Source: a virus. Taken from it: DNA of 64,000 bases. This document shows positions 1 to 64,000 of this stretch, piece after piece. Where the stretch lies: the IMG/VR virus record IMGVR_UViG_3300002835_000024; one strand, written 5' to 3'. The translations under genes and the position numbers were made by a program. Positions within the stretch are counted from its first letter, which is position 1. The number at the start of each line of letters is the position of its first letter. Below the pieces are notes generated by a model. That model did not search any database. It saw only the letters and a program-made list of their open reading frames with translations, and was not told the DNA's origin.

Positions 1-4
1 CAAT

Positions 5-742
5 ATGAAAAAATCTTTAATTCTTGGTGTTACTTCTCTTGGTGGTGGTGTTAATAGCATCGGGCACCATTATTATGCCAATAAAATTAAAGAAATGGCT
101 GATAAGTCTGGATCTGATCACGTTGTTGTTGTTGGCCACGCTGTTGATGGTATTACAGCAGGAAAAAAAAGCGTTGTTGGTAAAATTTGGAAAAAAATTG
201 AAAAACCAAACCTAGCTAAAAGAAAAATAGAAGGCGCGCCAAAAATTCCAGAAAGTCCAATGCCAGCAGGCGAAAAAATAAAATTTGCCAAGGCGTTTTC
301 TCGAGGTGTTAATTGGGCTGAAACGACACCAGAACGCGGTCTTGGTGAAATTTTTAAAGATCATGCCGAAAAATATTCTAAGATTCATGTTCATGTAGAA
401 CCAGAACAAGCTAAACATTTAAGAGAAACTGTAAGACATATGGAAAATTCTGGCGAATTAACACCTGGTAAAGTTAAAATTCACGATTTTGGCAGAATTT
501 CAAATTCTTCTGGAGAACAGATAACAGGAACAGCTATGAGACATATGATAGTTGATGGAGAAAAAGAAAAATTTTTCTCACAACTTCCTCCCGCTCCCTC
601 TACTCATCCTCAAATACATCAACACCTCTGGAATAGTTTGAGATATTATATGGGAATTTCGAAAACTCGCCCACCATCGTTGTCTTCAGAATCAACCATA
701 ATGTCGTTCAAAAAATTTATCCAAGAAAACAGTAGTCTTTAA
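5..742 (+). CDS. Degenerate cytidylyltransferase-like (HIGH-superfamily) protein
   Basis: N-terminal ...NSIGHH (HIGH-like) and ITGTAMR (S-x-T/S-x-M-R-like) motifs resemble T4-like phage cytidyltransferases. The C-terminus carries MSFKKFIQE. Confidence 0.5.
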   Translation: MKKSLILGVTSLGGGVNSIGHHYYANKIKEMADKSGSDHVVVVGHAVDGITAGKKSVVGKIWKKIEKPNLAKRKIEGAPKIPESPMPAGEKIKFAKAFSRGVNWAETTPERGLGEIFKDHAEKYSKIHVHVEPEQAKHLRETVRHMENSGELTPGKVKIHDFGRISNSSGEQITGTAMRHMIVDGEKEKFFSQLPPAPSTHPQIHQHLWNSLRYYMGISKTRPPSLSSESTIMSFKKFIQENSSL

Positions 743-795
743 AACTCATTTTAACTAAATAGAATATTAAACAGATAAGCCCAAGGGAAACTCTG

Positions 796-2139
796 ATGAA
801 GAAAAAACAAGACCGCAGAACCGCTGTTTCTAGTAAAAGTGTAGAGGGCGTTCCCGAAGCTCCAAAAAAATTATCCGATAAAATTTGTGCTGTTAAAATA
901 ATGGATGAGAAAGAGCACATCCTCGAAAAATCAAAAGGCGATGAATACGAGTATGACTATGAGGGCGACATGGCGATGTCACAACTCAAGAGTATTATGA
1001 CAAACGCCAAATGTATCCACGATATGCTAGAACCAAACACCAATTTGCCAGAATGGGTTCAGTCTAAAATCACCCTCGCCAAAGATTACATCGAGACCGC
1101 TTGTGATTATCTGCAAACTCAGATGAAGGAAGAAACAGTACAAGAAGGAAGATCCCTGACTTTCCAACAAAGATTGGTCAGAGCTCGTCAAATGAAAAGA
1201 ATCGAACCAAAGGTCTATCGGGGACAACTGAGATATCAAGAAAGAGTGCCATCACAATCCAGGCTCGAAAAAAGAGCCGAAAGAATGGCCAGAAATTTAA
1301 TTAAACAAAAAATTTCCCACACACCATACGACCAGATGACAATACCAGAAAAAATAATGATAGACAAGATTTTGGAAAGAAAACAAAAAGCGATTAAAAG
1401 ACTCGCACAAAGACTTCTTCCCAAAGTCAGACAAATTTCTATTGAGCGACTTTCAGGTGTTGCAACTACCATACCAAAAATGCCTATGCAAAGGCTGGTA
1501 ATGGGAGAAGAAACTATTCCTTACTTGAGCGAAAGCGTCAATACAATCTATGCACTGGCATCAGGCGAAGAAACAAAGGCTGTGAAAGCTTTGAAAGAAA
1601 AAGCTGAGAAAGCAGGCGTTTCGTTCGAAGAAATCGTTGAGGTTTATTCAGAAGCTGTGCAGAAGTACACACCAAGAAAAATTTCTTCTGAACAATATGC
1701 CTTTAATGCCGTCAATTGTTTTGTTTCTAATAAACTAAATGAAGATTTTCGGAGGATGAGCGTAAATCAAATGTTTTCGGAGATGTTTGTGCATCCAGAC
1801 GCAGATAGAGCCATTGAAACAATTGGTGGCACTTTAGTTGGCGCAGCCAAAAGAAAAGCTCTTACACCAACAGTACTGGCAATGTTACAAGCCATGTCAA
1901 ATTCAAATAAACAAACAGATTTGATGGGTAATTTTAGCAGAAGGGCTGGCAAACGTATTGGCGAAAATACAGAGATTACAGAGACAGCAGCTGAACGACT
2001 TAAAAAATTTGGAGAACGGATTAAAACACAACCCACTCTTACAAAACAAAGCGGTGTTTTGGACAGTACCGAGGTTGAAATAGACGCTGCAGGAAAGAGA
2101 ACCAGAGAAAGATTAACCAAACTTAGAGGGAAACCTTAA
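796..2139 (+). CDS. Hypothetical late protein, probable internal head protein
   Basis: 447-aa ORF after CTAAATA. Contains a YEGDMAMSQL...LPEWVQSKITLA module of a kind seen in T4-like phage proteins, and several [IL]xE sites. Confidence 0.55.
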   Translation: MKKKQDRRTAVSSKSVEGVPEAPKKLSDKICAVKIMDEKEHILEKSKGDEYEYDYEGDMAMSQLKSIMTNAKCIHDMLEPNTNLPEWVQSKITLAKDYIETACDYLQTQMKEETVQEGRSLTFQQRLVRARQMKRIEPKVYRGQLRYQERVPSQSRLEKRAERMARNLIKQKISHTPYDQMTIPEKIMIDKILERKQKAIKRLAQRLLPKVRQISIERLSGVATTIPKMPMQRLVMGEETIPYLSESVNTIYALASGEETKAVKALKEKAEKAGVSFEEIVEVYSEAVQKYTPRKISSEQYAFNAVNCFVSNKLNEDFRRMSVNQMFSEMFVHPDADRAIETIGGTLVGAAKRKALTPTVLAMLQAMSNSNKQTDLMGNFSRRAGKRIGENTEITETAAERLKKFGERIKTQPTLTKQSGVLDSTEVEIDAAGKRTRERLTKLRGKP

Positions 2140-2192
2140 ACAGATACTCAAACAGATAAATAGATAAAACTACAACAAAAAGGAAGAAACAT

Positions 2193-3149
2193 ATGTGGGG
2201 TAACCGAGACGCTAAAACTGCTAATACTGGAACTATCCAGATTTATGCCAATGGATATTGTGTTGGTACAAGCACTCTGTTTCAGACTGAGGCTAAAGTC
2301 GGCGAGTACATTATAGCCGATTCCAAAAAATATCTAATTGTTCGAATCGATTCTAACACAGCTGCTCAGGTCCAAGCTTCTAACCTTGGTGCGGCAGTTG
2401 CAACAGTTGGTGCTTCAAACACCTACATTTTCCAGCAGGCTCCAGCTTATGTTGCGGCTACTGAGGTTAATGGAAACGCTCTTGAGGTTTATGGTATTGA
2501 TACAACCGAAGTTGGTGTGGCCAACGGATCTCTTATCTCTATCGCGGTAAATTTCCCAGGTTCTGGATACACAGCAAATGCTGCAGTGACTGTTGGTGGA
2601 AACGGAACAGCGAATGCCCAGGCCAACTCCACAGGCCGTATTGCTGCTGTTAACGTTGTCCTTTCCGGAAACTCATACACAACTCCTCCAGCAGTAACAA
2701 TCGCCGCTCCAGCAAAACAATCCTTTAACGCCAACTCTGCTGTTGCAACCAATGGATTTATTTCTATTGCAACAAACGTTCTGCAGGCCAATGATCTTGT
2801 TACCTACGAAGTCGCGGCTGGAAACACTGTTATTGCCGGACTGACAAATGGCGCTTCATATTATGTTGTGACGCCAAACTCAACAGGTGTATATCTTTCA
2901 AGTACAATCGGCGGTTCAGCCATCACTCTTACTAAAGGTTTGACCGAAACAGGACATACGCTTCAGGGTCAAACAGCCACTGCTCGGGCTCCTGTAATTT
3001 CTGGTCTTTCTGGTAAAGTCGCCCATGCTGGTTGGGTTCGTAGGGTTGTCGGAACAGGCAATCGCTCAGGAAGAATTCAGTATGAAACTCTAGTGGCTAT
3101 GGGCTCGATTGCAGGCGATGCTGAAGACGTAATCGCCAAAGACTCGTAA
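2193..3149 (+). CDS. Virion structural protein (fibre/decoration-like)
   Basis: GATAAATA promoter and AAGGA RBS. Rich in G/A/T/N, with PGSGY and HAGWV...GR...ETLVAM motifs typical of T4-like virion proteins. Confidence 0.7.
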   Translation: MWGNRDAKTANTGTIQIYANGYCVGTSTLFQTEAKVGEYIIADSKKYLIVRIDSNTAAQVQASNLGAAVATVGASNTYIFQQAPAYVAATEVNGNALEVYGIDTTEVGVANGSLISIAVNFPGSGYTANAAVTVGGNGTANAQANSTGRIAAVNVVLSGNSYTTPPAVTIAAPAKQSFNANSAVATNGFISIATNVLQANDLVTYEVAAGNTVIAGLTNGASYYVVTPNSTGVYLSSTIGGSAITLTKGLTETGHTLQGQTATARAPVISGLSGKVAHAGWVRRVVGTGNRSGRIQYETLVAMGSIAGDAEDVIAKDS

Positions 3150-3173
3150 CTGATGTTTTCTTTGTTGTAGTAG

Positions 3174-3203
3174 ATGGTGGGCTATCGAAAGATGGCCCAT
3201 CAT
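3174..3203 (+). terminator. Stem-loop (GAAA tetraloop), probable terminator or processing hairpin
   Basis: ATGGTGGGCTATC-GAAA-GATGGCCCATCAT. Confidence 0.6.
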
Positions 3204-3211
3204 TATAAATA
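3204..3211 (+). promoter_or_regulatory. T4-type late promoter
   Basis: Exact TATAAATA upstream of a small ORF. Confidence 0.75.
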
Positions 3212-3224
3212 AATGGAAAATAAG

Positions 3225-3377
3225 ATGTTAGAGAAAATTAAACAGATCATAGCAGAACAAAAGAAAATTCCCGAGCGGGCCTTGCATAAAACTCCTCTTG
3301 AAACTCTTTTTCATTTATTAAATGTTAGAAAGAAAAAAGGCGAAGAGACTGGTACAAAAGAAATAGGAAGATTGTAA
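3225..3377 (+). CDS. Small protein with capsid-targeting-like N-terminus (not in ORF track)
   Basis: MLEKIKQIIAEQKK..., 50 aa, directly after a late promoter. An in-frame ATG also lies at 3213. Confidence 0.6.
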   Translation: MLEKIKQIIAEQKKIPERALHKTPLETLFHLLNVRKKKGEETGTKEIGRL

Positions 3378-3378
3378 A

Positions 3379-3636
3379 TTGCTAAACAAAATCAAAAAGA
3401 TTATTTTCAGCGAAGCCGATGTTATACCTTTTCCCAAAGGCGAGCCTCTGAAAGTCGGAGATGTTGTGACTCATCCAGAACATCCAGACAAAAAATTTAA
3501 AATATATTCTCTTCCAATTGGAAAGGGTTACACCTCAAAAACTGCTGTAATAAAGCCAGCTGATTCTGAAAAGAATGATGTAAGTGGGATGATGAACGTC
3601 AAGGATCCCAGTATTTTAAAAAGGTCACAAAATTAA
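3379..3636 (+). CDS. Small hypothetical protein, capsid-targeting-like N-terminus
   Basis: TTG start; MLNKIKKIIFSE. Confidence 0.55.
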   Translation: MLNKIKKIIFSEADVIPFPKGEPLKVGDVVTHPEHPDKKFKIYSLPIGKGYTSKTAVIKPADSEKNDVSGMMNVKDPSILKRSQN

Positions 3637-3639
3637 TAG

Positions 3640-3993
3640 ATGTTTGATGTACTGAATGATTCAAACTTTATTATTTTCGCTGCGAAACATTATGATAATC
3701 CACAATGTACCAGCACCAGCGAATTTTTAAACGATTTGAATCGTTTCAAGTATATAAAAAAGCTTCTAACCAAATACCACAATACTGGCGAACTGAAAGA
3801 AAGGCTTATACTCAACCATCTGATTATCTTGTATAATTGTTTTGACAAAGAAACCACAAGAATGTTGCTGGTAAAGATGCCAGAATATCAACAGTATTTA
3901 ATCCCCTTTATTTCTTATTTGAATCGTTTGCCAGAAAAGTTATCTGGAGTTTTATGTGACGACAAAATAGAAAAAATATTGACAAATTTGTAA
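3640..3993 (+). CDS. Conserved T4-like phage hypothetical protein
   Basis: YDNPQC...EF..DL.RFKYIK.LL...GELKERLILNH.I.LYN pattern familiar from cyanophage-type T4-like genomes. Confidence 0.7.
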   Translation: MFDVLNDSNFIIFAAKHYDNPQCTSTSEFLNDLNRFKYIKKLLTKYHNTGELKERLILNHLIILYNCFDKETTRMLLVKMPEYQQYLIPFISYLNRLPEKLSGVLCDDKIEKILTNL

Positions 3994-4053
3994 CAAGAAT
4001 TAATTTCAGCTAAATATATTAGCAGAGTTGTTGCGAGAAAAGAGAGAAACGGT

Positions 4054-4311
4054 ATGAAAACGTTTAAACAATTCGTGGAAGAATTAGCCGAATCAGTTCC
4101 TGCTAATTCTTCAGGAGCAACTAATTCTCAAACAGGAGATTTAAATGTTAATAGAGTGGATCCTCCTCTTGGCAGATTATCAATGATGAGCCGTCATATT
4201 ATGCAATTGATTAAATCGTTTAAAATGGCAAAAAGGCCAGATACTTATGGTCACCCCGAAGCATCAAAAAAAGGCGGAGACTCATCAGTAAACGTTCCTG
4301 GTCTTCCATAA
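4054..4311 (+). CDS. Probable internal head protein
   Basis: MKTFKQFVEE closely matches the T4 internal-protein capsid-targeting sequence MKTYQEFIAE. Confidence 0.6.
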   Translation: MKTFKQFVEELAESVPANSSGATNSQTGDLNVNRVDPPLGRLSMMSRHIMQLIKSFKMAKRPDTYGHPEASKKGGDSSVNVPGLP

Positions 4312-4782
4312 ATGAAAAATATCTGGACATATGTCATAGTTTTTGTTTTTCTGGCTGGCTTGGGAACAGCTTTCTATTTCTATTACCAAGATTCACAGAA
4401 AAAGATGTTTAAAATGGCCAGTGACATTAGCACTCTACAAATATCAAACGAAATGCAATCTAAAACAATTGACGTTTTGGTGGCCGACTCTAAACTAATG
4501 AAAACTATCTCTGAAAAAATACAAGAGGCACAAAAAACCTCACAGAAAGCTGTCAGTGATCTGGCTAATACATTCAGAAAAATGACTCTGGATGGACAAA
4601 GAGATATCGGAAATCTTGCCCAGGCTAGACCCGATTCAATTGAAAGAATAGTTAATAACGGAACCAAGAAAGTGTTCCGTTGTATGGAAATATCAACAGG
4701 AAACCCTCTAACCGAAGAAGAAAGAAAAGAGTATGACGAGACTGGCAAGTTGCGCGACTGCCCTGGCACTGTTCTTCCTTAG
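4312..4782 (+). CDS. Inner-membrane spanin (Rz-like)
   Basis: N-terminal TM helix, coiled-coil body and C-terminal Cys residues; overlaps a downstream lipoprotein gene. Confidence 0.7.
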   Translation: MKNIWTYVIVFVFLAGLGTAFYFYYQDSQKKMFKMASDISTLQISNEMQSKTIDVLVADSKLMKTISEKIQEAQKTSQKAVSDLANTFRKMTLDGQRDIGNLAQARPDSIERIVNNGTKKVFRCMEISTGNPLTEEERKEYDETGKLRDCPGTVLP

Positions 4783-5095
4783 CGGTTGCCAGACTCCAAA
4801 GACAGATATTGAAGTAATACCAGTAGATAAACCCGATTTGGTATTACCGCAGCCAGATTATGTCTCAATGAGAGACATTAAATGGTATATCGTCACTGAA
4901 CAAAATTTCACTGAGGTTATGGAAAAACTAAAATCCCAAAACATAAATCCTGTTTTGTTCGCTTTAACCGATGATGGTTACGAAGCTCTCAGCTTAAACT
5001 TTGCTGACATTAAAAAATATATAGATGATAAAAATAGCGTTTATCTAGGGTTTAAAGAATACTATGAGGGAGGGAAAGATGGAAAAGGAGAATAA
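4733..5095 (+). CDS. Outer-membrane spanin lipoprotein (Rz1-like)
   Basis: Lipobox LSGC, Pro-rich segment, overlaps the 3' end of the i-spanin. Confidence 0.7.
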   Translation: MTRLASCATALALFFLSGCQTPKTDIEVIPVDKPDLVLPQPDYVSMRDIKWYIVTEQNFTEVMEKLKSQNINPVLFALTDDGYEALSLNFADIKKYIDDKNSVYLGFKEYYEGGKDGKGE

Positions 5096-5288
5096 ACCAG
5101 ATTCCGTAAGAAGCACCCTCGTAACTCTGATTGGTAATCTTCTTGCAAAATACAAAACTAGCAAAAAAGATAACACAAAAGAAATTCTCATGCTTGTGGC
5201 GGCGTTAAGTATTATTAATGCAGGAACTGAAGACGATAATAAACAATCACTAGCAGTTGCTAGAAGACTCATCAGCGGAGCAAAATGA
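5079..5288 (+). CDS. Small hypothetical protein
   Basis: ORF coupled to its neighbours; ATG at 5079 follows a GGAGG-like RBS. Confidence 0.5.
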   Translation: MEKENKPDSVRSTLVTLIGNLLAKYKTSKKDNTKEILMLVAALSIINAGTEDDNKQSLAVARRLISGAK

Positions 5289-5638
5289 TGTTTTATAACG
5301 TAAGCTTTGAGATGTGCCTTTGGTTTTTATCTATGTTGGCTGTTTCTTGGTCGTCCTGGTCGTTTTCTAAGAAACTATCTTCTTATGATCCGCAACGAGC
5401 GGCCATCCCCAAAGTAAATTCTATTGTTGGGTCTAGACTTTTTTGCATCATATCATTAAATTATCTTGTTGTCGCTCTAGGAAGCGTTGTTATGTATCTT
5501 ACGTCCGCTCCACAAGTAACGCAACAGATCTTTCAGACGCTGGAAACTTGGTGGTTGATAGAAATATTTTTATTTTTCAATATTATTACATTTTATTCGA
5601 TCTGGGCGGCTAAGAGCAAAATTCTTGTAAATATATAA
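5285..5638 (+). CDS. Three-TM membrane protein (holin/antiholin candidate)
   Basis: Three hydrophobic segments; located beside the spanins. Confidence 0.5.
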   Translation: MMFYNVSFEMCLWFLSMLAVSWSSWSFSKKLSSYDPQRAAIPKVNSIVGSRLFCIISLNYLVVALGSVVMYLTSAPQVTQQIFQTLETWWLIEIFLFFNIITFYSIWAAKSKILVNI

Positions 5639-5669
5639 TAAAAGTAAGTAGCCTCTTAGGAAAACAGAA

Positions 5670-6302
5670 ATGACGCTGGATCAGATCATTACGCAAGTGC
5701 TTTCTATTGCTACTCCGATATCTGCCGCCCTCGTTTATATTATTAACGAAAGGCAAAAAGCCAAAAGACAGAAAAAACAAGACGAGATAGACGAGGCTGA
5801 GAGGGAGAGGTCTTATTCAGAAAGAGTCTCCAATCGTCTGAAAACAGCCGAAGAAACTATCGAAAGATTGACCAGAGAACTGACTGAGGAGAGACTCGGC
5901 CAAAACAAACATGTCATACCCTCAGATATCTTAAGAGATTTTATTGATTCAGATCCTGGCATTTCTTGGGTTAAAAGAAGAATGGCAGAAAACGAATATG
6001 TTATGATAAGATGCTCAAAGGGACACGCCAAAGAAATATTGCAGGGCCCAGCCAGTTTGTATGATGGGAAAACCGATGAAGAAATTTGGGATAAAGAAAC
6101 AGCAGCTGTTTTTACTCAGAACGACGAGAAGGTTTACAAACAACAAGAAGGTATTCATTTAACGGAAAAAACACCAAAAGGCATTTTTGTGGGAAGAAAG
6201 TTTCCAATTAGATTACCTGATGGAGTTGATTATATTGTTGGCATCGGTATTTTTGAGAAAACTTCCGAAAATAGCTTGTCTAAACTGATAGAAGAAGTAT
6301 AA
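5670..6302 (+). CDS. TM + coiled-coil + PAS-domain protein (holin-like candidate)
   Basis: N-terminal TM, charged coiled coil, then a PAS_4-like pattern FIDSDPGISWVK...GKTDEEIW..E.A..F..ND..V...RKFPI...IVGIG. Confidence 0.6.
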   Translation: MTLDQIITQVLSIATPISAALVYIINERQKAKRQKKQDEIDEAERERSYSERVSNRLKTAEETIERLTRELTEERLGQNKHVIPSDILRDFIDSDPGISWVKRRMAENEYVMIRCSKGHAKEILQGPASLYDGKTDEEIWDKETAAVFTQNDEKVYKQQEGIHLTEKTPKGIFVGRKFPIRLPDGVDYIVGIGIFEKTSENSLSKLIEEV

Positions 6303-6303
6303 T
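6276..6303 (+). promoter_or_regulatory. Sigma70-type promoter for the primase operon
   Basis: TTGTCT-N16-TATAAT. Confidence 0.5.
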
Positions 6304-6347
6304 CAGTAATGCACTGATTAATATTCAACCTCTATGAGTGGTGACCT

Positions 6348-7430
6348 ATGGAATGGCTTGAGCGAAAATACATCTTTCTAATATCTTCTAAACTTCCCCG
6401 ATTTAAATCAAAATCAAAATCTATCTTTAATTTTCGTTGTGTCTTGTGTGAGGATTCTCAGAAGAAATCTACCAAGGCTCGTGGATATCTTTACCCCAAA
6501 AAAGGTTCATATCGGTATCATTGTCATAATTGCATGACATCGATGTATTTTTCTAACTTTCTTAAAAAGTTCGATAACACCACATATTATCAGTTTATCA
6601 AAGAGAAATTGCAAAACAGCAATAAGGTCGAAAAGACAGACGTTGAGTTATTCGCTGATAAAATGAAGAAGCCTAAATTCGTCAAGGCTACCATTCTTAA
6701 TCAGATTCCAAAGATATCTTCTCTGCCCCACGATCATCCCGCAAAACAATATATCGAGAATAGAAAGATACCGCCGAATCAGCATTATCGAATTTATTAC
6801 GCCGAGAAGTTTAAAGAGCTCGTCAATAAATTTGTTCCTGGTAAACTTACCGATGATTGCCCTGAGGAACCGAGGATAATTATACCTTTTATAGATAAGA
6901 ATAAGATCCTTGTTGGCTTTCAGGGAAGATCCCTCGATCCGAAAAGCAAGCTTCGTTATATTACCATTATGCTTTTTGATGAAGCTCCAAAAATTTGGGG
7001 TATGGAAACTGTTGATACCTCATCGACTGTCTATCTGACAGAGGGGCCATTCGATGCAATGTTTTTGCCAAACGCTATCGCTGCAGCAGGAGGCAATCTA
7101 ACTTCAATAATTAACTTGACTGGAATCGACAAAAGTAGTATGGTAGTCATATATGATAACGAACCCAGAAATAAACAGATAGTCAAACAGATTAAATCTG
7201 CTATTGATAAAGGTTTCAGTGTTGTTATCTGGCCACCATCAATACAACAAAAAGATATAAACGAGATGTTTCTTTCTGGACTCTCTCAGGAACAAATACT
7301 TAAAACCATTAAAGCCAATACCTTTCAGGGACTCAATGCCCTTTTGGTCTTAAATCAAAGAAAAATGTGTGACATAGAAGAAAGAAAAACAAAAAATGAC
7401 TTCAGAAGCAATTTTCAACAGGCACGATGA
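6348..7430 (+). CDS. gp61: DNA primase (T4 gp61)
   Basis: Zn finger CVLC...CHNC, GFQGRSL, TOPRIM motifs EGPFD and DNEPRN, KDINEM. Confidence 0.95.
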   Translation: MEWLERKYIFLISSKLPRFKSKSKSIFNFRCVLCEDSQKKSTKARGYLYPKKGSYRYHCHNCMTSMYFSNFLKKFDNTTYYQFIKEKLQNSNKVEKTDVELFADKMKKPKFVKATILNQIPKISSLPHDHPAKQYIENRKIPPNQHYRIYYAEKFKELVNKFVPGKLTDDCPEEPRIIIPFIDKNKILVGFQGRSLDPKSKLRYITIMLFDEAPKIWGMETVDTSSTVYLTEGPFDAMFLPNAIAAAGGNLTSIINLTGIDKSSMVVIYDNEPRNKQIVKQIKSAIDKGFSVVIWPPSIQQKDINEMFLSGLSQEQILKTIKANTFQGLNALLVLNQRKMCDIEERKTKNDFRSNFQQAR

Positions 7431-8361
7431 GGTTTATCATAATCTCTTAAAAGACGTGCTATCCAGAGGACAACTCCGCAAGAATCGCACGGGCGTTGAT
7501 ACTCTTAGTGTGTTTGGTGGGCAAATAGAGTTTGATATTAAACAAACCTTTCCTGCTCTTACAACTAAAAGGATGGCATGGAGAGCAATAGTTTCTGAGC
7601 TTCTTTGGTTTCTAACAGGAGAAGCCGATGAAAGATTTCTTGCTTATATGGTCCATAAAAACGGCAAGAATCCGTTTGAATATTATAAAGCCGATTATGA
7701 CTCGGTTGAAGAGGAAGAAGATCGATTTGTTAAAAGCTTTGAAACCCACAAAACCATATGGACTGAAAACGTCCAGTCTAATTATTGGGTAAACAGAAAT
7801 AAACAGCTGTTTGTTGGAGACGCTGGTAGAATTTATGGAGTTCAGTGGCGAAATTGGAAAACGCCTGACGGCAGAGCAGTCGATCAGGTAAGCAATCTGA
7901 TTGATGGTCTTATTAAAGACCCAATGGGTCGAAGGCATATTGTCACTGCTTGGAATCCAGGAGAGTTAGATGATATGTGTCTGCCTCCCTGTCATATCTT
8001 CGCCCAGTTTAATGTTACAAATGATGGTTATCTCGAATGCCACATGTATCAGCGATCCGTTGATACTTTTCTAGGCTTGCCTTTTAATATCGCCAGTTAT
8101 TCTCTTCTAACATACATTATCGCCCAGTTGAGTAATCTGAAACCAGGCCGACTGATTATGTCTTTTGGAGATATCCATATCTATAAAAATCATACGGATC
8201 AGGTAATGTTGCAGTTGCAAAGAGAATCTCGTCAGGAACCGACACTTTCTATACCTGACCTGAGACAACTTCCCCTATCTTTTTTCCACGAACTGATAGA
8301 CGAATTTAAACTAAACAACTACAATCCACATCCAGCAATCAAAGCCCCAATGGCAGTATAG
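7396..8361 (+). CDS. td: Thymidylate synthase
   Basis: RTGV.T, ELLWF, catalytic LPPCH, YQRSVD.FLGLPFNIASY, HIY.NH, C-terminal IKAPMAV. Confidence 0.97.
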   Translation: MTSEAIFNRHDEVYHNLLKDVLSRGQLRKNRTGVDTLSVFGGQIEFDIKQTFPALTTKRMAWRAIVSELLWFLTGEADERFLAYMVHKNGKNPFEYYKADYDSVEEEEDRFVKSFETHKTIWTENVQSNYWVNRNKQLFVGDAGRIYGVQWRNWKTPDGRAVDQVSNLIDGLIKDPMGRRHIVTAWNPGELDDMCLPPCHIFAQFNVTNDGYLECHMYQRSVDTFLGLPFNIASYSLLTYIIAQLSNLKPGRLIMSFGDIHIYKNHTDQVMLQLQRESRQEPTLSIPDLRQLPLSFFHELIDEFKLNNYNPHPAIKAPMAV

Positions 8362-8370
8362 GAGAAAATT

Positions 8371-8502
8371 ATGTATAACTTTAATTTTGACTACGAACCT
8401 TCGATGGAAGACGATTATCGTTTCTATAAAGCGGGTGATTCTTCTCCCTCAGACAGAACAGTTTCGTTCCTGTATTTCTGTTGTTGCGTTCCCGTAAATT
8501 AA
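8371..8502 (+). CDS. 43-aa small ORF (not in ORF track)
   Basis: GGAG RBS; MYNFNFDYEPSMEDDYRF...FLYFCCCVPVN. Confidence 0.4.
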   Translation: MYNFNFDYEPSMEDDYRFYKAGDSSPSDRTVSFLYFCCCVPVN

Positions 8503-8579
8503 GTATTTTTAATGACCGTTAATTCAACGTTTACAAAACTAAATATGAATTCCCAGCAATCTCAACAAAGGTGTGTGTT

Positions 8580-10439
8580 ATGAAAGATTATCAAAAAATT
8601 ATTGCAGTTTCTAAGTATGCGAGATGGTTGGAAAAGGAAAATCGCAGGGAAGTTTGGGAAGAAACTGTTCAACGATATTGCGATAATGTCCTCAGCAAAT
8701 GCGTCGATTCCAAGACAGTTGAGCGGATTCGTTTGGCTATTCTCAATCTAGAAGTTATGCCTTCAATGAGAGCTCTTATGACTGCAGGACCTGCTCTTGA
8801 TAGGTGCAACGTGGCAGGCTATAACTGTTCTTATCTTCCAATTGACAGTCTGAGATCTTTCGACGAGATGTTCTACGTTACCCTTTGCGGAACAGGCGTA
8901 GGATTTTCGGTTGAGCGGAGAAACGTAGACAAGCTTCCAAGCATTTCAGAACATTTCGAGAAGTCAAATACCAAGATCGTTGTGGGCGACTCAAAGGCTG
9001 GGTGGGCTCGAGCCCTAAAAGAACTTCTTGCTCTTCTTTGGTCCGGACAGGTTCCAGAGATTGATTATTCTTTGGTCCGACCCGCAGGAGCTCCTCTTAA
9101 AACATTCGGTGGAAGAGCTTCAGGCCCTGGTCCTCTAAAAGAGACCTTTGATTATATCATCAAAACAGTAAGAGAAGCTTCTGGAAGAAAACTAAGGCCG
9201 ATTGAGTGCCACGATATCGTTTGTAAGATTGCAGACTGTGTGGTTGTCGGAGGAGTTCGCAGGGCTGCTCTGATCTCACTATCTGACCTTTCTGATAAAG
9301 AAATGGCTTTGGCTAAATCAGGGAACTGGTGGCAGACACACCCCCACAGGTCTCTGGCCAACAACTCAGCTATTTACGATGAAAAGCCCACTCTTTCTCA
9401 GTTTATTGATGAGTGGAAAGCTATCTATGACTCCAAGTCTGGCGAGCGTGGCATCATCAATCGTCATGCTCTGAAAAAGCAAGCTGAGCGAACAGGCAGG
9501 AGAAATAGCGATGTTGCTTTCGGTGTGAACCCATGCGCCGAAATTATTCTCCGTCCATATCAGTTTTGTAATCTTTCAGAGGTCGTAGTTCGTGACACTG
9601 ATACAATCGAAACCTTGAAAACTAAAGTTGAGTTAGCCACAATCATTGGCACGGTCCAATCAACTCTTACTAATTTCAAATATCTCCGCAAAGTCTGGAA
9701 AGACAATTGCGAAGAAGAAAGGCTTCTCGGAGTTTCTCTGACGGGAGTGTTTGATAATATTCTTTCCTTTGAATGGATGCCAGAACTAAAGCAGGTCGCG
9801 ATCGAAACCAATGAGATCTGGGCCAAGAAACTCGGCATCAATCAGTCCGTTTCTATTACTTGTCAGAAACCATCAGGAACAGTTTCAGAATTAGTTGACT
9901 CTGCTCCCGGAGTGCATACTCGTTTCTATAGACACTACATCCGAACAATTCGTTCGAACAATGTGGAAGCTATCACCAAGTTCCTGATTGATCAGGGCGT
10001 TCCTCATGAACCAGATATCATGAAGCCAAATGACCGCATGGTGTTCTCTTTCCCACAGAAAGCTCCCAAAAATGCACTTGTTTCTTCTGATATTGGTGCT
10101 ATCGAACACCTTAATTACTGGATGATTTCTTTCCAGAAGTGGTGCGAACACAACCCATCAGTCACAATTAAGGTTGGTGAAGACGAGTGGCTGGCAGTAG
10201 CAAATTTTGTTTATAACAACTTTGATGATATTGCTGGTATTTCGTTCCTGCCCAAAGACGACAGCGTTTATCAGCAAGCTCCATTCCAGGAAATTGACGA
10301 GGAAACCTATAACAAGTGGGTGGACAATTTCCCCAAAATTGACTGGGATTTATTCCCAAGCTATGAACGAGGGGATCAGACGAAATCAGCAAATGAATTC
10401 GCTTGCGTTTCTGGAGACTGCACGGTGACTGAGATTTAG
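8580..10439 (+). CDS. nrdJ: Class II adenosylcobalamin-dependent ribonucleotide reductase
   Basis: PSMRALMTAG, YNC, GTGVGFS, GGVRRAALI, NPCAEI, CNLSEV, KPSGTVS, C-terminal CxxxxC. No R2 gene is adjacent. Confidence 0.93.
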   Translation: MKDYQKIIAVSKYARWLEKENRREVWEETVQRYCDNVLSKCVDSKTVERIRLAILNLEVMPSMRALMTAGPALDRCNVAGYNCSYLPIDSLRSFDEMFYVTLCGTGVGFSVERRNVDKLPSISEHFEKSNTKIVVGDSKAGWARALKELLALLWSGQVPEIDYSLVRPAGAPLKTFGGRASGPGPLKETFDYIIKTVREASGRKLRPIECHDIVCKIADCVVVGGVRRAALISLSDLSDKEMALAKSGNWWQTHPHRSLANNSAIYDEKPTLSQFIDEWKAIYDSKSGERGIINRHALKKQAERTGRRNSDVAFGVNPCAEIILRPYQFCNLSEVVVRDTDTIETLKTKVELATIIGTVQSTLTNFKYLRKVWKDNCEEERLLGVSLTGVFDNILSFEWMPELKQVAIETNEIWAKKLGINQSVSITCQKPSGTVSELVDSAPGVHTRFYRHYIRTIRSNNVEAITKFLIDQGVPHEPDIMKPNDRMVFSFPQKAPKNALVSSDIGAIEHLNYWMISFQKWCEHNPSVTIKVGEDEWLAVANFVYNNFDDIAGISFLPKDDSVYQQAPFQEIDEETYNKWVDNFPKIDWDLFPSYERGDQTKSANEFACVSGDCTVTEI

Positions 10440-10443
10440 TTTT

Positions 10444-10451
10444 TATAAATA
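10444..10451 (+). promoter_or_regulatory. T4-type late promoter
   Basis: TATAAATA upstream of the repeat protein. Confidence 0.7.
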
Positions 10452-10483
10452 AGAAAGATTCGTATCTTAACAAAGGGTCCAAA

Positions 10484-11404
10484 ATGTCACAGATACTCGA
10501 AGAGCTAAAGCAGTTAGGATTTTCCGCAAAACAGCGTGTCGATCAACTTGAAGCTTTGATAAAAGCTAAACAAAAAGAAATTAAAGATAGAGAAGAGCGC
10601 GCTTTATCTCAGTCTGAACGAGATCAGAATGAGATTGAAAGAACTATGCAAGAGATTCAGGTTCTAAAAGCTCGGGACGTTGAGCTACAAAAACTCAATG
10701 ATTTCATGTCTGGAAAACTCGATAACTCTCCTGTAATAGTAGAAGTTCCTGGACCTGAGCGTATTGTTGAGGTTGTCAAAGAAGTTCGAGTTGAAGTTCC
10801 TGTTGAAGTCATCAAGGAAGTTCCTGGACCCGAACGTGTTATTGAAATAGAAATTCCTGGACCCACAGAAATTGTTGAAATCGTCAAAGAAGTTCCTGTG
10901 GAAATCTTCAAAGATGTCATCAAAGAAGTAGAAGTTATCAAAGAAGTTCCTGGGCCAGAAAGAATTGTTGAGGTCGTCAAGGAAATTCCTGTTGAAGTCA
11001 TTAAGGAAGTGGAAATCGTCAAGGAAGTTCCTGTTGAAGTCATCAAAGAAGTAGAAGTTATCAAAGAAGTTGAGGTTATTAAAGAAGTTCGAGTTGAGGT
11101 TCCTGTTGAAGTCATCAAAGAAGTCGAGGTCATCAAGGAAGTTCCTGTTGAGGTCGTTAAAGAGGTAGAAGTTATCAAAGAAGTTCCTGGGCCAGAAAGA
11201 ATTGTTGAAGTCATCAAAGAAGTTGAAGTCGTCAAAGAAGTTCCAGTAGAAACCATAAAAGAAGTTCCAGTAGAAAACTCTGATCAATTAAAAGAACTGC
11301 AAGATCAACTAAATTCTCTTCAGTTAGCTTTAGCGAACGTGTTACCGCCAACACCTCCCGAGCCAACTGAACCAACTGAGACTGGGGCAAACACCTCTAC
11401 ATAA
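10484..11404 (+). CDS. Coiled-coil protein with VEVIKEVP repeats
   Basis: About 180 aa of EV(I/V)KEVP(V/GPER) repeats between coiled-coil ends. Confidence 0.75.
   Translation: MSQILEELKQLGFSAKQRVDQLEALIKAKQKEIKDREERALSQSERDQNEIERTMQEIQVLKARDVELQKLNDFMSGKLDNSPVIVEVPGPERIVEVVKEVRVEVPVEVIKEVPGPERVIEIEIPGPTEIVEIVKEVPVEIFKDVIKEVEVIKEVPGPERIVEVVKEIPVEVIKEVEIVKEVPVEVIKEVEVIKEVEVIKEVRVEVPVEVIKEVEVIKEVPVEVVKEVEVIKEVPGPERIVEVIKEVEVVKEVPVETIKEVPVENSDQLKELQDQLNSLQLALANVLPPTPPEPTEPTETGANTST
10735..11275 (+). repeat. Degenerate coding tandem repeats (GAAGTTCCT / ATCAAAGAA units)
   Basis: Repeating codon blocks visible directly in the DNA. Confidence 0.9.
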
Positions 11405-11425
11405 ACTGCTGTAGATCGCAAATAT

Positions 11426-11456
11426 AAAAATCCCTGGGACCGCCTGGGGATTTTTT
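11426..11456 (+). terminator. Rho-independent terminator
   Basis: AAAAATCCCTGG...CCTGGGGATTTTTT. Confidence 0.6.
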
Positions 11457-11463
11457 ATAAATA
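11456..11463 (+). promoter_or_regulatory. T4-type late promoter
   Basis: TATAAATA followed by an AGGAG RBS. Confidence 0.75.
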
Positions 11464-11484
11464 TAACAAAATATAATCTAGGAG

Positions 11485-11922
11485 ATGCGATTGAAAACGT
11501 TCAGACAGTTTATTTTTGGGGGGAATAAACCCAAAGTTGATTGGCACGGTTCTTTTAAACAATTGGGAGAAATCGCAGCTTCAAATATCGCTAATGAATT
11601 GAGAACAAAAACATCAAAAAATTTAAACGTTAAAGTGGACATAAATCATTTCGAAGGTGACAAAAATAATCCTGAACAATTTCACGTAAACACGACAGGA
11701 GTTTCCAGAAATTTAAGGTTATCTCCTCCGCAGGAGATATTATCTCCGGAGATATTATCTCCTCCTGCGTTTATTAATTGGGCCATGAAACACATAAAAC
11801 AGCAAAATAATAGAGTAAAGGGATTAGGCCCACCTCCTAAACCAACATCAAGCGACACATTAAGATCTATAACTTTTCACGGAAATGGTGTTATTACCAT
11901 ACATAATCACGGCACAAAATAA
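11485..11922 (+). CDS. Hypothetical late protein, capsid-targeting-like N-terminus
   Basis: MRLKTFRQFI; late promoter. Confidence 0.55.
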   Translation: MRLKTFRQFIFGGNKPKVDWHGSFKQLGEIAASNIANELRTKTSKNLNVKVDINHFEGDKNNPEQFHVNTTGVSRNLRLSPPQEILSPEILSPPAFINWAMKHIKQQNNRVKGLGPPPKPTSSDTLRSITFHGNGVITIHNHGTK

Positions 11923-12330
11923 TTGTCTTGGCATTATGATGGAAAAATATTAGAAGAACCTCCTGAAGACGCTTTTGGGTTTGTCTATCTTATAGAATGT
12001 TCTAAAAACGGCAAAAAATATTATGGTAAAAAACTTCTTACTAAAGCTGGATACAAACAAGTTAAGGGTAAAAGAAAAAAGATAAGAAAACAGTCTGACT
12101 GGAAAACTTATTTCGGATCATCCAAAGAATTATTAGAGGACGTAAAGCTTTTTGGCGAAGATTGTTTTAAACGAACAATTCTTCGTTTTTGTAAAAGTCG
12201 AGGAGAATGTAACTACTTTGAGTCGAAATATATTTTAGAATCTGACGCTATTATTTCTGATAAATTTTATAATGATTGGTTGTCTGTCAAGGTGTCGTCG
12301 AGCCACCTAAAAAATATCAAAATTGCTTGA
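11923..12330 (+). CDS. GIY-YIG family nuclease (Seg-like)
   Basis: FGFVYLI...KKYYGKK, W..YFGSS, E..YI...FYN. Confidence 0.85.
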   Translation: MSWHYDGKILEEPPEDAFGFVYLIECSKNGKKYYGKKLLTKAGYKQVKGKRKKIRKQSDWKTYFGSSKELLEDVKLFGEDCFKRTILRFCKSRGECNYFESKYILESDAIISDKFYNDWLSVKVSSSHLKNIKIA

Positions 12331-12354
12331 CAAAACTTAAAAAACAGGTAAGAT
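12327..12354 (+). promoter_or_regulatory. Sigma70-type promoter
   Basis: TTGACA-N16-TAAGAT. Confidence 0.55.
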
Positions 12355-12371
12355 AAAAACAGGAGAATGAA

Positions 12372-12692
12372 ATGAAAATGACGCCATCAATGAGACAATT
12401 AATCAAAGAAGCAAAGGCAAAACCGACATCGCGAAAGTTGCGCACTGGTGGAATACCTGATTGGGTTGGACCAGAAACAAGACTTCCACATCCAGAGCAC
12501 GATCTTGAAACTAATCTTATGATAAAGCACAAAGGGGGCGAAACATTCTTCTCATCGAAAAATCAGGAAAAATGTGTTCACGTTTCTCCCGCTGGAAATC
12601 ATTTTGTTTATGCTATACATCGTGGCGAGGGTGGTGTCCCCACTCACGTCAAATTGACTGACGTAGCAACGGACCCCAGTTACACCCATTAA
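12372..12692 (+). CDS. Hypothetical protein
   Basis: AGGAG RBS; 106 aa. Confidence 0.6.
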   Translation: MKMTPSMRQLIKEAKAKPTSRKLRTGGIPDWVGPETRLPHPEHDLETNLMIKHKGGETFFSSKNQEKCVHVSPAGNHFVYAIHRGEGGVPTHVKLTDVATDPSYTH

Positions 12693-12727
12693 TTTTTTTC
12701 AACATCTTTATAGGGAATTTACTTGAA

Positions 12728-13117
12728 TTGCAAAAGGTACTCGAACACAAGCATCTGATAATCAGAGCAGAAGTAAACAATCCACCAAAAGACACCGATC
12801 TTATTAATGAGTGGATGAAAAAATTGGTAGATAAAATTGGAATGAAAATTCTTATGGGACCATATAGCGTCTACTCCAATATGGTCGGAAATCAGGGATT
12901 GACCGCAGTTACAATCATTGAGACGAGCCACATTGCCATGCATGTGTGGGATGCAGTAAGTCCTGGATTGATGGAGTTTGATGTGTATACATGCTCAACT
13001 CTTACTCCACAAGACATCATTGATGAGATGCAACAATTTTCCCCAGTCAAAATCGAGTATTTTTTCATCGATCGTGAACATTCGCTAACTTTACTTGAAG
13101 AGAAAAAAGCTGCTTAA
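12728..13117 (+). CDS. speD: S-adenosylmethionine decarboxylase proenzyme-like protein
   Basis: H.II, GLTAVTIIETSHIAMHVW (pyruvoyl Ser-His site), DVYTC. Confidence 0.85.
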   Translation: MQKVLEHKHLIIRAEVNNPPKDTDLINEWMKKLVDKIGMKILMGPYSVYSNMVGNQGLTAVTIIETSHIAMHVWDAVSPGLMEFDVYTCSTLTPQDIIDEMQQFSPVKIEYFFIDREHSLTLLEEKKAA

Positions 13118-13131
13118 CGGAACCACATATT

Positions 13132-13386
13132 ATGCAAGAAACGTTTACTGTATACTCTAAAGACAATTGTTCTTTTTGTCAGCAAGCAAAGAGCTTTTTG
13201 CTGATGCGCTCAAAGAAATTTGAAGTTAAGAATCTTGGATCTGATTATACTCTGGAAGAATTTAGAACAAAGTTTCCAGAACAAAAAACATTTCCTATGA
13301 TTGTTCATCAAAAATATAGTGAAGATGGCGATCAGTTTAATATTGAAGTTGGTGGATTTGATAGATTGAAGGAGTATCTAAAATGA
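13132..13386 (+). CDS. Glutaredoxin
   Basis: VYSK.NCSFC, TFP, GGF. Confidence 0.9.
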   Translation: MQETFTVYSKDNCSFCQQAKSFLLMRSKKFEVKNLGSDYTLEEFRTKFPEQKTFPMIVHQKYSEDGDQFNIEVGGFDRLKEYLK

Positions 13387-13619
13387 TGTATGTTAATGAT
13401 CTAAAGAATAATAAGTGCACAGTGGTTTTCACCAAAGTGAATGGAGATGTTCGGCGAATGCTGTGCACTCTTAAAGAAGATCTTCTTCCGGAAAAACAAA
13501 CAGAATCGGAACGAAAGACCAACGAGAATATCGTTTCTGTCTGGGACATCGAAAACTCTGGTTGGAGGTCTTTTCGAAAGGACTCTGTTATTGATTTTAT
13601 TGTGCATGAAACGACATGA
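13383..13619 (+). CDS. WYL_2/Sm-like SH3 beta-barrel protein
   Basis: V.FTK.NG..R.M.CT...VWD....WRSFR. Confidence 0.75.
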   Translation: MMYVNDLKNNKCTVVFTKVNGDVRRMLCTLKEDLLPEKQTESERKTNENIVSVWDIENSGWRSFRKDSVIDFIVHETT

Positions 13620-13831
13620 TATTTCCGACTATTTTATTTACAGAGATATGGGCTGACGAAGAAGCAGTCAATATTTTATTGAAAAATAATTTTGCTCGTT
13701 TGGATCAAATAAGTTATAAACCGATATTGACGTCATATGGCGTAGACCTTTTCATTAATTACGGTCATCTGCCGCGTCAGCAATTCAAAGACTTTATTAA
13801 ATCTATGGACAATAAAAATGCAAATAAATGA
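13616..13831 (+). CDS. Hypothetical protein
   Basis: ATGA overlap with the upstream gene. Confidence 0.5.
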   Translation: MIFPTILFTEIWADEEAVNILLKNNFARLDQISYKPILTSYGVDLFINYGHLPRQQFKDFIKSMDNKNANK

Positions 13832-14753
13832 ATTGAACGTCAATGCCAATGGCGGGACAGAACTCGTGACGCGAGGATTGTTTGAAAGGTTGGGTGATAG
13901 TCTCGATGGCATTCAGCTTATAAGCTCAAGAGTCAGAGATATTGAGCGAAACAAAAAACGAATTCTGCATCTGCACGATTTGCCAGAAGATCCAGAGTCT
14001 CAACACCTAAGCAATGACCTCTCAAGAAACAGATTCTCCGCTCTGGTCTTTGTTTCTTACTGGCAAATGCAACAATACATCGACAAACTTGGCATTCCAA
14101 ACAACCACAAATGTTTTGTTATTCATAACGCTATTGAACCAATTCCACAAGTTAAGAAACCTGATCCTACTGATAAAGTGAAGTTGATTTACACATCAAC
14201 ACCACACAGGGGTCTTGAGATTCTTGTTCCCGTATTTGAAAATCTTTATGAGAAGTTTGATGGTAAACTAGAGTTGGATGTTTTCTCTTCGTTCAATATC
14301 TATGGATGGCCAGAGAGGGATAAAGTTTATGAGCCCCTTTTTGATCGTTGCAGGAATCATCCTGGGATTAATTATCATGGGTTCCAACCAAACAGTGTTG
14401 TAAGGCAGGCTCTTCAACAGGCGCATATCTTTGCTTATCCCTCTATGTGGAAAGAAACTTTTTGCTTGGCTATGGTAGAGGCTATGTCTGCTGGGTGTCT
14501 TTGTGTGCACTCTGATTTGGCGGCTCTTCCTGAGATTTCGGCAGGCCTCAACCACATGTATCGATATTCAGAATATATGAATGAACATGCTGGGGTTTTT
14601 CACAATAATCTAGAAGATTCTATTCACTTTCTGCTGGAAAATAAAGATAACATGAATTTCTCCTTAAATAAGTTTTATGTTGACCACAGATACAGCTGGG
14701 ATGCTGTAATTCCCCAGTGGAAGTCATTGATATCATTCGTAAAAAACGATTGA
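13818..14753 (+). CDS. Glycosyltransferase (GT4/GT-B)
   Basis: GGTE, HLHD, IHNAI, YTSTPHRGL, YPS..ETFCL..VEAMSAG (EX7E). Confidence 0.9.
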   Translation: MQINELNVNANGGTELVTRGLFERLGDSLDGIQLISSRVRDIERNKKRILHLHDLPEDPESQHLSNDLSRNRFSALVFVSYWQMQQYIDKLGIPNNHKCFVIHNAIEPIPQVKKPDPTDKVKLIYTSTPHRGLEILVPVFENLYEKFDGKLELDVFSSFNIYGWPERDKVYEPLFDRCRNHPGINYHGFQPNSVVRQALQQAHIFAYPSMWKETFCLAMVEAMSAGCLCVHSDLAALPEISAGLNHMYRYSEYMNEHAGVFHNNLEDSIHFLLENKDNMNFSLNKFYVDHRYSWDAVIPQWKSLISFVKND

Positions 14754-14778
14754 CTTTTCAGTTAATTTAGGCTAGAAT
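14750..14778 (+). promoter_or_regulatory. Sigma70-type promoter
   Basis: TTGACT-N17-TAGAAT, with the GCTA-type -10 context seen in alphaproteobacteria. Confidence 0.6.
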
Positions 14779-14802
14779 GGTGTTCTAGCTTAGGGAAGAA
14801 AA

Positions 14803-15900
14803 ATGCTTAAAGTTAAAAAACGTAAGGCTCGTAGGTCATCTGGTAATACGGATGTTTACTATGGCGCCGAACCCATTATTATCGGCAAGATCGATAATCT
14901 TCAGCTATCCAAGGCTCTGACTTGGTATAACTACACCCAAGATGCCGAGAAAGGCCACAGGTGGTTTCTAGATTATTTAGATCGCAGTGGCTCCTCCAAA
15001 TCAGATATTCGTTCTGCCAAGAGGATCAATCCGAAACGAGTCATACCGACCGTGTTCTGGATGGCCAAGATGGCACTCAATGGAACTAAGTTCGATAAAG
15101 AAACGCAACAGCGTTTTGAATATAAAGTTAAAGAAATTATCAATTCTGGTTCCAAGTTGAGCGATCCTGAAGAGATCACAACAACAAAAGAAAAACCCAA
15201 CATCCAAGAACGGATCAAAGAAAAAGGCCAAAACGTTATCGCGGATCTAGAAGAAGCTTATGATCTTTTTGTAACGAAATCACAGAAGTTTGCTCTTTAT
15301 GATTTTCTTCAGAAAAATAATGTTTCGCCGCAAATCTCTGGTATGATTCGCGACTACTACAGTCGTGTTCTTGAAGATCTTAATTGCACCGACAAAGAAG
15401 TCAGAAACTCATTCGGAAAAGACAGGCTCAAGCAGGCCAGGTTTCTGGAAGAATGGATGGCAGACTTAGATCGCCACACTTCTAATCGTAAGGCGTCAAA
15501 GGTTCGGAAACCCAGGAAGAAGAAACAGAAGCTGGCAGTTGATGTTGTCAAGAGGATCAAATATCAGAAAGAGTTTAAGCCTTTCAAGATTGTCTCGATT
15601 CAACCAACTGAAATTGTCGGAAGTCAACAACTCTGGGTTTACAACACTAAATATAAGCAGATGGTTATGTTTAATGCTTCTGGTCCCGCAGGTCTTTCGA
15701 TGAAGGGAACAACTATAACTGGATTTTGTAAAGAGGAATCACAACAGAAAACTCTTAGGAAACCAGAAGAGCAAATCAACAAGGTTCTCAGTGGTGGTAA
15801 AATTATTCTCAGGAAATTCATGAGCGAGATAAAGACTAAAAGTAGAGTTCCTAATGGCAGGATCAATGAGAATTGTATTCTGCTCAGGGTTGTCAAATAA
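14803..15900 (+). CDS. Conserved T4-like hypothetical protein (basic)
   Basis: WYNY, LWVYNTKY, KGTTI.GF, KTLRKPEE, NGRINE..ILL motifs; precedes rnh. Confidence 0.7.
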   Translation: MLKVKKRKARRSSGNTDVYYGAEPIIIGKIDNLQLSKALTWYNYTQDAEKGHRWFLDYLDRSGSSKSDIRSAKRINPKRVIPTVFWMAKMALNGTKFDKETQQRFEYKVKEIINSGSKLSDPEEITTTKEKPNIQERIKEKGQNVIADLEEAYDLFVTKSQKFALYDFLQKNNVSPQISGMIRDYYSRVLEDLNCTDKEVRNSFGKDRLKQARFLEEWMADLDRHTSNRKASKVRKPRKKKQKLAVDVVKRIKYQKEFKPFKIVSIQPTEIVGSQQLWVYNTKYKQMVMFNASGPAGLSMKGTTITGFCKEESQQKTLRKPEEQINKVLSGGKIILRKFMSEIKTKSRVPNGRINENCILLRVVK

Positions 15901-15914
15901 TTGAATCTGGAGAT

Positions 15915-16775
15915 TTGAAAATTATTATCGTTGATCTACAACAAATTATGGTGGCCAATCTGATGATCCAGATTGGTAAAATGAAAAAAGAAGAAGTTGA
16001 TGAGTCTCTTCTGAGACACATGATTCTTAATTCAATCCGTTCTTTCAAAACAGCATATTCCAGCGATTATGGCGAGATTGTTATCGCCTGTGATTCTAAG
16101 AACAGCTGGCGTCGAGAAGCTTTCCCCTATTACAAAGCCAATCGAAGACAACAAAGAGAAGAAGAACAGCTGTTTGATTGGAAACTTGTCTTTGAGTCTT
16201 TCGGTAAAATCAAAGAAGAGCTCAAGCAATTCATGCCCTATAGGCTCGTTCAGGTTGAGGGTGCTGAAGCCGATGATATTATCGCGACTCTCGTTCATAA
16301 GTTTGGTCCCGAAGGAAAACGCATACTGATTCTTTCTGGTGACAAAGACTTTATCCAGCTGCACAACTATATGGGCGTGGAACAATATGATCCCGTGAGA
16401 AAGAAAAAGATCTATCACGCATATCCGGATCTCTACAAACAAGAACATATTATCAGGGGCGACAAGGGTGACGGTATACCCAGCATCCTGATGGGAGATA
16501 ATTCTTTAGTTTTGCGAGAGAGACAAAAACCTTTAAGAGAATCTAAAATAAATAGTTGGTTAGGTAAAAGACCAGAAGAATATTGCGATCATATGTCTCT
16601 GCAGAGATGGTATAGGAATCAACTCTTGATCGATCTAGATATGGTGCCGAAATCCATATCAGAAAAAATTATTCAAGAATACGAAAGCCAAGCTGGGAAA
16701 GACAGAAAATCAATTCTTAATTATTTTATCAAACATCGACTCAAAAATATGATGGAGAAAATAAATGACTTCTAG
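15915..16775 (+). CDS. rnh: RNase H (T4 5'-3' exonuclease)
   Basis: IIVD, D...WR...FPYYKANR, EADDII, SGDKDF.QL, GD.GDGIP. The start is non-AUG and uncertain. Confidence 0.95.
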   Translation: MKIIIVDLQQIMVANLMIQIGKMKKEEVDESLLRHMILNSIRSFKTAYSSDYGEIVIACDSKNSWRREAFPYYKANRRQQREEEQLFDWKLVFESFGKIKEELKQFMPYRLVQVEGAEADDIIATLVHKFGPEGKRILILSGDKDFIQLHNYMGVEQYDPVRKKKIYHAYPDLYKQEHIIRGDKGDGIPSILMGDNSLVLRERQKPLRESKINSWLGKRPEEYCDHMSLQRWYRNQLLIDLDMVPKSISEKIIQEYESQAGKDRKSILNYFIKHRLKNMMEKINDF

Positions 16776-16784
16776 GAGATCACA

Positions 16785-17201
16785 TTGTTAAAAGAATCCC
16801 TTTCTGCTATTATCAACAAAGCCGCACAAATAGACGATACCAAAGAGCGAGTAGAATTCCTTCGAAGGCATGAGTCGGCGCCACTAAAGGTTGTGTTGAG
16901 GTGTGGCTTACACCCAAAAATTAATTGGCTTTTAGAACCAGGAACGCCTAAATATAAACCGAATAGAGAATATCCTGACCTTCAGGGTATGTTATATTCG
17001 AGGACTAGACTTTTATATATGTTTATAGATGGAACTGGCAATCATATTCCGCCACAGAAAAGAGAAAAGCTGTTTGTTGAGATGTTAGAATCGATTCTTC
17101 CTGAGGATGCAGAGCTTCTCATACAAGTTAAAGACAAACAGCTACCAAAAACTATAAACAAAAATATTTTCAATAAAGCTTTTCCAGCAGAAAAAATCTA
17201 A
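16785..17201 (+). CDS. Conserved T4-like hypothetical protein
   Basis: W.L..G.P.Y..N, KRE.LF..MLE...EDAELL...KDK pattern commonly found after rnh. Confidence 0.7.
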   Translation: MLKESLSAIINKAAQIDDTKERVEFLRRHESAPLKVVLRCGLHPKINWLLEPGTPKYKPNREYPDLQGMLYSRTRLLYMFIDGTGNHIPPQKREKLFVEMLESILPEDAELLIQVKDKQLPKTINKNIFNKAFPAEKI

Positions 17202-17212
17202 GAGAGAGGGAA

Positions 17213-17386
17213 ATGGGAAAAACCATTAATAATAGAAGATACTTTCAAGATCTAGAAGAGGACTATGATGTTTGGGATACAGACCGAGAAGGCAACCGTC
17301 GAAAGCGAAAAGAGAAACGCATCGACAGAGCTCTCAGGACTAAAAACATTCAGGAACTGGTTGACCTAGACGAAGAGTTGGATTGA
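17213..17386 (+). CDS. 57-aa charged protein (not in ORF track)
   Basis: GAGGG RBS; MGKTINNRRYFQDLEEDYD... Confidence 0.55.
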   Translation: MGKTINNRRYFQDLEEDYDVWDTDREGNRRKRKEKRIDRALRTKNIQELVDLDEELD

Positions 17387-18123
17387 TTGTGCAAGAAAAC
17401 CTCAATACTGTTATCGCTAAAATAACAAAAACCGGAGAATATAAATCTTCCGGGCGAAATTTTACAGCTTTATCAGTTTGGGATATAGATGACACTTTGT
17501 ATACGACGCCAGGAATAAAAATTTTATTAAAAGATCCTAAGACGAAAAAAATTATTAGAACATTAACTACTGCAGAGTATGCTAATCATCACAAATCGAA
17601 TGATTATGAATATGATTTTTCTCAATTCACTGATCCACAATATTTTTCTGATAAAGCCATAAAAACAACTTTGTTTAATAAAGCTATACAAGAATTTAGG
17701 GATAAATCAAATTTTTTTATAATATTGACAGCAAGAAGCAATATGTCCATCAAAAGTCAAAATGATAAAAAAATAGAAAATGAAATGTTTACAGCAATGA
17801 CACCACAGCAACGAATAAAAATGCAAGAACAAAGTGCAAAAGAAATATTTTTAAAAAAATTTAGAAATGATGGATTGCAAATATACAAAAACGATCCAGG
17901 CGCGCATGTAATAAGAATGGGGTCTTTGAGTGCTGGATATGATAAGGGTAAAGTCATAGCTGAAATATTGAGAGCGGCTGATAAATCTCAAACCAAAATA
18001 CAATCAGTAAAATATTGGGATGATAGTTCTGAAGAAATAAAAAATATGCGAACAGCCTCGTCGTTGTTTAAAAATATTAAATTTACTATAACAGAAGTAC
18101 CGAGAAAACATGCCAACTTATAA
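17383..18123 (+). CDS. HAD-superfamily phosphatase-like protein
   Basis: WDIDDTL (DxD), ILTAR, K, YWDDS motifs. Confidence 0.75.
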   Translation: MIVQENLNTVIAKITKTGEYKSSGRNFTALSVWDIDDTLYTTPGIKILLKDPKTKKIIRTLTTAEYANHHKSNDYEYDFSQFTDPQYFSDKAIKTTLFNKAIQEFRDKSNFFIILTARSNMSIKSQNDKKIENEMFTAMTPQQRIKMQEQSAKEIFLKKFRNDGLQIYKNDPGAHVIRMGSLSAGYDKGKVIAEILRAADKSQTKIQSVKYWDDSSEEIKNMRTASSLFKNIKFTITEVPRKHANL

Positions 18124-18421
18124 GTTTAAAAACAGAAAAACTGGTGACGAGTTTACAGAGTTTATGAAAATCTCAGAGCTTGATCCATACAAAGAAGCAA
18201 ATCCAGATCTCGAGCAGGTTCCAAACGGAGCTCCTCTTATTGCTTATAGAAATCTAGGCAGTGAGATAAAAGTTGATGGCGGGTTCAAGGAAGTTCTACA
18301 GAAAGCAGCCGAGGCGCATCCCCTTTCTCCACTGGCAGATAGATATATGAAGAAAACAGCAAAACAGTTGAAAACTGAAGAAGTCGTCAAAAAACACAGA
18401 AGGCGTTCCGGTAAAACATAG
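18110..18421 (+). CDS. FmdB-like small regulatory protein
   Basis: MPTYKF.N..TG.EF...M.ISE. Confidence 0.65.
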   Translation: MPTYKFKNRKTGDEFTEFMKISELDPYKEANPDLEQVPNGAPLIAYRNLGSEIKVDGGFKEVLQKAAEAHPLSPLADRYMKKTAKQLKTEEVVKKHRRRSGKT

Positions 18422-18433
18422 TAAAGGGTAGTT

Positions 18434-19183
18434 ATGAAAAGATTGTCCAGAAAACAAAGAAGAATGATAGAACATGGAGATCTTGACGAAAGCGAAATCT
18501 TGAAAGAAAAAATCTTCAAGATACGTACCGTAAAACCGATAACTGAAAACCAAAAACAGGCATTCGAAGATTTTTATGAAGATCAAAATCTTCTGCTCAC
18601 GGGATCTGCAGGAACGGGCAAAACGTTTATAGCGTGTTATCTAGGTTTGAATGAAGTTTTGCAAAATCCAGAAACCTACAATAGTTTGACAATTGTCAGG
18701 TCAGTTGTTCCAACAAGAGACATGGGATTTATCCCTGGCAAGATTCAAGAGAAGCAACAAATCTATGAGATGCCATATGTTTCTATTTTTCAAGAAATGT
18801 CTCTTGATGATGATAAAAAATCCTATGACAAACTAAAGGGGGATGGTCTGGTCAATTTCATCAGCACCTCTTTTATTCGTGGGCACACCCTTAGAAACAC
18901 TATCGTTGTTGTTGATGAGATTCAGAATATGAATTTCAACGAACTATGGACGGTGATTACCAGAATTGGAAAAAACTGCAGAATCATTTTTTGTGGTGAT
19001 ATTAAACAGAACGATCTCTATAATCAAAGACAGCAGTCTGGATTTGAGAACTTCTTCAAGATCATCAATAATATGCAATCGTTTTCTACCACAGAATTTA
19101 ACGTGAATGACATCGTTAGAAGTGACGTTGTTAAACAGTTTATCACAGCAGCCGAAAAACTCAACATATCACCAAATACGTAA
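18434..19183 (+). CDS. phoH: PhoH-like ATPase
   Basis: GSAGTGKT, RS.V, GFIPG, FIRG.T, DE.QN, ITRIG, GD..Q.D, DIVRS. Confidence 0.95.
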   Translation: MKRLSRKQRRMIEHGDLDESEILKEKIFKIRTVKPITENQKQAFEDFYEDQNLLLTGSAGTGKTFIACYLGLNEVLQNPETYNSLTIVRSVVPTRDMGFIPGKIQEKQQIYEMPYVSIFQEMSLDDDKKSYDKLKGDGLVNFISTSFIRGHTLRNTIVVVDEIQNMNFNELWTVITRIGKNCRIIFCGDIKQNDLYNQRQQSGFENFFKIINNMQSFSTTEFNVNDIVRSDVVKQFITAAEKLNISPNT

Positions 19184-19885
19184 ATGAAAAAGAAATTCAA
19201 ACATAATCTAGTTTGGCCTACTCCGGATTTAGAAACGGAAATCATCAACGGTGGTCGACATTATATCGTAAGAGAAGATGTTAAGTTTCCAAGCGTCACA
19301 ACTATTCTTGATGGCACAGCAGATAAGACTTGGCTACAAGAATGGAAAGCCAGAGTTGGTGAAGAAGAAGCTGAAAGAATATCAAATCGTGCTAAGAACA
19401 GAGGAACTCTTATGCATGAGATGGCGGAAGATTATACGCTAAACAAAGAATTGAAACCTGTTTCTCCCATCGCAACTATGGTCTTTCAACCCATCAAAAA
19501 GAAACTTGACGCCCACGTAGACGAAATAATGTTTGTAGAGGGATGTCTTTGGAGCGAGAACCTACGAGTAGCAGGACGTTGTGATCTTATTGCATGCTGG
19601 GATGGAGTACCAGCCATCATAGATTATAAGACTGCTTCGAAAGAAAAATGCAAATCGCATATCACAGATTATTTTCTTCAAACATCTTTGTACTCGTATA
19701 TGTTTTGGGAAAGAACCAATATTCTGGTTGATGATATCGTTATCCTGATATCGGTAGAAGATGACCCAGAGGCTCAGGTTTTCCGAGTAAAAGCTTCAGA
19801 TTATTTACAGGAAGCCAAAGGTAGGATAAAAGCCTATGAAAAAGCTTGTCTCGAGAGGCTCGAGAGGCGTTTAGAGCCCATATAA
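19184..19885 (+). CDS. PD-(D/E)XK exonuclease (Cas4/RecB-like)
   Basis: PSVTTIL, RGT.MH, AGR.D, IIDYKT, YFLQ..Y. Confidence 0.88.
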   Translation: MKKKFKHNLVWPTPDLETEIINGGRHYIVREDVKFPSVTTILDGTADKTWLQEWKARVGEEEAERISNRAKNRGTLMHEMAEDYTLNKELKPVSPIATMVFQPIKKKLDAHVDEIMFVEGCLWSENLRVAGRCDLIACWDGVPAIIDYKTASKEKCKSHITDYFLQTSLYSYMFWERTNILVDDIVILISVEDDPEAQVFRVKASDYLQEAKGRIKAYEKACLERLERRLEPI

Positions 19886-20012
19886 GGCTTTCCTAGCCCC
19901 TCCCCAGAGAGCGCACTCTCGGGCTCGAGAGAGGCTTTTAGGGGGTTTAAAAAACCTAATAAAAACAAGGGGCGTAATATTAACGTTTTTTAATGAAAAA
20001 GTTAGAAAAAAG

Positions 20013-20042
20013 GTTGTTTTTTCTCTCTTAGCCGAGTATACT
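20013..20042 (+). promoter_or_regulatory. Probable early promoter
   Basis: Upstream A-tracts, then TTGTTT-~N17-TATACT. Confidence 0.5.
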
Positions 20043-20089
20043 GACAATATCGCGTTGAAGCGAATAACTCTTTTGAAGGATCTTATATT

Positions 20090-21103
20090 ATGGCACATAT
20101 GCTTGAGCGTCTCGCTGATGGTTCTTACTCTATGGCTTGGACTGGCGAAACGCCTTGGCACGGTCTCGGGAAGCAAGTTCCTGCTGACCTCACTCCCGAA
20201 CAAATCATGAAAGAGGCTAATCTCGACTGGGAAGTCGAAAAGGTTCCCGCCTATGCCGATATCACAGTCGGTAAGAAAGTCGAGCGAGTCGCAGTTGGTC
20301 GTTCTGCTCTTGTCCGCAAGACGGACGGAAAAGTTCTTGACGTAGTTGGCGATGACTGGAATCCTCTGCAAAATGCCGATGCTTTCCAGTTCTTCAATGA
20401 CTTCATTGCAGCTGGTGACATGTCTATGCATACCGCTGGATCCATTCAGGATGGACGGCGAGTTTTCGCCCTCGCTAAAGTGAACGAGTCCTTCGAAGCA
20501 GTCAAGGGCGATCGTGTTGATTCGTACCTTCTTCTTTCGAATCCCCACCTTTATGGCAAGACCATCGACATTCAGTTTACGCCCATTCGGGTTGTTTGCT
20601 GGAATACTCTTTCGATGGCTCTTCAGGGTTCGGATCGCAATCGTGTCGCGGTTTCCCACCGTACTGAGTTCAATGGCGATTCAGTGAAAGAAATGCTGGG
20701 TATCGCCAAAGAAAAGCTTCAGACCTATAAAGAAGCTTCCCAGTATCTTTCTTCGAAGCGTCTGCTGAATGAGACTGCCACTGAGTATTTCTCTCGCGTG
20801 TTCGGAACTAAGATGACCAAGAAAGAAGAGAAAGCTTCGGAGCCTTCACGAAACGCTCGGATCGCCCTCGATATGCTGCAACAGCAACCTGGAGCCCAGT
20901 TCGCCGAAGGCAGTATGTGGCAAGGATTCAATTCCGCTACGTTTGTTATTGACCATATCATCGGTCGAAACAATGACAATCGTATGAATTCCGCTTGGTT
21001 TGGTTGGGGTCGTACTAAGAAGATCGAAGCAATGAAGATCGCTATGGAGATGGCAGATTCGGCTCCTGATCTCAGGTCTAAACGCCAGAAAGTTGCTGCA
21101 TGA
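20090..21103 (+). CDS. DUF932 (LGT_TIGR03299-like) protein
   Basis: TPWHGLG, LDW.V, P.QN..AF.FF, TAGS...GR.V, TPIRVVC.NTL. Confidence 0.9.
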   Translation: MAHMLERLADGSYSMAWTGETPWHGLGKQVPADLTPEQIMKEANLDWEVEKVPAYADITVGKKVERVAVGRSALVRKTDGKVLDVVGDDWNPLQNADAFQFFNDFIAAGDMSMHTAGSIQDGRRVFALAKVNESFEAVKGDRVDSYLLLSNPHLYGKTIDIQFTPIRVVCWNTLSMALQGSDRNRVAVSHRTEFNGDSVKEMLGIAKEKLQTYKEASQYLSSKRLLNETATEYFSRVFGTKMTKKEEKASEPSRNARIALDMLQQQPGAQFAEGSMWQGFNSATFVIDHIIGRNNDNRMNSAWFGWGRTKKIEAMKIAMEMADSAPDLRSKRQKVAA

Positions 21104-21127
21104 TATAACTAAAAACTTCGCCTAAAT

Positions 21128-21157
21128 ATGATCAGTGGGTTTGGGCCCACTGATCAT
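21128..21157 (+). promoter_or_regulatory. Perfect 12-bp hairpin in the endolysin leader, next to a late promoter (CTAAATA 21122-21128)
   Basis: ATGATCAGTGGG-TTTGGG-CCCACTGATCAT. Confidence 0.6.
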
Positions 21158-21176
21158 CTGCATGTGAGGTTTTAAA

Positions 21177-21671
21177 ATGGCTAAGAGAGAATTAGTTAGT
21201 AAGAATTTTTTTCTTGATGAGTTTACATATTCGCCGACAGCCAAGTCGTTCAAGATGAATAATGAACCTAATGCAGAGGCGAAAGCAAATCTTAGAAATA
21301 TCATCAAGAAAATCGCCCAACCAGTCAGAGATAATTTTAAAAAGCCTCTGAAGATTAATTCTGGTTATAGATCGCCTCAAGTAAATGTTGCAGTGGGTGG
21401 AGCATCAAAATCTCAACATACTACGGGAGAGGCTATTGACATAGAAATTGAGGGCGTCTCAAATAAAGTTTTGGCTGATTGGATCGATAAGAATTTAGAG
21501 TACGACCAACTTATTCTAGAATTTTATAATCCAATGCAAGGAGTCAACTCTGGTTGGGTTCATGTTTCTCTTAGAAAAACTGGCAAAAACAGAAAAAATA
21601 AATTGGTTGCTTATAAAGACGGCAAAGCTACACGTTATGAAATGGTAACAGATTTCACTAAAGTAAAGTAA
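21177..21671 (+). CDS. Peptidase M15 endolysin
   Basis: SKNF.L.EF..S, SGYR...N..VGGA..SQH..GEA.D, DQLI.E, WVHVS. Confidence 0.9.
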   Translation: MAKRELVSKNFFLDEFTYSPTAKSFKMNNEPNAEAKANLRNIIKKIAQPVRDNFKKPLKINSGYRSPQVNVAVGGASKSQHTTGEAIDIEIEGVSNKVLADWIDKNLEYDQLILEFYNPMQGVNSGWVHVSLRKTGKNRKNKLVAYKDGKATRYEMVTDFTKVK

Positions 21672-21681
21672 GGAAATCAGA

Positions 21682-21792
21682 ATGAAGAATAATTTTTTCA
21701 TGTCTACTATAGACGCTATTATGTCTCTGGTTGGCATTTTCGGATTTGTTGATAATATGAAAGCCGCATTCGCGAGGAAACCTCGTGTTTAA
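21682..21792 (+). CDS. 36-aa hydrophobic peptide (not in ORF track)
   Basis: AAGGA RBS; MKNNFFMSTIDAIMSLVGIFGFVDNMKAAFARKPRV. Confidence 0.4.
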   Translation: MKNNFFMSTIDAIMSLVGIFGFVDNMKAAFARKPRV

Positions 21793-21823
21793 AATTTGTG
21801 ATTTGTTTAAAAGGAATAAAAAT

Positions 21824-22057
21824 ATGTCAAAACATGTTTGGGAAATCTATAGAGACAAAGCTGGTGAATGGCGTTATCGTATTCTGGCCGAAAACGGCAG
21901 AAACGTAGGCTCCTCTGGTGATGGGGTTAAAAATCTAGATGACATATATGAAACAGTCAGTAGACTTAGAAAACCTCAAGACGATATTTCCATTTTGACT
22001 AACAATGAAGGAAACGTTTCTCCGGGTGATAAACAATTCCTTAGCGAGCATGAATAA
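21824..22057 (+). CDS. YegP/DUF1508-like protein
   Basis: WEIYRDKAGEWRYRI.A.NG..VG.S; AAGGA RBS before ATG 21824. Confidence 0.75.
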   Translation: MSKHVWEIYRDKAGEWRYRILAENGRNVGSSGDGVKNLDDIYETVSRLRKPQDDISILTNNEGNVSPGDKQFLSEHE

Positions 22058-22061
22058 ACGC

Positions 22062-22092
22062 TTGACTTATAGGTCAGAAAAAGGTATAAATA
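22062..22092 (+). promoter_or_regulatory. Dual sigma70/late promoter
   Basis: TTGACT-N17-TATAAATA. Confidence 0.7.
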
Positions 22093-22096
22093 GGTT

Positions 22097-22208
22097 GTAG
22101 TAGAGTTTCGATGACGATGATCTGGACCAATGAATTTTGGCGTTAGACTAAGATCTCCTTATTTTGGGAGTACGTGGGGGTGGATCCCACTCGTTGTTGA
22201 ATGACTAC
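22097..22208 (+). ncRNA. Putative structured tRNA-like non-coding RNA
   Basis: Has its own promoter. Ends pair (GTAGT/ACTAC; TTCGATGACGA/TCGTTGTTGAA), with a T-arm-like GTGGG-GGTGGAT-CCCAC hairpin and further internal hairpins. Confidence 0.5.
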
Positions 22209-22232
22209 TAATAAATTGCTAGGAGTGTTTGT

Positions 22233-23024
22233 ATGGGTAAATTATTACAAATTATAAAAGAAACTCTTTCTGATTATAAAGTAATAGTTTCGCCTCATCC
22301 CATTCACTATAGGCGTCCTTATGGAATTTCCAATTTAGACTCAGCAATGTCAGAAGCTTCTCGAGTCAAAGCTTCTCCAGTCAGTGCTTTAGAACCAGAT
22401 GAAAAATCTCTAGACGAAATATCAGAAAAACTGACAAAGGACAGGCCAAAAATTTCAGAAACCCAAGCAGGTCATGTTGAAGATTATACTACTGATGAAA
22501 CTGGATCTTCTTATCATATCAATACTTCTCTTATTGACGCGCATAACAATGGAACGCACCCTGAAGGAGATATGATATATGAAGATAAACGAATTCATCG
22601 CACTATTTCAAAATTAACTGAGAATCCAATTGGTCACAGTGTTGATCTTTATTCTGGTGTTGGGTTTGATCCTGAAAAACTATTAGGTGGTTCTTCTAAT
22701 TCCATATTGCATCTACCCGCCCACACATCAACGACACATTCTCCTCTCGTCGCGCTTAAACACGCCATGGACAATCGTCCGAGAACTGGCAAAGGTAATG
22801 GGAATGCTGGCAACACAGCCCACATAATTAAAATTTCTACCACACCAAAAACAAAAGGATTTCATGTTGGTGATTTGTCTGAGTTCAATAATGAACGAGA
22901 AACAATTTTACCAGCCAAAACAAACTTGATACATTCACATACAACAATGCATACAGATGAGAATAATCCAAATATAAAAGTGAAAATACATCATTTTGCG
23001 GTTCATTCTCAGGAAAACGATTGA
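22233..23024 (+). CDS. ADP-ribosyltransferase (Alt/Mod/VIP2-like)
   Basis: YT..., S..IN..L, LYSG (usually YRG), HTSTT (STS-like), ERETILP (ExE). N-terminus LLQIIKE. Confidence 0.75.
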   Translation: MGKLLQIIKETLSDYKVIVSPHPIHYRRPYGISNLDSAMSEASRVKASPVSALEPDEKSLDEISEKLTKDRPKISETQAGHVEDYTTDETGSSYHINTSLIDAHNNGTHPEGDMIYEDKRIHRTISKLTENPIGHSVDLYSGVGFDPEKLLGGSSNSILHLPAHTSTTHSPLVALKHAMDNRPRTGKGNGNAGNTAHIIKISTTPKTKGFHVGDLSEFNNERETILPAKTNLIHSHTTMHTDENNPNIKVKIHHFAVHSQEND

Positions 23025-23051
23025 CAAACTATAAAATATAGGGTATAAATA
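23021..23051 (+). promoter_or_regulatory. Dual sigma70/late promoter for tmRNA
   Basis: TTGACA-N17-TATAAATA. Confidence 0.75.
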
Positions 23052-23056
23052 GTCTT

Positions 23057-23372
23057 AATGATAGTAAACTGATGGGTGTTAAAGCAAGCAAGACGAGGGT
23101 GCGAATCCCTCCGCCTCCACCAAAAGCAGTATGTAAAGGTTGTTGACCTTCATCATATGCTAGCTAGGTAAGTAGAATTCTTACTACATACTGTTTTTGA
23201 TGGGGGCGAATTAGGATCGATTGGTTGTGAATAAATCCAAAGGCTATCCGGATGTTCTCCGTTAAACGAACAAAAACTAGAAATGCCAACGATAACGAAG
23301 TTGCATTTGAGACTCGCCTAGCGGCATGATCTCGACGGGCACGGAGGACGCCTTGGAACAGAAGTTCCTCCA
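23057..23372 (+). ncRNA. ssrA: Circularly permuted (two-piece) tmRNA
   Basis: The T-arm and acceptor 3' end ...CGCCTCCACCA (ends 23122) precede the 5' half GGGGGCGAA (starts 23202). G3:U70 pair present. Tag ORF ANDNEVAFETRLAA* at 23285-23329. The intervening segment is self-complementary. Outer ends are approximate. Confidence 0.93.
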
Positions 23373-23394
23373 CTAATCTTAACATGTTAAAGGA

Positions 23395-23586
23395 ATGAAT
23401 AAAATGAAATATATTGCTGCTGCTCTTGTTCTCTCTCTTGCCGCCTGCTCGCAAGAAGCTCCTGTTGCTCCTCCGGTCGAGCCTGCTCCTCCAGTTGAAA
23501 CACCAACTCCTGTTGCTCCTGCTGAGCCGCCTGCTGTTGTTGAACCTGTCAATCCCGCTGAAGCTGCAACCACTGTAGCTCAGTAG
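23395..23586 (+). CDS. Small Pro/Ala-rich lipoprotein
   Basis: Signal peptide with lipobox LAAC, then a PVEPAPP low-complexity tail. Confidence 0.8.
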   Translation: MNKMKYIAAALVLSLAACSQEAPVAPPVEPAPPVETPTPVAPAEPPAVVEPVNPAEAATTVAQ

Positions 23587-23598
23587 TTTATAGGAAAG

Positions 23599-23630
23599 TT
23601 ATCCAAGGTTACTAACATAACCTTGGATAA
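23599..23630. repeat. Perfect 13-bp inverted repeat upstream of the TonB receptor
   Basis: TTATCCAAGGTTA-N6-TAACCTTGGATAA, extendable imperfectly. Confidence 0.8.
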
Positions 23631-23677
23631 TTTCTATATAATTTGGTCAAATATCATGAATTCGAGAGGAACGGAGA

Positions 23678-25951
23678 ATGATTAAAAAGGCTTTATTACT
23701 AGCCACAGCTAGTATGGCTATTGCGCCTGCAATTTATGCGCAACAACATGATGTTGTTATTATTACTGCCACTAAGACTGAAACTGATCTGCAAGATACG
23801 CCTATTTCAGTAGCTGTGCTTGACGACGAACAACTGGTAAAAAGAAATGCAGGAAGCTTGCTTGATCTTTCTGATGGATCAGTTCCAAGTCTAAGAATCG
23901 CAACTTTCGAATCCAGACAGTCTGCACTTACAGTAGGCATGAGAGGAATTGTGCCAGGAGACGCTAACCAGCCAGCTAGGGAACAAGGTGTTGGTGTTTA
24001 CCTTGACGGAGTTTACATGGGCAGACAGCATGGTCTAAATGCTGGGTTTCTCGACATTGAGCGTGTTGAAGTTCTTCGTGGTCCACAGGGTACGCTGTTT
24101 GGACGAAATACCGAAGGTGGGGCTGTGAACATCATCAGTAAATCTCCAACAGGAGTTTTTGGAGGATCTTTCAGCGCTGGAGTTGGTAATTACGGAATTT
24201 ATTCTGGCAACTTCCGTCTTAATTTGCCGGAGTTTGCTGGTGTTTCTGTAAAGATGGATGCGGGAATTCAACATCAAGACGCGACCACAAAAAACCCAAC
24301 CCAAAATCAATATGGATGGAATTATCATCACAGGTATGGCGGAAGAATAGCAGCAAGGTGGGAACCTACGGATACTTTCCGTGCTGATATTGCTGTTGAT
24401 TCCAGCAGAGATCAAAACACCCCCTATTTCAGCCAATTGATTAACTATAATCCTCTGAACAGACCTGTCGCGACACTTTCTCAAATTGCTGCAGCTGGCA
24501 ATAAAATACCTTCCGGATATGTCGCGCCTCTTCCTAGCGTTGTTGTGGTGCAACCCGATCGTGCCAAATCTGCCGCAGTTGGAGTTCCTCAAGAACCAAG
24601 TATCGGCAAATCTTCAGGTATCACTTCAACCCTAACTTGGGACATCAATGATGATCTTGAGTTTAAATCTATTACAGCAAGGCGTGAAGTGTCAGATCGC
24701 CAGTTTGATAATTCAGGTTCAGCTAATCGCACACCTGTTTTTGTCCCTAACGCCACATTCAGTAGATATTCAATCGCTAAATTGAATCAAGAACAGTTTT
24801 CACAAGAGTTCCAGCTTATTGGTTCAATGGACAATTTAACCTATGTTGTTGGCGCTTATTATTTTACGGAAACTGCTGATGATGAAGCAAGAACTCCCAA
24901 TACTAATAAATGGAATGCCTTTGGCACAGCCTACACCTTTGTTGATCCCAGCACATATTCGCTAACGCCAATTGCTCGCGCTTCACAAGCAGAAGCTGAT
25001 AGCTACGCTCTCTATGGCCAGGCCACATATACGGTAAATGATGATTGGCATTTTACCCTTGGTGGTAGAGTTACAGAAGATAAGAAAAATGGTAAACTGT
25101 TCACGGTGAATGGCGCAAGCACTAATCTAACCTTCAGACAAGAGAACAGACGATTTGATCCGCTTGCTACGCTTGTTTACGATTTCAATGATGATATCAA
25201 TGTTTATGCAAAATATACAACAGGATATCGTGCTGGCGGAGCCAGTTCTCGGTCACTGATTTATCGTTCTTTTGGACCTGAATCTGTGAAGTCATATGAA
25301 ATTGGATCCAAGATGGATCTATTTGATAACACCAGACTAAATGTTGCTGCTTATACCATGGACAGAAAAGACAGTCAGGTTGATTTCAATTTCTTTGTCC
25401 CCCAACCAAACGGTACCGTCCGCAATACCCTCGAAACAGTGAATGCGGAAGGCACCACAAAAATCAAGGGGCTTGAAGTAGATCTAACTGTAGAACCAAT
25501 TGATGATCTTAAGATGGCTGTTTCATATGCATATACGGACACTCTGATGCCACTCGCCCGTAATACTGTGCAAGAGCAACTTAATGCATTGCTGACTCCA
25601 CCTAATCTGTCTCCGGTATTCCAGAAAGTGTTCATCACATATACCCCAGAACATGCTTTGTCAGCATCTGTTGATTATGACATTGTTGATTGGAGTTTTC
25701 ATATTGATGGAAACTATTCATCACCCCAATACACTTTTGACAACGAAGATGTTCAAAATGAAGAAAGCTTTGTTGTCAACACTCGTGTAAGTAAAGAATT
25801 TGAAAACTTTACAGTTTCAATTTGGAGTCGTAATCTTTTTGATACGTCTTACATTTATAGACGTTCAAATGCCAACGGAACAGTGTTGGGCGATTATGCA
25901 AACTTTAATGAGCCTAGAACGTTTGGTATCGACTTCACAACAAATTTCTAG
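23678..25951 (+). CDS. TonB-dependent outer-membrane receptor
   Basis: Signal peptide, TonB box (DVVIITA), plug motif GVYLDGVY...DIERVEVLRGPQGTLFGRN..GGAVNIIS, C-terminal PRTFG...F. Confidence 0.95.
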   Translation: MIKKALLLATASMAIAPAIYAQQHDVVIITATKTETDLQDTPISVAVLDDEQLVKRNAGSLLDLSDGSVPSLRIATFESRQSALTVGMRGIVPGDANQPAREQGVGVYLDGVYMGRQHGLNAGFLDIERVEVLRGPQGTLFGRNTEGGAVNIISKSPTGVFGGSFSAGVGNYGIYSGNFRLNLPEFAGVSVKMDAGIQHQDATTKNPTQNQYGWNYHHRYGGRIAARWEPTDTFRADIAVDSSRDQNTPYFSQLINYNPLNRPVATLSQIAAAGNKIPSGYVAPLPSVVVVQPDRAKSAAVGVPQEPSIGKSSGITSTLTWDINDDLEFKSITARREVSDRQFDNSGSANRTPVFVPNATFSRYSIAKLNQEQFSQEFQLIGSMDNLTYVVGAYYFTETADDEARTPNTNKWNAFGTAYTFVDPSTYSLTPIARASQAEADSYALYGQATYTVNDDWHFTLGGRVTEDKKNGKLFTVNGASTNLTFRQENRRFDPLATLVYDFNDDINVYAKYTTGYRAGGASSRSLIYRSFGPESVKSYEIGSKMDLFDNTRLNVAAYTMDRKDSQVDFNFFVPQPNGTVRNTLETVNAEGTTKIKGLEVDLTVEPIDDLKMAVSYAYTDTLMPLARNTVQEQLNALLTPPNLSPVFQKVFITYTPEHALSASVDYDIVDWSFHIDGNYSSPQYTFDNEDVQNEESFVVNTRVSKEFENFTVSIWSRNLFDTSYIYRRSNANGTVLGDYANFNEPRTFGIDFTTNF

Positions 25952-25960
25952 GGCATTATT

Positions 25961-26215
25961 ATGTCAAAAAAAGTAGAAAAGATAAAAATTGAATTGGGTA
26001 TAAATCCCGATGACGTTTTTGCAAACATTGAGCGTATTGTGAACACCTGTAATACCACATATTCTGATGCAATCATACATTATTGCCAACAAAGTAATAA
26101 CGAGATAGAAACTATCGCCGATCTCGTGAAGAGCAATCCTAAACTGAAACACGCTCTTCAATTAGAATATGAGGCACTCAATATGCTCCCCAAAACATCA
26201 AGGTTGCCAATTTGA
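25961..26215 (+). CDS. gp33: Late transcription co-activator gp33
   Basis: F...IE.IV...Y.DAII.YC...EIE...LK..L..E...LN; conserved 33-59-32 synteny. Confidence 0.85.
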   Translation: MSKKVEKIKIELGINPDDVFANIERIVNTCNTTYSDAIIHYCQQSNNEIETIADLVKSNPKLKHALQLEYEALNMLPKTSRLPI

Positions 26216-26790
26216 TTTCACCGTTTGATGCGTATCAAAAGTTCTTATCAATCAAACAACATTTCAACTCTGATTCCTACGATTATCTAAAATATCAAGG
26301 GAAATTGAAACTGGATCTCACAAAGTTTCAAACAAGAAAGGATAGATTCTTTTTTGAGAAACTCGCTAAGAAGAAAGATATTGAAGGTTATATTATTGCC
26401 AATCTGATCAATAGTGATATTTCTTGGATCGGAGATCTTTTCTCTGATAAAGCAGAAAAGAATTACACTGATTGGCTCAAGAGAAAAGAATCTCTCACAT
26501 ACAATTTTAAAAATGAAATAGGGCATTTGCTCGAAGATTTCGACAAAAACTTTATTGTGGAAGATGGACAACATCCATATTTGTTAAAGCTTTTACGACA
26601 GGGCAAAGTTTCTCTAGAAACAGTAATCATCCTGAATGATATAATTGGTTTCATCGGTCATTGGAAAAAGAACATAAAAGATAATGTTGTTTGGCCAATT
26701 TTTTTAAGAAAATGCTTGAAATATAGACCCTTTCTAAGTTATGATAGGGCTAAGTTTAAGAAGATATTGAAGGAAAAATTCGTCAAATAA
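26212..26790 (+). CDS. gp59: Helicase loader gp59
   Basis: K.HF....YDY.KY.GK, F..RKD.FFF.KL, S.ET..IL. Confidence 0.9.
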   Translation: MISPFDAYQKFLSIKQHFNSDSYDYLKYQGKLKLDLTKFQTRKDRFFFEKLAKKKDIEGYIIANLINSDISWIGDLFSDKAEKNYTDWLKRKESLTYNFKNEIGHLLEDFDKNFIVEDGQHPYLLKLLRQGKVSLETVIILNDIIGFIGHWKKNIKDNVVWPIFLRKCLKYRPFLSYDRAKFKKILKEKFVK

Positions 26791-26857
26791 ATATTTCATT
26801 ATAGTACTATAATACCAAAACAAAACAACATACATCGTAATACAAGGATATACAAAA

Positions 26858-27766
26858 ATGAATTTCAACGATCTTAAAAAACAGAAAACGTCAAACTTCG
26901 AGAAGCTCACCAAAGCCGTGAGTTCTCTGAATAAAACCTCCGAAGGAAATGATAAAGATACCACTTTCTGGACACCTACAGTGGACAAAGCTGGTAATGG
27001 TTATGCGATCATTCGGTTTCTTCCTGCGCCCAATGGCGAGGATCTTCCCTTTGTTCGAATCTGGGATCACGGATTCCAAGGTCCAGGCGGATGGTATATT
27101 GAGAAGTCTTTGACGACACTCGGCAAACCCGATCCTGTTTCTGAATACAATTCCAAACTCTGGAACTCTTCCGCAAGCGACGACAGTCCTGAGCGCAAAC
27201 AGGCCCGCAAACAAAAGCGTCGTCTGAGCTACGTCTCCAACATCTACGTTGTCAGCGATCCTGGTAACAAAGAGAACGAGGGTAAAGTTTTCCGCTACAA
27301 GTACGGCAAGAAAATCTTTGAGAAGATCAATGATATGATGCATCCTGTCCATCCGGACGAAGAAGCTATGAATCCTTTTGACTTCTGGGAAGGTGCCAAT
27401 TTCAAACTCAAGATCCGTCAGGTTGATGGATATCGCAACTATGACAAGTCCGAGTTTGAGAAAGCGGCTCCTCTTTCTGATGATGATTCAGAGCTCGAGG
27501 AAATCTGGACTAAACAGCATTCTCTCAATCAGCTGATCGCTGAGAGTGAATTCAAGACCTACGATCAATTGAAAGCTCGTCTTTCTCTTGTTCTGGGAGA
27601 TGTTCCTCGGAACTCGAACCGTGATGAAGACGAAGAAGCTCCTCCACCACAGAAAGCTTCTGCTGCTCCTAAACGAGCAGCTGCTCCCGCTAAGAGGGAA
27701 GTGGTTGATGATGACGATGAGGACACTCTAGAATTCTTTAAGCGAATTGCTGAGGAAGATGAATAG
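26858..27766 (+). CDS. gp32: Single-stranded DNA-binding protein gp32
   Basis: GNGYA.IRFLP, GFQG.GGWYIE, NEGKVF.YKYGKKIF.K, NYD.S.F, acidic tail. Confidence 0.97.
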   Translation: MNFNDLKKQKTSNFEKLTKAVSSLNKTSEGNDKDTTFWTPTVDKAGNGYAIIRFLPAPNGEDLPFVRIWDHGFQGPGGWYIEKSLTTLGKPDPVSEYNSKLWNSSASDDSPERKQARKQKRRLSYVSNIYVVSDPGNKENEGKVFRYKYGKKIFEKINDMMHPVHPDEEAMNPFDFWEGANFKLKIRQVDGYRNYDKSEFEKAAPLSDDDSELEEIWTKQHSLNQLIAESEFKTYDQLKARLSLVLGDVPRNSNRDEDEEAPPPQKASAAPKRAAAPAKREVVDDDDEDTLEFFKRIAEEDE

Positions 27767-27770
27767 ATTA

Positions 27771-27797
27771 AAGAGGGGCTTCGGCCCCTCTTTTTTT
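27771..27797 (+). terminator. Rho-independent terminator (cUUCGg loop), probably bidirectional
   Basis: AAGAGGGGC-TTCG-GCCCCTCTTTTTTT between convergent genes. Confidence 0.9.
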
Positions 27798-29553
27798 ATA
27801 CTGACAAGTATCTATTGCTCTCAAATTGAGAAACCGCTTTGGGTGTGAATTTTGGAGGATCAATTGGCGGAATATAGGCTATTTGTTTTTGCGATTTTTG
27901 GGCAGATCCCATTGTATTGTTAATTACCGTTGGGGCTGAAGCAGGAGCAGGTTTTGGTGCAGCTGCCGCCAAAGCCATTCTTTCTACGTCTGAAATTGGT
28001 TTTGGTGTAGCGAGAACGACATTTGGTGTGCCAGCAGAAACATCCATCATTTTCGAAAATGTTGCCAGATCTGTTAAAGCTTTATTTCCAGAACGATCTC
28101 CTTCATAAAAAGATTTACCTGTTCTTGGATCTGGCAAGGCTGCCCATATTTTAGAAAGATCAATCATTGCAGCTTGTTTTGCTGATTGATCACCGCCTAA
28201 GAATTTTTGTACGTTAGACATCTTAGATATTTGATACTGAAAGAATTTATCCTGCATACCCTCATCAAATTTTTCTTTGCCAGTTATCATTCCCATTTTT
28301 TTCATCTCGTCAGAAAGCATCTTAAGGGTGCTTGGAATAAATTGGAATTTTCCAACAGCATCCCATCCGGATGTTTTTTGATTTTGCATAACCTGATCAA
28401 TAGACAATTTCGAAACTTCAACCCCATATACAGCCCTTCCACCCTTTCGGAAAACGTCTGGGTTATTTCCAGATTCTATTCTTCCAATTAAATCTTTCAA
28501 AGAAGAAGCGTCTTTTGAAGATTGGATAATTCCAATATTAGAAGAAAGTCCCGCTCCTGATGAGCCAAGTCTTTTCTTCATCTCATCTGCAGCGTCTTTT
28601 CCTATCTTTTTTCCATCTGTTTCTTCATTAAATTTTCCCGCCATGGCATCACCCAAAGCTTCTCCAGCGTCTTCTAGAAGAAACGAGCCAGCAATACCAC
28701 CTATTAATCCTCCAAAAAATGCTCCTACTGGTCCACCAACTAGACCTAATTGCGCGCCAGCAGCTGCTCCAGCCATGCCGCCGCCAACGTTTCCTGCAAG
28801 ACCTCCCCAGAAACCCTCATCACTTTTTGCTTTATAAAGACCATCGCCCAAAACATCTGAACCAGCAACAGCACCAATTCCAGCACTCACTATTTTTCTT
28901 TTACCACCAAGTGCGTATCCTATCGCACCGCCAATTCCAGCACCAGCCACATTTGGTGTATTGTTACCACCTGAAGATTTTAATAAATCTCCTCCTGGTT
29001 TTAAGAAATCTAAGATTGGCCCAAGATTAGAAACTATCGCAAGCCCAATCGATTGAGCTAACATTTCTCCAATACCGAAACCAGCTTTCTCGGCGTTGTC
29101 GGCCATAGCTTCAATTTTTCCGCCAAGACCAGCTATTTTTTGGTTGTCTCCACCCTCTGCCGCCTTTTCTCTGGCCGCTAAATTCATTGCCTGAGAAACA
29201 TATAAGCTTCTTTTTAGCGTTTCGTCGATTGAAGAAAGCAATGAAATAGTTTGATCGCAGCAGCAACAATTGTCTTTAATTGATGTTGGCCCAGTAACTC
29301 TTGTATTGGTGGAAGTGGGTGCAAAAATAGAGCTAATTCTTGGATAGGATGTTTGTTGTTGCTGTGGAGATGCAGTTTGTCTAGATGATCCAGATCCTCC
29401 AAGCTTTCCGCCCAAGAGACCTGATCCCAAACCTGCCAATAATCCACCGCCAACCGCAAGAGTTCCCTTTCCAATTGTTCTTGCAGCTCCACCTACAGCC
29501 TTTCCAGCTGTTGAAAAACCTCTACCTAATAAAGAGCCTAAAGCTATAGCCAT
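27796..29553 (-). CDS. Baseplate hub/tape-measure-like protein (gp29-like) with lysozyme-like domain
   Basis: Gly-zipper hydrophobic segments; muramidase-like IESG...AVGKFQF...TL...QD...WAALP; follows gp26/gp51. Confidence 0.7.
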   Translation of the reverse strand: MAIALGSLLGRGFSTAGKAVGGAARTIGKGTLAVGGGLLAGLGSGLLGGKLGGSGSSRQTASPQQQQTSYPRISSIFAPTSTNTRVTGPTSIKDNCCCCDQTISLLSSIDETLKRSLYVSQAMNLAAREKAAEGGDNQKIAGLGGKIEAMADNAEKAGFGIGEMLAQSIGLAIVSNLGPILDFLKPGGDLLKSSGGNNTPNVAGAGIGGAIGYALGGKRKIVSAGIGAVAGSDVLGDGLYKAKSDEGFWGGLAGNVGGGMAGAAAGAQLGLVGGPVGAFFGGLIGGIAGSFLLEDAGEALGDAMAGKFNEETDGKKIGKDAADEMKKRLGSSGAGLSSNIGIIQSSKDASSLKDLIGRIESGNNPDVFRKGGRAVYGVEVSKLSIDQVMQNQKTSGWDAVGKFQFIPSTLKMLSDEMKKMGMITGKEKFDEGMQDKFFQYQISKMSNVQKFLGGDQSAKQAAMIDLSKIWAALPDPRTGKSFYEGDRSGNKALTDLATFSKMMDVSAGTPNVVLATPKPISDVERMALAAAAPKPAPASAPTVINNTMGSAQKSQKQIAYIPPIDPPKFTPKAVSQFESNRYLSV

Positions 29554-29738
29554 CAGCTATTTCCTTGCTGTTGATCAACCTTTTTCAAATACTCCAACAA
29601 CATATCAACATAAATATCTCTTTCAAATGGAATCATACCTTCTATTTCTGTTAAAGAGTATTTATGATGCTGGACTAAAGCGAAATTGGTTTTGTAGTAA
29701 TTTAGCAAATCGCCATAGCCTAAAGCAACGTAAAAAAA
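29553..29738 (-). CDS. gp51: gp51-like baseplate hub assembly protein (no AUG start; candidate frameshift product)
   Basis: YYKTNFALVQHHKYSLTEIEGMIPFERDIYV.ML..YL lies in the -1 frame of gp26. Confidence 0.75.
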   Translation of the reverse strand, partial: FFYVALGYGDLLNYYKTNFALVQHHKYSLTEIEGMIPFERDIYVDMLLEYLKKVDQQQGNS

Positions 29739-30436
29739 TCTTCTAACGTGGACAACACAAATTTCTTTTCGTTCCCCAAAGAGTTTTTATATTTTATAAT
29801 ATACTCCATCTTGGGAGCAGAATCGAAAAACGTTTTAATCTTTTCAAAGTTTTTAGGAGAGAATCCTTCAATAAAATCGCTTATTTCTTCTTCAGAATAA
29901 GATTTAGGATCATATACCTCTTCTTCATCGTAGATTGACTTGATGCACTGTTTTAAATAAAAAATCAAAAGGTCGTACTCATTATTGATGTTTTCTTGAA
30001 AGTTCTCAATAATCTTAAAAGTTGGGTATTCTAAGATAATCCCAACCTTTTCTGATATCTTGATATCATTAACAGGTTTTTTCTTTGGTTTGATAATCTT
30101 GACTTCTGAAACATCAATTTGGAATTTATAAGGTTTTTCATCTTCATCATCAATCAGTTGAAAATCAATAATGTTGTTTACTGATACGCCTCTTAGTTGA
30201 AGAAATACGTATTCTGCATCTGATATGCTCATCTCATCAACATTAAAAGTGTCATCAACACAACAATTGTTGATTACCTGTCTGATCGCCTTTGCAATTT
30301 CCTTTCGGCTTTTAGATTGTTGTGCCGTGAATAGAATTTTTTCTTCTTTAACCAGAAATGGTCTGAAGTTTACCTTTTTCCCAGAAGAAGGTATTTCAAA
30401 ATCAAATATGGGTTGCGATATTTTTGGTAGTGACAT
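29720..30436 (-). CDS. gp26: Baseplate hub assembly protein gp26
   Basis: MSLPKI..P, PSSGK...FRPFLVKEEKIL, D.EY.FL.LR..SV, C-terminal L.DFF. Confidence 0.9.
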   Translation of the reverse strand: MSLPKISQPIFDFEIPSSGKKVNFRPFLVKEEKILFTAQQSKSRKEIAKAIRQVINNCCVDDTFNVDEMSISDAEYVFLQLRGVSVNNIIDFQLIDDEDEKPYKFQIDVSEVKIIKPKKKPVNDIKISEKVGIILEYPTFKIIENFQENINNEYDLLIFYLKQCIKSIYDEEEVYDPKSYSEEEISDFIEGFSPKNFEKIKTFFDSAPKMEYIIKYKNSLGNEKKFVLSTLEDFFTLL

Positions 30437-30457
30437 AATGACAATCCTTTTATATGG

Positions 30458-31237
30458 TTACACTTCATTTCTATTTAAAATTACATCCGGATTAAATCTT
30501 GAAACTGGATCCAAGTTTAATATACTTTTTGCTTCTCTGGATTCAACACTTTCGGTTTGTGATCCTTTATCATAAAACTCTTTGGTAGAATGAACAAATT
30601 GCATAGATATTGATAATCTAATAAGATCATTTTGGGCTGGCCAACTGACGTCATATTCTGAAATTGTCAGGGGGAAACATTCAAAGGCTTTAGTTTCGAA
30701 AACCAACTCATTAGATTCGTTATAAACAAATATCGACAGAACTGGACAAATATATTCGCTTTTGTAGTTAACCAGATATGCGTTTTTCTGAGGCTGTTCA
30801 TATATGGGTTTGTCTATGTTATGGTCGACCATTAAATTCGCCCAATCATTAAAAAATTTAATGATTTTTGCGGAACGATCTACAAGAAAAACCATCCTCA
30901 TTGGGTTGAATGATGGTAGATATGGTTTCTTCTCTATTTGTCCATATCCATATCTTTTCAAATCTTGGGTGAAAAAGTTTTGGCCAGGAACTGTAACTGT
31001 CTCACATCTCAGAGTCATGAAATGTGTATTGTTTTGATAGAGCGAAGCAAACTCCCCTTCTCTGAACGCTTTCGGTAGAGAAATAACACAGATAAACTTA
31101 TTGTTTTGCAAAACTCCATTTTTATTAATTTCGGATCTAAACTCAGATATGTCGAATCTTCTTTTAGACTGCACAACAACTCTATCCCCCGTATCAACGG
31201 CTGGAGTTTGTTGTTCTGGTTGTGTATCTTCTGACAT
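30458..31237 (-). CDS. Tail tube initiator / gp54-like protein
   Basis: N.F...I, C.....PG, F..D, FF..W, ..FP..I tube-fold pattern; synteny. Confidence 0.65.
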   Translation of the reverse strand: MSEDTQPEQQTPAVDTGDRVVVQSKRRFDISEFRSEINKNGVLQNNKFICVISLPKAFREGEFASLYQNNTHFMTLRCETVTVPGQNFFTQDLKRYGYGQIEKKPYLPSFNPMRMVFLVDRSAKIIKFFNDWANLMVDHNIDKPIYEQPQKNAYLVNYKSEYICPVLSIFVYNESNELVFETKAFECFPLTISEYDVSWPAQNDLIRLSISMQFVHSTKEFYDKGSQTESVESREAKSILNLDPVSRFNPDVILNRNEV

Positions 31238-31840
31238 TTATTTCTGTGTCCTTAATTTTCTGCGACTGTCAGCCCAAACATTTTGTTTGCTGCTCTTGAC
31301 GAATCTCTCTAGTGGTAAGAACAATGCGATATCCCACTCCTCTGGTTTGACGTACATGAATTTAGACTTTACGTGGCCGTTCAAGTATCTCTTCACACAT
31401 GGTTTAAAAAATCTTAATTTTGCGGCTCTTTGTAATAAAGAATAATTCATTTTTAATTTAGTGGTTTCGTCATATTTGCTATTATTTGCATATTCATATA
31501 AACCGTCCATTAATTTGGCTCTGAGCTCATAGGGAAGATAATGCAAATTGATACCATAAAACCCATCGACGGTTTTCTTAAAAGGAAAGATCATAGGAAA
31601 GACATCATAATATGGCAATTTCTCAGCTGTTTTGGGATCGTAGAAAAACATATACATGCTTCCTATAATAGGAGTAGAAACCAATCTGTTTCTATCTGCT
31701 TTGAAGAAACTCAGCTCGTTTATGTTTCGAATTTTCTTGGCTGTTTCCCTGTACCAAGCTCGAGCTTGCTGTGTTCTGGCAGGAAATTGGCCAGAAGTAA
31801 GTCCTCTTCTGATAATTTCCTCAAAAATAGTTGTTGCCAT
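31238..31840 (-). CDS. gp2: DNA end protector gp2
   Basis: G.MY.F.YDPK....LPYYD.FP, G.NLHYLP, KRYL..HV.S, VW.DS. Confidence 0.95.
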   Translation of the reverse strand: MATTIFEEIIRRGLTSGQFPARTQQARAWYRETAKKIRNINELSFFKADRNRLVSTPIIGSMYMFFYDPKTAEKLPYYDVFPMIFPFKKTVDGFYGINLHYLPYELRAKLMDGLYEYANNSKYDETTKLKMNYSLLQRAAKLRFFKPCVKRYLNGHVKSKFMYVKPEEWDIALFLPLERFVKSSKQNVWADSRRKLRTQK

Positions 31841-31855
31841 ACTGCTCCTCGCGCA

Positions 31856-32311
31856 TTAGAACTTTATATTTAGTTGTTTCTCTCCAATCACCAAAAACTT
31901 CCAGCCTTTTATCTCACAGTATTTTTTGGCAGCTTTCCACTTAGCTTCGTTTATCCCCCAAGTGAAAACCTCTTTGATATAAGCTCTTGTTGCAGTTTTG
32001 CCTTCTTTTAGTGGAGGTGGAGGTTTTTGTTGACTTTCGGGTTTAATCTCGATAAGATAGGTTTCTACAATATCTTTCTTTTTGACTTTTATCAAAAAAT
32101 CGACGAAATATCTGTGTATGCGATTGTCTTTTGGTGATGTATAAGGTATGATAGTTTCTTCTGAAGACCACTCTATGATATTGGGCGTCGAATCACAGTA
32201 CATCATGAATTTCAATTCATAACTTGAACGATAAATAATATCGCTGACGTTTCCTCTGTATTTTTGTGGATTATTGGGCCTAAATCTGCCCTTCATTGTT
32301 CTCATGTACAA
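31856..32311 (-). CDS. gp4: Head completion nuclease gp4
   Basis: NP.KY.G....I.YRSS.E, W.SEE..IPY, HRYFVDF, EIKP, N.AKW.AA. Confidence 0.95.
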   Translation of the reverse strand: MYMRTMKGRFRPNNPQKYRGNVSDIIYRSSYELKFMMYCDSTPNIIEWSSEETIIPYTSPKDNRIHRYFVDFLIKVKKKDIVETYLIEIKPESQQKPPPPLKEGKTATRAYIKEVFTWGINEAKWKAAKKYCEIKGWKFLVIGEKQLNIKF

Positions 32312-32333
32312 CTCTCGGTATCTGTTTCAGATT

Positions 32334-32352
32334 TATTTATTTGATATAAATA
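32334..32352. promoter_or_regulatory. Divergent late promoters
   Basis: TATAAATA (+, 32345-32352) and AATAAATA (-, 32334-32341) between gp4 and gp48. Confidence 0.7.
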
Positions 32353-32382
32353 CAATTAATAATAAACGGACAGGGAACTCGC

Positions 32383-33573
32383 ATGGCGCTACTGGTCAAT
32401 CTATCTAACCCCCTATCAAAAATATCAGGAAACAACCTACCTTCTTTTGTTGAGCGTCTTGTTTCCTCTGGAATCGCGCAAATTAATTCCGAGCCACCTG
32501 TTCAAGAAAAAAATATCGCAACTTCTCAGGAAATTGATGATCTTAGAGGACTTCAGTATTATACTTATTCTGCAGAAATTGACAGGGCTTTAGACGTTGA
32601 AGGCGCAAAAGATACAGAAACTGGATACGAAAATCTTGCGTATCCATCAGATCTTAATAAATTTTACATGAGAATGGACTTTAAAAAATATCAAAGACCT
32701 TCTCCAACTCTTCCAGCGACCATAAACACATTACACTCAGTTTGTTTTCCTATTCCAACAGACCTGAGCGACAATTATAGAATAGATTATAGCGACTTTG
32801 ATGCAGAAATCGCTGGCGCTATTATGAACTCTTTACAAAACACTAACCAGGGAATTACAGCATCAGCTGCAATCCAACCGCTTTTAAGATTTATCAGCGG
32901 AAGCACAATTGGTAGAAATTTCGTAAACATAGGCGCACAGACTTTGGCTGCAGCCTTGAATCCCAATAAATCAATTATTTTCAATTCTCCGCAATTTAAA
33001 AATTATTCATTTTCTTGGACATTCGCGCCTAACAACGCAGAAGAATCTGAGACATTGAGAAAAATTATCAAAAAAATTAAAGCTTCTTCTTTGCCAACAT
33101 ACTCTGTATCAACTAACGCAAATGGCGATCTGGCAAAAGATTATAACGTTTTTAATTACCCAAATATGGTTAAAGTTTCTCTGTATCCTTGGGCTTCGCA
33201 AGAAGAAACAACCAGAGATATGTTTCAGACAAAACATTGTGTTATAGATTCTATAAGCGTAAATTATTCTCCTGAAAATAACATTTCTTTTTTCAATGGC
33301 GAAAAAAATGCTCCGACATTCATAGCTTTGACACTAAATCTGATAGAAATTGAACTGTTTACTGGCGAAGATTTCGGAAGAGAAGGAGAAAAAGTCGATC
33401 TCAACAGAATTATTGATATTACAAAAATGGGTCAAGATAATCAAATTCAGATTTCTGAAGAAAATATTGATCCTTTTGTCCCCGCCAATACCGCCAACAC
33501 TGCTAACACCTCCAGCGTAGTTTCTTCTAACGCAACGGCGCCAATTATACCGTTTGATATGAATTCAATTTAA
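32383..33573 (+). CDS. gp48: Baseplate tail-tube cap gp48-like
   Basis: YP.D, NP.....F..P.F..YSFSW.FAP.N..ES, C.I..I.VNY.P, L.L.EIE. Confidence 0.75.
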   Translation: MALLVNLSNPLSKISGNNLPSFVERLVSSGIAQINSEPPVQEKNIATSQEIDDLRGLQYYTYSAEIDRALDVEGAKDTETGYENLAYPSDLNKFYMRMDFKKYQRPSPTLPATINTLHSVCFPIPTDLSDNYRIDYSDFDAEIAGAIMNSLQNTNQGITASAAIQPLLRFISGSTIGRNFVNIGAQTLAAALNPNKSIIFNSPQFKNYSFSWTFAPNNAEESETLRKIIKKIKASSLPTYSVSTNANGDLAKDYNVFNYPNMVKVSLYPWASQEETTRDMFQTKHCVIDSISVNYSPENNISFFNGEKNAPTFIALTLNLIEIELFTGEDFGREGEKVDLNRIIDITKMGQDNQIQISEENIDPFVPANTANTANTSSVVSSNATAPIIPFDMNSI

Positions 33574-33593
33574 CAAAAACTAAAGGAACAGTA

Positions 33594-34475
33594 ATGCCTA
33601 GTCAGTTTTTTGATAAATTTCCCATAATAGAATACTCTAACAATGTTGTTAGAAACATATTCGCAAAAGTCGTTTTGGACGACGCGAGCAAACAGCAACC
33701 AGAAAACTTTATACAGATAAGACTAAATGATGATGTTTCTTTAAGGGCGGATGTAATCGCGGATAGATATTACGGCTCACCGTATTTTGACTGGATACAT
33801 TATATGTCAAATGACGTTGTTGATCCTTATGGCGACGTTTTTTTAGACAGCGAATCTTTTCTCGGTATGATTGTCAAAAAATATGGAAATATCGAACTGG
33901 CCAAACAAAAAACAGTTTTTTATATAAACAACTGGAGCGATAAGCCAGAAGATAAACTTTCAGTTTCTCAATATGAAAACGCTTCTAAAAATATAAAAAA
34001 ATACTATACCGCAGATATTGATTACGCGAACAGAATTATTGGCTATGTTCGCCACAGAAAAGATTGGACCAAGGTAACAAATAAAATAAGAATATTACAA
34101 ATTGACAAAACAACTTCTATGATACCTGGCGATTTAATAGCGCAATTTGTAAGCGGTCAACAAGTAGCATCAGCTGAAGTGATTGACGTAAACACAGTTG
34201 ATAATAAAATAACAATTAAGAATATCACAGGAGAGTTTGTCACAACTGTCGGAAATATAGTTTATAGATTTGACGACAACACACAGTACTCCGTTTCTTC
34301 TATCATCTCGCCCCATACTGAAGACAACATTACAACGGAGGAAGCTTCATACTGGAGTCCTGTTTCTTATTTTGATCGAGAAACTGAGATAAATGAGTTA
34401 AAGAGAAACGTTAAACTGTTACGTAAAGAAGGCGTCTCCCTGATAAGTAAAAATCTACAAAAGCTATTGGAGTAA
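33594..34475 (+). CDS. gp53: Baseplate wedge gp53
   Basis: FF..FP.I.Y, R.D.IA..YYGSP..DWI...N...DP, E...NE.KR..KL. Confidence 0.85.
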   Translation: MPSQFFDKFPIIEYSNNVVRNIFAKVVLDDASKQQPENFIQIRLNDDVSLRADVIADRYYGSPYFDWIHYMSNDVVDPYGDVFLDSESFLGMIVKKYGNIELAKQKTVFYINNWSDKPEDKLSVSQYENASKNIKKYYTADIDYANRIIGYVRHRKDWTKVTNKIRILQIDKTTSMIPGDLIAQFVSGQQVASAEVIDVNTVDNKITIKNITGEFVTTVGNIVYRFDDNTQYSVSSIISPHTEDNITTEEASYWSPVSYFDRETEINELKRNVKLLRKEGVSLISKNLQKLLE

Positions 34476-34477
34476 AT

Positions 34478-35746
34478 ATGTTTCAAAGCGTTAACGCTTT
34501 ACCAAAAGGTTCGGTTCTAATTGAATTTTTTGAACTAAGAAAACTGAATGGCACTGTTTTAGATCTCATCCCCTTTGTCACAGAATTTAATATATACGAA
34601 TCAGTTTTTGAACCTTTTATAACTGCTACGGCCTCTCTAGATGATTCTAGAGGCATCGTTGATTTTGACACCATAAATGGCTCGACTGTTGCCATAAAAT
34701 ATGCAAGCGATGTGAATTTAGATTTTGTAACAATGACATTCATCGTAGACAGCGTTAACGTAATATTACCAGATTCTTCTAATAAGTCACAAACATATTT
34801 CTTGAATTTAATTTCTCCAGAGTCGCTGAGGGCTTTTGCAATAAGAGTGGGAGAGATATACACAAACTTGGCTCCAGAAAATATGATTGGCGATATTTTA
34901 AAAAATAAAATTAAAAGCAACAAAAAATTCTTTTTCTCAAAAACCAACTCAATTGACACGATGAATTGCTCAAGTCTCTATCCCTTTCAGGCCATAGACG
35001 CTATAAAGAAGAGAGCGGTGTCGAGAAGTTATCTCTCAAGTTCGTATATGTTTTATGAAAATCAATTTGGATACCACTTCAAAACTTTAGAAGAGATTCT
35101 TTCCGAAGCTTCCACTGATTCCAGGATAGCGGAAGGAGATTTGGTGTTTTATTATGACGTGGCTGAACCAAAGGATATTAAGAATAGTTCTTGGAGAAAA
35201 ATTGAAATTCTACAAAAAATCAAACAACAGTCACTGACTGAAAATATTGTTTACGGTGGCACAAAGTCAAAGATATTTGCTTATAATATCAGCACAGGAG
35301 AACACTTTCAGTTCGAATATAATGAGGAGCAGGATTTCGAGAAATTTAAATCTTTTTCTCCTAAGAGGAAACTATACACAAGAGTCTCTCCTCGTGACAT
35401 TTATAAACAGGGGGATAAATTAAATAACCTGATGGTAGCTGCTGTGACAGAAGAAAAAGAATTATTGAGGATACAAAAAGAAATATTATCTAGAGCTTAT
35501 GTCAATAAACTGTTCTCTAACGTTCTCAGGATGGAGATAAGCGGCGACAGTAGACTAAGTGCTGGTTCTGCAGCTATGTTAAATATACCAGTTATCAACG
35601 CTGGCACAAGCACAGAGACCAATGAATTGGCCAGTGGAATTTACCTATTTGCTAAAATTCGTCATATGTTCAGACCTTCTGAGGCAGGAACAGGAATAGG
35701 TTACAGACAATATTGTGAGATGATGAATACGGGAGCAAATTCATGA
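34478..35746 (+). CDS. Baseplate hub protein (gp27/gpD-like)
   Basis: IYES.F, YMFYEN..GY.F.TLE, I.GD..L.AG, SG.YL...IRH; lies between gp53 and gp5. Confidence 0.7.
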   Translation: MFQSVNALPKGSVLIEFFELRKLNGTVLDLIPFVTEFNIYESVFEPFITATASLDDSRGIVDFDTINGSTVAIKYASDVNLDFVTMTFIVDSVNVILPDSSNKSQTYFLNLISPESLRAFAIRVGEIYTNLAPENMIGDILKNKIKSNKKFFFSKTNSIDTMNCSSLYPFQAIDAIKKRAVSRSYLSSSYMFYENQFGYHFKTLEEILSEASTDSRIAEGDLVFYYDVAEPKDIKNSSWRKIEILQKIKQQSLTENIVYGGTKSKIFAYNISTGEHFQFEYNEEQDFEKFKSFSPKRKLYTRVSPRDIYKQGDKLNNLMVAAVTEEKELLRIQKEILSRAYVNKLFSNVLRMEISGDSRLSAGSAAMLNIPVINAGTSTETNELASGIYLFAKIRHMFRPSEAGTGIGYRQYCEMMNTGANS

Positions 35747-36561
35747 TAGTTGAAAATCTCACGGGATTCATAGGCGTAGTAACAAATATTGATGGCGACG
35801 AGCTTAATCTAGGAAGAGTTCAAATTCGAATTTCTGGAGATCAGGGACCAATTGGCGATGATACAAATCTACTTTGGGCTTATGTTATGGTTCCTTCGAC
35901 CAGTCCCGCCCAAAGCGGTATTGGCGTAACGCCTAATTGGATAAATGTTGATACCACAGTTTTTGGCGTTTTTCTTGATGGTCAATATAGAAATATCCCT
36001 ATGATATTAGGATGTTTGAACCAAAATAAACCAGACCCTGTTGGACCAGGGATAAGCACATTGGCCTTTGGAGACAATATACCAAGAAATCTTACCGCCA
36101 AAGAAAGAGCGGTTGGCGTGGACTCTCTTTCCAAACGCTCTCCAAACTTCAAAAACAATAAAGTCATAACTACATCTTCCAAAGAAACTCCCAAAACAGT
36201 CAACCACATATTTGAATTAGATGATACGCCTGAGCATGAAAGAATTCTTGTTAAACATAAATCAGGATCTTACGTCGAATTCTTTCATGATGGTAACGTA
36301 GTCGTTAAGTCTGCAAATAGCAATTATGAAGTCGCTATAAAAAATAAAGAAATAACTGTGAGCGGCGACACCATAATAAATTGTGATAATACCGCTGAGA
36401 TAAGAGCCAAGAGCATCGCTTTGAAAGGAAACGTTACTATTTTTGGTAGCTTAGTAACTAGTGGTCCAATTAGTTCTGCAGTGGGCGCTACTGGAATCAT
36501 CACAGATATTGTCGGCCAAACTGTAAATATAAAAGGCGGAACTATTGAGAGGATAGGGTAA
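35743..36561 (+). CDS. gp5: Central spike gp5-like protein (OB fold + beta-helix, no lysozyme)
   Basis: G.V...D...LGRV.IR..G, L.WA....P, V.G.FLDG, H.FE.DDTP..ERI...H.SG. Confidence 0.85.
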   Translation: MIVENLTGFIGVVTNIDGDELNLGRVQIRISGDQGPIGDDTNLLWAYVMVPSTSPAQSGIGVTPNWINVDTTVFGVFLDGQYRNIPMILGCLNQNKPDPVGPGISTLAFGDNIPRNLTAKERAVGVDSLSKRSPNFKNNKVITTSSKETPKTVNHIFELDDTPEHERILVKHKSGSYVEFFHDGNVVVKSANSNYEVAIKNKEITVSGDTIINCDNTAEIRAKSIALKGNVTIFGSLVTSGPISSAVGATGIITDIVGQTVNIKGGTIERIG

Positions 36562-36563
36562 TA

Positions 36564-37157
36564 ATGACTATTAACATACAATCAATAAGGTCAATAGAAA
36601 GAACGATCAGAACTCATACTGACTGTCAATCATTGCTATTCACCATAGAAGTAATGATCGAGCAACAAATAAAACAGCTGGAAGCGGCTATCGCTAGCAG
36701 CGTAAAACTGAATAGTTTATTTTCCGCTTTAGCGAAAATACCCACTACTATTGAAGAAGTTATTAGCGCATTTAAAAACTCTATCATCAGCCAAGCTGTT
36801 GAAAACCTCAAGGCAGCAATAGAACAGGCCAAACAAATTATAGAATTTGCTGATGCTCTCTCAGATCTCATTGACGCCGTTGATGACGCGGCTGAGAGAC
36901 TGCCCGAATGTTTTGCTCAAGCCCCATCAATATTAGAAAATTCTGTAAGAAGATCTATAGATAATAGAATAAACAATATTGTTGGACCCGCTTTGCAAAA
37001 GGTAAAAGAAACTGCTGATGTTATCAATAATGCTATTCCAGGAATTGTTTCTATTGATACATCTGATGCAGCATCATTTCTTGAAAGTATTAGAAATAAT
37101 CCAATAAATACACAAGCTATAGTATACGAATACGAGAAAATATTTTCCACAGACTAA
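36564..37157 (+). CDS. Hypothetical alpha-helical protein
   Basis: ORF tightly packed in the baseplate operon. Confidence 0.6.
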   Translation: MTINIQSIRSIERTIRTHTDCQSLLFTIEVMIEQQIKQLEAAIASSVKLNSLFSALAKIPTTIEEVISAFKNSIISQAVENLKAAIEQAKQIIEFADALSDLIDAVDDAAERLPECFAQAPSILENSVRRSIDNRINNIVGPALQKVKETADVINNAIPGIVSIDTSDAASFLESIRNNPINTQAIVYEYEKIFSTD

Positions 37158-37166
37158 GAGGAACAA

Positions 37167-37589
37167 ATGACAAATAGAGTCGATAGGACAGCAAATGTTC
37201 CACCAATTGGACCAATATATTCCGATTTTATGTGTAATTTTAACGCCCACCCAAACACAGGCAAGCTTGTGACCAAGACCGACGCCGAAGCTGTTAGAAG
37301 ATCATTAAGAAATTTAATACTGACAAATAGAGGCGAAAGATTTTATAAACCTAATCTGGGCTCAAATATTAATTCGCTTTTATTCGAACCAGGCAGTGAT
37401 ATAGTTTCCCAGCAGCTTCAAAATTTGATAAAAGAGTGCATAGAGACATATGAGAAAAGAGTTATTTTGAGAAAAATCCACGTAAATCTAATTAACGAAG
37501 AGACTTCATATAACGTTGATATCTATTTTTCAATAATAAATAATACCAACACCTATAACCTAAACATCAAACTGGATCGCTTAAGGTAA
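37167..37589 (+). CDS. gp25: Baseplate wedge gp25
   Basis: YSD....F..HP, AV..SL.NLILT..GER...P..G..I..LLFE, YE.RV. Confidence 0.93.
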   Translation: MTNRVDRTANVPPIGPIYSDFMCNFNAHPNTGKLVTKTDAEAVRRSLRNLILTNRGERFYKPNLGSNINSLLFEPGSDIVSQQLQNLIKECIETYEKRVILRKIHVNLINEETSYNVDIYFSIINNTNTYNLNIKLDRLR

Positions 37590-39373
37590 TGGCAAACACA
37601 AGTATCTCACTGGTTTCTTTGGATTTTGATAGCTTCAAACAAAATCTAAAAACACATTTAAAGTCAACGCCTCAATTCAAAGATTATGATTTTGAGGCCA
37701 GCAACATTTCAGTTCTTCTGGATCTTTTAGCGTACAACACATATAACAACTCTTTCTATCTCAACATGATAGCCAGTGAAATGTTTCTTGATTCGGCCCA
37801 GATAAGAGATTCTGTGGTTAGCCACGCAAAAGAATTGAATTATCTTCCTAGATCATTTCGTTCTTCCAAAACAGACTTAGAAGTTACCATTAATTCTTCT
37901 GATCCGCAAAAAAAGAACATCACAATTCCAAAGGGCACTGGATTTACCAGCAGAATTGGCGCAAATACGTTTCTGTTCACCACTGATCAAAACGTTGTGG
38001 TCACTTCCGGAAACAGCACATTTAAAACGACCCTTTCGGTTTATGAGGGGGATTTCATTACTGATAGATATGTCTATTCTGATAGAATCCAAAACAGATA
38101 TACCATATCAAATAAAAATGTCGATCTTCAATCACTAAAGGTTATCATAGTCGAGGATCAAGGTTCTGTTATTGAAGAATACAAAAGAGCTACTACTCTT
38201 TTGGATCTAGACGAAACCAGCAAAGTATATTTTTTACAGGCTGGGGTAAACGAAAGATACGATGTTCTTTTTGGCGACGGAATCGTTGGAAAGAAACCCA
38301 AAAACGATTCGGGTATTATTCTAGAATATCGAGTCTCAAGCGGAGAACTGCCAAATGGATGCAGGATATTCCGAATCGCCGAGAACATCGACAACGAATC
38401 TAATGTTGTTGTGACAGCGTTGAGCGTTTCCACTGGAGGCGCTGTTAATGAAACGATTGATTCCATCAAATTCAACGCGCCTAGATCTTTTGGAACTCAA
38501 GAAAGAGCAGTCACAGCAGAAGATTATGAAAATCTTCTAAAACAATATTTTCCGGAAATCAATGCAGTCTCCGCATTTGGCGGAGAAGAGGCTGATCCTC
38601 CACAATATGGTAAAGTTTTCGTATCTGTAGACCTGCAAAACATTGATGGGCTACCAAAAATCAAAGAAGAAGAATATAAAAAATTCTTAAGAACCAGATC
38701 AACAGTGTCTATGGAGCCAGTATTCGTTTCTCCCGACTATACGTATATTCGTGTCGACAGTAACATCAAATACAATATCAATAGAACTGGACTTAATCCA
38801 GAAGATATGAAAACAATCGTTATATCTTCTATTCTTAATTTTGCTTCGATCAATCTAAACAGTTTTGCTAAAATTTTCCGCTATTCAAAGCTAATTTCTA
38901 ACATTGACTCAGCAGAAGCATCAATCGTCTCAAACGAAACTGAAGTAGAGCTCGCCAAATATTTGACGCCCAAACTAAACGCGGCACAAAAACTGACAGT
39001 AGACTTTAAGACAGAATTGGCTGACGATCTTCCTCCAGCTGCTGCGGATCACCCTGCTGGTGATAAACACACCATAAGCAGCAGTTTCTTTACATTTAAT
39101 GGAGTTAGATGTAACCTGGAAGATGATGGAAACGGCAAAATAAGAGTCGTCACAAGTTCGTCAAATAGCCACAGATTTGTTGCTGAAGTAGGAACAGTAG
39201 ATTATGCCAAAGGACGAATCGAAATAAAATCCTTTAATATCTCTTCATATGAAGGCAACTATCTAAAGATCTATGCCAGAACCAGAACAAAAGACATACA
39301 GTCCTCTAAAAATGTTATTCTGAATATACTCGAGCCAGATGTCAACATTACTGTTGAGCAAATTAGGGAGTAA
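37589..39373 (+). CDS. gp6: Baseplate wedge gp6
   Basis: LDFD..K.NL, DYDFE.S...LLD.LAYNT, FLDSA, FGDG..GK, Q.RAVT..DY, GGEE..PP.YGKV. Confidence 0.95.
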   Translation: MANTSISLVSLDFDSFKQNLKTHLKSTPQFKDYDFEASNISVLLDLLAYNTYNNSFYLNMIASEMFLDSAQIRDSVVSHAKELNYLPRSFRSSKTDLEVTINSSDPQKKNITIPKGTGFTSRIGANTFLFTTDQNVVVTSGNSTFKTTLSVYEGDFITDRYVYSDRIQNRYTISNKNVDLQSLKVIIVEDQGSVIEEYKRATTLLDLDETSKVYFLQAGVNERYDVLFGDGIVGKKPKNDSGIILEYRVSSGELPNGCRIFRIAENIDNESNVVVTALSVSTGGAVNETIDSIKFNAPRSFGTQERAVTAEDYENLLKQYFPEINAVSAFGGEEADPPQYGKVFVSVDLQNIDGLPKIKEEEYKKFLRTRSTVSMEPVFVSPDYTYIRVDSNIKYNINRTGLNPEDMKTIVISSILNFASINLNSFAKIFRYSKLISNIDSAEASIVSNETEVELAKYLTPKLNAAQKLTVDFKTELADDLPPAAADHPAGDKHTISSSFFTFNGVRCNLEDDGNGKIRVVTSSSNSHRFVAEVGTVDYAKGRIEIKSFNISSYEGNYLKIYARTRTKDIQSSKNVILNILEPDVNITVEQIRE

Positions 39374-39375
39374 AC

Positions 39376-39894
39376 ATGTCATCATTAAACACAATCAAAA
39401 AAATAATATCTGAAAATAAAACAGATCTACCCTTTGACACCAAACTACTATTATTGAAATCCCACAGAGCAATTGGGCATCTGTTAGACAACAATACTCG
39501 AACAAAGACAAGAGACGGATATAGTGAAAAACTTTATGATAATTCAAATCATCTCAAGTCGCTTCATCACGCTATCGGAAACAGTTTAGTGCGTTTGAAT
39601 TCAAACGCACCAGATATGCGGACAAGTCATCCAAAGGGTAAAATGGGTGGTCTTGTTAAATGGGAAAGACCAAAACATCAGAAAGCTCTTCTTTGGATGG
39701 CCAGAGACGTTCTTAATAGTGTCAACGCCCAACATGGCAATCCGTTTAATTACGGTAATCCAGTTCCATCTCATAAAATGAGTGATGGCCAGTTTGATGA
39801 ACATATTCGTAGATTAGGTGATGTTGTTGGAACTAATCCTTGGCCAGAAGAAAGCATGAAAGACACAATTGATAAAGTAGCAAGAAGATCGTAA
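39376..39894 (+). CDS. Hypothetical protein inserted between gp6 and gp7, capsid-targeting-like N-terminus
   Basis: MSSLNTIKKIISE; His-rich. Confidence 0.6.
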   Translation: MSSLNTIKKIISENKTDLPFDTKLLLLKSHRAIGHLLDNNTRTKTRDGYSEKLYDNSNHLKSLHHAIGNSLVRLNSNAPDMRTSHPKGKMGGLVKWERPKHQKALLWMARDVLNSVNAQHGNPFNYGNPVPSHKMSDGQFDEHIRRLGDVVGTNPWPEESMKDTIDKVARRS

Positions 39895-42800
39895 TGATAG
39901 AAAAAACTATCTCACAGTATATTGAACGGCAGTTCCCCGCTTTTTACAAAGAAGAGGGGCAGAATTTTATTGCGTTCATGAAAGCTTACTATGAGTGGTT
40001 AGAACTACCACAAAACACAGCATACAAGTCCAGACATCTTTTGGAATGGCGAGATGTTGATACGACTTTGGATGAATTTATTGTTTACTTCAAAGAAAAG
40101 TATCTCAAGAATATCCAGTTTAACGTTTCTTCCAATAAAAAGCTTCTGATCAAAAATGCTTCTGATCTTTATAGATCAAAAGGAACTGAGCGTTCTATCG
40201 ATCTATTCTTCAAGCTTGTTTATGGTGTTGATGCTGAGGTGCAATATCCTGCTGAACGTATTTTCAAACTATCTGATGGTCAGTGGGAAACGCCCAGATA
40301 TTTAGAAATAACATACAACAAACAAAACATCAATTATGTCGGAAAGCAAATCATAGGATCTCTCTCTGGAGCCACAGCTTTCGTCGAAAAGTATATCAGA
40401 AGAAGAGCGGGATTTGGTATAGTCAGCATTTTGTACATATCTAATCCTAGCAAAGAATTCATCAAAGGTGAGAGTGTAGGCATATCGCAAAACGGAAGCG
40501 GTATCTACACTGACAACTCAGCCAGAATAATCGGGTCTATTTCATCTGTCACAATCTTAGACAACGGTAGAGAATTTGCTGTTGGTGATATTGTTAATTT
40601 CCAGGACTCTGAAAGAGGAAGAGGCGGATCTGCGAGAGTCGTTTCTGTAGGCGAAGAAACCGGAGTTGTTGACTTTATTCTTGAAGATGGTCTTTGGGGA
40701 TACAGCACCAACGCAGTTTCTCTTGTTTCTGAAAAAGTGCTGTTAGCCAATAATATTTACAATGATAAATTTGTCATTATGGACACTGTGGTGCAGCCTT
40801 CTGTGTTTATTGAATATCAAAATTCAGCAACGATTTCAGTTGGTGATATTGTAAGAAAATATGATGGATCTAACGTAGTTGCTAATGGAACAGTTATTGA
40901 TGTTGATCATGTGCTATCTTCTAACTCCGGAACAGCAACAATATCTATAACATCTGGCCCATTTACGATCGGAGACTACAAGTTAAACGCTAATGTTTCT
41001 AACATCAACGTAACATCTATAAGTGATTTTACGACCTATGCAGAGGTCATGGGAGTTCCGACAACATTTTTGCTAACTGTTTCTAATGCAAACAGTTTTG
41101 TTAATGGCCAAATCGTTACGTCAAATAACAATTCTAGAGGAACAGTATCGCAAATATTAGACAACACCATAACAGTTGTGAACACAATAGGCCACTTTGT
41201 AAACGGCAACTCTTTGAACGACACCACAATAACAAACGTAGAAGCATCAGTTGGTGTATACAATATCAACAAGAGATCTTTTAGAATCGATTTGGCCGAC
41301 GCAAACACCCCACCACAATGGCTTATCAGCCCATATGTTTACAAATATGATGCAAATGATGACATTTCTGCTTCTGGTCTAGTAGTAAGGTCAAACGTTT
41401 CTTCAAATACTGCCATTCTTAATATTATCCCACTAAAAGGATTCTTCGAATCCGGAGATTTCGTATACACCTCAGGCAACACATCGATAGCTACTGTTGG
41501 ATCGTATACTGGAAACACCAGAGGTGGCGATTTTGTGGAAACTGCAGGAGCGAAATATCGAGGAATCTTCAGCAATGTCAATTTTACAGTCACTTCTTTC
41601 TCTGATGGATTTGGTGCTGGATTCAATGTCGGCACCATTGGAGAAACTGAAACCCTCTATATCAATAACGATTTTATAAATGCTAATTCTAAAACTTCTA
41701 TCGATATTACAGCTAGAGTTGTCACAGTAGCATCAAATACTGGGTTTAAAGTCGGTCAAGCAGTTTCTCAAGATAGATCTGGAAATTTTGATCCTTCAAC
41801 AGACTTAAACACTACTACTGGAGTGTTTACTACTACAACTTTATTACCTTGGGCAACAAATAACTCCTTAGTGGTGTATGACCCTGGTAGTTCCAATACT
41901 ATAAACGGAATGATTGCGAATGGATATTATAGAGTCACAAACACTTCTGGAAACAGTTTCAATCTGATTGCAGTTCACGATAACAAACTTGTAAATAACA
42001 CAAACATACCTAATTTTGGCAACAACGTTCATGCAAATACACAATTAATTCGCAAAACAACGATAGCAACCATAAGGGGTATTTCTGGTACCAATATCAC
42101 AGTAGGCGATGTTTGGCAAGGACCTTTTGTTACGTCCGCCAATCTTTATATTTCTACAACTCCTACCACAAACACCAACGTATCAGCTGTGGGTTCTTTG
42201 ACTTATCCTACAGTAAACTCTTATAATTACCGCTACAAAAAATTAAGAAGCGTTGGTCTTGGATTTGCAAAAAGCCCTACTGGGTATTACAACAGCATAT
42301 TGAACAATCTTTTGACTTTCCAACTGTTGACTGTAGGAAAGGTCGCGTCTCTTACTTCAGTTCTTGGAGGATCTGGATATAATGTTGATCCGTATGTATT
42401 GATACAAGAGCCAGCTATATCAGGCTTTAATAGAAAAGATTATATTATAAAAATCTCTAACGTTAATTCTGTATTTTTGCCTGGAGAAAAAGTTTCTCAA
42501 AATCTACCAAATACTAACATCTATACCTATCAAGTAAATAATGGGGTGTTTGATACAACCCCATCAACAAAATTCTTTAATAGTTTCTTGGACGTTTCTG
42601 ATACTGATAATGTGATTTATGCTTTAGCAAACGTGTTTTCGTTTAACTCAACTTTAGATTTGATCGCCAACAATGGTTTCATTAAATTACCAAACACCCA
42701 ATCTTTTGTCGCAGGAGACAAAGTAAAATACGTTACTGCAACAGGAAACACTGCAGTCACAACAAACAATACCATCTTAAACGTTTCGTTTGTAAATTCC

Positions 42801-44135
42801 ACTGGAATTTCTGTCGGCAACTCAACAGGAAATATTGTTCTTGCAGAAACAATAAAACTTATTGTTCCCGCGAACATTGCAAATAATTATATCGCAGTTC
42901 CAACAAATCCATTTGCGAATGATGATATTGTAAGATACGTAGCTGATGTAGGAAATACTGCAATTTTGGGTCTTGCAAACAATAATCTATATTATGTTAT
43001 AAATTCAAATTCGAGTCATCTCAGACTTTCTAATTCTGTTGGCGGTTCTGCATTAACTCTCGATACAGGTGGGAATGAAACGGGGCACGGTCTTATCAAG
43101 TATAACGCCAGCGCAAATGGGAATTATCTGAGGCTGTACAAAAACGACCTACAAAATGGAATGTTATTGCAATATATAGTTTCTTCCGGAAACACAGCAG
43201 TAACTAATCTGACTAATGAAAATAACTATTTTGTCGTAAACTCCAATACATATTTTTATAAACTTTCTTCTACTCTCAATGGAAGTTCTATCGATATAGC
43301 AAATAACGGAACCTTTGCCTCAGATGGTCACGCTTTGTTGTTTATTCCAGGCTTCAGCGTAAATGATCCCGTGTATTCTTCGAATAATGGAGGCTCTGGA
43401 ATCATTAGAGGCGTATACAAACAATCAGGCAACTCTTTTATAGTTGTTCGAAACGTCTCTGGAACTATTTCAAACGGAGACACTATTGTTCTTAATAACA
43501 ATCCAGTTGTCAACTCTACCATACTTTCGGCCAATTCACAACAAGAAATAGTAACAGCAGAAGGCATAGTTCAAACTGCAAACTCGACCACTATTGTAGT
43601 TAGAAGAATACAATTTGAAAATCTTTGGCAAGTCGGCATTTCAATAAAGGGTGAAACATCAGGAGCAAATGCTAATGTTGTTTCTATTGTAGAAGATATA
43701 GATTCTCTTCCAATTGGATTAAATGCAGATATTCAAGCAAACGTTATTACTGCTGAGGGTCAGGTAACAAATCTACAAATCGTGGACTCAGGTTATGGTT
43801 ATACCAATAACGAGGTAATACAATTCGTTTCTGTGGATGGTCAAAGAGCGGGGACAGTAAAGGTTGTTCTTGGCGGGACAGGGATAGGAAGCGGTTATTA
43901 CAAAACCTCAAAAGGATTCTTGAGTGATGTTATTTGCCTGCATGATGGGGATTATTATCAAGAATATTCTTATGAAGTATTCTCGAAGCTATCAGTTGAT
44001 AGATATGCAGATATGTTCAAGAAAGTTATGCATACCGCTGGAACTAAGTTCTTCGGATCAGTGATGTTAATAAACGAGGCGAATGCCACATTAAGTCTAA
44101 CAGAGTCTTCAGTAACAGGAAACGTAGCAGGATAA
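39894..44135 (+). CDS. gp7: Baseplate wedge initiator gp7-like protein
   Basis: QFP.FY, F.KAYYEW, Y.SKGT..S..LFF..VYG, C-terminal D..YYQE.SY, H.AG.KFFG. Confidence 0.85.
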   Translation: MIEKTISQYIERQFPAFYKEEGQNFIAFMKAYYEWLELPQNTAYKSRHLLEWRDVDTTLDEFIVYFKEKYLKNIQFNVSSNKKLLIKNASDLYRSKGTERSIDLFFKLVYGVDAEVQYPAERIFKLSDGQWETPRYLEITYNKQNINYVGKQIIGSLSGATAFVEKYIRRRAGFGIVSILYISNPSKEFIKGESVGISQNGSGIYTDNSARIIGSISSVTILDNGREFAVGDIVNFQDSERGRGGSARVVSVGEETGVVDFILEDGLWGYSTNAVSLVSEKVLLANNIYNDKFVIMDTVVQPSVFIEYQNSATISVGDIVRKYDGSNVVANGTVIDVDHVLSSNSGTATISITSGPFTIGDYKLNANVSNINVTSISDFTTYAEVMGVPTTFLLTVSNANSFVNGQIVTSNNNSRGTVSQILDNTITVVNTIGHFVNGNSLNDTTITNVEASVGVYNINKRSFRIDLADANTPPQWLISPYVYKYDANDDISASGLVVRSNVSSNTAILNIIPLKGFFESGDFVYTSGNTSIATVGSYTGNTRGGDFVETAGAKYRGIFSNVNFTVTSFSDGFGAGFNVGTIGETETLYINNDFINANSKTSIDITARVVTVASNTGFKVGQAVSQDRSGNFDPSTDLNTTTGVFTTTTLLPWATNNSLVVYDPGSSNTINGMIANGYYRVTNTSGNSFNLIAVHDNKLVNNTNIPNFGNNVHANTQLIRKTTIATIRGISGTNITVGDVWQGPFVTSANLYISTTPTTNTNVSAVGSLTYPTVNSYNYRYKKLRSVGLGFAKSPTGYYNSILNNLLTFQLLTVGKVASLTSVLGGSGYNVDPYVLIQEPAISGFNRKDYIIKISNVNSVFLPGEKVSQNLPNTNIYTYQVNNGVFDTTPSTKFFNSFLDVSDTDNVIYALANVFSFNSTLDLIANNGFIKLPNTQSFVAGDKVKYVTATGNTAVTTNNTILNVSFVNSTGISVGNSTGNIVLAETIKLIVPANIANNYIAVPTNPFANDDIVRYVADVGNTAILGLANNNLYYVINSNSSHLRLSNSVGGSALTLDTGGNETGHGLIKYNASANGNYLRLYKNDLQNGMLLQYIVSSGNTAVTNLTNENNYFVVNSNTYFYKLSSTLNGSSIDIANNGTFASDGHALLFIPGFSVNDPVYSSNNGGSGIIRGVYKQSGNSFIVVRNVSGTISNGDTIVLNNNPVVNSTILSANSQQEIVTAEGIVQTANSTTIVVRRIQFENLWQVGISIKGETSGANANVVSIVEDIDSLPIGLNADIQANVITAEGQVTNLQIVDSGYGYTNNEVIQFVSVDGQRAGTVKVVLGGTGIGSGYYKTSKGFLSDVICLHDGDYYQEYSYEVFSKLSVDRYADMFKKVMHTAGTKFFGSVMLINEANATLSLTESSVTGNVAG

Positions 44136-44170
44136 ATATAAATATAAAATAACCTCAAAAGGAGATAAAA

Positions 44171-44632
44171 ATGGCAAAGAAAAAAGAATCTGGACCAGTT
44201 TACGACAAACCCGAAACTTTCACACACAAAGGGTTAAAATTTAATGGTGAGCCAATAACAGTTACTCACACTCACACTCCAGGCCTTGGGGCGCATAGAA
44301 TGACTGTGGAGCATGGAGGAAAAACCCTGGATTTGGATTTGGGTGGTTCGTCGCCAGGTGTAAGAGATGACGAATATCCTGTTGATGAAGATGGAAATCA
44401 GACAGAGCCCGACCCTAAAAAAGCGTCAAGAGAAGAAATAAAAGCGTTTAATGAAAAAATATCAAGAATACAAGCAAACGCATTTTTACGACAGCCAAGA
44501 GTAAAAAACGAAATTGAAAAAAAATTGTTTGGATCAAATCTAGAAAAAGGTACAGCTGCTGAAGAAACCAATAGACTGATGCAAAAAATTGTTGATGTTA
44601 TTAGCGAACAGAATAAAAAAGGTTTTAGATAA
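44171..44632 (+). CDS. Hypothetical late protein
   Basis: ATAAATA repeats upstream, AAGGAG RBS; C-terminal KIVDVISE. Confidence 0.6.
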   Translation: MAKKKESGPVYDKPETFTHKGLKFNGEPITVTHTHTPGLGAHRMTVEHGGKTLDLDLGGSSPGVRDDEYPVDEDGNQTEPDPKKASREEIKAFNEKISRIQANAFLRQPRVKNEIEKKLFGSNLEKGTAAEETNRLMQKIVDVISEQNKKGFR

Positions 44633-44647
44633 TAAGAGACATTACTG

Positions 44648-44676
44648 ATTATACTCAAATTTAAAACACTCGTCAA
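44648..44676 (-). promoter_or_regulatory. Antisense sigma70-type promoter
   Basis: Minus-strand TTGACG-N17-TATAAT. Confidence 0.55.
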
Positions 44677-44694
44677 TCTTTTTCAGGAAATAAC

Positions 44695-44832
44695 ATGACC
44701 AGACTAGAAAAAATAAAACAAATCATAAACGAGAAAAAAGAAGGCGAAGCTTGTTGGAAAGGCTATGAACAGTTTGGTATGAAAATGAAAAATGGCAGAA
44801 AAGTTCCCAATTGTATTCCTAATAAAAAGTGA
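44695..44832 (+). CDS. 45-aa protein with CWKGY...VPNC motif (not in ORF track)
   Basis: MTRLEKIKQIINEKKEGEACWKGYEQFGMKMKNGRKVPNCIPNKK; AGGA RBS. Confidence 0.7.
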   Translation: MTRLEKIKQIINEKKEGEACWKGYEQFGMKMKNGRKVPNCIPNKK

Positions 44833-44839
44833 CGTCAAA

Positions 44840-45358
44840 ATGAAACAAGAAACAATCAAAGAAGCGATCGATTATCATACGAGCAACAATATTAGGCTCA
44901 CCGAAAACATTTTTAGACCTGGCTCAGAGATGTTTTTTGAGATGATCAAAGAAGCCAGACGTCTATATCAAGAAGGCCAATATAAACCTATCGACGAGTG
45001 GGAAACTGATATGCTTCGTTCTGACATTGGCGAAACAGCTATGTTTGAGGGTAAAGAAGTTATTCTTGATTATCCATTTGAAGTAGAACTAAACGAAGAA
45101 GATAAGACGAAAGGTAAAGGTATCGGCAAGCCATTTAGAAAAAATGGTGGTGGAGCAGTTTATGTTCGAAGCGGAGATGGAGTTCGGCTAGTAAACTTCA
45201 GTCAGTCTGGCATGCAGAAGAAATTCAATGACCCAGGCGCTACTAAGTCTTTTATTGCTCGTCATCACTGTTTGACCAACAAAGATAAAACTTCAGCCTC
45301 ATACTGGGCCTGTAGATGGCCTAGATTCTTCAGCGACTCAGGTAAGAAATGGTGGTAA
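44840..45358 (+). CDS. Conserved phage hypothetical protein
   Basis: SF.ARH.C...KDKT...YWAC.W motif; ATG 44840 follows the upstream stop. Confidence 0.65.
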   Translation: MKQETIKEAIDYHTSNNIRLTENIFRPGSEMFFEMIKEARRLYQEGQYKPIDEWETDMLRSDIGETAMFEGKEVILDYPFEVELNEEDKTKGKGIGKPFRKNGGGAVYVRSGDGVRLVNFSQSGMQKKFNDPGATKSFIARHHCLTNKDKTSASYWACRWPRFFSDSGKKWW

Positions 45359-45628
45359 ATGTCTAAGCCATATGATGATAGTGAGATAAGTAAAGATGAA
45401 TTTTTTAGAAACTTCAAAAAAGATGTTCTAGAAGATGAATTGGTTTGGCATAGAGACGAAAAAGATAGAATCATAACAGTACTACTAGGAAAGGGATGGG
45501 AATTTCAGGAAGATAATTCTCTCCCAAGAGCGCTCAATGAAGGTGATCAGATTTATGTTCCTGCAAAAACCTATCATCGAATAAAACGAGGAACAACTGA
45601 TTTGATGATAAAGATCGAGGAATTGTAA
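45359..45628 (+). CDS. Cupin-like small protein
   Basis: ELVWHRD..DR, W.FQ.DN.LP, I.VP...YHR..RG. Confidence 0.7.
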   Translation: MSKPYDDSEISKDEFFRNFKKDVLEDELVWHRDEKDRIITVLLGKGWEFQEDNSLPRALNEGDQIYVPAKTYHRIKRGTTDLMIKIEEL

Positions 45629-48016
45629 ATGTCGACTAAACTTGTCACAAAAACCTTTAACGTCGAGAACGCCAAAAAATTCATTTCTTCTAATGATGAG
45701 TTATTCGTTTACGCTTCTAGACATATCCCTTATACTGGAGGAGATGGATCAGTTCCTTCTCCAGACAACTCAGTAGATTCTACTGTTATTAATGTTTATG
45801 ATAATATGATTTTTGCTAAAAGAGTTTCTGACTCCGATAAGGTTCATATGATACCAAAAATTATGTGGACTGCAAACACGGTCTATGACATGTATTCCCA
45901 TGATGATGGGTTTCTTTATGAAAAAGATTTTTATGTGGTTTCAAACACTGGGTCACAATATGATGTTTATAAGTGTTTGTACAATGCGGGCGGAATTGCG
46001 TCAAACGTAGAACCTACTCGAGCGGGTTCTGCAGTCGATCTTCTTCCGTTTGAGACTGGAGATCAATATGTTTGGAAGTATATGTATACAATTTCTTCGG
46101 CTGATTGGAACAAATTTTCCACAACATCATTTGTTCCTGTAACAGCGAACACCACAGTAATACAATCAGCAGTTCCTGGACAAATTGATGTTATTGTGGT
46201 TGAAGATGCAGGTCAAAGATACGACAATTATATTGCCAATGGAGTTTTTAGAACTGGCGATATTAAAGTAGGAGGAGCTGACACCTTTTATGGCGTAAAG
46301 GACGATGCTTCCTCCATCGACGAATATTATACTGGATGTGTGTTAAGAATAACCAACGGAACAGCTGTTGATCAGTATAGAAGAATTGTTGGGTATGTTG
46401 GAACATCAGAAAAGAAAACTGTAATATTAGATAGAGCATTCACAACTGTTCCTGCAGTGGGTGATACTTATCAAATATATCCATACATCTATGTTTTTGG
46501 AGATATGAATGAAACCGTTCCTGCTGAAGCTATGGCGATTATCGATGCCAATACCTCCAATTCTGTTTCGAGTGTAGAAATATTGAATTCTGGAGCAGGA
46601 TACAGGAAAGCAGAGGCATATGTTGGTGTTTCTCCAGATGTTCTTCCACTTAGCTCAAATTCTAATTTAATTGATTTGCCTGCAGTTATTTCAGGTGGAG
46701 TTGATTTCGAAGAAGCTAAATTAAAAGTTATTATTCCTCCTGCTGGCGGTCACGGATCAGATCCCTATAACGAGCTTTTTGCTGATAGAGTTTGTGTGTA
46801 TAGTAAATTCTCAAACACAGAGCAAGGGATGATATCTACTGATAACGATTTTCGTCAAATTGGTATCATATCAAATCCAAAACTAAACAATTTAGACGTT
46901 TTCTGTAACACGACATTAACAGTCGGAAGTTTTTCTATCGGAGAAAAAGTTAGTCAGTTCAAGAATATTAGATTGGCTGGAAATGTCACAGTTTCTACTA
47001 CAGCAAACACTATCACAAAAACAGATACAGGTAAAATATCTACGACAATTACTATTGTTGATGGTGGTACTGGATATAATTCTACTGTTAATAACTCTTT
47101 GGTATTCTCTAATCCTCTTTCTGGCGGAACAGTAGCTGTCGCAACATTTGTAAATAGTAACCCAGGCGGAACTATTACCTCCATAACAGTTTCTAACCAG
47201 GGAACAAAATATGATTCTGCTCCTACAGTCTCGGTTGGGGGATCTACTGGATCAAATGCTGTTTTGATTGCTACTCTAGCTAATCCAGAAAAAACTTTCT
47301 TTGATGATTGTTTTCAAACTGGCGATTATGCTCTGGTATCAACGGAAACTAAAAACTGGATTAATGTTGTTTCTAGTGTTTCCAACTCAGACGTTATTGT
47401 TGTTTCCAGCAATTCACCGTTTAGTAATACCACAGCAAGAGTTTCAAAAATAGAAACTGAGGCGACTGGAACTGTTACCGCAATATCAACAGGACAGATA
47501 ACTCTTTCTAATGTTTCTGGTGTTTTCCAGGAAGGAGCTAAGATTGTAGGACTTTCTTCTGGAACAACTTCAGTCATAAGAACATCAAACTCAGAATTTA
47601 ATGCTCTGCAAATAAACGACAAAGATCCAAATCTCTTCAACGTTATGGTTCAATTGTCTCGTCTAGCTGGAAATTTACAAACTGGTAATAATTTCATAGA
47701 AGATGAAGAAATTAGTCAGACAAATTTGATACAGTATACACAACCAAAAGCATTTGTCCATCATATTGAAACGGGTGGTGGAGCTAACGATGATGTGCTT
47801 TACGTAACCAATGAAACTGGAATATTTGCTTTAGATCCATCAAATTTAAAACCCATTATCGGCGAATCTAGTGATGCTATATTTTCATATTTGTCAGCTA
47901 AATACAAAGGTGATTTTGTAAAGGATAGTGGACAAGTTATATATTTTGAAAACGTTCAACCAATTTCTAGAGATACTGATAAATCAGAAGTTGTTAAGAT
48001 TATTCTGAGATTCTAG
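45629..48016 (+). CDS. gp8: Baseplate wedge gp8-like protein (extended)
   Basis: W.....YD.Y, VYKCL.N, P.......D.Y.WKYMY, P..GHGSD...EL, DFRQIGII.NP, SG.VIY.EN..PI.R. Confidence 0.85.
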   Translation: MSTKLVTKTFNVENAKKFISSNDELFVYASRHIPYTGGDGSVPSPDNSVDSTVINVYDNMIFAKRVSDSDKVHMIPKIMWTANTVYDMYSHDDGFLYEKDFYVVSNTGSQYDVYKCLYNAGGIASNVEPTRAGSAVDLLPFETGDQYVWKYMYTISSADWNKFSTTSFVPVTANTTVIQSAVPGQIDVIVVEDAGQRYDNYIANGVFRTGDIKVGGADTFYGVKDDASSIDEYYTGCVLRITNGTAVDQYRRIVGYVGTSEKKTVILDRAFTTVPAVGDTYQIYPYIYVFGDMNETVPAEAMAIIDANTSNSVSSVEILNSGAGYRKAEAYVGVSPDVLPLSSNSNLIDLPAVISGGVDFEEAKLKVIIPPAGGHGSDPYNELFADRVCVYSKFSNTEQGMISTDNDFRQIGIISNPKLNNLDVFCNTTLTVGSFSIGEKVSQFKNIRLAGNVTVSTTANTITKTDTGKISTTITIVDGGTGYNSTVNNSLVFSNPLSGGTVAVATFVNSNPGGTITSITVSNQGTKYDSAPTVSVGGSTGSNAVLIATLANPEKTFFDDCFQTGDYALVSTETKNWINVVSSVSNSDVIVVSSNSPFSNTTARVSKIETEATGTVTAISTGQITLSNVSGVFQEGAKIVGLSSGTTSVIRTSNSEFNALQINDKDPNLFNVMVQLSRLAGNLQTGNNFIEDEEISQTNLIQYTQPKAFVHHIETGGGANDDVLYVTNETGIFALDPSNLKPIIGESSDAIFSYLSAKYKGDFVKDSGQVIYFENVQPISRDTDKSEVVKIILRF

Positions 48017-48030
48017 GAGAAGTTAATTAA

Positions 48031-51000
48031 ATGCCTCTGAACACAGATTTTAATATATCGCCATATTATGACGATTTTGATAAAACTAAAGGGTTTGCTA
48101 AGATCCTTTTCAAGCCTGGGGTTTCTGTTCAGGTTAGAGAACTCAATCAACTTCAAACTATTCTAAATGACCAGATGGAAAATCTGGCAAATAATCTTTT
48201 CAAAAAAGGAACGATTATTGAAGGATGCGGTCTAACATACTTTTCTATTTTCCCTTATGTAAAACTAAAAGACTCAGAAGTAAACGGAGCTCCTGTAAAC
48301 GTTTCCAGTTACGAGGGAATGACAGTAAAAAATTCTGTTGGCTTAGAGGCTCTGGTTGTTAAAACTGCAGATGGTTTTGAATCACAAAATCCCGATCTTA
48401 ACACTCTTTTCGTAAAATATACTAATTCAGGAAATAATGGAAATACCTTTGCGTTTTCTGCAAATCAGGTTCTTACTGTATACGATAAAACATATCCTAT
48501 CTTCAAATATGACATTAGTGATGGTTCTTCTGCATTCTCGAACAACGATTCTATAGTTGTTGTCTCGGCTATTGCTATTCAAAATTCTAGTGGCGGATCT
48601 GTTTTCCCAGCTGGAGCTTTTGCTAACGGGCACATCATTCAAAATAATGTGGCCAACTTACAAATTATTGAAACTGATAGCACAACAAACAATCAAGTTT
48701 TGATTCTTAGAGTTAAGCCATTGGCGGATGATCTAAAAACTGCAAACAGCGTTCTTTGGACATTTAGAGAAGGCGAAACTATCAGAAACGCCAATACAGC
48801 AAATACGGCTAACGTTGTAGCTATCATAGGATCTAGTGCTGCAGCTGTGTTGGTCACAGATTCATTAGGAAAAATTGTTTCGATCGAGCCAACAAATCTA
48901 GGATCCGGATATTACATCCAGCCTCACGTTACAGTTTCTATAACTTCTAACAGTTCAATCACAACCTCTGCTATTAATCAGCTTAATGTCGCCGCTCTCA
49001 ATTTTAAAGCTTCAGTTTCTACTGCGGACAGCAGCAAAACTCCTATCGGAACAGGATACGGAGTTAAGGTGGCTCCAGGTGTTATCTACCAAAAAGGATT
49101 TTTCTCTAGAGTAAACGAACAAACTCTGGTTGTTAACAAGTATTCCAACACAGCATTTGATGCCGTTGTTGGATTTGATACAAAAGAACAAATCATTAAT
49201 TCGAACCAAGACAATTCTCTGTTTGATAATGCCACAGGAAGTCCTAATTTCTCCGCCCCAGGATCTGATAGACTTAAACTGACTCCAGAATTAGTCGTGT
49301 TGACACCAACTCAGGCTCAAGCTAACGTTGACTTCCTTCCTATCATTGAGATAACTGATGGCGTTCCTTTCAGACAAAGATCTCAAACTGTATACAGCGT
49401 TATTGCTGATGAGATGGCCAAAAGAACATATGAAGAAAGCGGCAATTATGTCATCAATCAGTTTAACGTTTTGGCTAAGGATGAAAAGAATCTTGCAAAT
49501 ACCGCAAGCACCTTTAAAGTAGTTGTTGATCCTGGCACAGCCTATATCAAGGGATATAGAGTTTCCACGACTGGCAATTTTTCCAAGAGCGTAAACAAGG
49601 GAACAGACAATGTTAATCTGCCGACAGCCAAATCTCGGGTGGCATACGGATCGTTTATAAAAATCAATAATGTCGGTGGAGTTTTTCAGTTTAATCTTGG
49701 CGATGTTATTTCTTTATATGATACAGCTAAGAATTTTATTGCTAGTGTTTCTAATAATTCTAATGCTATTACTGCTCCTTCTGGAAACGCGATTGGTAGT
49801 GCCAGAATAAGAGGGATGCTCCCTGGGGATAATGATGGGGAGTGGCATCTTTACCTATTTGACATCAAAATGAATGCTGGCAAAAATTTTATAGACACCA
49901 GATCTGTTTACTACAACAGCACAAAAGTTGCTGTTGCTGACACAGTTCTTGAATCAAACAACACTATTCTCAGAGATGTTGGTTCTGGATTTAACGGATT
50001 GCTTGTCAAGAATCTAGAAGCGTCGAAATCTGCTAATTCTATAACCTATACGTATAGAACGTTTGGCACATCAAAACAAGCAAACACAACAGGTTACATC
50101 ACTTTGACTCCAGGCGCTAGCGAAATATTTCCATATTCTGGAACTCTTGTTTCCGCCCAAAGAAAAGAATTTATGATAGTTCCCGATAACAACTATCAAG
50201 CTCAATCAAATGCTGCTGGAACTGTTACCTTCACTTCAACGACCGCTAATGTCACAGGAAGCGGCACTGCATTTTTGACTAGCTACAGGGCTGGTGATTA
50301 TATTAAGGTGGCCAATTCGTCAAACACCGCAGTTGCTAAAATTCTTAATGTCGCAAATGACACGTTTATGACGCTTACCGCAAACGCTCCTTTGACAATT
50401 ACTAATACTTCTTATTTGTATTTCCCCAACAACGTTCCAATTTCTATGACAAGAGACGGAAGAAGCATTGTTGTTGAGACAAACAACTCTATTACTATCT
50501 ACATTGGTAATACTGTGGCTACTACTGCGGGATCTGCAACAAATATGGACGTTTCAGTCGCGTACAATATCACCAAGTCTGGCGTAAATCCCGACGCCAA
50601 ATTAATCAAAAGAAACATATACTCTAGAATTGTTTGTTCCAATAATTTGGCTAAGACCAGTGGGCCATGGCCACTTGGAACTTCGGATGTCTTTAGGATG
50701 TCACAAGTTATCAAAGCAAATGGAGCTTCCCGAACAATCACGTTTAGCTCAGAAACAGCTGTCTCAAACACTGACGATTTTATCACAATATCCAGCAATC
50801 CATTTGCGAACGGCGACTCTTTAGTATATTCGAATACGAGTGGCACCGCAATTGGCGGTCTTTCTAATAACACCACATATTATGTTGTTGCTGCCAATTC
50901 AACAGGCGTAAAACTGGCTTCAACAAGAAATGGTAGTGCTATTGATATTACTGCAGTGTCTGGCGGCGGAAACCACTCTTTAGTGGGTTCTCCAATATAT

Positions 51001-53286
51001 TTTACAGAAACCACCAATGACGTTTCTGACGTGACCAATGAATTTTATATTGATCATCGTCAAAGCGAAGATATGCTAGACATTTCTCATTTGGTAAGAA
51101 GACCTAATTATCCTTCTCTCTCAAACAATGATGTGTTGCTTGTAAAATATGACGCTTTCACATCAACACCTGGCGTTAAAACAGTTTCTTCTTACAGCGT
51201 CAACGATACCGCTAATGTTGCAACAATGGGCAACACAAGCATCAATACTCTGGAAATTCCAGAAGTTTGGGGAATCAATGGTCAGTATTACGACTTGAGA
51301 GATCAGTTTGACTTTAGACCCACAGTGGCCAATACTATTCCACTAACCTCAGAAGTATCTAATACTTCTATTGTAAACCCAATAGTTCCAACATTCTCGA
51401 ACAAATTCACAGCTTCAGAAAAATACTTCCCAGTTTCTGATGCAGATTTAACTGCCAACGTTGTTTACTATCTTGGAAGAACTGATAGAGTTGTTGTTGG
51501 TGTAAACGAAAATATAGATGTCATTAAAGGTTATGCTGGTAAAGAAGAACCACCTCCAGCCCCAAGCGATACGATTACTCTTCAGCTTCTAGAGATCCCA
51601 CCATATCCATCTTTACCAAAAGCTATGTCTCAAGATATGATCGCTCTGGCAGATACTAAGGTATATAATGGAAAAGGTTCTCAAAGAATATTCGAACATA
51701 CAGTCACCACGCCAATTGATGCTAACAAAAGAGAAATTCTGCAAACCAAAAATTATAAAATGAAAGATATCGCCTCTCTCGAAAGAAGAGTTTCCGATAT
51801 CGAGTATTATGTTTCTTATACTATTGCAGAAACTCTTGCCAAAACCAGATTTATTCCTTCCACTCTAAGTGGCGGTACTGATAGATTTAAAGTTGGATTC
51901 TTTGTTGATACGTTCTCAAACTATCAATATTCAGAAGTGCTTGATCCAGAATTCAATTCTACTATTGAAGACGAAAGGCTCACCGCTCATATTGAAGAAA
52001 CTGTTATCGAGCTTAGACATGAATCTTCTCCAAACATTGGAGACTCCATCGCATCAGTTGATTATGTTGAAGTCACAGCATACAAACAAATTGAAGCAAC
52101 AGAACTGGAGGCTCCAGTACCAGAAGTAGTTGATGTTGTTGATACTGTCATAACTCCTGGAGTGCCCACTACTACGACAGCGCCCATTGGTACAGTAGAA
52201 CCGCCAGTTGTTGTGCAGCAAATCGTCTCAGAAATAAAAACAAATAAAAACACTAATTGGAGTTCAACGAGAGCTGTTTATGACGATTGGAATTTTACTA
52301 TGTCAAAAACAGCTGGACCTGTGGAAATTTACATGAACCACAGAGCACGTTTTAATGCGATTGTAATTGAACAAGCTGAATCTGAGAATGGACCCTGGGT
52401 TGAAGTAATAAACAGTAATGGCGCTTTAGCAGTCACGCAAAATGATGTTCTCAATAAAGGTATTTCTTCTTTGCTTGACAATGTTGGATATTGGAAACTC
52501 GGCGTCAAATTTCTAGACACCTCTCAGTTGGTTCCAGGAACTTCGATTTACTGGTGGAGAGAACATCAAAAGTTTATATTCTCTCACAATCCAGACAATG
52601 GATTATATTATAGAGTCAGAGTGTATAAAGGCGGAGTAAGAGATAAAGCTTCTCCCGGAAAATACGAATATAAAATCTTCTATCCTGCGGATTTCGAAGT
52701 AGAAAAAACTTATGTAGTAAAAGAACCAAATGAATACATATACAACGGAGATGTCGTTGATGTATTCCCCAAAAACGTTCCTATTGGCGGTTCGAACATC
52801 AACGATCCCAATAACCAACAAGTTTGGTTCAGCCAGGGAATGGAAGAACAAATATCAGAAGCACAGAGACAAAATAACTACAATCCAAACTACTGGTGGA
52901 CAAATGGATACGTTCATACGGTAGAGGTTATTGGTCTGAAACCAAACACGGTTCATGATCTATATTTTGATGGAACAAAAGCTACAGATAAATGCGAGCA
53001 AATCAGAACTACAACTGACAATGTTACTGGGCTAAAAACTGATGAAAACGGAACTCTAAAACTTAATTTCTACAATGACAGTCTTATTGATTTGTCGATG
53101 GTAAACACAACTTTTGCTCAAGATCAAATAAGAACTGGGCTAATACCGAGTGTTAAAGAGATTTCTGTTTCTTCGGCTGATATGTCTTCAGTAGCTACCA
53201 GTATCATTAATGTCTCTCCTTGGTTATCCAATCTAAACGCAGAAACAGATACTACTGAGTCTGTTTACAATTTAGCAGAGCTTTAA
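48031..53286 (+). CDS. Large virion structural protein (VrlC/DUF4815-like)
   Basis: N.SPYYDDFD..K....LFKPG..VQ.RELNQLQ, APG.DR.K, RTYEESGNY, M.DI..LE.R....EYY, RFK.GFFVD.F. Confidence 0.85.
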   Translation: MPLNTDFNISPYYDDFDKTKGFAKILFKPGVSVQVRELNQLQTILNDQMENLANNLFKKGTIIEGCGLTYFSIFPYVKLKDSEVNGAPVNVSSYEGMTVKNSVGLEALVVKTADGFESQNPDLNTLFVKYTNSGNNGNTFAFSANQVLTVYDKTYPIFKYDISDGSSAFSNNDSIVVVSAIAIQNSSGGSVFPAGAFANGHIIQNNVANLQIIETDSTTNNQVLILRVKPLADDLKTANSVLWTFREGETIRNANTANTANVVAIIGSSAAAVLVTDSLGKIVSIEPTNLGSGYYIQPHVTVSITSNSSITTSAINQLNVAALNFKASVSTADSSKTPIGTGYGVKVAPGVIYQKGFFSRVNEQTLVVNKYSNTAFDAVVGFDTKEQIINSNQDNSLFDNATGSPNFSAPGSDRLKLTPELVVLTPTQAQANVDFLPIIEITDGVPFRQRSQTVYSVIADEMAKRTYEESGNYVINQFNVLAKDEKNLANTASTFKVVVDPGTAYIKGYRVSTTGNFSKSVNKGTDNVNLPTAKSRVAYGSFIKINNVGGVFQFNLGDVISLYDTAKNFIASVSNNSNAITAPSGNAIGSARIRGMLPGDNDGEWHLYLFDIKMNAGKNFIDTRSVYYNSTKVAVADTVLESNNTILRDVGSGFNGLLVKNLEASKSANSITYTYRTFGTSKQANTTGYITLTPGASEIFPYSGTLVSAQRKEFMIVPDNNYQAQSNAAGTVTFTSTTANVTGSGTAFLTSYRAGDYIKVANSSNTAVAKILNVANDTFMTLTANAPLTITNTSYLYFPNNVPISMTRDGRSIVVETNNSITIYIGNTVATTAGSATNMDVSVAYNITKSGVNPDAKLIKRNIYSRIVCSNNLAKTSGPWPLGTSDVFRMSQVIKANGASRTITFSSETAVSNTDDFITISSNPFANGDSLVYSNTSGTAIGGLSNNTTYYVVAANSTGVKLASTRNGSAIDITAVSGGGNHSLVGSPIYFTETTNDVSDVTNEFYIDHRQSEDMLDISHLVRRPNYPSLSNNDVLLVKYDAFTSTPGVKTVSSYSVNDTANVATMGNTSINTLEIPEVWGINGQYYDLRDQFDFRPTVANTIPLTSEVSNTSIVNPIVPTFSNKFTASEKYFPVSDADLTANVVYYLGRTDRVVVGVNENIDVIKGYAGKEEPPPAPSDTITLQLLEIPPYPSLPKAMSQDMIALADTKVYNGKGSQRIFEHTVTTPIDANKREILQTKNYKMKDIASLERRVSDIEYYVSYTIAETLAKTRFIPSTLSGGTDRFKVGFFVDTFSNYQYSEVLDPEFNSTIEDERLTAHIEETVIELRHESSPNIGDSIASVDYVEVTAYKQIEATELEAPVPEVVDVVDTVITPGVPTTTTAPIGTVEPPVVVQQIVSEIKTNKNTNWSSTRAVYDDWNFTMSKTAGPVEIYMNHRARFNAIVIEQAESENGPWVEVINSNGALAVTQNDVLNKGISSLLDNVGYWKLGVKFLDTSQLVPGTSIYWWREHQKFIFSHNPDNGLYYRVRVYKGGVRDKASPGKYEYKIFYPADFEVEKTYVVKEPNEYIYNGDVVDVFPKNVPIGGSNINDPNNQQVWFSQGMEEQISEAQRQNNYNPNYWWTNGYVHTVEVIGLKPNTVHDLYFDGTKATDKCEQIRTTTDNVTGLKTDENGTLKLNFYNDSLIDLSMVNTTFAQDQIRTGLIPSVKEISVSSADMSSVATSIINVSPWLSNLNAETDTTESVYNLAEL

Positions 53287-53322
53287 CTAAATAGTTTTGA
53301 AACGATGTAAAGAAAGAAACAA

Positions 53323-55452
53323 ATGAGTTATTATAACTATATTCAATCTTTTTATGCTGATTCAGAGGCCGTAAATGGTTCCCCAGAACTGATGGTAACT
53401 TCCATTGATCTTTACTTTAAAAATAAACCATATTCTCTGAACAACGACTCGGGTGTGCCAAAGCCACAAGTTGTTATGTGGCTTTGTGAAATTGAGAATA
53501 ATCTGCCAGCCCCGAATAAAAAAATCAAAAACTCTACAACTTATGTAGAATGGGATAAAATTTCAACCTCATCTACTGCGGTTTCTTCAACAACATTTTC
53601 TTTCCGTAATCCTGTTGTTTTAAAGAGCGATAGATTTTATGGCATAGTTATTAAATTCCAAGACTCTGGATTCGTTTTGTGGCAGAATATCAAAGGTAAT
53701 AGAATTGTCAACGAAACTGGCGTCACTCAAACAATATCATCAGGTTCTAGAAATACAACAGAAGGTATTCTTTATGCCGCTGTTTCGCAAGATTCTGACA
53801 TCATCTCATATACAGATAGGGATCTAAAATATCAAATCAAGATTGCTAAATTTGACACCTCAAATAACTCTGTGTATGTAGTAAACAAAGATTACGAGTT
53901 TCTCTCAATTTCAAATACTGTTGGTGGATTTATTCCAGGCGAAATCGTTTATAAGCAAACAGCAAATGCAACAGGCAATGTTACTGTAAACGTATCAACA
54001 AACCTTGTAACAGGCGTGTCAACTGTTTTTGAAAATTTATATGAAGGGCAAAAAATAATCATCGACACTGGTGCAGCTTCTGATTATTTTTCTGTTAAAT
54101 CTATCGTTTCTAATACAGAAATGTATATTGATCGCCCACCAAATTTCTCGGGTGTCGCCAGGTACAAAGCTCCAGTTTGCGGAAGAGTGTATCAATACTC
54201 TTCTCCCAACAAAACTTTATACCTTGATGACTCAAATGCAGCCAACTCTACTTTCAAACTGTCTGCAGCAGATAATCTAATCGGAGTAAGATCCGGAGCT
54301 AGGACCACCATCACAAGTGTGGATAGATTTAAGATAGACGCTTTTGTTCCTAAGTTTTCCGTCAATGGTCCTCTCGGAGGCACGTTTAATCTTTCTTACA
54401 AGATTGCTGGTGAGTCAAATACTCTTTCGTCTTCATTTGTGTCGTTCTCATTAAACGATATAAACAGAACAAACCAAATTTCTTACGTTCTGTCAAAGTC
54501 TCAAGAAGTTGATGGAACTTCACTATATGGAGCAGAAAAGAAATCCTTAGTTGCAAAAGTTGATGTTAACGTTTTATCAAACACATCATACACCGCTCCA
54601 TTCGTCGATTGCGATGACATTGATCTTATTGTCAAGAAAAACTATATCTCGAACACATATTCTGAAACAAGAACATATGTTTCATCAGCGAACAGCAGCT
54701 ATAGCTACTCAATGCCAAACTATGATACAGAAGTTGATAGAAATGGTATTGCTGTTTCGAAATATATTTCGAAAAGAATAAATCTCGGTCCAGGAGTATA
54801 CGCCGAAGATCTTAAGACATATATCCTAGCATACAGACCTCCTGGAACAAACATCCGAGTTTACGCTAAGATTCACAATTCAGCTGATATTGACTCTTTT
54901 GATATTAAGTCTTGGACTCCTCTCGAACTAGATCAAAATAATGAAAAGTATTCAAACGAAAATAACAAAGATGATCTAATAGAGTATTCATACTCTTTCC
55001 CACAATACCCAGAAATTCTAGAAAATCTTGGGGAAAAGAACTTAGCGGAATATGGAAATAATATTATAGTAACAAACGTTTCTCTTGTAGCAAACTGTCA
55101 ACAAGACGATATCATAAGAGTTTATAAACCAGGATTTGCTGAAACCAACCACGAAGTGTTTCAAGTTTTGGCTTCAAACTCAAGCACAATAACATTGAAC
55201 AAACCCATAAGAAATACAGATATCGTAAATGGGCTTGGTCAACCATCAGTGTCAGTTGGTATCGATAAGCTGAAATATAAACAAATCGCCTTTAATAATA
55301 TAGCCAATGACAATGTTGTAAGATATTATACGACATCTAAAAACGAGTTTGATGGTTATAACACAATGCAAATAAAGGTTGTTCTGCTTTCTGACAGTTC
55401 TAATAAAATACCAAAACTAGAACAATTACAGGCAATTGCTGTGAGTGTATAA
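53323..55452 (+). CDS. Virion structural protein (VrlC C-terminal-like)
   Basis: QSF......TSIDLYF..KP, DLKY.I..A.F, SKYISK.I.L, C-terminal IK.VL.S.....P....L.AIA. Confidence 0.75.
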   Translation: MSYYNYIQSFYADSEAVNGSPELMVTSIDLYFKNKPYSLNNDSGVPKPQVVMWLCEIENNLPAPNKKIKNSTTYVEWDKISTSSTAVSSTTFSFRNPVVLKSDRFYGIVIKFQDSGFVLWQNIKGNRIVNETGVTQTISSGSRNTTEGILYAAVSQDSDIISYTDRDLKYQIKIAKFDTSNNSVYVVNKDYEFLSISNTVGGFIPGEIVYKQTANATGNVTVNVSTNLVTGVSTVFENLYEGQKIIIDTGAASDYFSVKSIVSNTEMYIDRPPNFSGVARYKAPVCGRVYQYSSPNKTLYLDDSNAANSTFKLSAADNLIGVRSGARTTITSVDRFKIDAFVPKFSVNGPLGGTFNLSYKIAGESNTLSSSFVSFSLNDINRTNQISYVLSKSQEVDGTSLYGAEKKSLVAKVDVNVLSNTSYTAPFVDCDDIDLIVKKNYISNTYSETRTYVSSANSSYSYSMPNYDTEVDRNGIAVSKYISKRINLGPGVYAEDLKTYILAYRPPGTNIRVYAKIHNSADIDSFDIKSWTPLELDQNNEKYSNENNKDDLIEYSYSFPQYPEILENLGEKNLAEYGNNIIVTNVSLVANCQQDDIIRVYKPGFAETNHEVFQVLASNSSTITLNKPIRNTDIVNGLGQPSVSVGIDKLKYKQIAFNNIANDNVVRYYTTSKNEFDGYNTMQIKVVLLSDSSNKIPKLEQLQAIAVSV

Positions 55453-55664
55453 TGATTAAACAAGATTATATCAAAGATAAAAACAGCGGCGCTATTTTAA
55501 ATATAAATACAAAAGAATTTGAAGAATTAAAGCATAGAAGAAAACAAGATAAACAACTGAGAGAATATGAAAAAAGGATAACACAATTAGAAGCTCGTGT
55601 TGTTGAATTGACAAATTCTTTGAGAGCAGTTTTGGAGAAACTTAGTGTCGTATCCAGTCAGTAA
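55452..55664 (+). CDS. Small coiled-coil protein
   Basis: KD..SGAILN.N followed by a coiled coil. Confidence 0.7.
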   Translation: MIKQDYIKDKNSGAILNINTKEFEELKHRRKQDKQLREYEKRITQLEARVVELTNSLRAVLEKLSVVSSQ

Positions 55665-56853
55665 CGTAAATATTCTAACAGAGACCTTTGAGTCTCTAAT
55701 TATCAGACAAAACGTTTTAGCTTGGCTGACGACGAATGACGTTTTAACTGCAAACGCAACTGGCGCTGAAACGGGCAACTCTACAACTTCCAAAACTGGA
55801 AGATTGTATGGTATGTTCATGGCCAACAATATTGTTGCTCAAGACTCCTTACGAGGCGGAAACACTTCAACTTCTGGAACGCTGACAGTAACATCAAACG
55901 TTGATGTTTATGTGGCTGCTGCAGCCGCTTCTATTTTAAGACTCGGAAACTCGACTTCAGTTTCTGTAATTAATAGTGTTGGTGCTTCCTTTAGTAATAA
56001 TGCCTCCAACACTAATATCACTGGCGCTTCTGTATTAATGCAAACAAATACAGTAGTTAACACAATTGCTAATTCAACAACCATAACAATTTCCAATGGC
56101 GCTGTCAATTCTCAAATGACATCAATTGGATTTGTGGCAGGTAATGTGGCTGCAAATCAAACAACACTTGTTGTTGGCGCAAATGTTGTGGCTAATACCA
56201 CCTCTTTGTTTATAGGAAATTCTACTGTCAATACAGTTTCAAATAATAATGGTATGGTTGCCTCAAACTCAACATTTGTGACAACAGTTTCGAGATCTGG
56301 CGTATACAGCAATGGTGTTTTGGCTATAACTGGCCAAGCTAACGTCGCAAATAGTTTAGGAGTTGTTGGGGCTGTTGCATTTTCTAATACTCTTGCTGTG
56401 ACTGGCGGTACCACTCTTTCTAATAATATAACTGTTGCTGGTCAGGCTAATATCAACAATAATTTAAATGTGACCGGAAACGTTTCAGTAAATAGCGATC
56501 TTATCGTTAAATCGGATTTAACTGTTCAGGTGTCAGCAAATTCTGACATCGGTACAGATATTGTCAATAATCTTTTAGTTTATAGATTCGCAAAGGCGGA
56601 TTTCTCAACAGCCAAGCTTCTGGTTCAGGTGAAAAAAGGAACTAACACTCAGATTTCTGAGATCATCTTGGCCCACAATAACAGCGCAGCTGAGATAACA
56701 GTTTACGGTACAGTCAGTTCTCCACCATCAACAAGTTCTTCTCCACTTCTAGCGACATTCACAGCAAACCTAAATAACGCCAATGTGGAACTGTTTATCC
56801 TTCAAACACAATCTAGCAGCGCAGTAAAAGTCATAGCCGATTTAATCAAATAA
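55645..56853 (+). CDS. Asn/Ser/Thr-rich tail fibre-like protein
   Basis: GTG start, beta-helical low-complexity body, C-terminal AK.LVQ....Q.SE....H......T.YG domain. Confidence 0.7.
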   Translation: MSYPVSNVNILTETFESLIIRQNVLAWLTTNDVLTANATGAETGNSTTSKTGRLYGMFMANNIVAQDSLRGGNTSTSGTLTVTSNVDVYVAAAAASILRLGNSTSVSVINSVGASFSNNASNTNITGASVLMQTNTVVNTIANSTTITISNGAVNSQMTSIGFVAGNVAANQTTLVVGANVVANTTSLFIGNSTVNTVSNNNGMVASNSTFVTTVSRSGVYSNGVLAITGQANVANSLGVVGAVAFSNTLAVTGGTTLSNNITVAGQANINNNLNVTGNVSVNSDLIVKSDLTVQVSANSDIGTDIVNNLLVYRFAKADFSTAKLLVQVKKGTNTQISEIILAHNNSAAEITVYGTVSSPPSTSSSPLLATFTANLNNANVELFILQTQSSSAVKVIADLIK

Positions 56854-56862
56854 GAGAAGTAA

Positions 56863-58788
56863 ATGGTAGATCAAAGATTTAAAGCGGATAAAGGTTTACA
56901 AGTTGCTGGCGGCAACACCGAATTAACGACCAATACCTTCATCAACGCTAATCTACAAGTAAATTCAATCGCCTCGTTTGTGGCAAACGTTTCTATAAAC
57001 GCTACGGCTGAGATGAACGGAAATCTTGTTCCTGCCTCAGGCGGAAGTTTATCTGTTGGAGAAACGTCAAAACGTGTATCATTGTTTGTGTCTCAGTTCT
57101 CTTATGCAAACGCCACACAACCCTCTCTTCCTGTCACCGCAAATAATTCAGATACGGTTTTCGGATTAGACGCTTCCAACACTGGCATAATTGTAAAAAC
57201 TGGAGACAAAACAGGAACAGTAAGATCTGTTGTCGGAGGAAACACCGTTTCTATTACCAATGGAACAGGTGTTGGTGGTAATATGACAATATCAGCTGTT
57301 CTTAATACAGGATTGTCGTCAAATAGTTCTGGCATTTTCGTTAACGCCTCTTCAATTAACTCTGGAGTAGCTCCTATTTCTGTTGGTGGAACAGGTGCTA
57401 GTAGCTCAATGGCAGCTATTTTAAATCTTTTGCCAAGTATAGTAGGAAATGCTGGTAGATATTTAAGGGCTGAGACAGGAACTCTTGTTTGGGATTCCGG
57501 AGTCGGAACTGGATTTGTAGGATCTCAAGGTTTTGTCGGTAGTGTTGGATTCACAGGTTCTCAGGGTGTTGGATTTACTGGATCTCAGGGCATTACTGGT
57601 CTTACAGGCTCCCAAGGTATTCAAGGCGTTGGATTTACTGGATCCCAAGGTATCCAAGGTGTTGGTCTAACAGGTTCTCAGGGTATTACTGGTTTTACAG
57701 GCTCCCAAGGTATTCAAGGAATTGGTCTTACAGGCTCCCAAGGTATTCAAGGAATTGGTCTAACGGGATCTAGAGGAGACATCGGACTCACTGGATCTCA
57801 GGGTATTCAAGGCATAGGATTTACAGGATCCCAAGGTATTCAAGGAATCGGGCTCACTGGATCTCAAGGTATTCAAGGCGTTGGATTTACTGGATCTCAG
57901 GGTTTGACAGGAGTGGGATTTACTGGATCTATAGGATTTACTGGTTCAATTGGTCTTACAGGTTCTCAGGGTATTCAAGGAATCGGTCTTACGGGCTCCC
58001 AAGGTATCCAAGGTGTTGGATTTACTGGATCTAAAGGCGATATTGGTTTAACTGGATCTCAAGGTATCCAAGGTGTTGGATTTACTGGATCAATCGGATT
58101 TACTGGATCTGCTGGAGGATTTACAACAAATTCCAACGCTCAGGTAAATTCCCTTGGGGTCGGAACTGCTCCGAATAACACAACTGGTGAAATTTTAGCT
58201 AAACTGCTTAGAGACTCAGATAATACTGCATACTATTGCGATCCAGCAAGTTTCAGCGTGTTTAATTCTTTGACTATTGGTGGCGATACTGACATATATC
58301 TTTATGAAGACCCAACAAATGCTCTTACAATTAGACATGGTACTGTTGGTTCTTACAAATACACCAGATTTGAAGCTGGAGGTGGACTGTCTGTAAATAA
58401 TGGTGGTCTTGGAGTAGGAACGGCTGCATCAGGAACCTCCGGAGAAATACGCGCCACAGACAACGTTACTGCTTATTATTCTTCTGATAAGCGTCTGAAA
58501 GAAAATATTCAAACCATTGAAGATGCTCTGCAAAAAATAAAAAGAATAGATGGAGTAACTTTTGATTGGAATGATGAATACATAGAAAATGCTGGCGGAG
58601 AAGATGGCTACTTTATTAGAAAAAGAGATGTTGGTGTGATAGCTCAACAGCTTCAGGAAGTTTTACCAGAAGCAGTTGCAGAAAGAAAAGATGGTATTTT
58701 AGCAGTTAAGTATGAAAGGATTGTTCCACTTCTGATTGAGGCGATTAAAGCTCTCAGCGAAGAACTTGAACTGCTTAAACAGAAATAG
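56863..58788 (+). CDS. Collagen-like tail fibre with C-terminal intramolecular chaperone (peptidase S74)
   Basis: G-F/L-T-G-S-Q repeats; SSDKRLKEN, GVTFDW, GVIAQ, V.Y..IVPLLIEAIK. Confidence 0.9.
   Translation: MVDQRFKADKGLQVAGGNTELTTNTFINANLQVNSIASFVANVSINATAEMNGNLVPASGGSLSVGETSKRVSLFVSQFSYANATQPSLPVTANNSDTVFGLDASNTGIIVKTGDKTGTVRSVVGGNTVSITNGTGVGGNMTISAVLNTGLSSNSSGIFVNASSINSGVAPISVGGTGASSSMAAILNLLPSIVGNAGRYLRAETGTLVWDSGVGTGFVGSQGFVGSVGFTGSQGVGFTGSQGITGLTGSQGIQGVGFTGSQGIQGVGLTGSQGITGFTGSQGIQGIGLTGSQGIQGIGLTGSRGDIGLTGSQGIQGIGFTGSQGIQGIGLTGSQGIQGVGFTGSQGLTGVGFTGSIGFTGSIGLTGSQGIQGIGLTGSQGIQGVGFTGSKGDIGLTGSQGIQGVGFTGSIGFTGSAGGFTTNSNAQVNSLGVGTAPNNTTGEILAKLLRDSDNTAYYCDPASFSVFNSLTIGGDTDIYLYEDPTNALTIRHGTVGSYKYTRFEAGGGLSVNNGGLGVGTAASGTSGEIRATDNVTAYYSSDKRLKENIQTIEDALQKIKRIDGVTFDWNDEYIENAGGEDGYFIRKRDVGVIAQQLQEVLPEAVAERKDGILAVKYERIVPLLIEAIKALSEELELLKQK
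57505..58115 (+). repeat. Collagen-like coding repeats (GFTGSQGIQG)
   Basis: Repeated GGATTTACTGGATCTCAAGGTATTCAAGG-like units. Confidence 0.9.
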
Positions 58789-58790
58789 AT

Positions 58791-61700
58791 TTATTTTCTA
58801 GCAAAGTGATAATCGCCCTGAGTTCCAAACTCAACAAAGTTTGGCGTTACTAGAGCAAATCCAATACTGTCAAGATACTCAATAACTTCTTTGTTCATTG
58901 GGGCTCCGATATTATATTCTTTATGCTGTAGCTCTAGTATCAGATGTTGGCAGGATTTTAAAGTTTCCTGAGCTCCTTTGAGAACATCAAGCTCTGCACC
59001 CTGAACATCCATTTTGATCAGATCAGGTTTGGGAAAGTTTTTGTTTTTAACTACTGAGTCTAGAGTTATTGATGTCTTTTCTATTTTGTTCGGGAATAGC
59101 TTATCTGCATCTGGACTATATTCGGTGTTTTCTTTATAGTAACTGTTTCCTCCAGGATGCTCTACGTTTTGATAGAATCCTATTTTCTTACCATCAACAT
59201 CACTGAGTAGCCCAACATGATATGGAATATTTTTTTCTTTATATAAAAATTCTAGCTCATCCATCGCATCAAATGCTATGTATTGAGAGTTTGGCCAAAC
59301 GTGTTTTGCGCAATTTGTCCAATGCAGAACGCAAGCTCCAATATCATAGATAACCTTGGGTTCAACCTTTTTAGATTTCATTTTTACCAGATATTCATAG
59401 TGGGCTTGCAGCATGAGAGGTCTATCACCAAGATCTCTTAGTTTTCTTTTTTGTTCTTCTAATTTAAAATCAATATTAACTTTAAATGTGTGATAACCAA
59501 TATGATCACAGATAATAGAAGTGTCCGCCCAGATTCGGAATCCTTTATTTTTTGCTTGTACGCAAAAATATACATCTTCGCTTACGGTATTTTCAATAGT
59601 TAATGCGCTTTTGTAAACAAAATGTGGGTATGGAATGGATTTAAAAATTTCCCCCTTTATCAGAACGCAACCAAATCCACAACCATCTATCTCAACTAAT
59701 CCCTTTCCTCTAATCTCTTCCCAATTCACATGAGGCATATTACCATATACGTCTTTTCTCATAATTTCAATCGTGTGGGTGCCAGGAATACGCTGAATAT
59801 AAATTCCGCTTACCATATCAACATTGTGATTTAACATTCTAACAAGAGTATCAGGAGCAAAAGTTATATCGCTATCAACGGCAAACAAATAATCATAATT
59901 ACAATTGATAACCCAATTGGCTATTAGATTACGAATTTGATCGATTTGATATCCATAAAAATATTGAAAATCCGCTTCATAACCTTCAGGAATAATCAAA
60001 TCATAAATGCTCTTGAATGTTTGCGCCTCAATATTTTTATTTGTTGGGATAGCAATTAATATTCTTTTTTTAGAATTTAAAGTTTGCATAATAACTTTGT
60101 CCTGTTCGTCTTTATTTACTTTATAATCATTGATGGGGCTGGCGTCATTGTAATTGCAAACAATATCAGAAACAACATATATTTTATGTGGATGACAATT
60201 ATTTATTGCTGTGTAGAATGTAGAAAGATCTCCACCAGCTTTGAACCAGTTTCCTTCTTTATCTTGAAATGCAGAATCTGGAGCCCACTTCAACAAATGC
60301 GCTTTCATCGTTCTCAAATGTGTGTAGGGCACATTCCAATTGAACTTATAGTTTTTGTAATTTTTAGTTTTCTTTATTTCAGGAGGATAAGGTTGGCTGA
60401 CTAAAGGAATGTTATCAACCATACTCCAACAAGATCCATACGTGAAGTCGTTGTCATAATGTATGTGATTATAATATGTGAATATGTCCGGATCATTTGT
60501 TAAACTGTCGTCACCGTCCAACATTACAACTATATCATTGTCGTTTAATTTTCTGATAGATTGGATATGATTGTATGGGGCTCCGTTTCTATTTGAGTTG
60601 ACAATAACCTTAAATTTATCTTTTATATCGTTTGGCAGAGAGTTGATTAGATCCAGTGCGGCTGCAGAACCATTATCAGTGCTGCAGTCATCAATTAGCC
60701 AATGCTCGTAGTTATCGTAATTCTGCGCTGCCACACTTGAAATGCAGCGCTTAATATAAGGCTCGGCGTTATAGAAAGGACTGATAACAACAATACGTTG
60801 TTCGGGTTTAAGTTTGGGGGCTACCCATTCTTCAGGAGTGCTTGTGCGGCGATTAAATATTTCGTGATATTTCGTTTTGGTGTAATTTGCTTCAATGCTT
60901 TCGCCACGGCTTAGATAGAGACCGAGCCTTTTATAGATGTGCTGTTTCCATTCAAGCGCCACAACATTCCAACCAACCAAAGGTTTAATTTCGTCTAATT
61001 TGTTCATTTTTTCTTGACGATCTGGATCGTTATAGGCCTGTACGACCATATCAACAAATTTTTCAGCTTGTGCATTAATATCAATATTAGGATAAACAAC
61101 ATTTGGCGTTGCGGAGTATTCAATCATATAAGCTTGTGGGCTCCCAGTTTCTTCCAGAGCTCCGAATCTACAGCCAATGATGAGAGTGTTTGCATAAAGG
61201 GCTTCTAGTGTGCTTATTCCATAGGTTTCTGGGAAAGCTGTTGGATAGATAAAGAAACTTGCAGCTTTGCACCAAACAGCCACTTCTTTTTGACTGATAA
61301 TCCCAGTAAATGTTATGGTCGGATCTTCCATAAATGGCTCGACCAGTTTCATAAACTCTGATTCTTCAGTATCGTTAGCCACAGCATTTCCGAGTTTATA
61401 ATGTCCTCCAATTACCGCCAGTCTGGCTTTTGGGATTTTTTGTTTGACTCTGGGCCAGACATTTTTGAGCAGAGGTTCTAATCCCTTGCTCATGTTAGCA
61501 TTGAAAATGAACAGATCAGGGTTTTTCTCGACAGTTTTGATGGGGTATCGGGTAATACCATTACGGGTAATCCACATATGATTGCGAAGAACTTCGAAAT
61601 TTCTTGGTTTGCCGTGATTGCAGTTAGTCACATAGTTATAGTGAAAATCGCTTAAAACCCAAATTTCGTCTATAGCCTTTGAAGTAACAAGATCTTCTAA

Positions 61701-63470
61701 AATCTCATCGCCCCAGCAAAACGTATCATGCATCCAAAACACTTTAAGTTTGGCGGCTTCTCTCATTTTTTCAAACTTTTGGAAAGGGATTTTTCTGTTG
61801 GTTGTTTGTTGCCAGTTATACCAAGGTTTGGTGATAAATGGAGTAACAACTCTGCTTGATATCAGAACATCATATGTTTGCTCGTCGTTTCCGATATCTG
61901 AAAGAGGTCTGTATTTTACGTTATCATATACGCCTGGACGATTTCCTTCTTCATCGCAAGCACAATAAACAGTAACATCAAATCCTTGGTGGGCCAATTC
62001 TTTGGCGCTGAGAATCACTGCACTCTCGCTCCCTCCAAGACCTTTGGTCTTTAATGTTTCCCCATCATAACTCATTCCTGTAATATCGATGTAAGCGACG
62101 CGAACTTCTTTTTCTTGTGGTAATCTCTGTGTGTTGCTGGCGGGCTCGGTGACTATAATATCCTCTACGTTTGAGAACCTTTTTCCAAAAGTTTTTCTAA
62201 CTCTATAATTAATCCAATTAACTTTCACCAACTCTTCGTCGGTCATCTGTTTATTGAATTTACGATAAAAATGCTGTTTCCATTGGAGCGCCACAGTATC
62301 CCATGTACTAATGTCTTTAATAGCGTTACACGCATACTGTTTCTGTTGATGAATATATGGGTTTGATACGACTGACAAAACAAGATCAACATATTTGTTG
62401 ATCTGTTCCTCGGTATTGATATTCGGGAACAGTACATTGGGCTCGACTGCATAATCTATAAAATAGCTGGCAGCTTTGGTTCCGCTTTCTTCCATCGCTC
62501 CGAATCGAGTTCCGATAACAGGAGTATTATAATTGATGCTTTCTATTGTGCTGATGCCGGATGTTTCCGGATAGGCTCCAGGAAACAGATTATAGGTTGC
62601 TTGTGCCATAATCTTGGCGATCTCAGGCTGGGGAATAATGCCTGTGAATTCGATTGATGGATCTTTTTCACAGCTTTTTACAAGACCGCGCCATTCTTGC
62701 TGTGCTGGGCTTAGATCTTCATTTCGAAACTTGTAATAACCACCGATGATCTTGAGTTTGGCCTGGGGCAAATGTTGTTTGAGTCTGGGCCAAATACGTG
62801 TTACCAGAGGGATCATGCCCTTGGTAATACTGGCGTTATAGACGAAAAGATTGGGATCTTTTTGTTTGATATCAACCCAATCGATCCACCTGTTGATAGC
62901 GTTTCTTGTGTGGAATATTTTATTTTTAAAAACTTCGTATTGACGTTTTGGGCCATGGGTGCAATTTGTTGTATATGCGATATGCCAATCGCTCAGATTG
63001 AACACTTCATCGACATGATTGTTAACCAGAAGATACTCGAGCAGGTGATCGCCCCAGATAAACGTATCCTGCATCCAGATAATCTTTAACTGTTCTGGTT
63101 TTTGCACCTGAGTGAAGATATCAGGATCATAGTCTCTTGGAGCAGGCTGTCTAACCTGATCATAAAGATGTTTTGGAGTAAACGGAATAACGGTTCTTTG
63201 ACTGATCACAACATCAAAGTTAAATTCTTTCTGGCCGAGCATTGCAATTGGATAATACCGGACTCCATCATAGACTCCAGGTTCTGTCTCGGAAGTATCA
63301 CAGTCATTTAAAACTGTTACCTCGAATCCAATTTTTACTAATTCTCTGGCGATAGAAATAATAGAGCTTTCGCTTCCGCCAATACCTTTTTTCGTTAGAG
63401 TAGAACCATCATAATTAAGTCCAATACAATCAATAATTGCTATTTTTATGTTGTTATTCATTAAACCCAT
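58791..63470 (-). CDS. Five-domain glycosyltransferase: GT4-GT4-GT2-GT2-like-FkbM methyltransferase
   Basis: Two GGSES...ET.GIST.E GT-B units; ISPFYNAE...IDD.STD...LDGDD (GT2); IAIP...VDSD...GFGCVLIK...SEDVYFC; IYDIGA...IKMDVQGAEL.VL.GA (FkbM). Start may be ATG 63461. Confidence 0.9.
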   Translation of the reverse strand: MGLMNNNIKIAIIDCIGLNYDGSTLTKKGIGGSESSIISIARELVKIGFEVTVLNDCDTSETEPGVYDGVRYYPIAMLGQKEFNFDVVISQRTVIPFTPKHLYDQVRQPAPRDYDPDIFTQVQKPEQLKIIWMQDTFIWGDHLLEYLLVNNHVDEVFNLSDWHIAYTTNCTHGPKRQYEVFKNKIFHTRNAINRWIDWVDIKQKDPNLFVYNASITKGMIPLVTRIWPRLKQHLPQAKLKIIGGYYKFRNEDLSPAQQEWRGLVKSCEKDPSIEFTGIIPQPEIAKIMAQATYNLFPGAYPETSGISTIESINYNTPVIGTRFGAMEESGTKAASYFIDYAVEPNVLFPNINTEEQINKYVDLVLSVVSNPYIHQQKQYACNAIKDISTWDTVALQWKQHFYRKFNKQMTDEELVKVNWINYRVRKTFGKRFSNVEDIIVTEPASNTQRLPQEKEVRVAYIDITGMSYDGETLKTKGLGGSESAVILSAKELAHQGFDVTVYCACDEEGNRPGVYDNVKYRPLSDIGNDEQTYDVLISSRVVTPFITKPWYNWQQTTNRKIPFQKFEKMREAAKLKVFWMHDTFCWGDEILEDLVTSKAIDEIWVLSDFHYNYVTNCNHGKPRNFEVLRNHMWITRNGITRYPIKTVEKNPDLFIFNANMSKGLEPLLKNVWPRVKQKIPKARLAVIGGHYKLGNAVANDTEESEFMKLVEPFMEDPTITFTGIISQKEVAVWCKAASFFIYPTAFPETYGISTLEALYANTLIIGCRFGALEETGSPQAYMIEYSATPNVVYPNIDINAQAEKFVDMVVQAYNDPDRQEKMNKLDEIKPLVGWNVVALEWKQHIYKRLGLYLSRGESIEANYTKTKYHEIFNRRTSTPEEWVAPKLKPEQRIVVISPFYNAEPYIKRCISSVAAQNYDNYEHWLIDDCSTDNGSAAALDLINSLPNDIKDKFKVIVNSNRNGAPYNHIQSIRKLNDNDIVVMLDGDDSLTNDPDIFTYYNHIHYDNDFTYGSCWSMVDNIPLVSQPYPPEIKKTKNYKNYKFNWNVPYTHLRTMKAHLLKWAPDSAFQDKEGNWFKAGGDLSTFYTAINNCHPHKIYVVSDIVCNYNDASPINDYKVNKDEQDKVIMQTLNSKKRILIAIPTNKNIEAQTFKSIYDLIIPEGYEADFQYFYGYQIDQIRNLIANWVINCNYDYLFAVDSDITFAPDTLVRMLNHNVDMVSGIYIQRIPGTHTIEIMRKDVYGNMPHVNWEEIRGKGLVEIDGCGFGCVLIKGEIFKSIPYPHFVYKSALTIENTVSEDVYFCVQAKNKGFRIWADTSIICDHIGYHTFKVNIDFKLEEQKRKLRDLGDRPLMLQAHYEYLVKMKSKKVEPKVIYDIGACVLHWTNCAKHVWPNSQYIAFDAMDELEFLYKEKNIPYHVGLLSDVDGKKIGFYQNVEHPGGNSYYKENTEYSPDADKLFPNKIEKTSITLDSVVKNKNFPKPDLIKMDVQGAELDVLKGAQETLKSCQHLILELQHKEYNIGAPMNKEVIEYLDSIGFALVTPNFVEFGTQGDYHFARK

Positions 63471-63472
63471 CC

Positions 63473-63545
63473 TATAAATAGAGCAAGAACTATTATTTAT
63501 TGACGCAAAGTAGCAAAGTTTGGCGTGTCGCTCTTTAATAAATAA
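63473..63545. promoter_or_regulatory. Divergent late promoters
   Basis: TATAAATA (+63473), AATAAATA (-63494-63501, facing the GT) and AATAAATA (+63538). Confidence 0.6.
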
Positions 63546-63569
63546 GAAAAAACTTGGAGGTTGAGAATA

Positions 63570-63899
63570 ATGGCGATTAAAGCAAATTTAGTCATCGATC
63601 AGGGATCAGATTTTATACAGGATTTACAGGTGACCCATGCAAACAGCGCTTCAATCAATCTAAGCGGTTATACTGGCTCTGCTATGCTCAGAAAAACATA
63701 TACTTCTGAAGCACAAAAAACGTTTACTGTGACTACAAATCAAAATGGAATTGTTCAACTGCGACTTAATTCTGCAAACACTGAAAGTTTACAGCCAGGG
63801 CAGTATGTTTGGGATTGCGAGCTAACTGAAATTAATAGTGGGATCGTCACGAGAATAGTAGAAGGAATTGTTACTGTAACTCCATCTGTTACTCGCTAA
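63570..63899 (+). CDS. Small virion structural protein
   Basis: NL.IDQG.DF, L.GY....LRK, L....T..L..G.Y..D......RI.EG.VTV.P.VTR. Confidence 0.75.
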   Translation: MAIKANLVIDQGSDFIQDLQVTHANSASINLSGYTGSAMLRKTYTSEAQKTFTVTTNQNGIVQLRLNSANTESLQPGQYVWDCELTEINSGIVTRIVEGIVTVTPSVTR

Positions 63900-63910
63900 G
63901 GAATATTTAA

Positions 63911-64000
63911 ATGCCACCTCCAATTCAAGTTATACTATATCCTAATACAGCGATTAATGTAGAGTTTGTACAAAACACACCATTCAAAGTTAAGTTAAAA
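63911..64000 (+). CDS. Partial ORF (truncated by window end)
   Basis: AAGGA RBS, ATG, open to the end of the window. Confidence 0.5.
   Translation, partial: MPPPIQVILYPNTAINVEFVQNTPFKVKLK

Follow-up and report, generated by a model that had tools for sequence, protein, structure and literature searches.

Two RNA genes were detected in the window, that is, the whole 64-kb stretch of viral DNA analysed. One is a permuted two-piece tmRNA, the sole call of both ARAGORN and Rfam, and the other, 832 nt 5′ of the tmRNA, is the element described here. An ORF weakly related to ADP-ribosyltransferases lies between them. The window also contains T4-type baseplate genes, and a gp6 homologue that is 38% identical to gp6 of Caulobacter phage Cr30. 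The features of the locus, with the evidence on which each is based (R1 is the covariance model described below), are:

22062-22093, + strand: promoter copy of the element (motif search)
22062..22067, + strand: -35-like hexamer TTGACT, half of one of two such sites in the window (sequence)
22085..22092, + strand: TATAAATA box, 17 nt past the -35 hexamer (motif scan)
22098..22210, + strand: predicted RNA of ~113 nt, window-specific outer stem included (fold; R1 match at 22106-22203)
22098..22103, + strand: outer extension of the closing stem, 5′ strand, 6 bp with 22205-22210 (fold)
22107..22117, + strand: closing stem P1, 5′ strand, 11 bp with 22191-22201, three G:U pairs (fold)
22118..22154, + strand: P2 arm with inserted hairpin P2a and invariant linkers (fold, alignment)
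22127-22140, + strand: hairpin P2a, CCAA/TTGG (fold)
22155..22170, + strand: hairpin P3, CTCCT/GGGAG, in the anticodon-arm position, with a variable short loop (fold, covariation)
22171..22173, + strand: linker TAC; the preceding G closes P3, and GTAC is nearly invariant in the family
22174..22190, + strand: T-arm-like hairpin P4, a 5-bp stem plus a G:U pair, loop GGNGGAT (fold, alignment)
22191..22201, + strand: closing stem P1, 3′ strand (fold, covariation)
22205..22210, + strand: outer stem extension, 3′ strand, pairing with 22098-22103 (fold)
22233..23024, + strand: ORF of 263 aa, weak ADP-ribosyltransferase match (domain search), not part of the RNA family
23021-23052, + strand: promoter copy of the tmRNA (motif search)
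23017..23420, + strand: permuted two-piece tmRNA with the twin promoter (ARAGORN, Rfam)

The original prediction that the element and the tmRNA have the same promoter architecture is borne out. Exactly two copies of TTGAC-(16-20 nt)-GTATAAATAG are present in the window, as compared to 0.01 expected from 100 shuffles, and the combination of a -35 box, a 17-nt spacer and TATAAATA is found at just two sites, before the element and before the tmRNA. In T4 biology, TATAAATA is established as the late promoter. As a -35 hexamer 17 nt upstream lets such a late-promoter box double as a sigma-70 -10 element, the box at 22085-22092 can be read as usable both as a sigma-70 -10 (TATAAA) and as a T4-type late promoter, and the promoter of the element is then legible as early plus late, and as a twin of the tmRNA promoter. 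There are nine TATAAATA boxes in the window, all nine on the + strand and in intergenic gaps ahead of + strand genes. The seven not associated with the two RNA genes (at 3204, 10444, 11456, 32345, 44137, 55502 and 63473) may be late promoters of this T4-like phage; a -35 hexamer like those of the RNA gene promoters is absent from all of them.

The fold calculated by RNAfold for 22096-22215 has an energy of -37.6 kcal/mol (z = -3.06), with 1 of 200 shuffled sequences equally good, and is unaltered by the addition of 60 nt of downstream mRNA. As originally proposed, the ends of the non-coding sequence pair, through the 11-bp stem with its G:U pairs and the outer stem, the latter specific to the window phage. 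The predicted hairpin with a 5-bp stem and 7-nt loop that runs straight into the 3′ strand of the closing stem is present at 22174-22190 (P4), with zero spacer before P1. Two of the additional hairpins claimed, CTCC/GGAG and CCAA/TTGG, are in the fold (P3 and P2a); the third, GATCT/AGATC, is possible and competes with TCTGG/TTAGA. These are two registers for P2, such that register (a), 22121-22125/22143-22147 (TCTGG/TTAGA), excludes register (b), 22119-22123/22151-22155 (GATCT/AGATC), and in the window copy RNAfold prefers the former. There is, as stated originally, no CCA and no clear anticodon arm: a 7-nt anticodon loop is absent, and ARAGORN finds the tmRNA only. The window transcript is modelled as ~113 nt, with a predicted 5′ end 6-7 nt past the TATAAATA box, at the foot of the 6-bp extension of P1, and the 113-nt RNA would thus have paired ends. 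The same layout is seen in the tmRNA gene.

The ribosome-binding site and ATG of the 263-aa ORF are located 10-23 nt past the element, and the ribosome-binding site stays outside the fold. No terminator is present between the element and this ORF in the window, so the two are probably co-transcribed. P4 and the T-rich P1 strand that follows were flagged as terminator-like, owing solely to the P1 sequence of the window copy.

Conservation and covariation of the fold

Relatives were collected by searching for the exact 17-nt T-arm-like hairpin, then with degenerate patterns in viral, metagenome and genome collections, and then with a covariance model, R1. The exact hairpin is present in four IMG/VR contigs, and in these the whole element is kept, with a closing stem that is of other sequence and still complementary. 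The pattern scans and R1 together identified 32 distinct homologues on viral and metagenome contigs. R1 matches the window once, at 22106-22203, with 76 bits (E 1.3e-17); the other members score 81-109 bits, and the window copy is the most divergent member of the family.

In an alignment of 30 sequences, standard pairs occupy 98.9% of the cells, as compared to about 42% (32-44%) when, as a control, the 3′ partners are slid by 1-3 columns. Double (compensatory) changes are present in 15 of the 28 pairs, and the covariation score was reached by none of 500 shuffles. Covariation is strong in three helices. All seven modelled pairs of P1, a stem that varies in length from 6 to 11 bp in the family, have double compensatory changes, as do four of the five main pairs and one inner pair of P3. 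In P4, three of six pairs covary, and five versions of the stem, four of them in L023, L034, L035 and L047, surround the invariant loop GGNGGAT, in which N is variable. P2a is nearly invariant in the relatives (CACG/CGTG), so that CCAA/TTGG in the window represents three double substitutions; in L047, P2a is longer and compensated. In all, ~45 linker and loop positions are invariant. With compensatory changes preserving its helices in 32 homologues, the structure far exceeds what chance would produce, and the folding, homologue search and covariation analysis that had been suggested as checks thus confirm the unannotated, structured non-coding RNA of ~110 nt that had been proposed, now as a conserved family. 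G:U pairs are confined to the element strand, from which it follows that the structure belongs to a transcript running in the direction of the neighbouring tRNA genes.

The order of the parts in the family is P1, TG, the P2 arm with P2a, P3, GTAC, P4 and the 3′ strand of P1. Both registers of P2 are built of invariant letters and so are not distinguished by covariation. By nearest-neighbour energies, register (a), TCTGG/TTAGA, is favoured in all 31 sequences, by 2.4 kcal/mol on average. With register (b), (G)ATCT/AGAT(C), the linkers are 2, 1, 4 and 0 nt, the lengths in a tRNA cloverleaf, with the 5-bp P4 on P1; a T at position 8, a purine at 9 and the G-C pair that closes the T-stem are also tRNA-like. 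A single G:T pair of (a) is disrupted both in L077 and in the second copy in L054, with (b) unaffected, and these variants faintly hint at register (b). In a mutual information analysis, only the predicted pairs and an extra pair in P2a stood out, with no tertiary covariation for position N of L4 or the other unpaired columns.

Genomic context and comparison with known RNAs

At the 33 loci tabulated, the element is on the strand of the neighbouring tRNA and tmRNA genes, the sole exception being one tRNA gene in L037. Members are close to, and in the orientation of, their tRNA, manA or permuted tmRNA neighbours, at distances of 3-15 nt; in the arrays, the gaps go down to 4-5 nt after the CCA end of the upstream RNA and 10-14 nt before the next tRNA. 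The usual order in array-bearing contigs is tRNA-Asn, the element, and then tRNA-Met or a manA RNA; this synteny after tRNA-Asn is largely common descent and so provides few independent observations. A manA RNA directly follows the element on its 3′ side in L012, L015 and L016 and is nearby in L018, L035, L037 and L046, and GOLLD is near the element in L006, L007, L035 and L052. The downstream neighbour of the 31 members other than the window copy is a tRNA, a manA RNA, a tmRNA or an unrelated ORF, and most members have no downstream ORF whatever. One such ORF, L010:1139-2368 (+), begins ~25 nt past the closing stem and encodes an isocitrate lyase (Pfam ICL, E 2.5e-99), an unusual auxiliary metabolic gene for a viral contig.

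Where there is no tRNA array, the element is 3-49 nt from a permuted tmRNA, or is its intervening segment; the window copy is at the greater distance given above. In L023/L065 and in L077, the element is immediately 5′ of the tmRNA, and in L023 a -35/-10-like site precedes it. In L034 it is 49 nt 3′ of the tmRNA. In L047, closed by an 11-bp stem, it constitutes the intervening segment itself, between the CCA that ends the acceptor piece and the GGG that begins the coding piece. No tRNA gene was detected around these five tmRNA-linked contexts, the loci covering 4.7-10.3 kb and the window 64 kb. Without an array, therefore, the element accompanies the sole remaining tRNA-like gene, in any relative position.

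The contigs that carry the element are T4-like: the gp43 polymerase of one is 51% identical to those of cyanomyoviruses, gp32 is present on one, and one encodes a cyclase in common with phages Melnitz and HTVC008M. A search with phrog_219 for typing the carrier contigs had no match, and its controls were equally silent. For contigs of 35-57 kb, CheckV completeness is 18-35%, consistent with genomes of roughly 160-190 kb. Among 185,579 species genomes there was one match, on a 24.8-kb contig binned in a Bacteroidetes MAG, that with 16 tRNA genes and a manA RNA looks like phage DNA.

The phages closest to that of the window, with 68-82% amino-acid identity in a DUF932 protein, keep the order endolysin, DUF1508, tmRNA and have different small ORFs before the tmRNA. 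In these relatives (L079-L083), R1 identified no element; the tmRNA is present, the transferase gene is absent, and two 11.7-bit R1 matches are to the tmRNA coding piece. Nor did R1 identify an element beside the related ADP-ribosyltransferase genes in L001-L005. As the relatives keep the flanking gene order with neither element nor transferase, the element-plus-transferase unit is, judged by gene content, a lineage-specific insertion in a variable region. The DUF1508-tmRNA interval is hypervariable, as seen by comparing window 22062-23020 with L080:7850-8040 and L082:8610-9360, and the small ORFs that replace the unit include a Cys-rich ORF of 39 aa. Homologues of the window tmRNA (73% identity) are present at 9349-9652 in both L082 and L083 but were not called by ARAGORN, which evidently can miss permuted tmRNAs.

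The Rfam scan called for originally assigned no family to the element: with Rfam 15, neither the window copy nor a typical member has a match even at E<=10. Scans of 18 loci at the Rfam gathering thresholds identified tRNAs, manA, GOLLD and tmRNA around the element and nothing on it, so that RF01745, RF02032, RF04321 and RF01849 match its neighbours and never the element, which in L047 corresponds to the unmodelled intervening loop of the tmRNA. A blastn search with the window region and a typical member against 50,697 phage records returned nothing, and R1 found no match in T4, Cr30, phiM12, Melnitz-3, HTVC008M and Sf-CH5. A literature search identified no paper describing the motif; the catalogue of ~8,500 candidate RNAs from IMG/VR (Fremin et al. 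2023; PMC10690425) could include it. As far as Rfam 15, these phage records and the searchable literature show, the family is undescribed. A possible complementarity of the G-rich P4 to the 3′-end of 16S rRNA, noted by eye, was dropped, because these nucleotides are paired within a stem and the match is interrupted by the variable N.

In shape the element resembles a tRNA, yet it is not one, intact or decayed. RF00005 and its clan have no match to the window copy or the typical member at E<=10, and ARAGORN is silent. There is no tRNA anticodon arm, P3 having 5-6 bp and variable loops of 4-6 nt (27 nt in L020), and no canonical T-loop, GGNGGAT agreeing only in the closing G-C pair and purine 57. 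The connectivity is exactly that of a cloverleaf only with the ATCT/AGAT pairing of P2, P1 has 6-11 bp as compared to the fixed 7 bp of a tRNA, and no member encodes a CCA after P1. The reading of the element as a tRNA-mimic non-coding RNA therefore stands in part, for its topology and for its tRNA and tmRNA gene neighbours, and not for the particular RNAs with which it had been compared. T4 species 1 and 2 (rnaC and rnaD), stable RNAs with a tRNA-like 3′ part according to the T4 annotation and sequence, are also small RNAs in the tRNA cluster of a T4-type phage, co-oriented with the tRNAs, a position shared by most of the relatives and not by the window copy, which has no array nearby. However, rnaC ends in a canonical T-arm, in contrast to the GGNGGAT loop of the element family, and homology is not detected: the R1 score on rnaC is 8.6 bits (E ~6), and a search of the whole T4 genome has no match. 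The YrlA and Y-RNA-like RNAs, which Chen et al. reportedly described in 2014, are said to have a tRNA-shaped module and in some cases to be phage-encoded near tRNA and tmRNA genes. The element shares with these RNAs its non-coding nature and such a module, but its T-loop is not canonical, it has no match to a Y-RNA-like or any other Rfam family at E<=10, and a Ro-binding stem was not recognised. The suggestion of a decoy for anticodon nucleases is also unlikely, as the arm in the anticodon position has the variable loop described above.

Phage tRNA islands hold other unusual RNAs, GOLLD, ROOL and manA, which form RNA-only cages; homo-oligomeric cages are formed by manA and GOLLD (doi 10.64898/2026.07.01.735769; PMC12286853). 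These RNAs are, like the element, structured, phage-borne and resident in the same niche, but they are unrelated to it in sequence and fold, and GOLLD and ROOL are far larger. The element adds to them a compact, strongly conserved member of ~95 nt, with a covariation-supported fold, tRNA-like connectivity and the specific habit of residing in or beside permuted tmRNA genes. A structured module at such a gene has a precedent in the glutamine-riboswitch-like domain reported in the ssrA gene of phage Melnitz (PMC9004378), also a two-piece tmRNA gene. The element is, however, not of the glnA type, with no Rfam match, and R1 finds nothing in Melnitz. Ordinary tmRNA intervening segments are unconserved hairpins; that of the window tmRNA is one such, and is not matched by R1. 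For annotation, R1 marks an RNA gene that is missed by Rfam 15 and ARAGORN, and the small size and invariant core make the element an easy target for probing, for crystallography or cryo-EM, and for pull-downs.

Proposed role and alternatives

In the reading that we favour, and to which we give about an even chance, 22098-22210 would be a stand-alone, stable RNA with the connectivity of a tRNA cloverleaf, excised by tRNA-processing enzymes and acting as a mimic for tRNA or tmRNA factors. The element would be transcribed within polycistronic precursors of RNA genes and released by the maturation of its neighbours, through RNase P cleavage where the next RNA begins and trimming past the CCA of the previous one, and the freed element would then act in trans. 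Where there are no such neighbours, a longer closing stem (11 + 6 bp in the window, 11 bp in L047) may serve instead, and in the window phage the element would have its own promoter and form the 5′ part of the transcript of the transferase gene. Most speculatively, the acceptor/T-like minihelix, with a remodelled elbow and no anticodon loop, may constitute a tRNA mimic that binds or titrates a factor recognising tRNA or tmRNA bodies, and so might give the phage control of translation. Such cuts, if directed by a non-decoding, tRNA-like fold, would have parallels in mascRNA and in mitochondrial tRNA punctuation, in which a tRNA-shaped fold directs RNase P and RNase Z to cut a longer transcript, although these examples are eukaryotic or organellar. 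A stand-alone RNA is consistent with the co-orientation, the short gaps, the heterogeneous downstream neighbours and a fold that is the same with or without downstream mRNA. Against it, the window element is, with no terminator, physically an mRNA leader, and the cloverleaf requires register (b), the energetically less favourable in every sequence. Recognition by RNase P, the CCA-adding enzyme or other proteins that bind tRNA is putative, given the variable length of P1, the absence of an encoded CCA and the non-canonical T-loop, and the association with tmRNA could simply reflect the clustering of RNA genes.

The same short distances to adjoining RNA genes would also be expected of a module that acts only in cis, an insulator or processing site at which RNase P, E, Z or III would enter or halt at a fixed point, and which has no function as a free RNA. 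The neighbouring tRNA, manA and tmRNA pieces, or the downstream mRNA, would thereby gain correct and protected ends. The positions 5′ of, inside or 3′ of a permuted tmRNA are where cuts must fall, and the closing stem is longer in L047 and the window, where no tRNA flanks it. This reading is nonetheless unlikely, as ~45 linker and loop positions that are invariant in divergent phages go far beyond the needs of a spacer hairpin, and the element is missing from most phage tRNA arrays and permuted tmRNAs, including those of Cr30, phiM12, Melnitz, HTVC008M, T4 and the relatives of the window phage. We think it rather improbable that the element founds a new functional class tied to the tRNA and tmRNA machinery, whether as a dedicated partner or regulator of the two-piece tmRNA of phages, one that could bind SmpB, alanyl-tRNA synthetase or RNase P via the acceptor/T-like minihelix, or as a self-cleaving ribozyme. 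A new ribozyme that cuts polycistronic RNA-gene precursors beside itself would fit the size (~95 nt), the multi-helix junction with many invariant nucleotides and the two mutually exclusive invariant pairings, all of which resemble small ribozymes, as well as the insensitivity to position of an element that always abuts RNAs needing free ends. It is, however, quite improbable in itself: there is no match to an Rfam ribozyme family at E<=10, no nucleotide is conserved outside P1, where the cleavage site would be, and a cyclic phosphate left after the CCA end of a tmRNA would do harm.

An architectural, self-assembling RNA like manA and GOLLD, oligomerising through invariant palindromes (three GATC and one GTAC), is suggested by the tRNA islands shared with those cage-forming RNAs (doi 10.64898/2026.07.01.735769; PMC12286853) and by the presence of palindromic tetramers in invariant regions. 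As two of the GATC sites can pair intramolecularly and the palindrome count is not clearly above chance, we consider this highly improbable. The structured leader for the ADP-ribosyltransferase gene that had originally been offered as an option, or a riboswitch specific to that gene, would account for the location of the window element between a promoter and a ribosome-binding site, with no terminator before the ORF, but fails at the level of the family. The downstream neighbours of the other 31 members differ, most members having no ORF there and none preceding a related gene; the ribosome-binding site is not in the fold, and in L082 the ORF upstream of the tmRNA directly follows a -35/-10-like promoter with no structured element between. 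Such a leader has only a very slight chance of being correct. Least credible is a decayed, functionless tRNA or tmRNA pseudogene, the outcome named originally as contrary to a functional RNA: the cloverleaf-like connectivity and the nearby tRNA and tmRNA genes are as expected of such a relic, but there is no match to a tRNA model, and the core, invariant and unlike that of a tRNA, and the compensated stems are strictly conserved in phages whose closing stems have no common sequence, with flanks and stems divergent enough to exclude the homologues being one recent clone.

The tmRNA link provides a concrete hypothesis as to how T4-like phages of aquatic bacteria might manipulate translation or RNA processing. 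For the window phage only, a weaker idea by analogy is that the element might be an RNA that the co-transcribed ADP-ribosyltransferase attaches to host proteins; ModB of T4 attaches NAD-capped RNA to host proteins.

Additional features of the tRNA islands

Ending in ...CCGRCCA, a further conserved unit of ~75 nt precedes the element by 3-4 nt and has some compensatory changes. It is present at L017:967-1051 (-), L018:5748-5832 (-), L035:5546-5630 (+) and L006:2316-2399 (-), and also in L020, L037, L042, L054 (two copies), L060 and L063. The L035 copy has no match to an Rfam family at E<=10, and the unit may be another unnamed RNA of the same tRNA islands. Just 3′ of the element, many loci have a short hairpin with the conserved loop CCGCCCGTA, at L035 ~5726-5750, L032 ~10370-10395, L007:356-376 and L054 ~5205-5232 (-), and also in L046, L052, L060 and L063; without a T-run, it is not an obvious terminator.

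ARAGORN also predicts tRNAs with the anticodon CTA (labelled Pyl) at L020:119-196 (-) and L035:4636-4710 (+), and these amber-suppressor-like tRNAs in phage arrays may hint at stop-codon reading. A predicted tRNA gene is located within each of the GOLLD matches, L007:844-1304, L006:1177-1643 (-), L052:1105-1574 and L035:3611-4082, in line with tRNAs having been noted in the GOLLD linker (PMC12286853).

Follow-up and report, generated by a model that had tools for sequence, protein, structure and literature searches.

In C. difficile, the soluble GT-A/WcaA-type enzyme SgtA, encoded beside bclA3, places beta-O-GlcNAc on Thr of the BclA3 collagen repeats (PMC7157674). In PBCV-1, the protein A064R combines two glycosyltransferase (GT) domains with a methyltransferase, by which the capsid glycan is capped (PMC9614988). 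Mimivirus, too, puts sugars on its own collagen-like structural proteins (L230 on the collagen-like L71; R699). Tandem GT modules with a chain-terminating methyltransferase are also known from WbdA/WbdD of E. coli O8/O9a and from WsaE of the Geobacillus S-layer glycan; these enzymes work at the membrane, where their substrates are undecaprenyl-linked intermediates, and they require initiating, export and ligation machinery. Here we analyzed a 64,000-nt stretch of DNA (the window) from an uncultured T4-like water phage (IMG/VR record IMGVR_UViG_3300002835_000024), in which a reading frame at 58791-63470 on the minus strand stays open for 1559 amino acids and encodes four GT units fused to a methyltransferase, directly beside the gene for a collagen fibre.

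Domain architecture of the GT fusion

The GT fusion (58791..63470, minus strand) is predicted to be a soluble enzyme with the order GT4 - GT4 - GT2 - A197-like GT-A - FkbM methyltransferase; no transmembrane segment was found in it, the best 19-residue Kyte-Doolittle mean being 1.3. Database copies begin at the second ATG, three codons in. The first-pass annotation, made from the sequence alone, had read the protein as a paralogous GT4 pair, two GT2-type units and an FkbM domain, and had proposed profile searches and structure prediction for each domain. Pfam, PHROG, NCBIfam and AlphaFold2 (AF2)/Foldseek bore this reading out: the curated cut-offs were exceeded, the AF2 models reached a pLDDT of 91.5 (pTM 0.91) for the N half and 91.0 for the C half, and the second GT-A unit proved to be A197-like. 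In summary, the catalytic motifs of all four GT units are invariant, or nearly so in the fourth, across 43 homologues.

The first GT4 unit (aa ~8-440; 62151..63449, minus strand; PF00534/PF13439) and the second (aa ~455-880; 60831..62108, minus strand; Pfam and Foldseek) are paralogues with about 42% identity between them. Pfam Glycos_transf_1/Glyco_trans_1_4 matched the fusion twice (aa ~206-328 and ~655-774), with the N-terminal GT4 halves at aa 30-74 and 479-523, and membership in GT4 follows from scores of 65.7 bits for PF00534 (cut-off 26.4) and 70.9 bits for PF13692 (cut-off 27), in two stretches each. The predicted retaining GT-B fold was matched by Foldseek to MshA, BshA, PimB' and sucrose-phosphate synthase (target TM 0.6-0.7), and the E-x7-E motif, E302-x7-E310 in unit 1 and E748-x7-E756 in unit 2 (alignment A2), is unchanged in 43 sequences. 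Many relatives of the fusion carry one GT4 unit only.

The third unit (aa ~890-1130; 60081..60803, minus strand) belongs to GT2, predicted to be inverting with a GT-A fold: Glycos_transf_2 (PF00535) matched aa 895-1052 with 73.6 bits (cut-off 23.3), sequence matches in the PDB included GalT1/CgT and TarS among others, and the D-G-D-D motif corresponds to the invariant D106/G107/D108/D109 of alignment A1. For the fourth unit (aa ~1134-1335; 59466..60071, minus strand), phrog_1574 matched aa 1134-1332 (E 7e-24), and STIV A197 (2c0n) was found both by sequence (phmmer E 7.6e-4) and by fold (Foldseek E 2.8e-11, target TM 0.67, 21% identity). In alignment A1, D320/D322 of its D-S-D motif are nearly invariant; in its S-E-D motif, S418 and E419 are invariant and D420 is nearly so. 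This combination of sequence similarity, fold and an acidic D-x-D motif identifies it as an A197-like GT-A unit.

For none of the domains of the fusion is protein glycosylation the only activity known in the family. TIGR04414 (bacterial autotransporter heptosyltransferases, TibC/Aah) was absent from its NCBIfam matches at E <= 0.001, the top Foldseek matches listed for the N half were GT4 enzymes and not TibC, and neither Pfam nor NCBIfam detected an HMW1C-type (GT41) domain.

The C-terminal module (aa ~1373-1540; 58851..59354, minus strand) is an FkbM-family SAM methyltransferase, with Methyltransf_21/FkbM (PF05050) at aa 1376-1538 (64.2 bits, cut-off 22.7) and TIGR01444 (60.2 bits, cut-off 37.7). 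It is 39% identical to a Moumouvirus FkbM protein (target TM 0.95), and its substrate is presumably a sugar hydroxyl. The module is optional: about half of the homologues have no FkbM domain, and among the relatives there are fusions to FkbM, fusions to Methyltransf_24, and cases in which a separate TylF-like gene lies immediately downstream. Judging from these sequences, the methyltransferase appears to have been swapped non-orthologously within the GT family, which suggests that methylation of the product, and not one particular domain, is under selection.

The collagen fibre and the neighbouring genes

The gene that faces the GT fusion (56863..58788, plus strand) encodes a 641-aa tail fibre, recognized by Pfam Collagen, Peptidase_S74 and PHROG matches, which consists of an N-terminal domain, a collagen stalk and a C-terminal intramolecular chaperone (Peptidase_S74, PF13884, 66.2 bits; 58483..58677, plus strand). 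The collagen-like tract (aa ~214-421; 57502..58125, plus strand) is about 210 aa long and proline-free, with G-[F/L]-T-G-S-Q units interleaved with G-I-Q-G-[V/I]; 126 aa lie in strict G-x-y runs, and Ser and Thr make up 32% and proline 0% of the X/Y positions. As had been noticed at the outset, the two genes converge; the analysis places their stop codons 2 nt apart. In the window, the GT fusion gene is antisense to the fibre operon.

The region 32383-48016 is filled by the T4-type baseplate genes gp48, 53, 5, 25, 6, 7 and 8, which puts the GT fusion at the distal end of the tail-fibre cluster. On its other side, a small tail-fibre-assembly-like (tfa-like) gene (63561..63899, plus strand; phrog_1084, phrog_3304) diverges from it, with a likely start at the ATG at 63570, preceded by GGAGG. 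This gene is a conserved neighbour: it adjoins the GT in two other records, L351 and L352, and the fibre in G006, a relative described below.

Another conserved neighbour is a 402-aa fibre-like protein rich in Asn, Ser and Thr (55645..56853, plus strand; no Pfam, PHROG or NCBIfam match), which the first-pass annotation had offered as a further target. Its N-x-S/T sequons number 15 against 13.5 expected from composition, and its orthologues occur both with the GT (L352) and without it (G006). Nothing suggests that it is a substrate of the GT fusion, and this part of the proposal finds no support. Nor did we find signs of a cytoplasmic N-glycosyltransferase system of the HMW1C type, as there is neither such a domain in the fusion nor sequon enrichment. 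The supposed late-type promoter of the GT gene is not supported either: AATAAATA (63494..63501, minus strand, 24-31 nt upstream of the GT fusion ATG) is a one-mismatch variant of the late motif of which the window has 8 copies, where chance would give 7.0, while the clear late motif of this phage, TATAAATA, has 9 copies, always on the plus strand.

Co-occurrence of the enzyme with one type of collagen repeat

A test of whether such GT fusions accompany this kind of collagen fibre across phage genomes had been named beforehand as decisive, and its outcome was positive. At least 120 viral stretches matched a DNA pattern encoding three G-[FY]-T-G-S-x hexads, and a pattern for G-x-Q collagen yielded 22 control records, a set taxonomically broader than the test set. 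Among the hexad-collagen records of at least 50 kb, 26 of 30 had a strong match to the GT family (E <= 1e-130), whereas the family was found in none of the 22 G-x-Q records (Fisher p 1.1e-10, for records that are not phylogenetically independent). Most of the 30 hexad-collagen records are fragments that are 13-48% complete. In three of them (G022, G023 and G031, all incomplete) no GT was found, and G026, also incomplete, had a weak lone GT-A match only. In the reverse direction, a double hexad was present in every GT-bearing record having upstream flank, and collagen genes were present in all five large GT-bearing records. By coordinate subtraction, about half of the GT-family matches are no more than 7 kb from the strict collagen pattern, and in about half of the records the distance is 10-40 kb; in L351 and L352, the GT, a tfa-like gene and genes for hexad collagen are arranged differently again.

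Judged by gp6, the closest large relative is G006 (60% identity, 87% complete), where the genes follow in the order Vrl2 - Asn-rich protein - fibre orthologue - small ORF - tfa-like gene. At both ends this orthologue matches the fibre of the window (N-terminal domain and S74), but G-x-y runs are missing from it, and the GT fusion was not found in this genome. A GT 53-67% identical is encoded by jumbo phages of 290-353 kb, whose gp6 can be aligned to that of the window over only about 100 aa, with 28-36% identity; as these sequences indicate, the GT has probably moved between distant lineages. To summarize, the repeat type predicts the enzyme, and the association is strong across lineages. Hexad collagen is the only feature that we found to co-vary with the GT, and the co-occurrence, the G006 contrast and the L351/L352 neighbourhoods agree in showing the GT co-inherited with its proposed substrate, as would be expected for the glycosylation of a virion protein.

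Proposed function and comparison with known systems

Since the GT family tracks the Thr/Ser-rich collagen repeat across phages, it most likely sugar-coats the phage's own fibre. We propose, with a probability of roughly 0.6, that the GT fusion O-glycosylates and methyl-caps the collagen stalk of this fibre in the cytoplasm. A glycan on virion fibres or the baseplate had been suggested before; the co-occurrence speaks for the Ser/Thr collagen stalk, and nothing points to the baseplate. We infer what the acceptor is, in which order the units act, which sugars are used and what the phage gains. During fibre synthesis in the infected cell, Thr at the Y position and/or Ser at the X position of the G-[F/Y/L]-T-G-S-x repeats would receive the first sugar from one GT unit, most plausibly the GT2 unit if SgtA is taken as a model. 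The other units (two retaining GT4 and one further GT-A) would then lengthen it to a short oligosaccharide, and the FkbM domain would cap the chain by O-methylation of the terminal sugar. The glycan may stabilize the hydroxyproline-free triple helix, shield it against proteases, or both. A further step is tentative, and we regard it as doubtful: the methyl-capped O-glycan on Thr/Ser might substitute for hydroxyproline, so that in the absence of the enzyme the triple helix of the stalk would neither form nor persist, and stalk and enzyme would be an obligate cassette moving as a unit between unrelated myovirus lineages. If this were true, glycosylated collagen would be a widespread and unrecognized building material of aquatic phage fibres.

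The domain composition itself invites a different explanation, in which the fusion builds a methyl-capped poly- or oligosaccharide on a host lipid carrier or on an existing host glycan (LPS, capsule, EPS) and thereby remodels the surface of the infected cell, for example to block superinfection or to keep progeny from sticking to debris. GT4, GT2 and tandem GT-A architectures are what one typically meets in the synthesis of polysaccharides and lipid-linked glycans, and multidomain GT4/tandem GT-A enzymes that also methyl-cap are characteristic of O-antigen, capsule and S-layer glycan pathways that depend on ABC transporters (WbdA/WbdD, WsaE). The best fold matches are the heparosan synthase PmHS2, the chondroitin polymerase K4CP and a capsule multienzyme of A. 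pleuropneumoniae, weak NCBIfam matches point to TuaG, WcaA and PgaC, and the jumbo relatives have 3-6 sugar epimerase/dehydratase genes. Such an activity would leave unexplained, however, why the GT should follow the type of repeat in a fibre stalk, a part distinct from the receptor-binding tip, and why it is absent where the orthologous fibre has no collagen. Against it also stands the lack of a membrane segment in the fusion. No initiating phosphoglycosyltransferase (PF02397, PF00953) was found in five jumbo records with the GT, of which three are 92% complete or more, and none of the phage genomes checked had machinery for initiation, export and ligation of the WbdA/WbdD/WsaE type. Moreover, the GT family is essentially absent from the genomes of 185,579 species, where it turned up in only three MAG contigs, two of them with phage tail-fibre genes. 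We consider this explanation unlikely.

Another virion protein (other fibres, the Asn-rich protein, the VrlC-like proteins, baseplate or capsid) is quite improbable as the acceptor, with the collagen link a by-product of a shared mobile fibre cassette. The distance of 10-40 kb in about half of the records would suit it, the proteins of the window's fibre cluster are rich in Ser, Thr and Asn, and mycobacteriophages glycosylate capsid and tail-tube C-termini, according to the passages on Freeman 2023 in PMC12619734. Yet both the VrlC-like proteins and the Asn-rich protein have orthologues in the GT-less G006, the sequon counts equal the composition expectation, and hexad collagen alone co-varies with the GT. 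Hypermodification of phage DNA with an oligosaccharide, as by the T-even and other viral DNA glycosyltransferases, is very improbable; the first-pass annotation had already judged DNA glucosylation less likely. The phage is T4-like, one distant GT4 match among GenBank phages is annotated 'beta4glucosyltransferase', and phage glycosyltransferases have often been assigned to DNA protection (Pyle 2024, in passages of PMC12619734). The ThyA of the window, though, is a canonical thymidylate synthase (TIGR03284, 312 bits, cut-off 108), and in four of the five large records with the GT the ThyA family is represented by a single gene, so that no hydroxymethylase paralogue and no sign of a hydroxymethyl-pyrimidine pathway is seen in them; the fifth (G001, 39% complete) has none. 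Pfam gave no match of the fusion to the families which we take to be those of the T4 alpha- and beta-glucosyltransferases. Finally, the fusion is located with the fibre genes, and the replication region has a separate, lone GT of its own.

Glycosylation of the phage's own collagen stalk, the reading that we prefer, has a close parallel in SgtA, which by its description is likewise a soluble GT-A/GT2-type enzyme encoded directly beside a collagen-like protein gene. SgtA adds O-linked sugar to Thr of G-x-y repeats and, in vitro, to Ser as well, and its native glycan is extended and capped (PMC7157674). It has one GT domain with TPR repeats in a bacterial spore locus, whereas here four GT units are fused to a methyltransferase without TPR, and the proposed acceptor is a phage tail fibre with G-[FY]-T-G-S-x and not BclA-type repeats. 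With A064R the fusion shares the plan of a virus-encoded soluble single polypeptide with GT-A-type domains followed by a C-terminal methyltransferase, which in A064R methylates the last sugar of a glycan carried by a structural protein of the virion; no search with the fusion gave a sequence match to it. A064R is a 638-aa protein of a eukaryotic virus with two GT domains and an N-linked capsid glycan, in contrast to the four GT units, two of them GT4 (GT-B), the proposed O-linkage to collagen and the bacterial host here.

The model of the tandem GT-A half retrieved LH3, COLGALT1 and the Mimivirus R699 by fold (TM 0.2-0.3), which, as far as the models tell, reflects generic tandem GT-A architecture and not specific kinship. 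Mimivirus L230/R699 and animal LH3/COLGALT1 glycosylate hydroxylysine and require a lysyl hydroxylase, whereas the repeats here are nearly Lys-free and no hydroxylase is present. Mycobacteriophages resemble the proposed system in that phage GTs, acting in the cytoplasm, add sugars to virion proteins of the same phage (passages on Freeman 2023 in PMC12619734, and PMC12801897). As described in those passages, theirs are separate GT genes acting on capsid and tail-tube C-termini in actinobacterial hosts, whereas here a five-domain fusion would act on a collagen fibre in aquatic T4-like and jumbo myoviruses.

Domain architecture, distribution and variants of the enzyme family

The 1559-aa protein encoded at 58791-63470 (- strand) had been described in the first-pass annotation as a five-domain fusion of glycosyltransferase (GT) and methyltransferase units, and domain searches, fold and motifs all agree with this description. 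Two GT4/Glycos_transf_1 units, one GT2 unit and an FkbM methyltransferase scored above the curated cut-offs (Pfam, PHROG, NCBIfam), and residues 1134-1335 form a further GT-A unit that matched phrog_1574 and, by both sequence and fold, the STIV A197 glycosyltransferase. The FkbM part was 39% identical to a Moumouvirus protein. In the AlphaFold models, the N-terminal half with its GT4 pair (pLDDT 91.5, pTM 0.91) looks like two retaining GT-B enzymes of the kind of MshA, BshA and PimB', and the C-terminal half (pLDDT 91.0) looks like tandem GT-A enzymes followed by an FkbM fold. Fold matches to LH3, COLGALT1 and R699 were considered as a sign of collagen specificity and rejected, since their TM scores of 0.2-0.3 reflect the tandem GT-A layout only. 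TIGR04414 was absent from the NCBIfam matches, which places the protein outside the TibC/BAHT branch. Across 43 aligned homologues, the E-x7-E motif of both GT4 units, the D-G-D-D motif of the GT2 unit and the S and E of the S-E-D motif in the A197-like unit were invariant; D-S-D and the D of S-E-D in the latter unit were nearly so. This conservation indicates that all four transferase sites are under selection. No hydrophobic segment was found in the 1559 residues, and we conclude that the enzyme is soluble.

Within the length band searched, a collection of 5.8 billion proteins contained 1119 members of the family (E <= 1e-5). The family comprises more than 120 clusters at 90% identity, from T4-like and jumbo phages; the best 120 clusters were 50-84% identical and had the four-GT core in common. 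Against the GenBank phages, megablast with the GT gene gave no match and tblastn gave single-domain matches only, with less than 40% identity, so that the enzyme has no cultured relative in that collection. Among 185,579 prokaryote species, each represented by one genome, the family was found on three contigs; two of them, with phage tail-fibre genes, probably represent phage DNA that was binned into metagenome-assembled genomes (MAGs). We therefore regard the family as essentially viral; it is uncharacterised, and our literature search returned no description of it and none showing glycosylated phage collagen fibres. The two contigs with tail-fibre genes, L352 (201 kb, from a Cellvibrionaceae MAG) and L351 (12 kb, from a Gammaproteobacteria MAG), have the GT gene among phage tail-fibre genes homologous to those of the window, and they might hint at a gammaproteobacterial host.

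The methyltransferase varies within the family. About half of the proteins lack it (roughly 1330-1365 aa), and some carry a Methyltransf_24 domain fused in place of FkbM (1750 aa; P0073 and P0075). In the jumbo-phage locus L006, where the FkbM domain is absent, a TylF/Methyltransf_24-type methyltransferase is the immediately next gene, and a separate TylF-like methyltransferase likewise comes after the GT gene on L351. This repeated, non-orthologous recruitment argues that methylation of the product matters. Other variants have extra inserts and reach about 1800 aa (P0008, P0009 and P0042), and many viral records encode a form with one GT4 unit only (ORFs of 869-1152 aa). In locus L017 (4772-5427) an insertion of about 218 aa separates the GT2 unit from the A197-like unit, a further case of an extra module gained by the family.

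Gene neighbourhood, expression signals and lineages

The window comes from an uncultured T4-like myovirus. In it, T4-type baseplate and tail genes (gp2, gp3-like, gp26, gp48, gp53, gp5, gp25, gp6, gp7 and gp8; about 29.7-48 kb) are followed by genes for two VrlC-like giant proteins, then by those for an Asn/Ser/Thr-rich protein of 402 aa (55645-56853) and for the 641-aa tail fibre (56863-58788). The GT gene converges on the fibre gene with the two stop codons 2 nt apart (58788-58791), and a small tail-fibre-assembly-like (tfa-like) gene (63561-63899) diverges from its start. As there is no terminator between the convergent genes, transcripts from either side must enter the other gene antisense. 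Unlike in the window, the GT gene is co-directional with the fibres in most relatives; an inverted-repeat search around the inverted gene gave short weak pairs only and no sign of an invertible segment. A lone GT4-type glycosyltransferase of 311 aa (13818-14753, + strand; PF00534, 45 bits), separate from the fusion, sits among replication and nucleotide-metabolism genes near those for RNase H, RNR and ThyA, and ORFs of 325-349 aa weakly matching the GT4 units of the fusion were present in three relatives without the fusion (G006, G008 and G010).

The late promoter that had been proposed for the GT gene found no support, since the AATAAATA motif upstream of it is no commoner than expected by chance. 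A clear late motif, TATAAATA, is present in nine copies, all of them on the + strand and most of them just before genes. Scans for sigma-70 promoters and terminators gave nothing above shuffled sequences, and no sigma-70-like site was detected upstream of the GT gene. In the jumbo relatives the GT gene runs in the same direction as the fibre genes, and a conserved TG-n-TATAAT-like box and TTAAATA stand before it. The latter lies 11-16 nt before the ATG in nine loci (L001, L004, L006, L007, L010, L016, L018, L020 and L021), often with the TG-n-TATAAT-like box about 20 nt further upstream. TTAAATA also stands before several other genes in jumbo loci, including that for a 2445-aa collagen fibre in L018, and may be a lineage-specific promoter or translation signal.

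The enzymes of jumbo phages of 290-353 kb were 53-67% identical to that of the window, although gp6 of these phages aligned with the window gp6 over about 100 residues only, at 28-36% identity. The enzyme has therefore crossed between myovirus lineages that are very far apart. Directly upstream of the GT gene, some relatives have small nuclease genes, one SNase-like and one HNH-like (L001:9412-9942 and L020:9487-9951), consistent with a mobile slot prone to recombination. The gene that follows the GT or methyltransferase gene in most relatives has a product with an endolysin/chitinase-like C-terminal domain (phrog_181; L018:14812-16092 and homologues in 15 loci), and after it comes a conserved run of small genes, including two annotated virion structural proteins.

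Co-occurrence of the enzyme with a collagen repeat type

The collagen tracts beside the GT gene in the window and related loci have the hexad G-[F/Y/L]-T-G-S-x in common, with 0-4% proline and with Ser and Thr in 32-46% of the X/Y positions, whereas the collagen fibres of two T4-like records lacking the enzyme are of the G-x-Q type, with 8-13% Ser and Thr. The first-pass annotation had proposed genomic co-occurrence of enzyme and collagen fibres as a check, and we ran it using a degenerate DNA pattern encoding three hexads in a row and a control pattern of six G-x-Q triplets. Each pattern matched at least 120 stretches of the viral collection, and counts were restricted to searchable records of at least 50 kb (30 with the hexad and 22 with G-x-Q). 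Of the 30 hexad records, 26 matched the GT family strongly (E <= 1e-130); one more had a weak lone GT-A match only, and three had none. The fusion was found in 0 of the 22 control records, six of which are at least 99% complete. Fisher's exact test gives p = 1.1e-10; relatedness among the records makes this value an overstatement.

Most hexad records are fragments that are 13-48% complete, so enzyme and hexad must usually lie close together; the distance between the GT gene and the strict hexad pattern, computed from coordinates, was 0.3-40 kb, with about half of the values below 7 kb. In the reverse direction, wherever a GT-bearing record extends upstream of the GT gene, it has a double hexad, and the six records without one are either shorter than 25 kb or have the gene at the very contig end.

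Some evidence for the coupling is independent of counts over related records. In each of the distant lineages between which the enzyme has moved, it sits with hexad collagen. The lineage control comprised five large records; the gp6-based sample of relatives consisted mostly of short fragments. The closest large relative by gp6 (G006; 60% identity, 151.7 kb, 87% complete) has the syntenic order Vrl1, Vrl2, Asn-rich protein, fibre, 202-aa ORF and tfa-like gene. The fibre of G006 has the N-terminal ~200 aa and, at the C-terminus, the S74 chaperone in common with that of the window, but runs of at least four G-x-y triplets are absent from it, and neither the GT fusion nor any collagen was found in this record. 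Thus, collagen stalk and enzyme are jointly present or jointly absent in otherwise orthologous loci. L352 belongs to the lineage of the window (VrlC-like proteins about 35% and fibre C-terminus 67% identical), and here the GT gene lies antisense among hexad collagen fibres, adjoining a tfa-like gene; the order on L351 is collagen, GT, TylF-like methyltransferase and tfa-like gene. To summarize, cellular genomes essentially lack the family, and it is linked to a single, specific type of collagen repeat without proline.

Candidate acceptors and relation to known systems

We propose that the enzyme modifies the collagen stalk of the fibre. The serious rival, that it makes a host-surface or lipid-linked glycan, appears unlikely to us, although the combination of GT4, GT2 and tandem GT-A enzymes with methyl capping is classic for polysaccharide synthesis and the protein matched heparosan polymerases, chondroitin polymerases and a capsule multienzyme best by fold. 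Such a role leaves the link to the repeat type of the fibre stalk unexplained, and it sits poorly with a soluble enzyme whose family is missing from cellular genomes and with five GT-bearing jumbo records, none of which encodes an initiating phosphoglycosyltransferase. Still less probable is a target among the other virion proteins. The Asn-rich protein singled out in the first-pass annotation is a poor candidate, and its role as a substrate for N-glycans was rejected, since its 15 sequons compare with 13.5 expected from composition and since it has an orthologue in G006, which lacks the enzyme.

To glycosylation of DNA we give hardly any credence, in agreement with the earlier view that DNA glucosylation was less likely. 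ThyA of the window is a canonical thymidylate synthase, and four of the five large GT-bearing records, including the two that are at least 92% complete, have exactly one ThyA-family gene; none was found in the fifth (G001, 39% complete). These counts give no sign of a dCMP/dUMP hydroxymethylase paralogue. Furthermore, the protein had no match to the T4 glucosyltransferase families.

For modification of the fibre stalk, where domain content, motif conservation and genomic coupling are what has been shown, we infer the following route. The fibre would be made in the cytoplasm, and one GT unit would put the first sugar on Thr in the Y position and/or Ser in the X position. Both positions lie exposed on a triple helix. 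Our best guess for the initiator is the GT2 unit, by analogy with SgtA. The other units would lengthen the chain to up to about four sugars (fewer in phages with a single GT4 unit), and the FkbM domain would O-methylate the terminal sugar, as in PBCV-1 A064R. As the repeats lack proline, stabilisation of the helix is one possible role of the glycan; protection against proteases is an equally possible one. Four jumbo GT-bearing phages (G002, G003, G005 and G033, the records behind L006, L016, L018 and L178) have one to six genes each for PF01370 NAD-dependent sugar epimerases/dehydratases, located far from the GT gene, which suggests that they run their own nucleotide-sugar pathways.

If the fibres are glycosylated, this would explain how phages build long collagen stalks free of hydroxyproline and would add a further level to the biology of host range and stability in abundant environmental phages. 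A compact, soluble and modular glyco-assembly enzyme with a defined peptide acceptor, directly testable in E. coli, would then also be available. To our knowledge, phage-encoded virion glycosylation has been demonstrated only for capsid and tail-tube proteins of mycobacteriophages, and glycosylation of collagen by viral enzymes only for giant viruses.

SgtA is a soluble, Mn-dependent, WcaA-like GT-A enzyme that O-GlcNAcylates Thr and Ser of BclA3 collagen peptides, and its gene adjoins bclA3 (PMC7157674). The third domain of PBCV-1 A064R O-methylates the terminal sugar of the capsid glycan (PMC9614988). Together with the collagen modification of mimivirus and the virion glycosylation of mycobacteriophages, the SgtA-BclA3 pair and A064R are the systems nearest in function to the enzyme described here, SgtA and A064R being compared by description.
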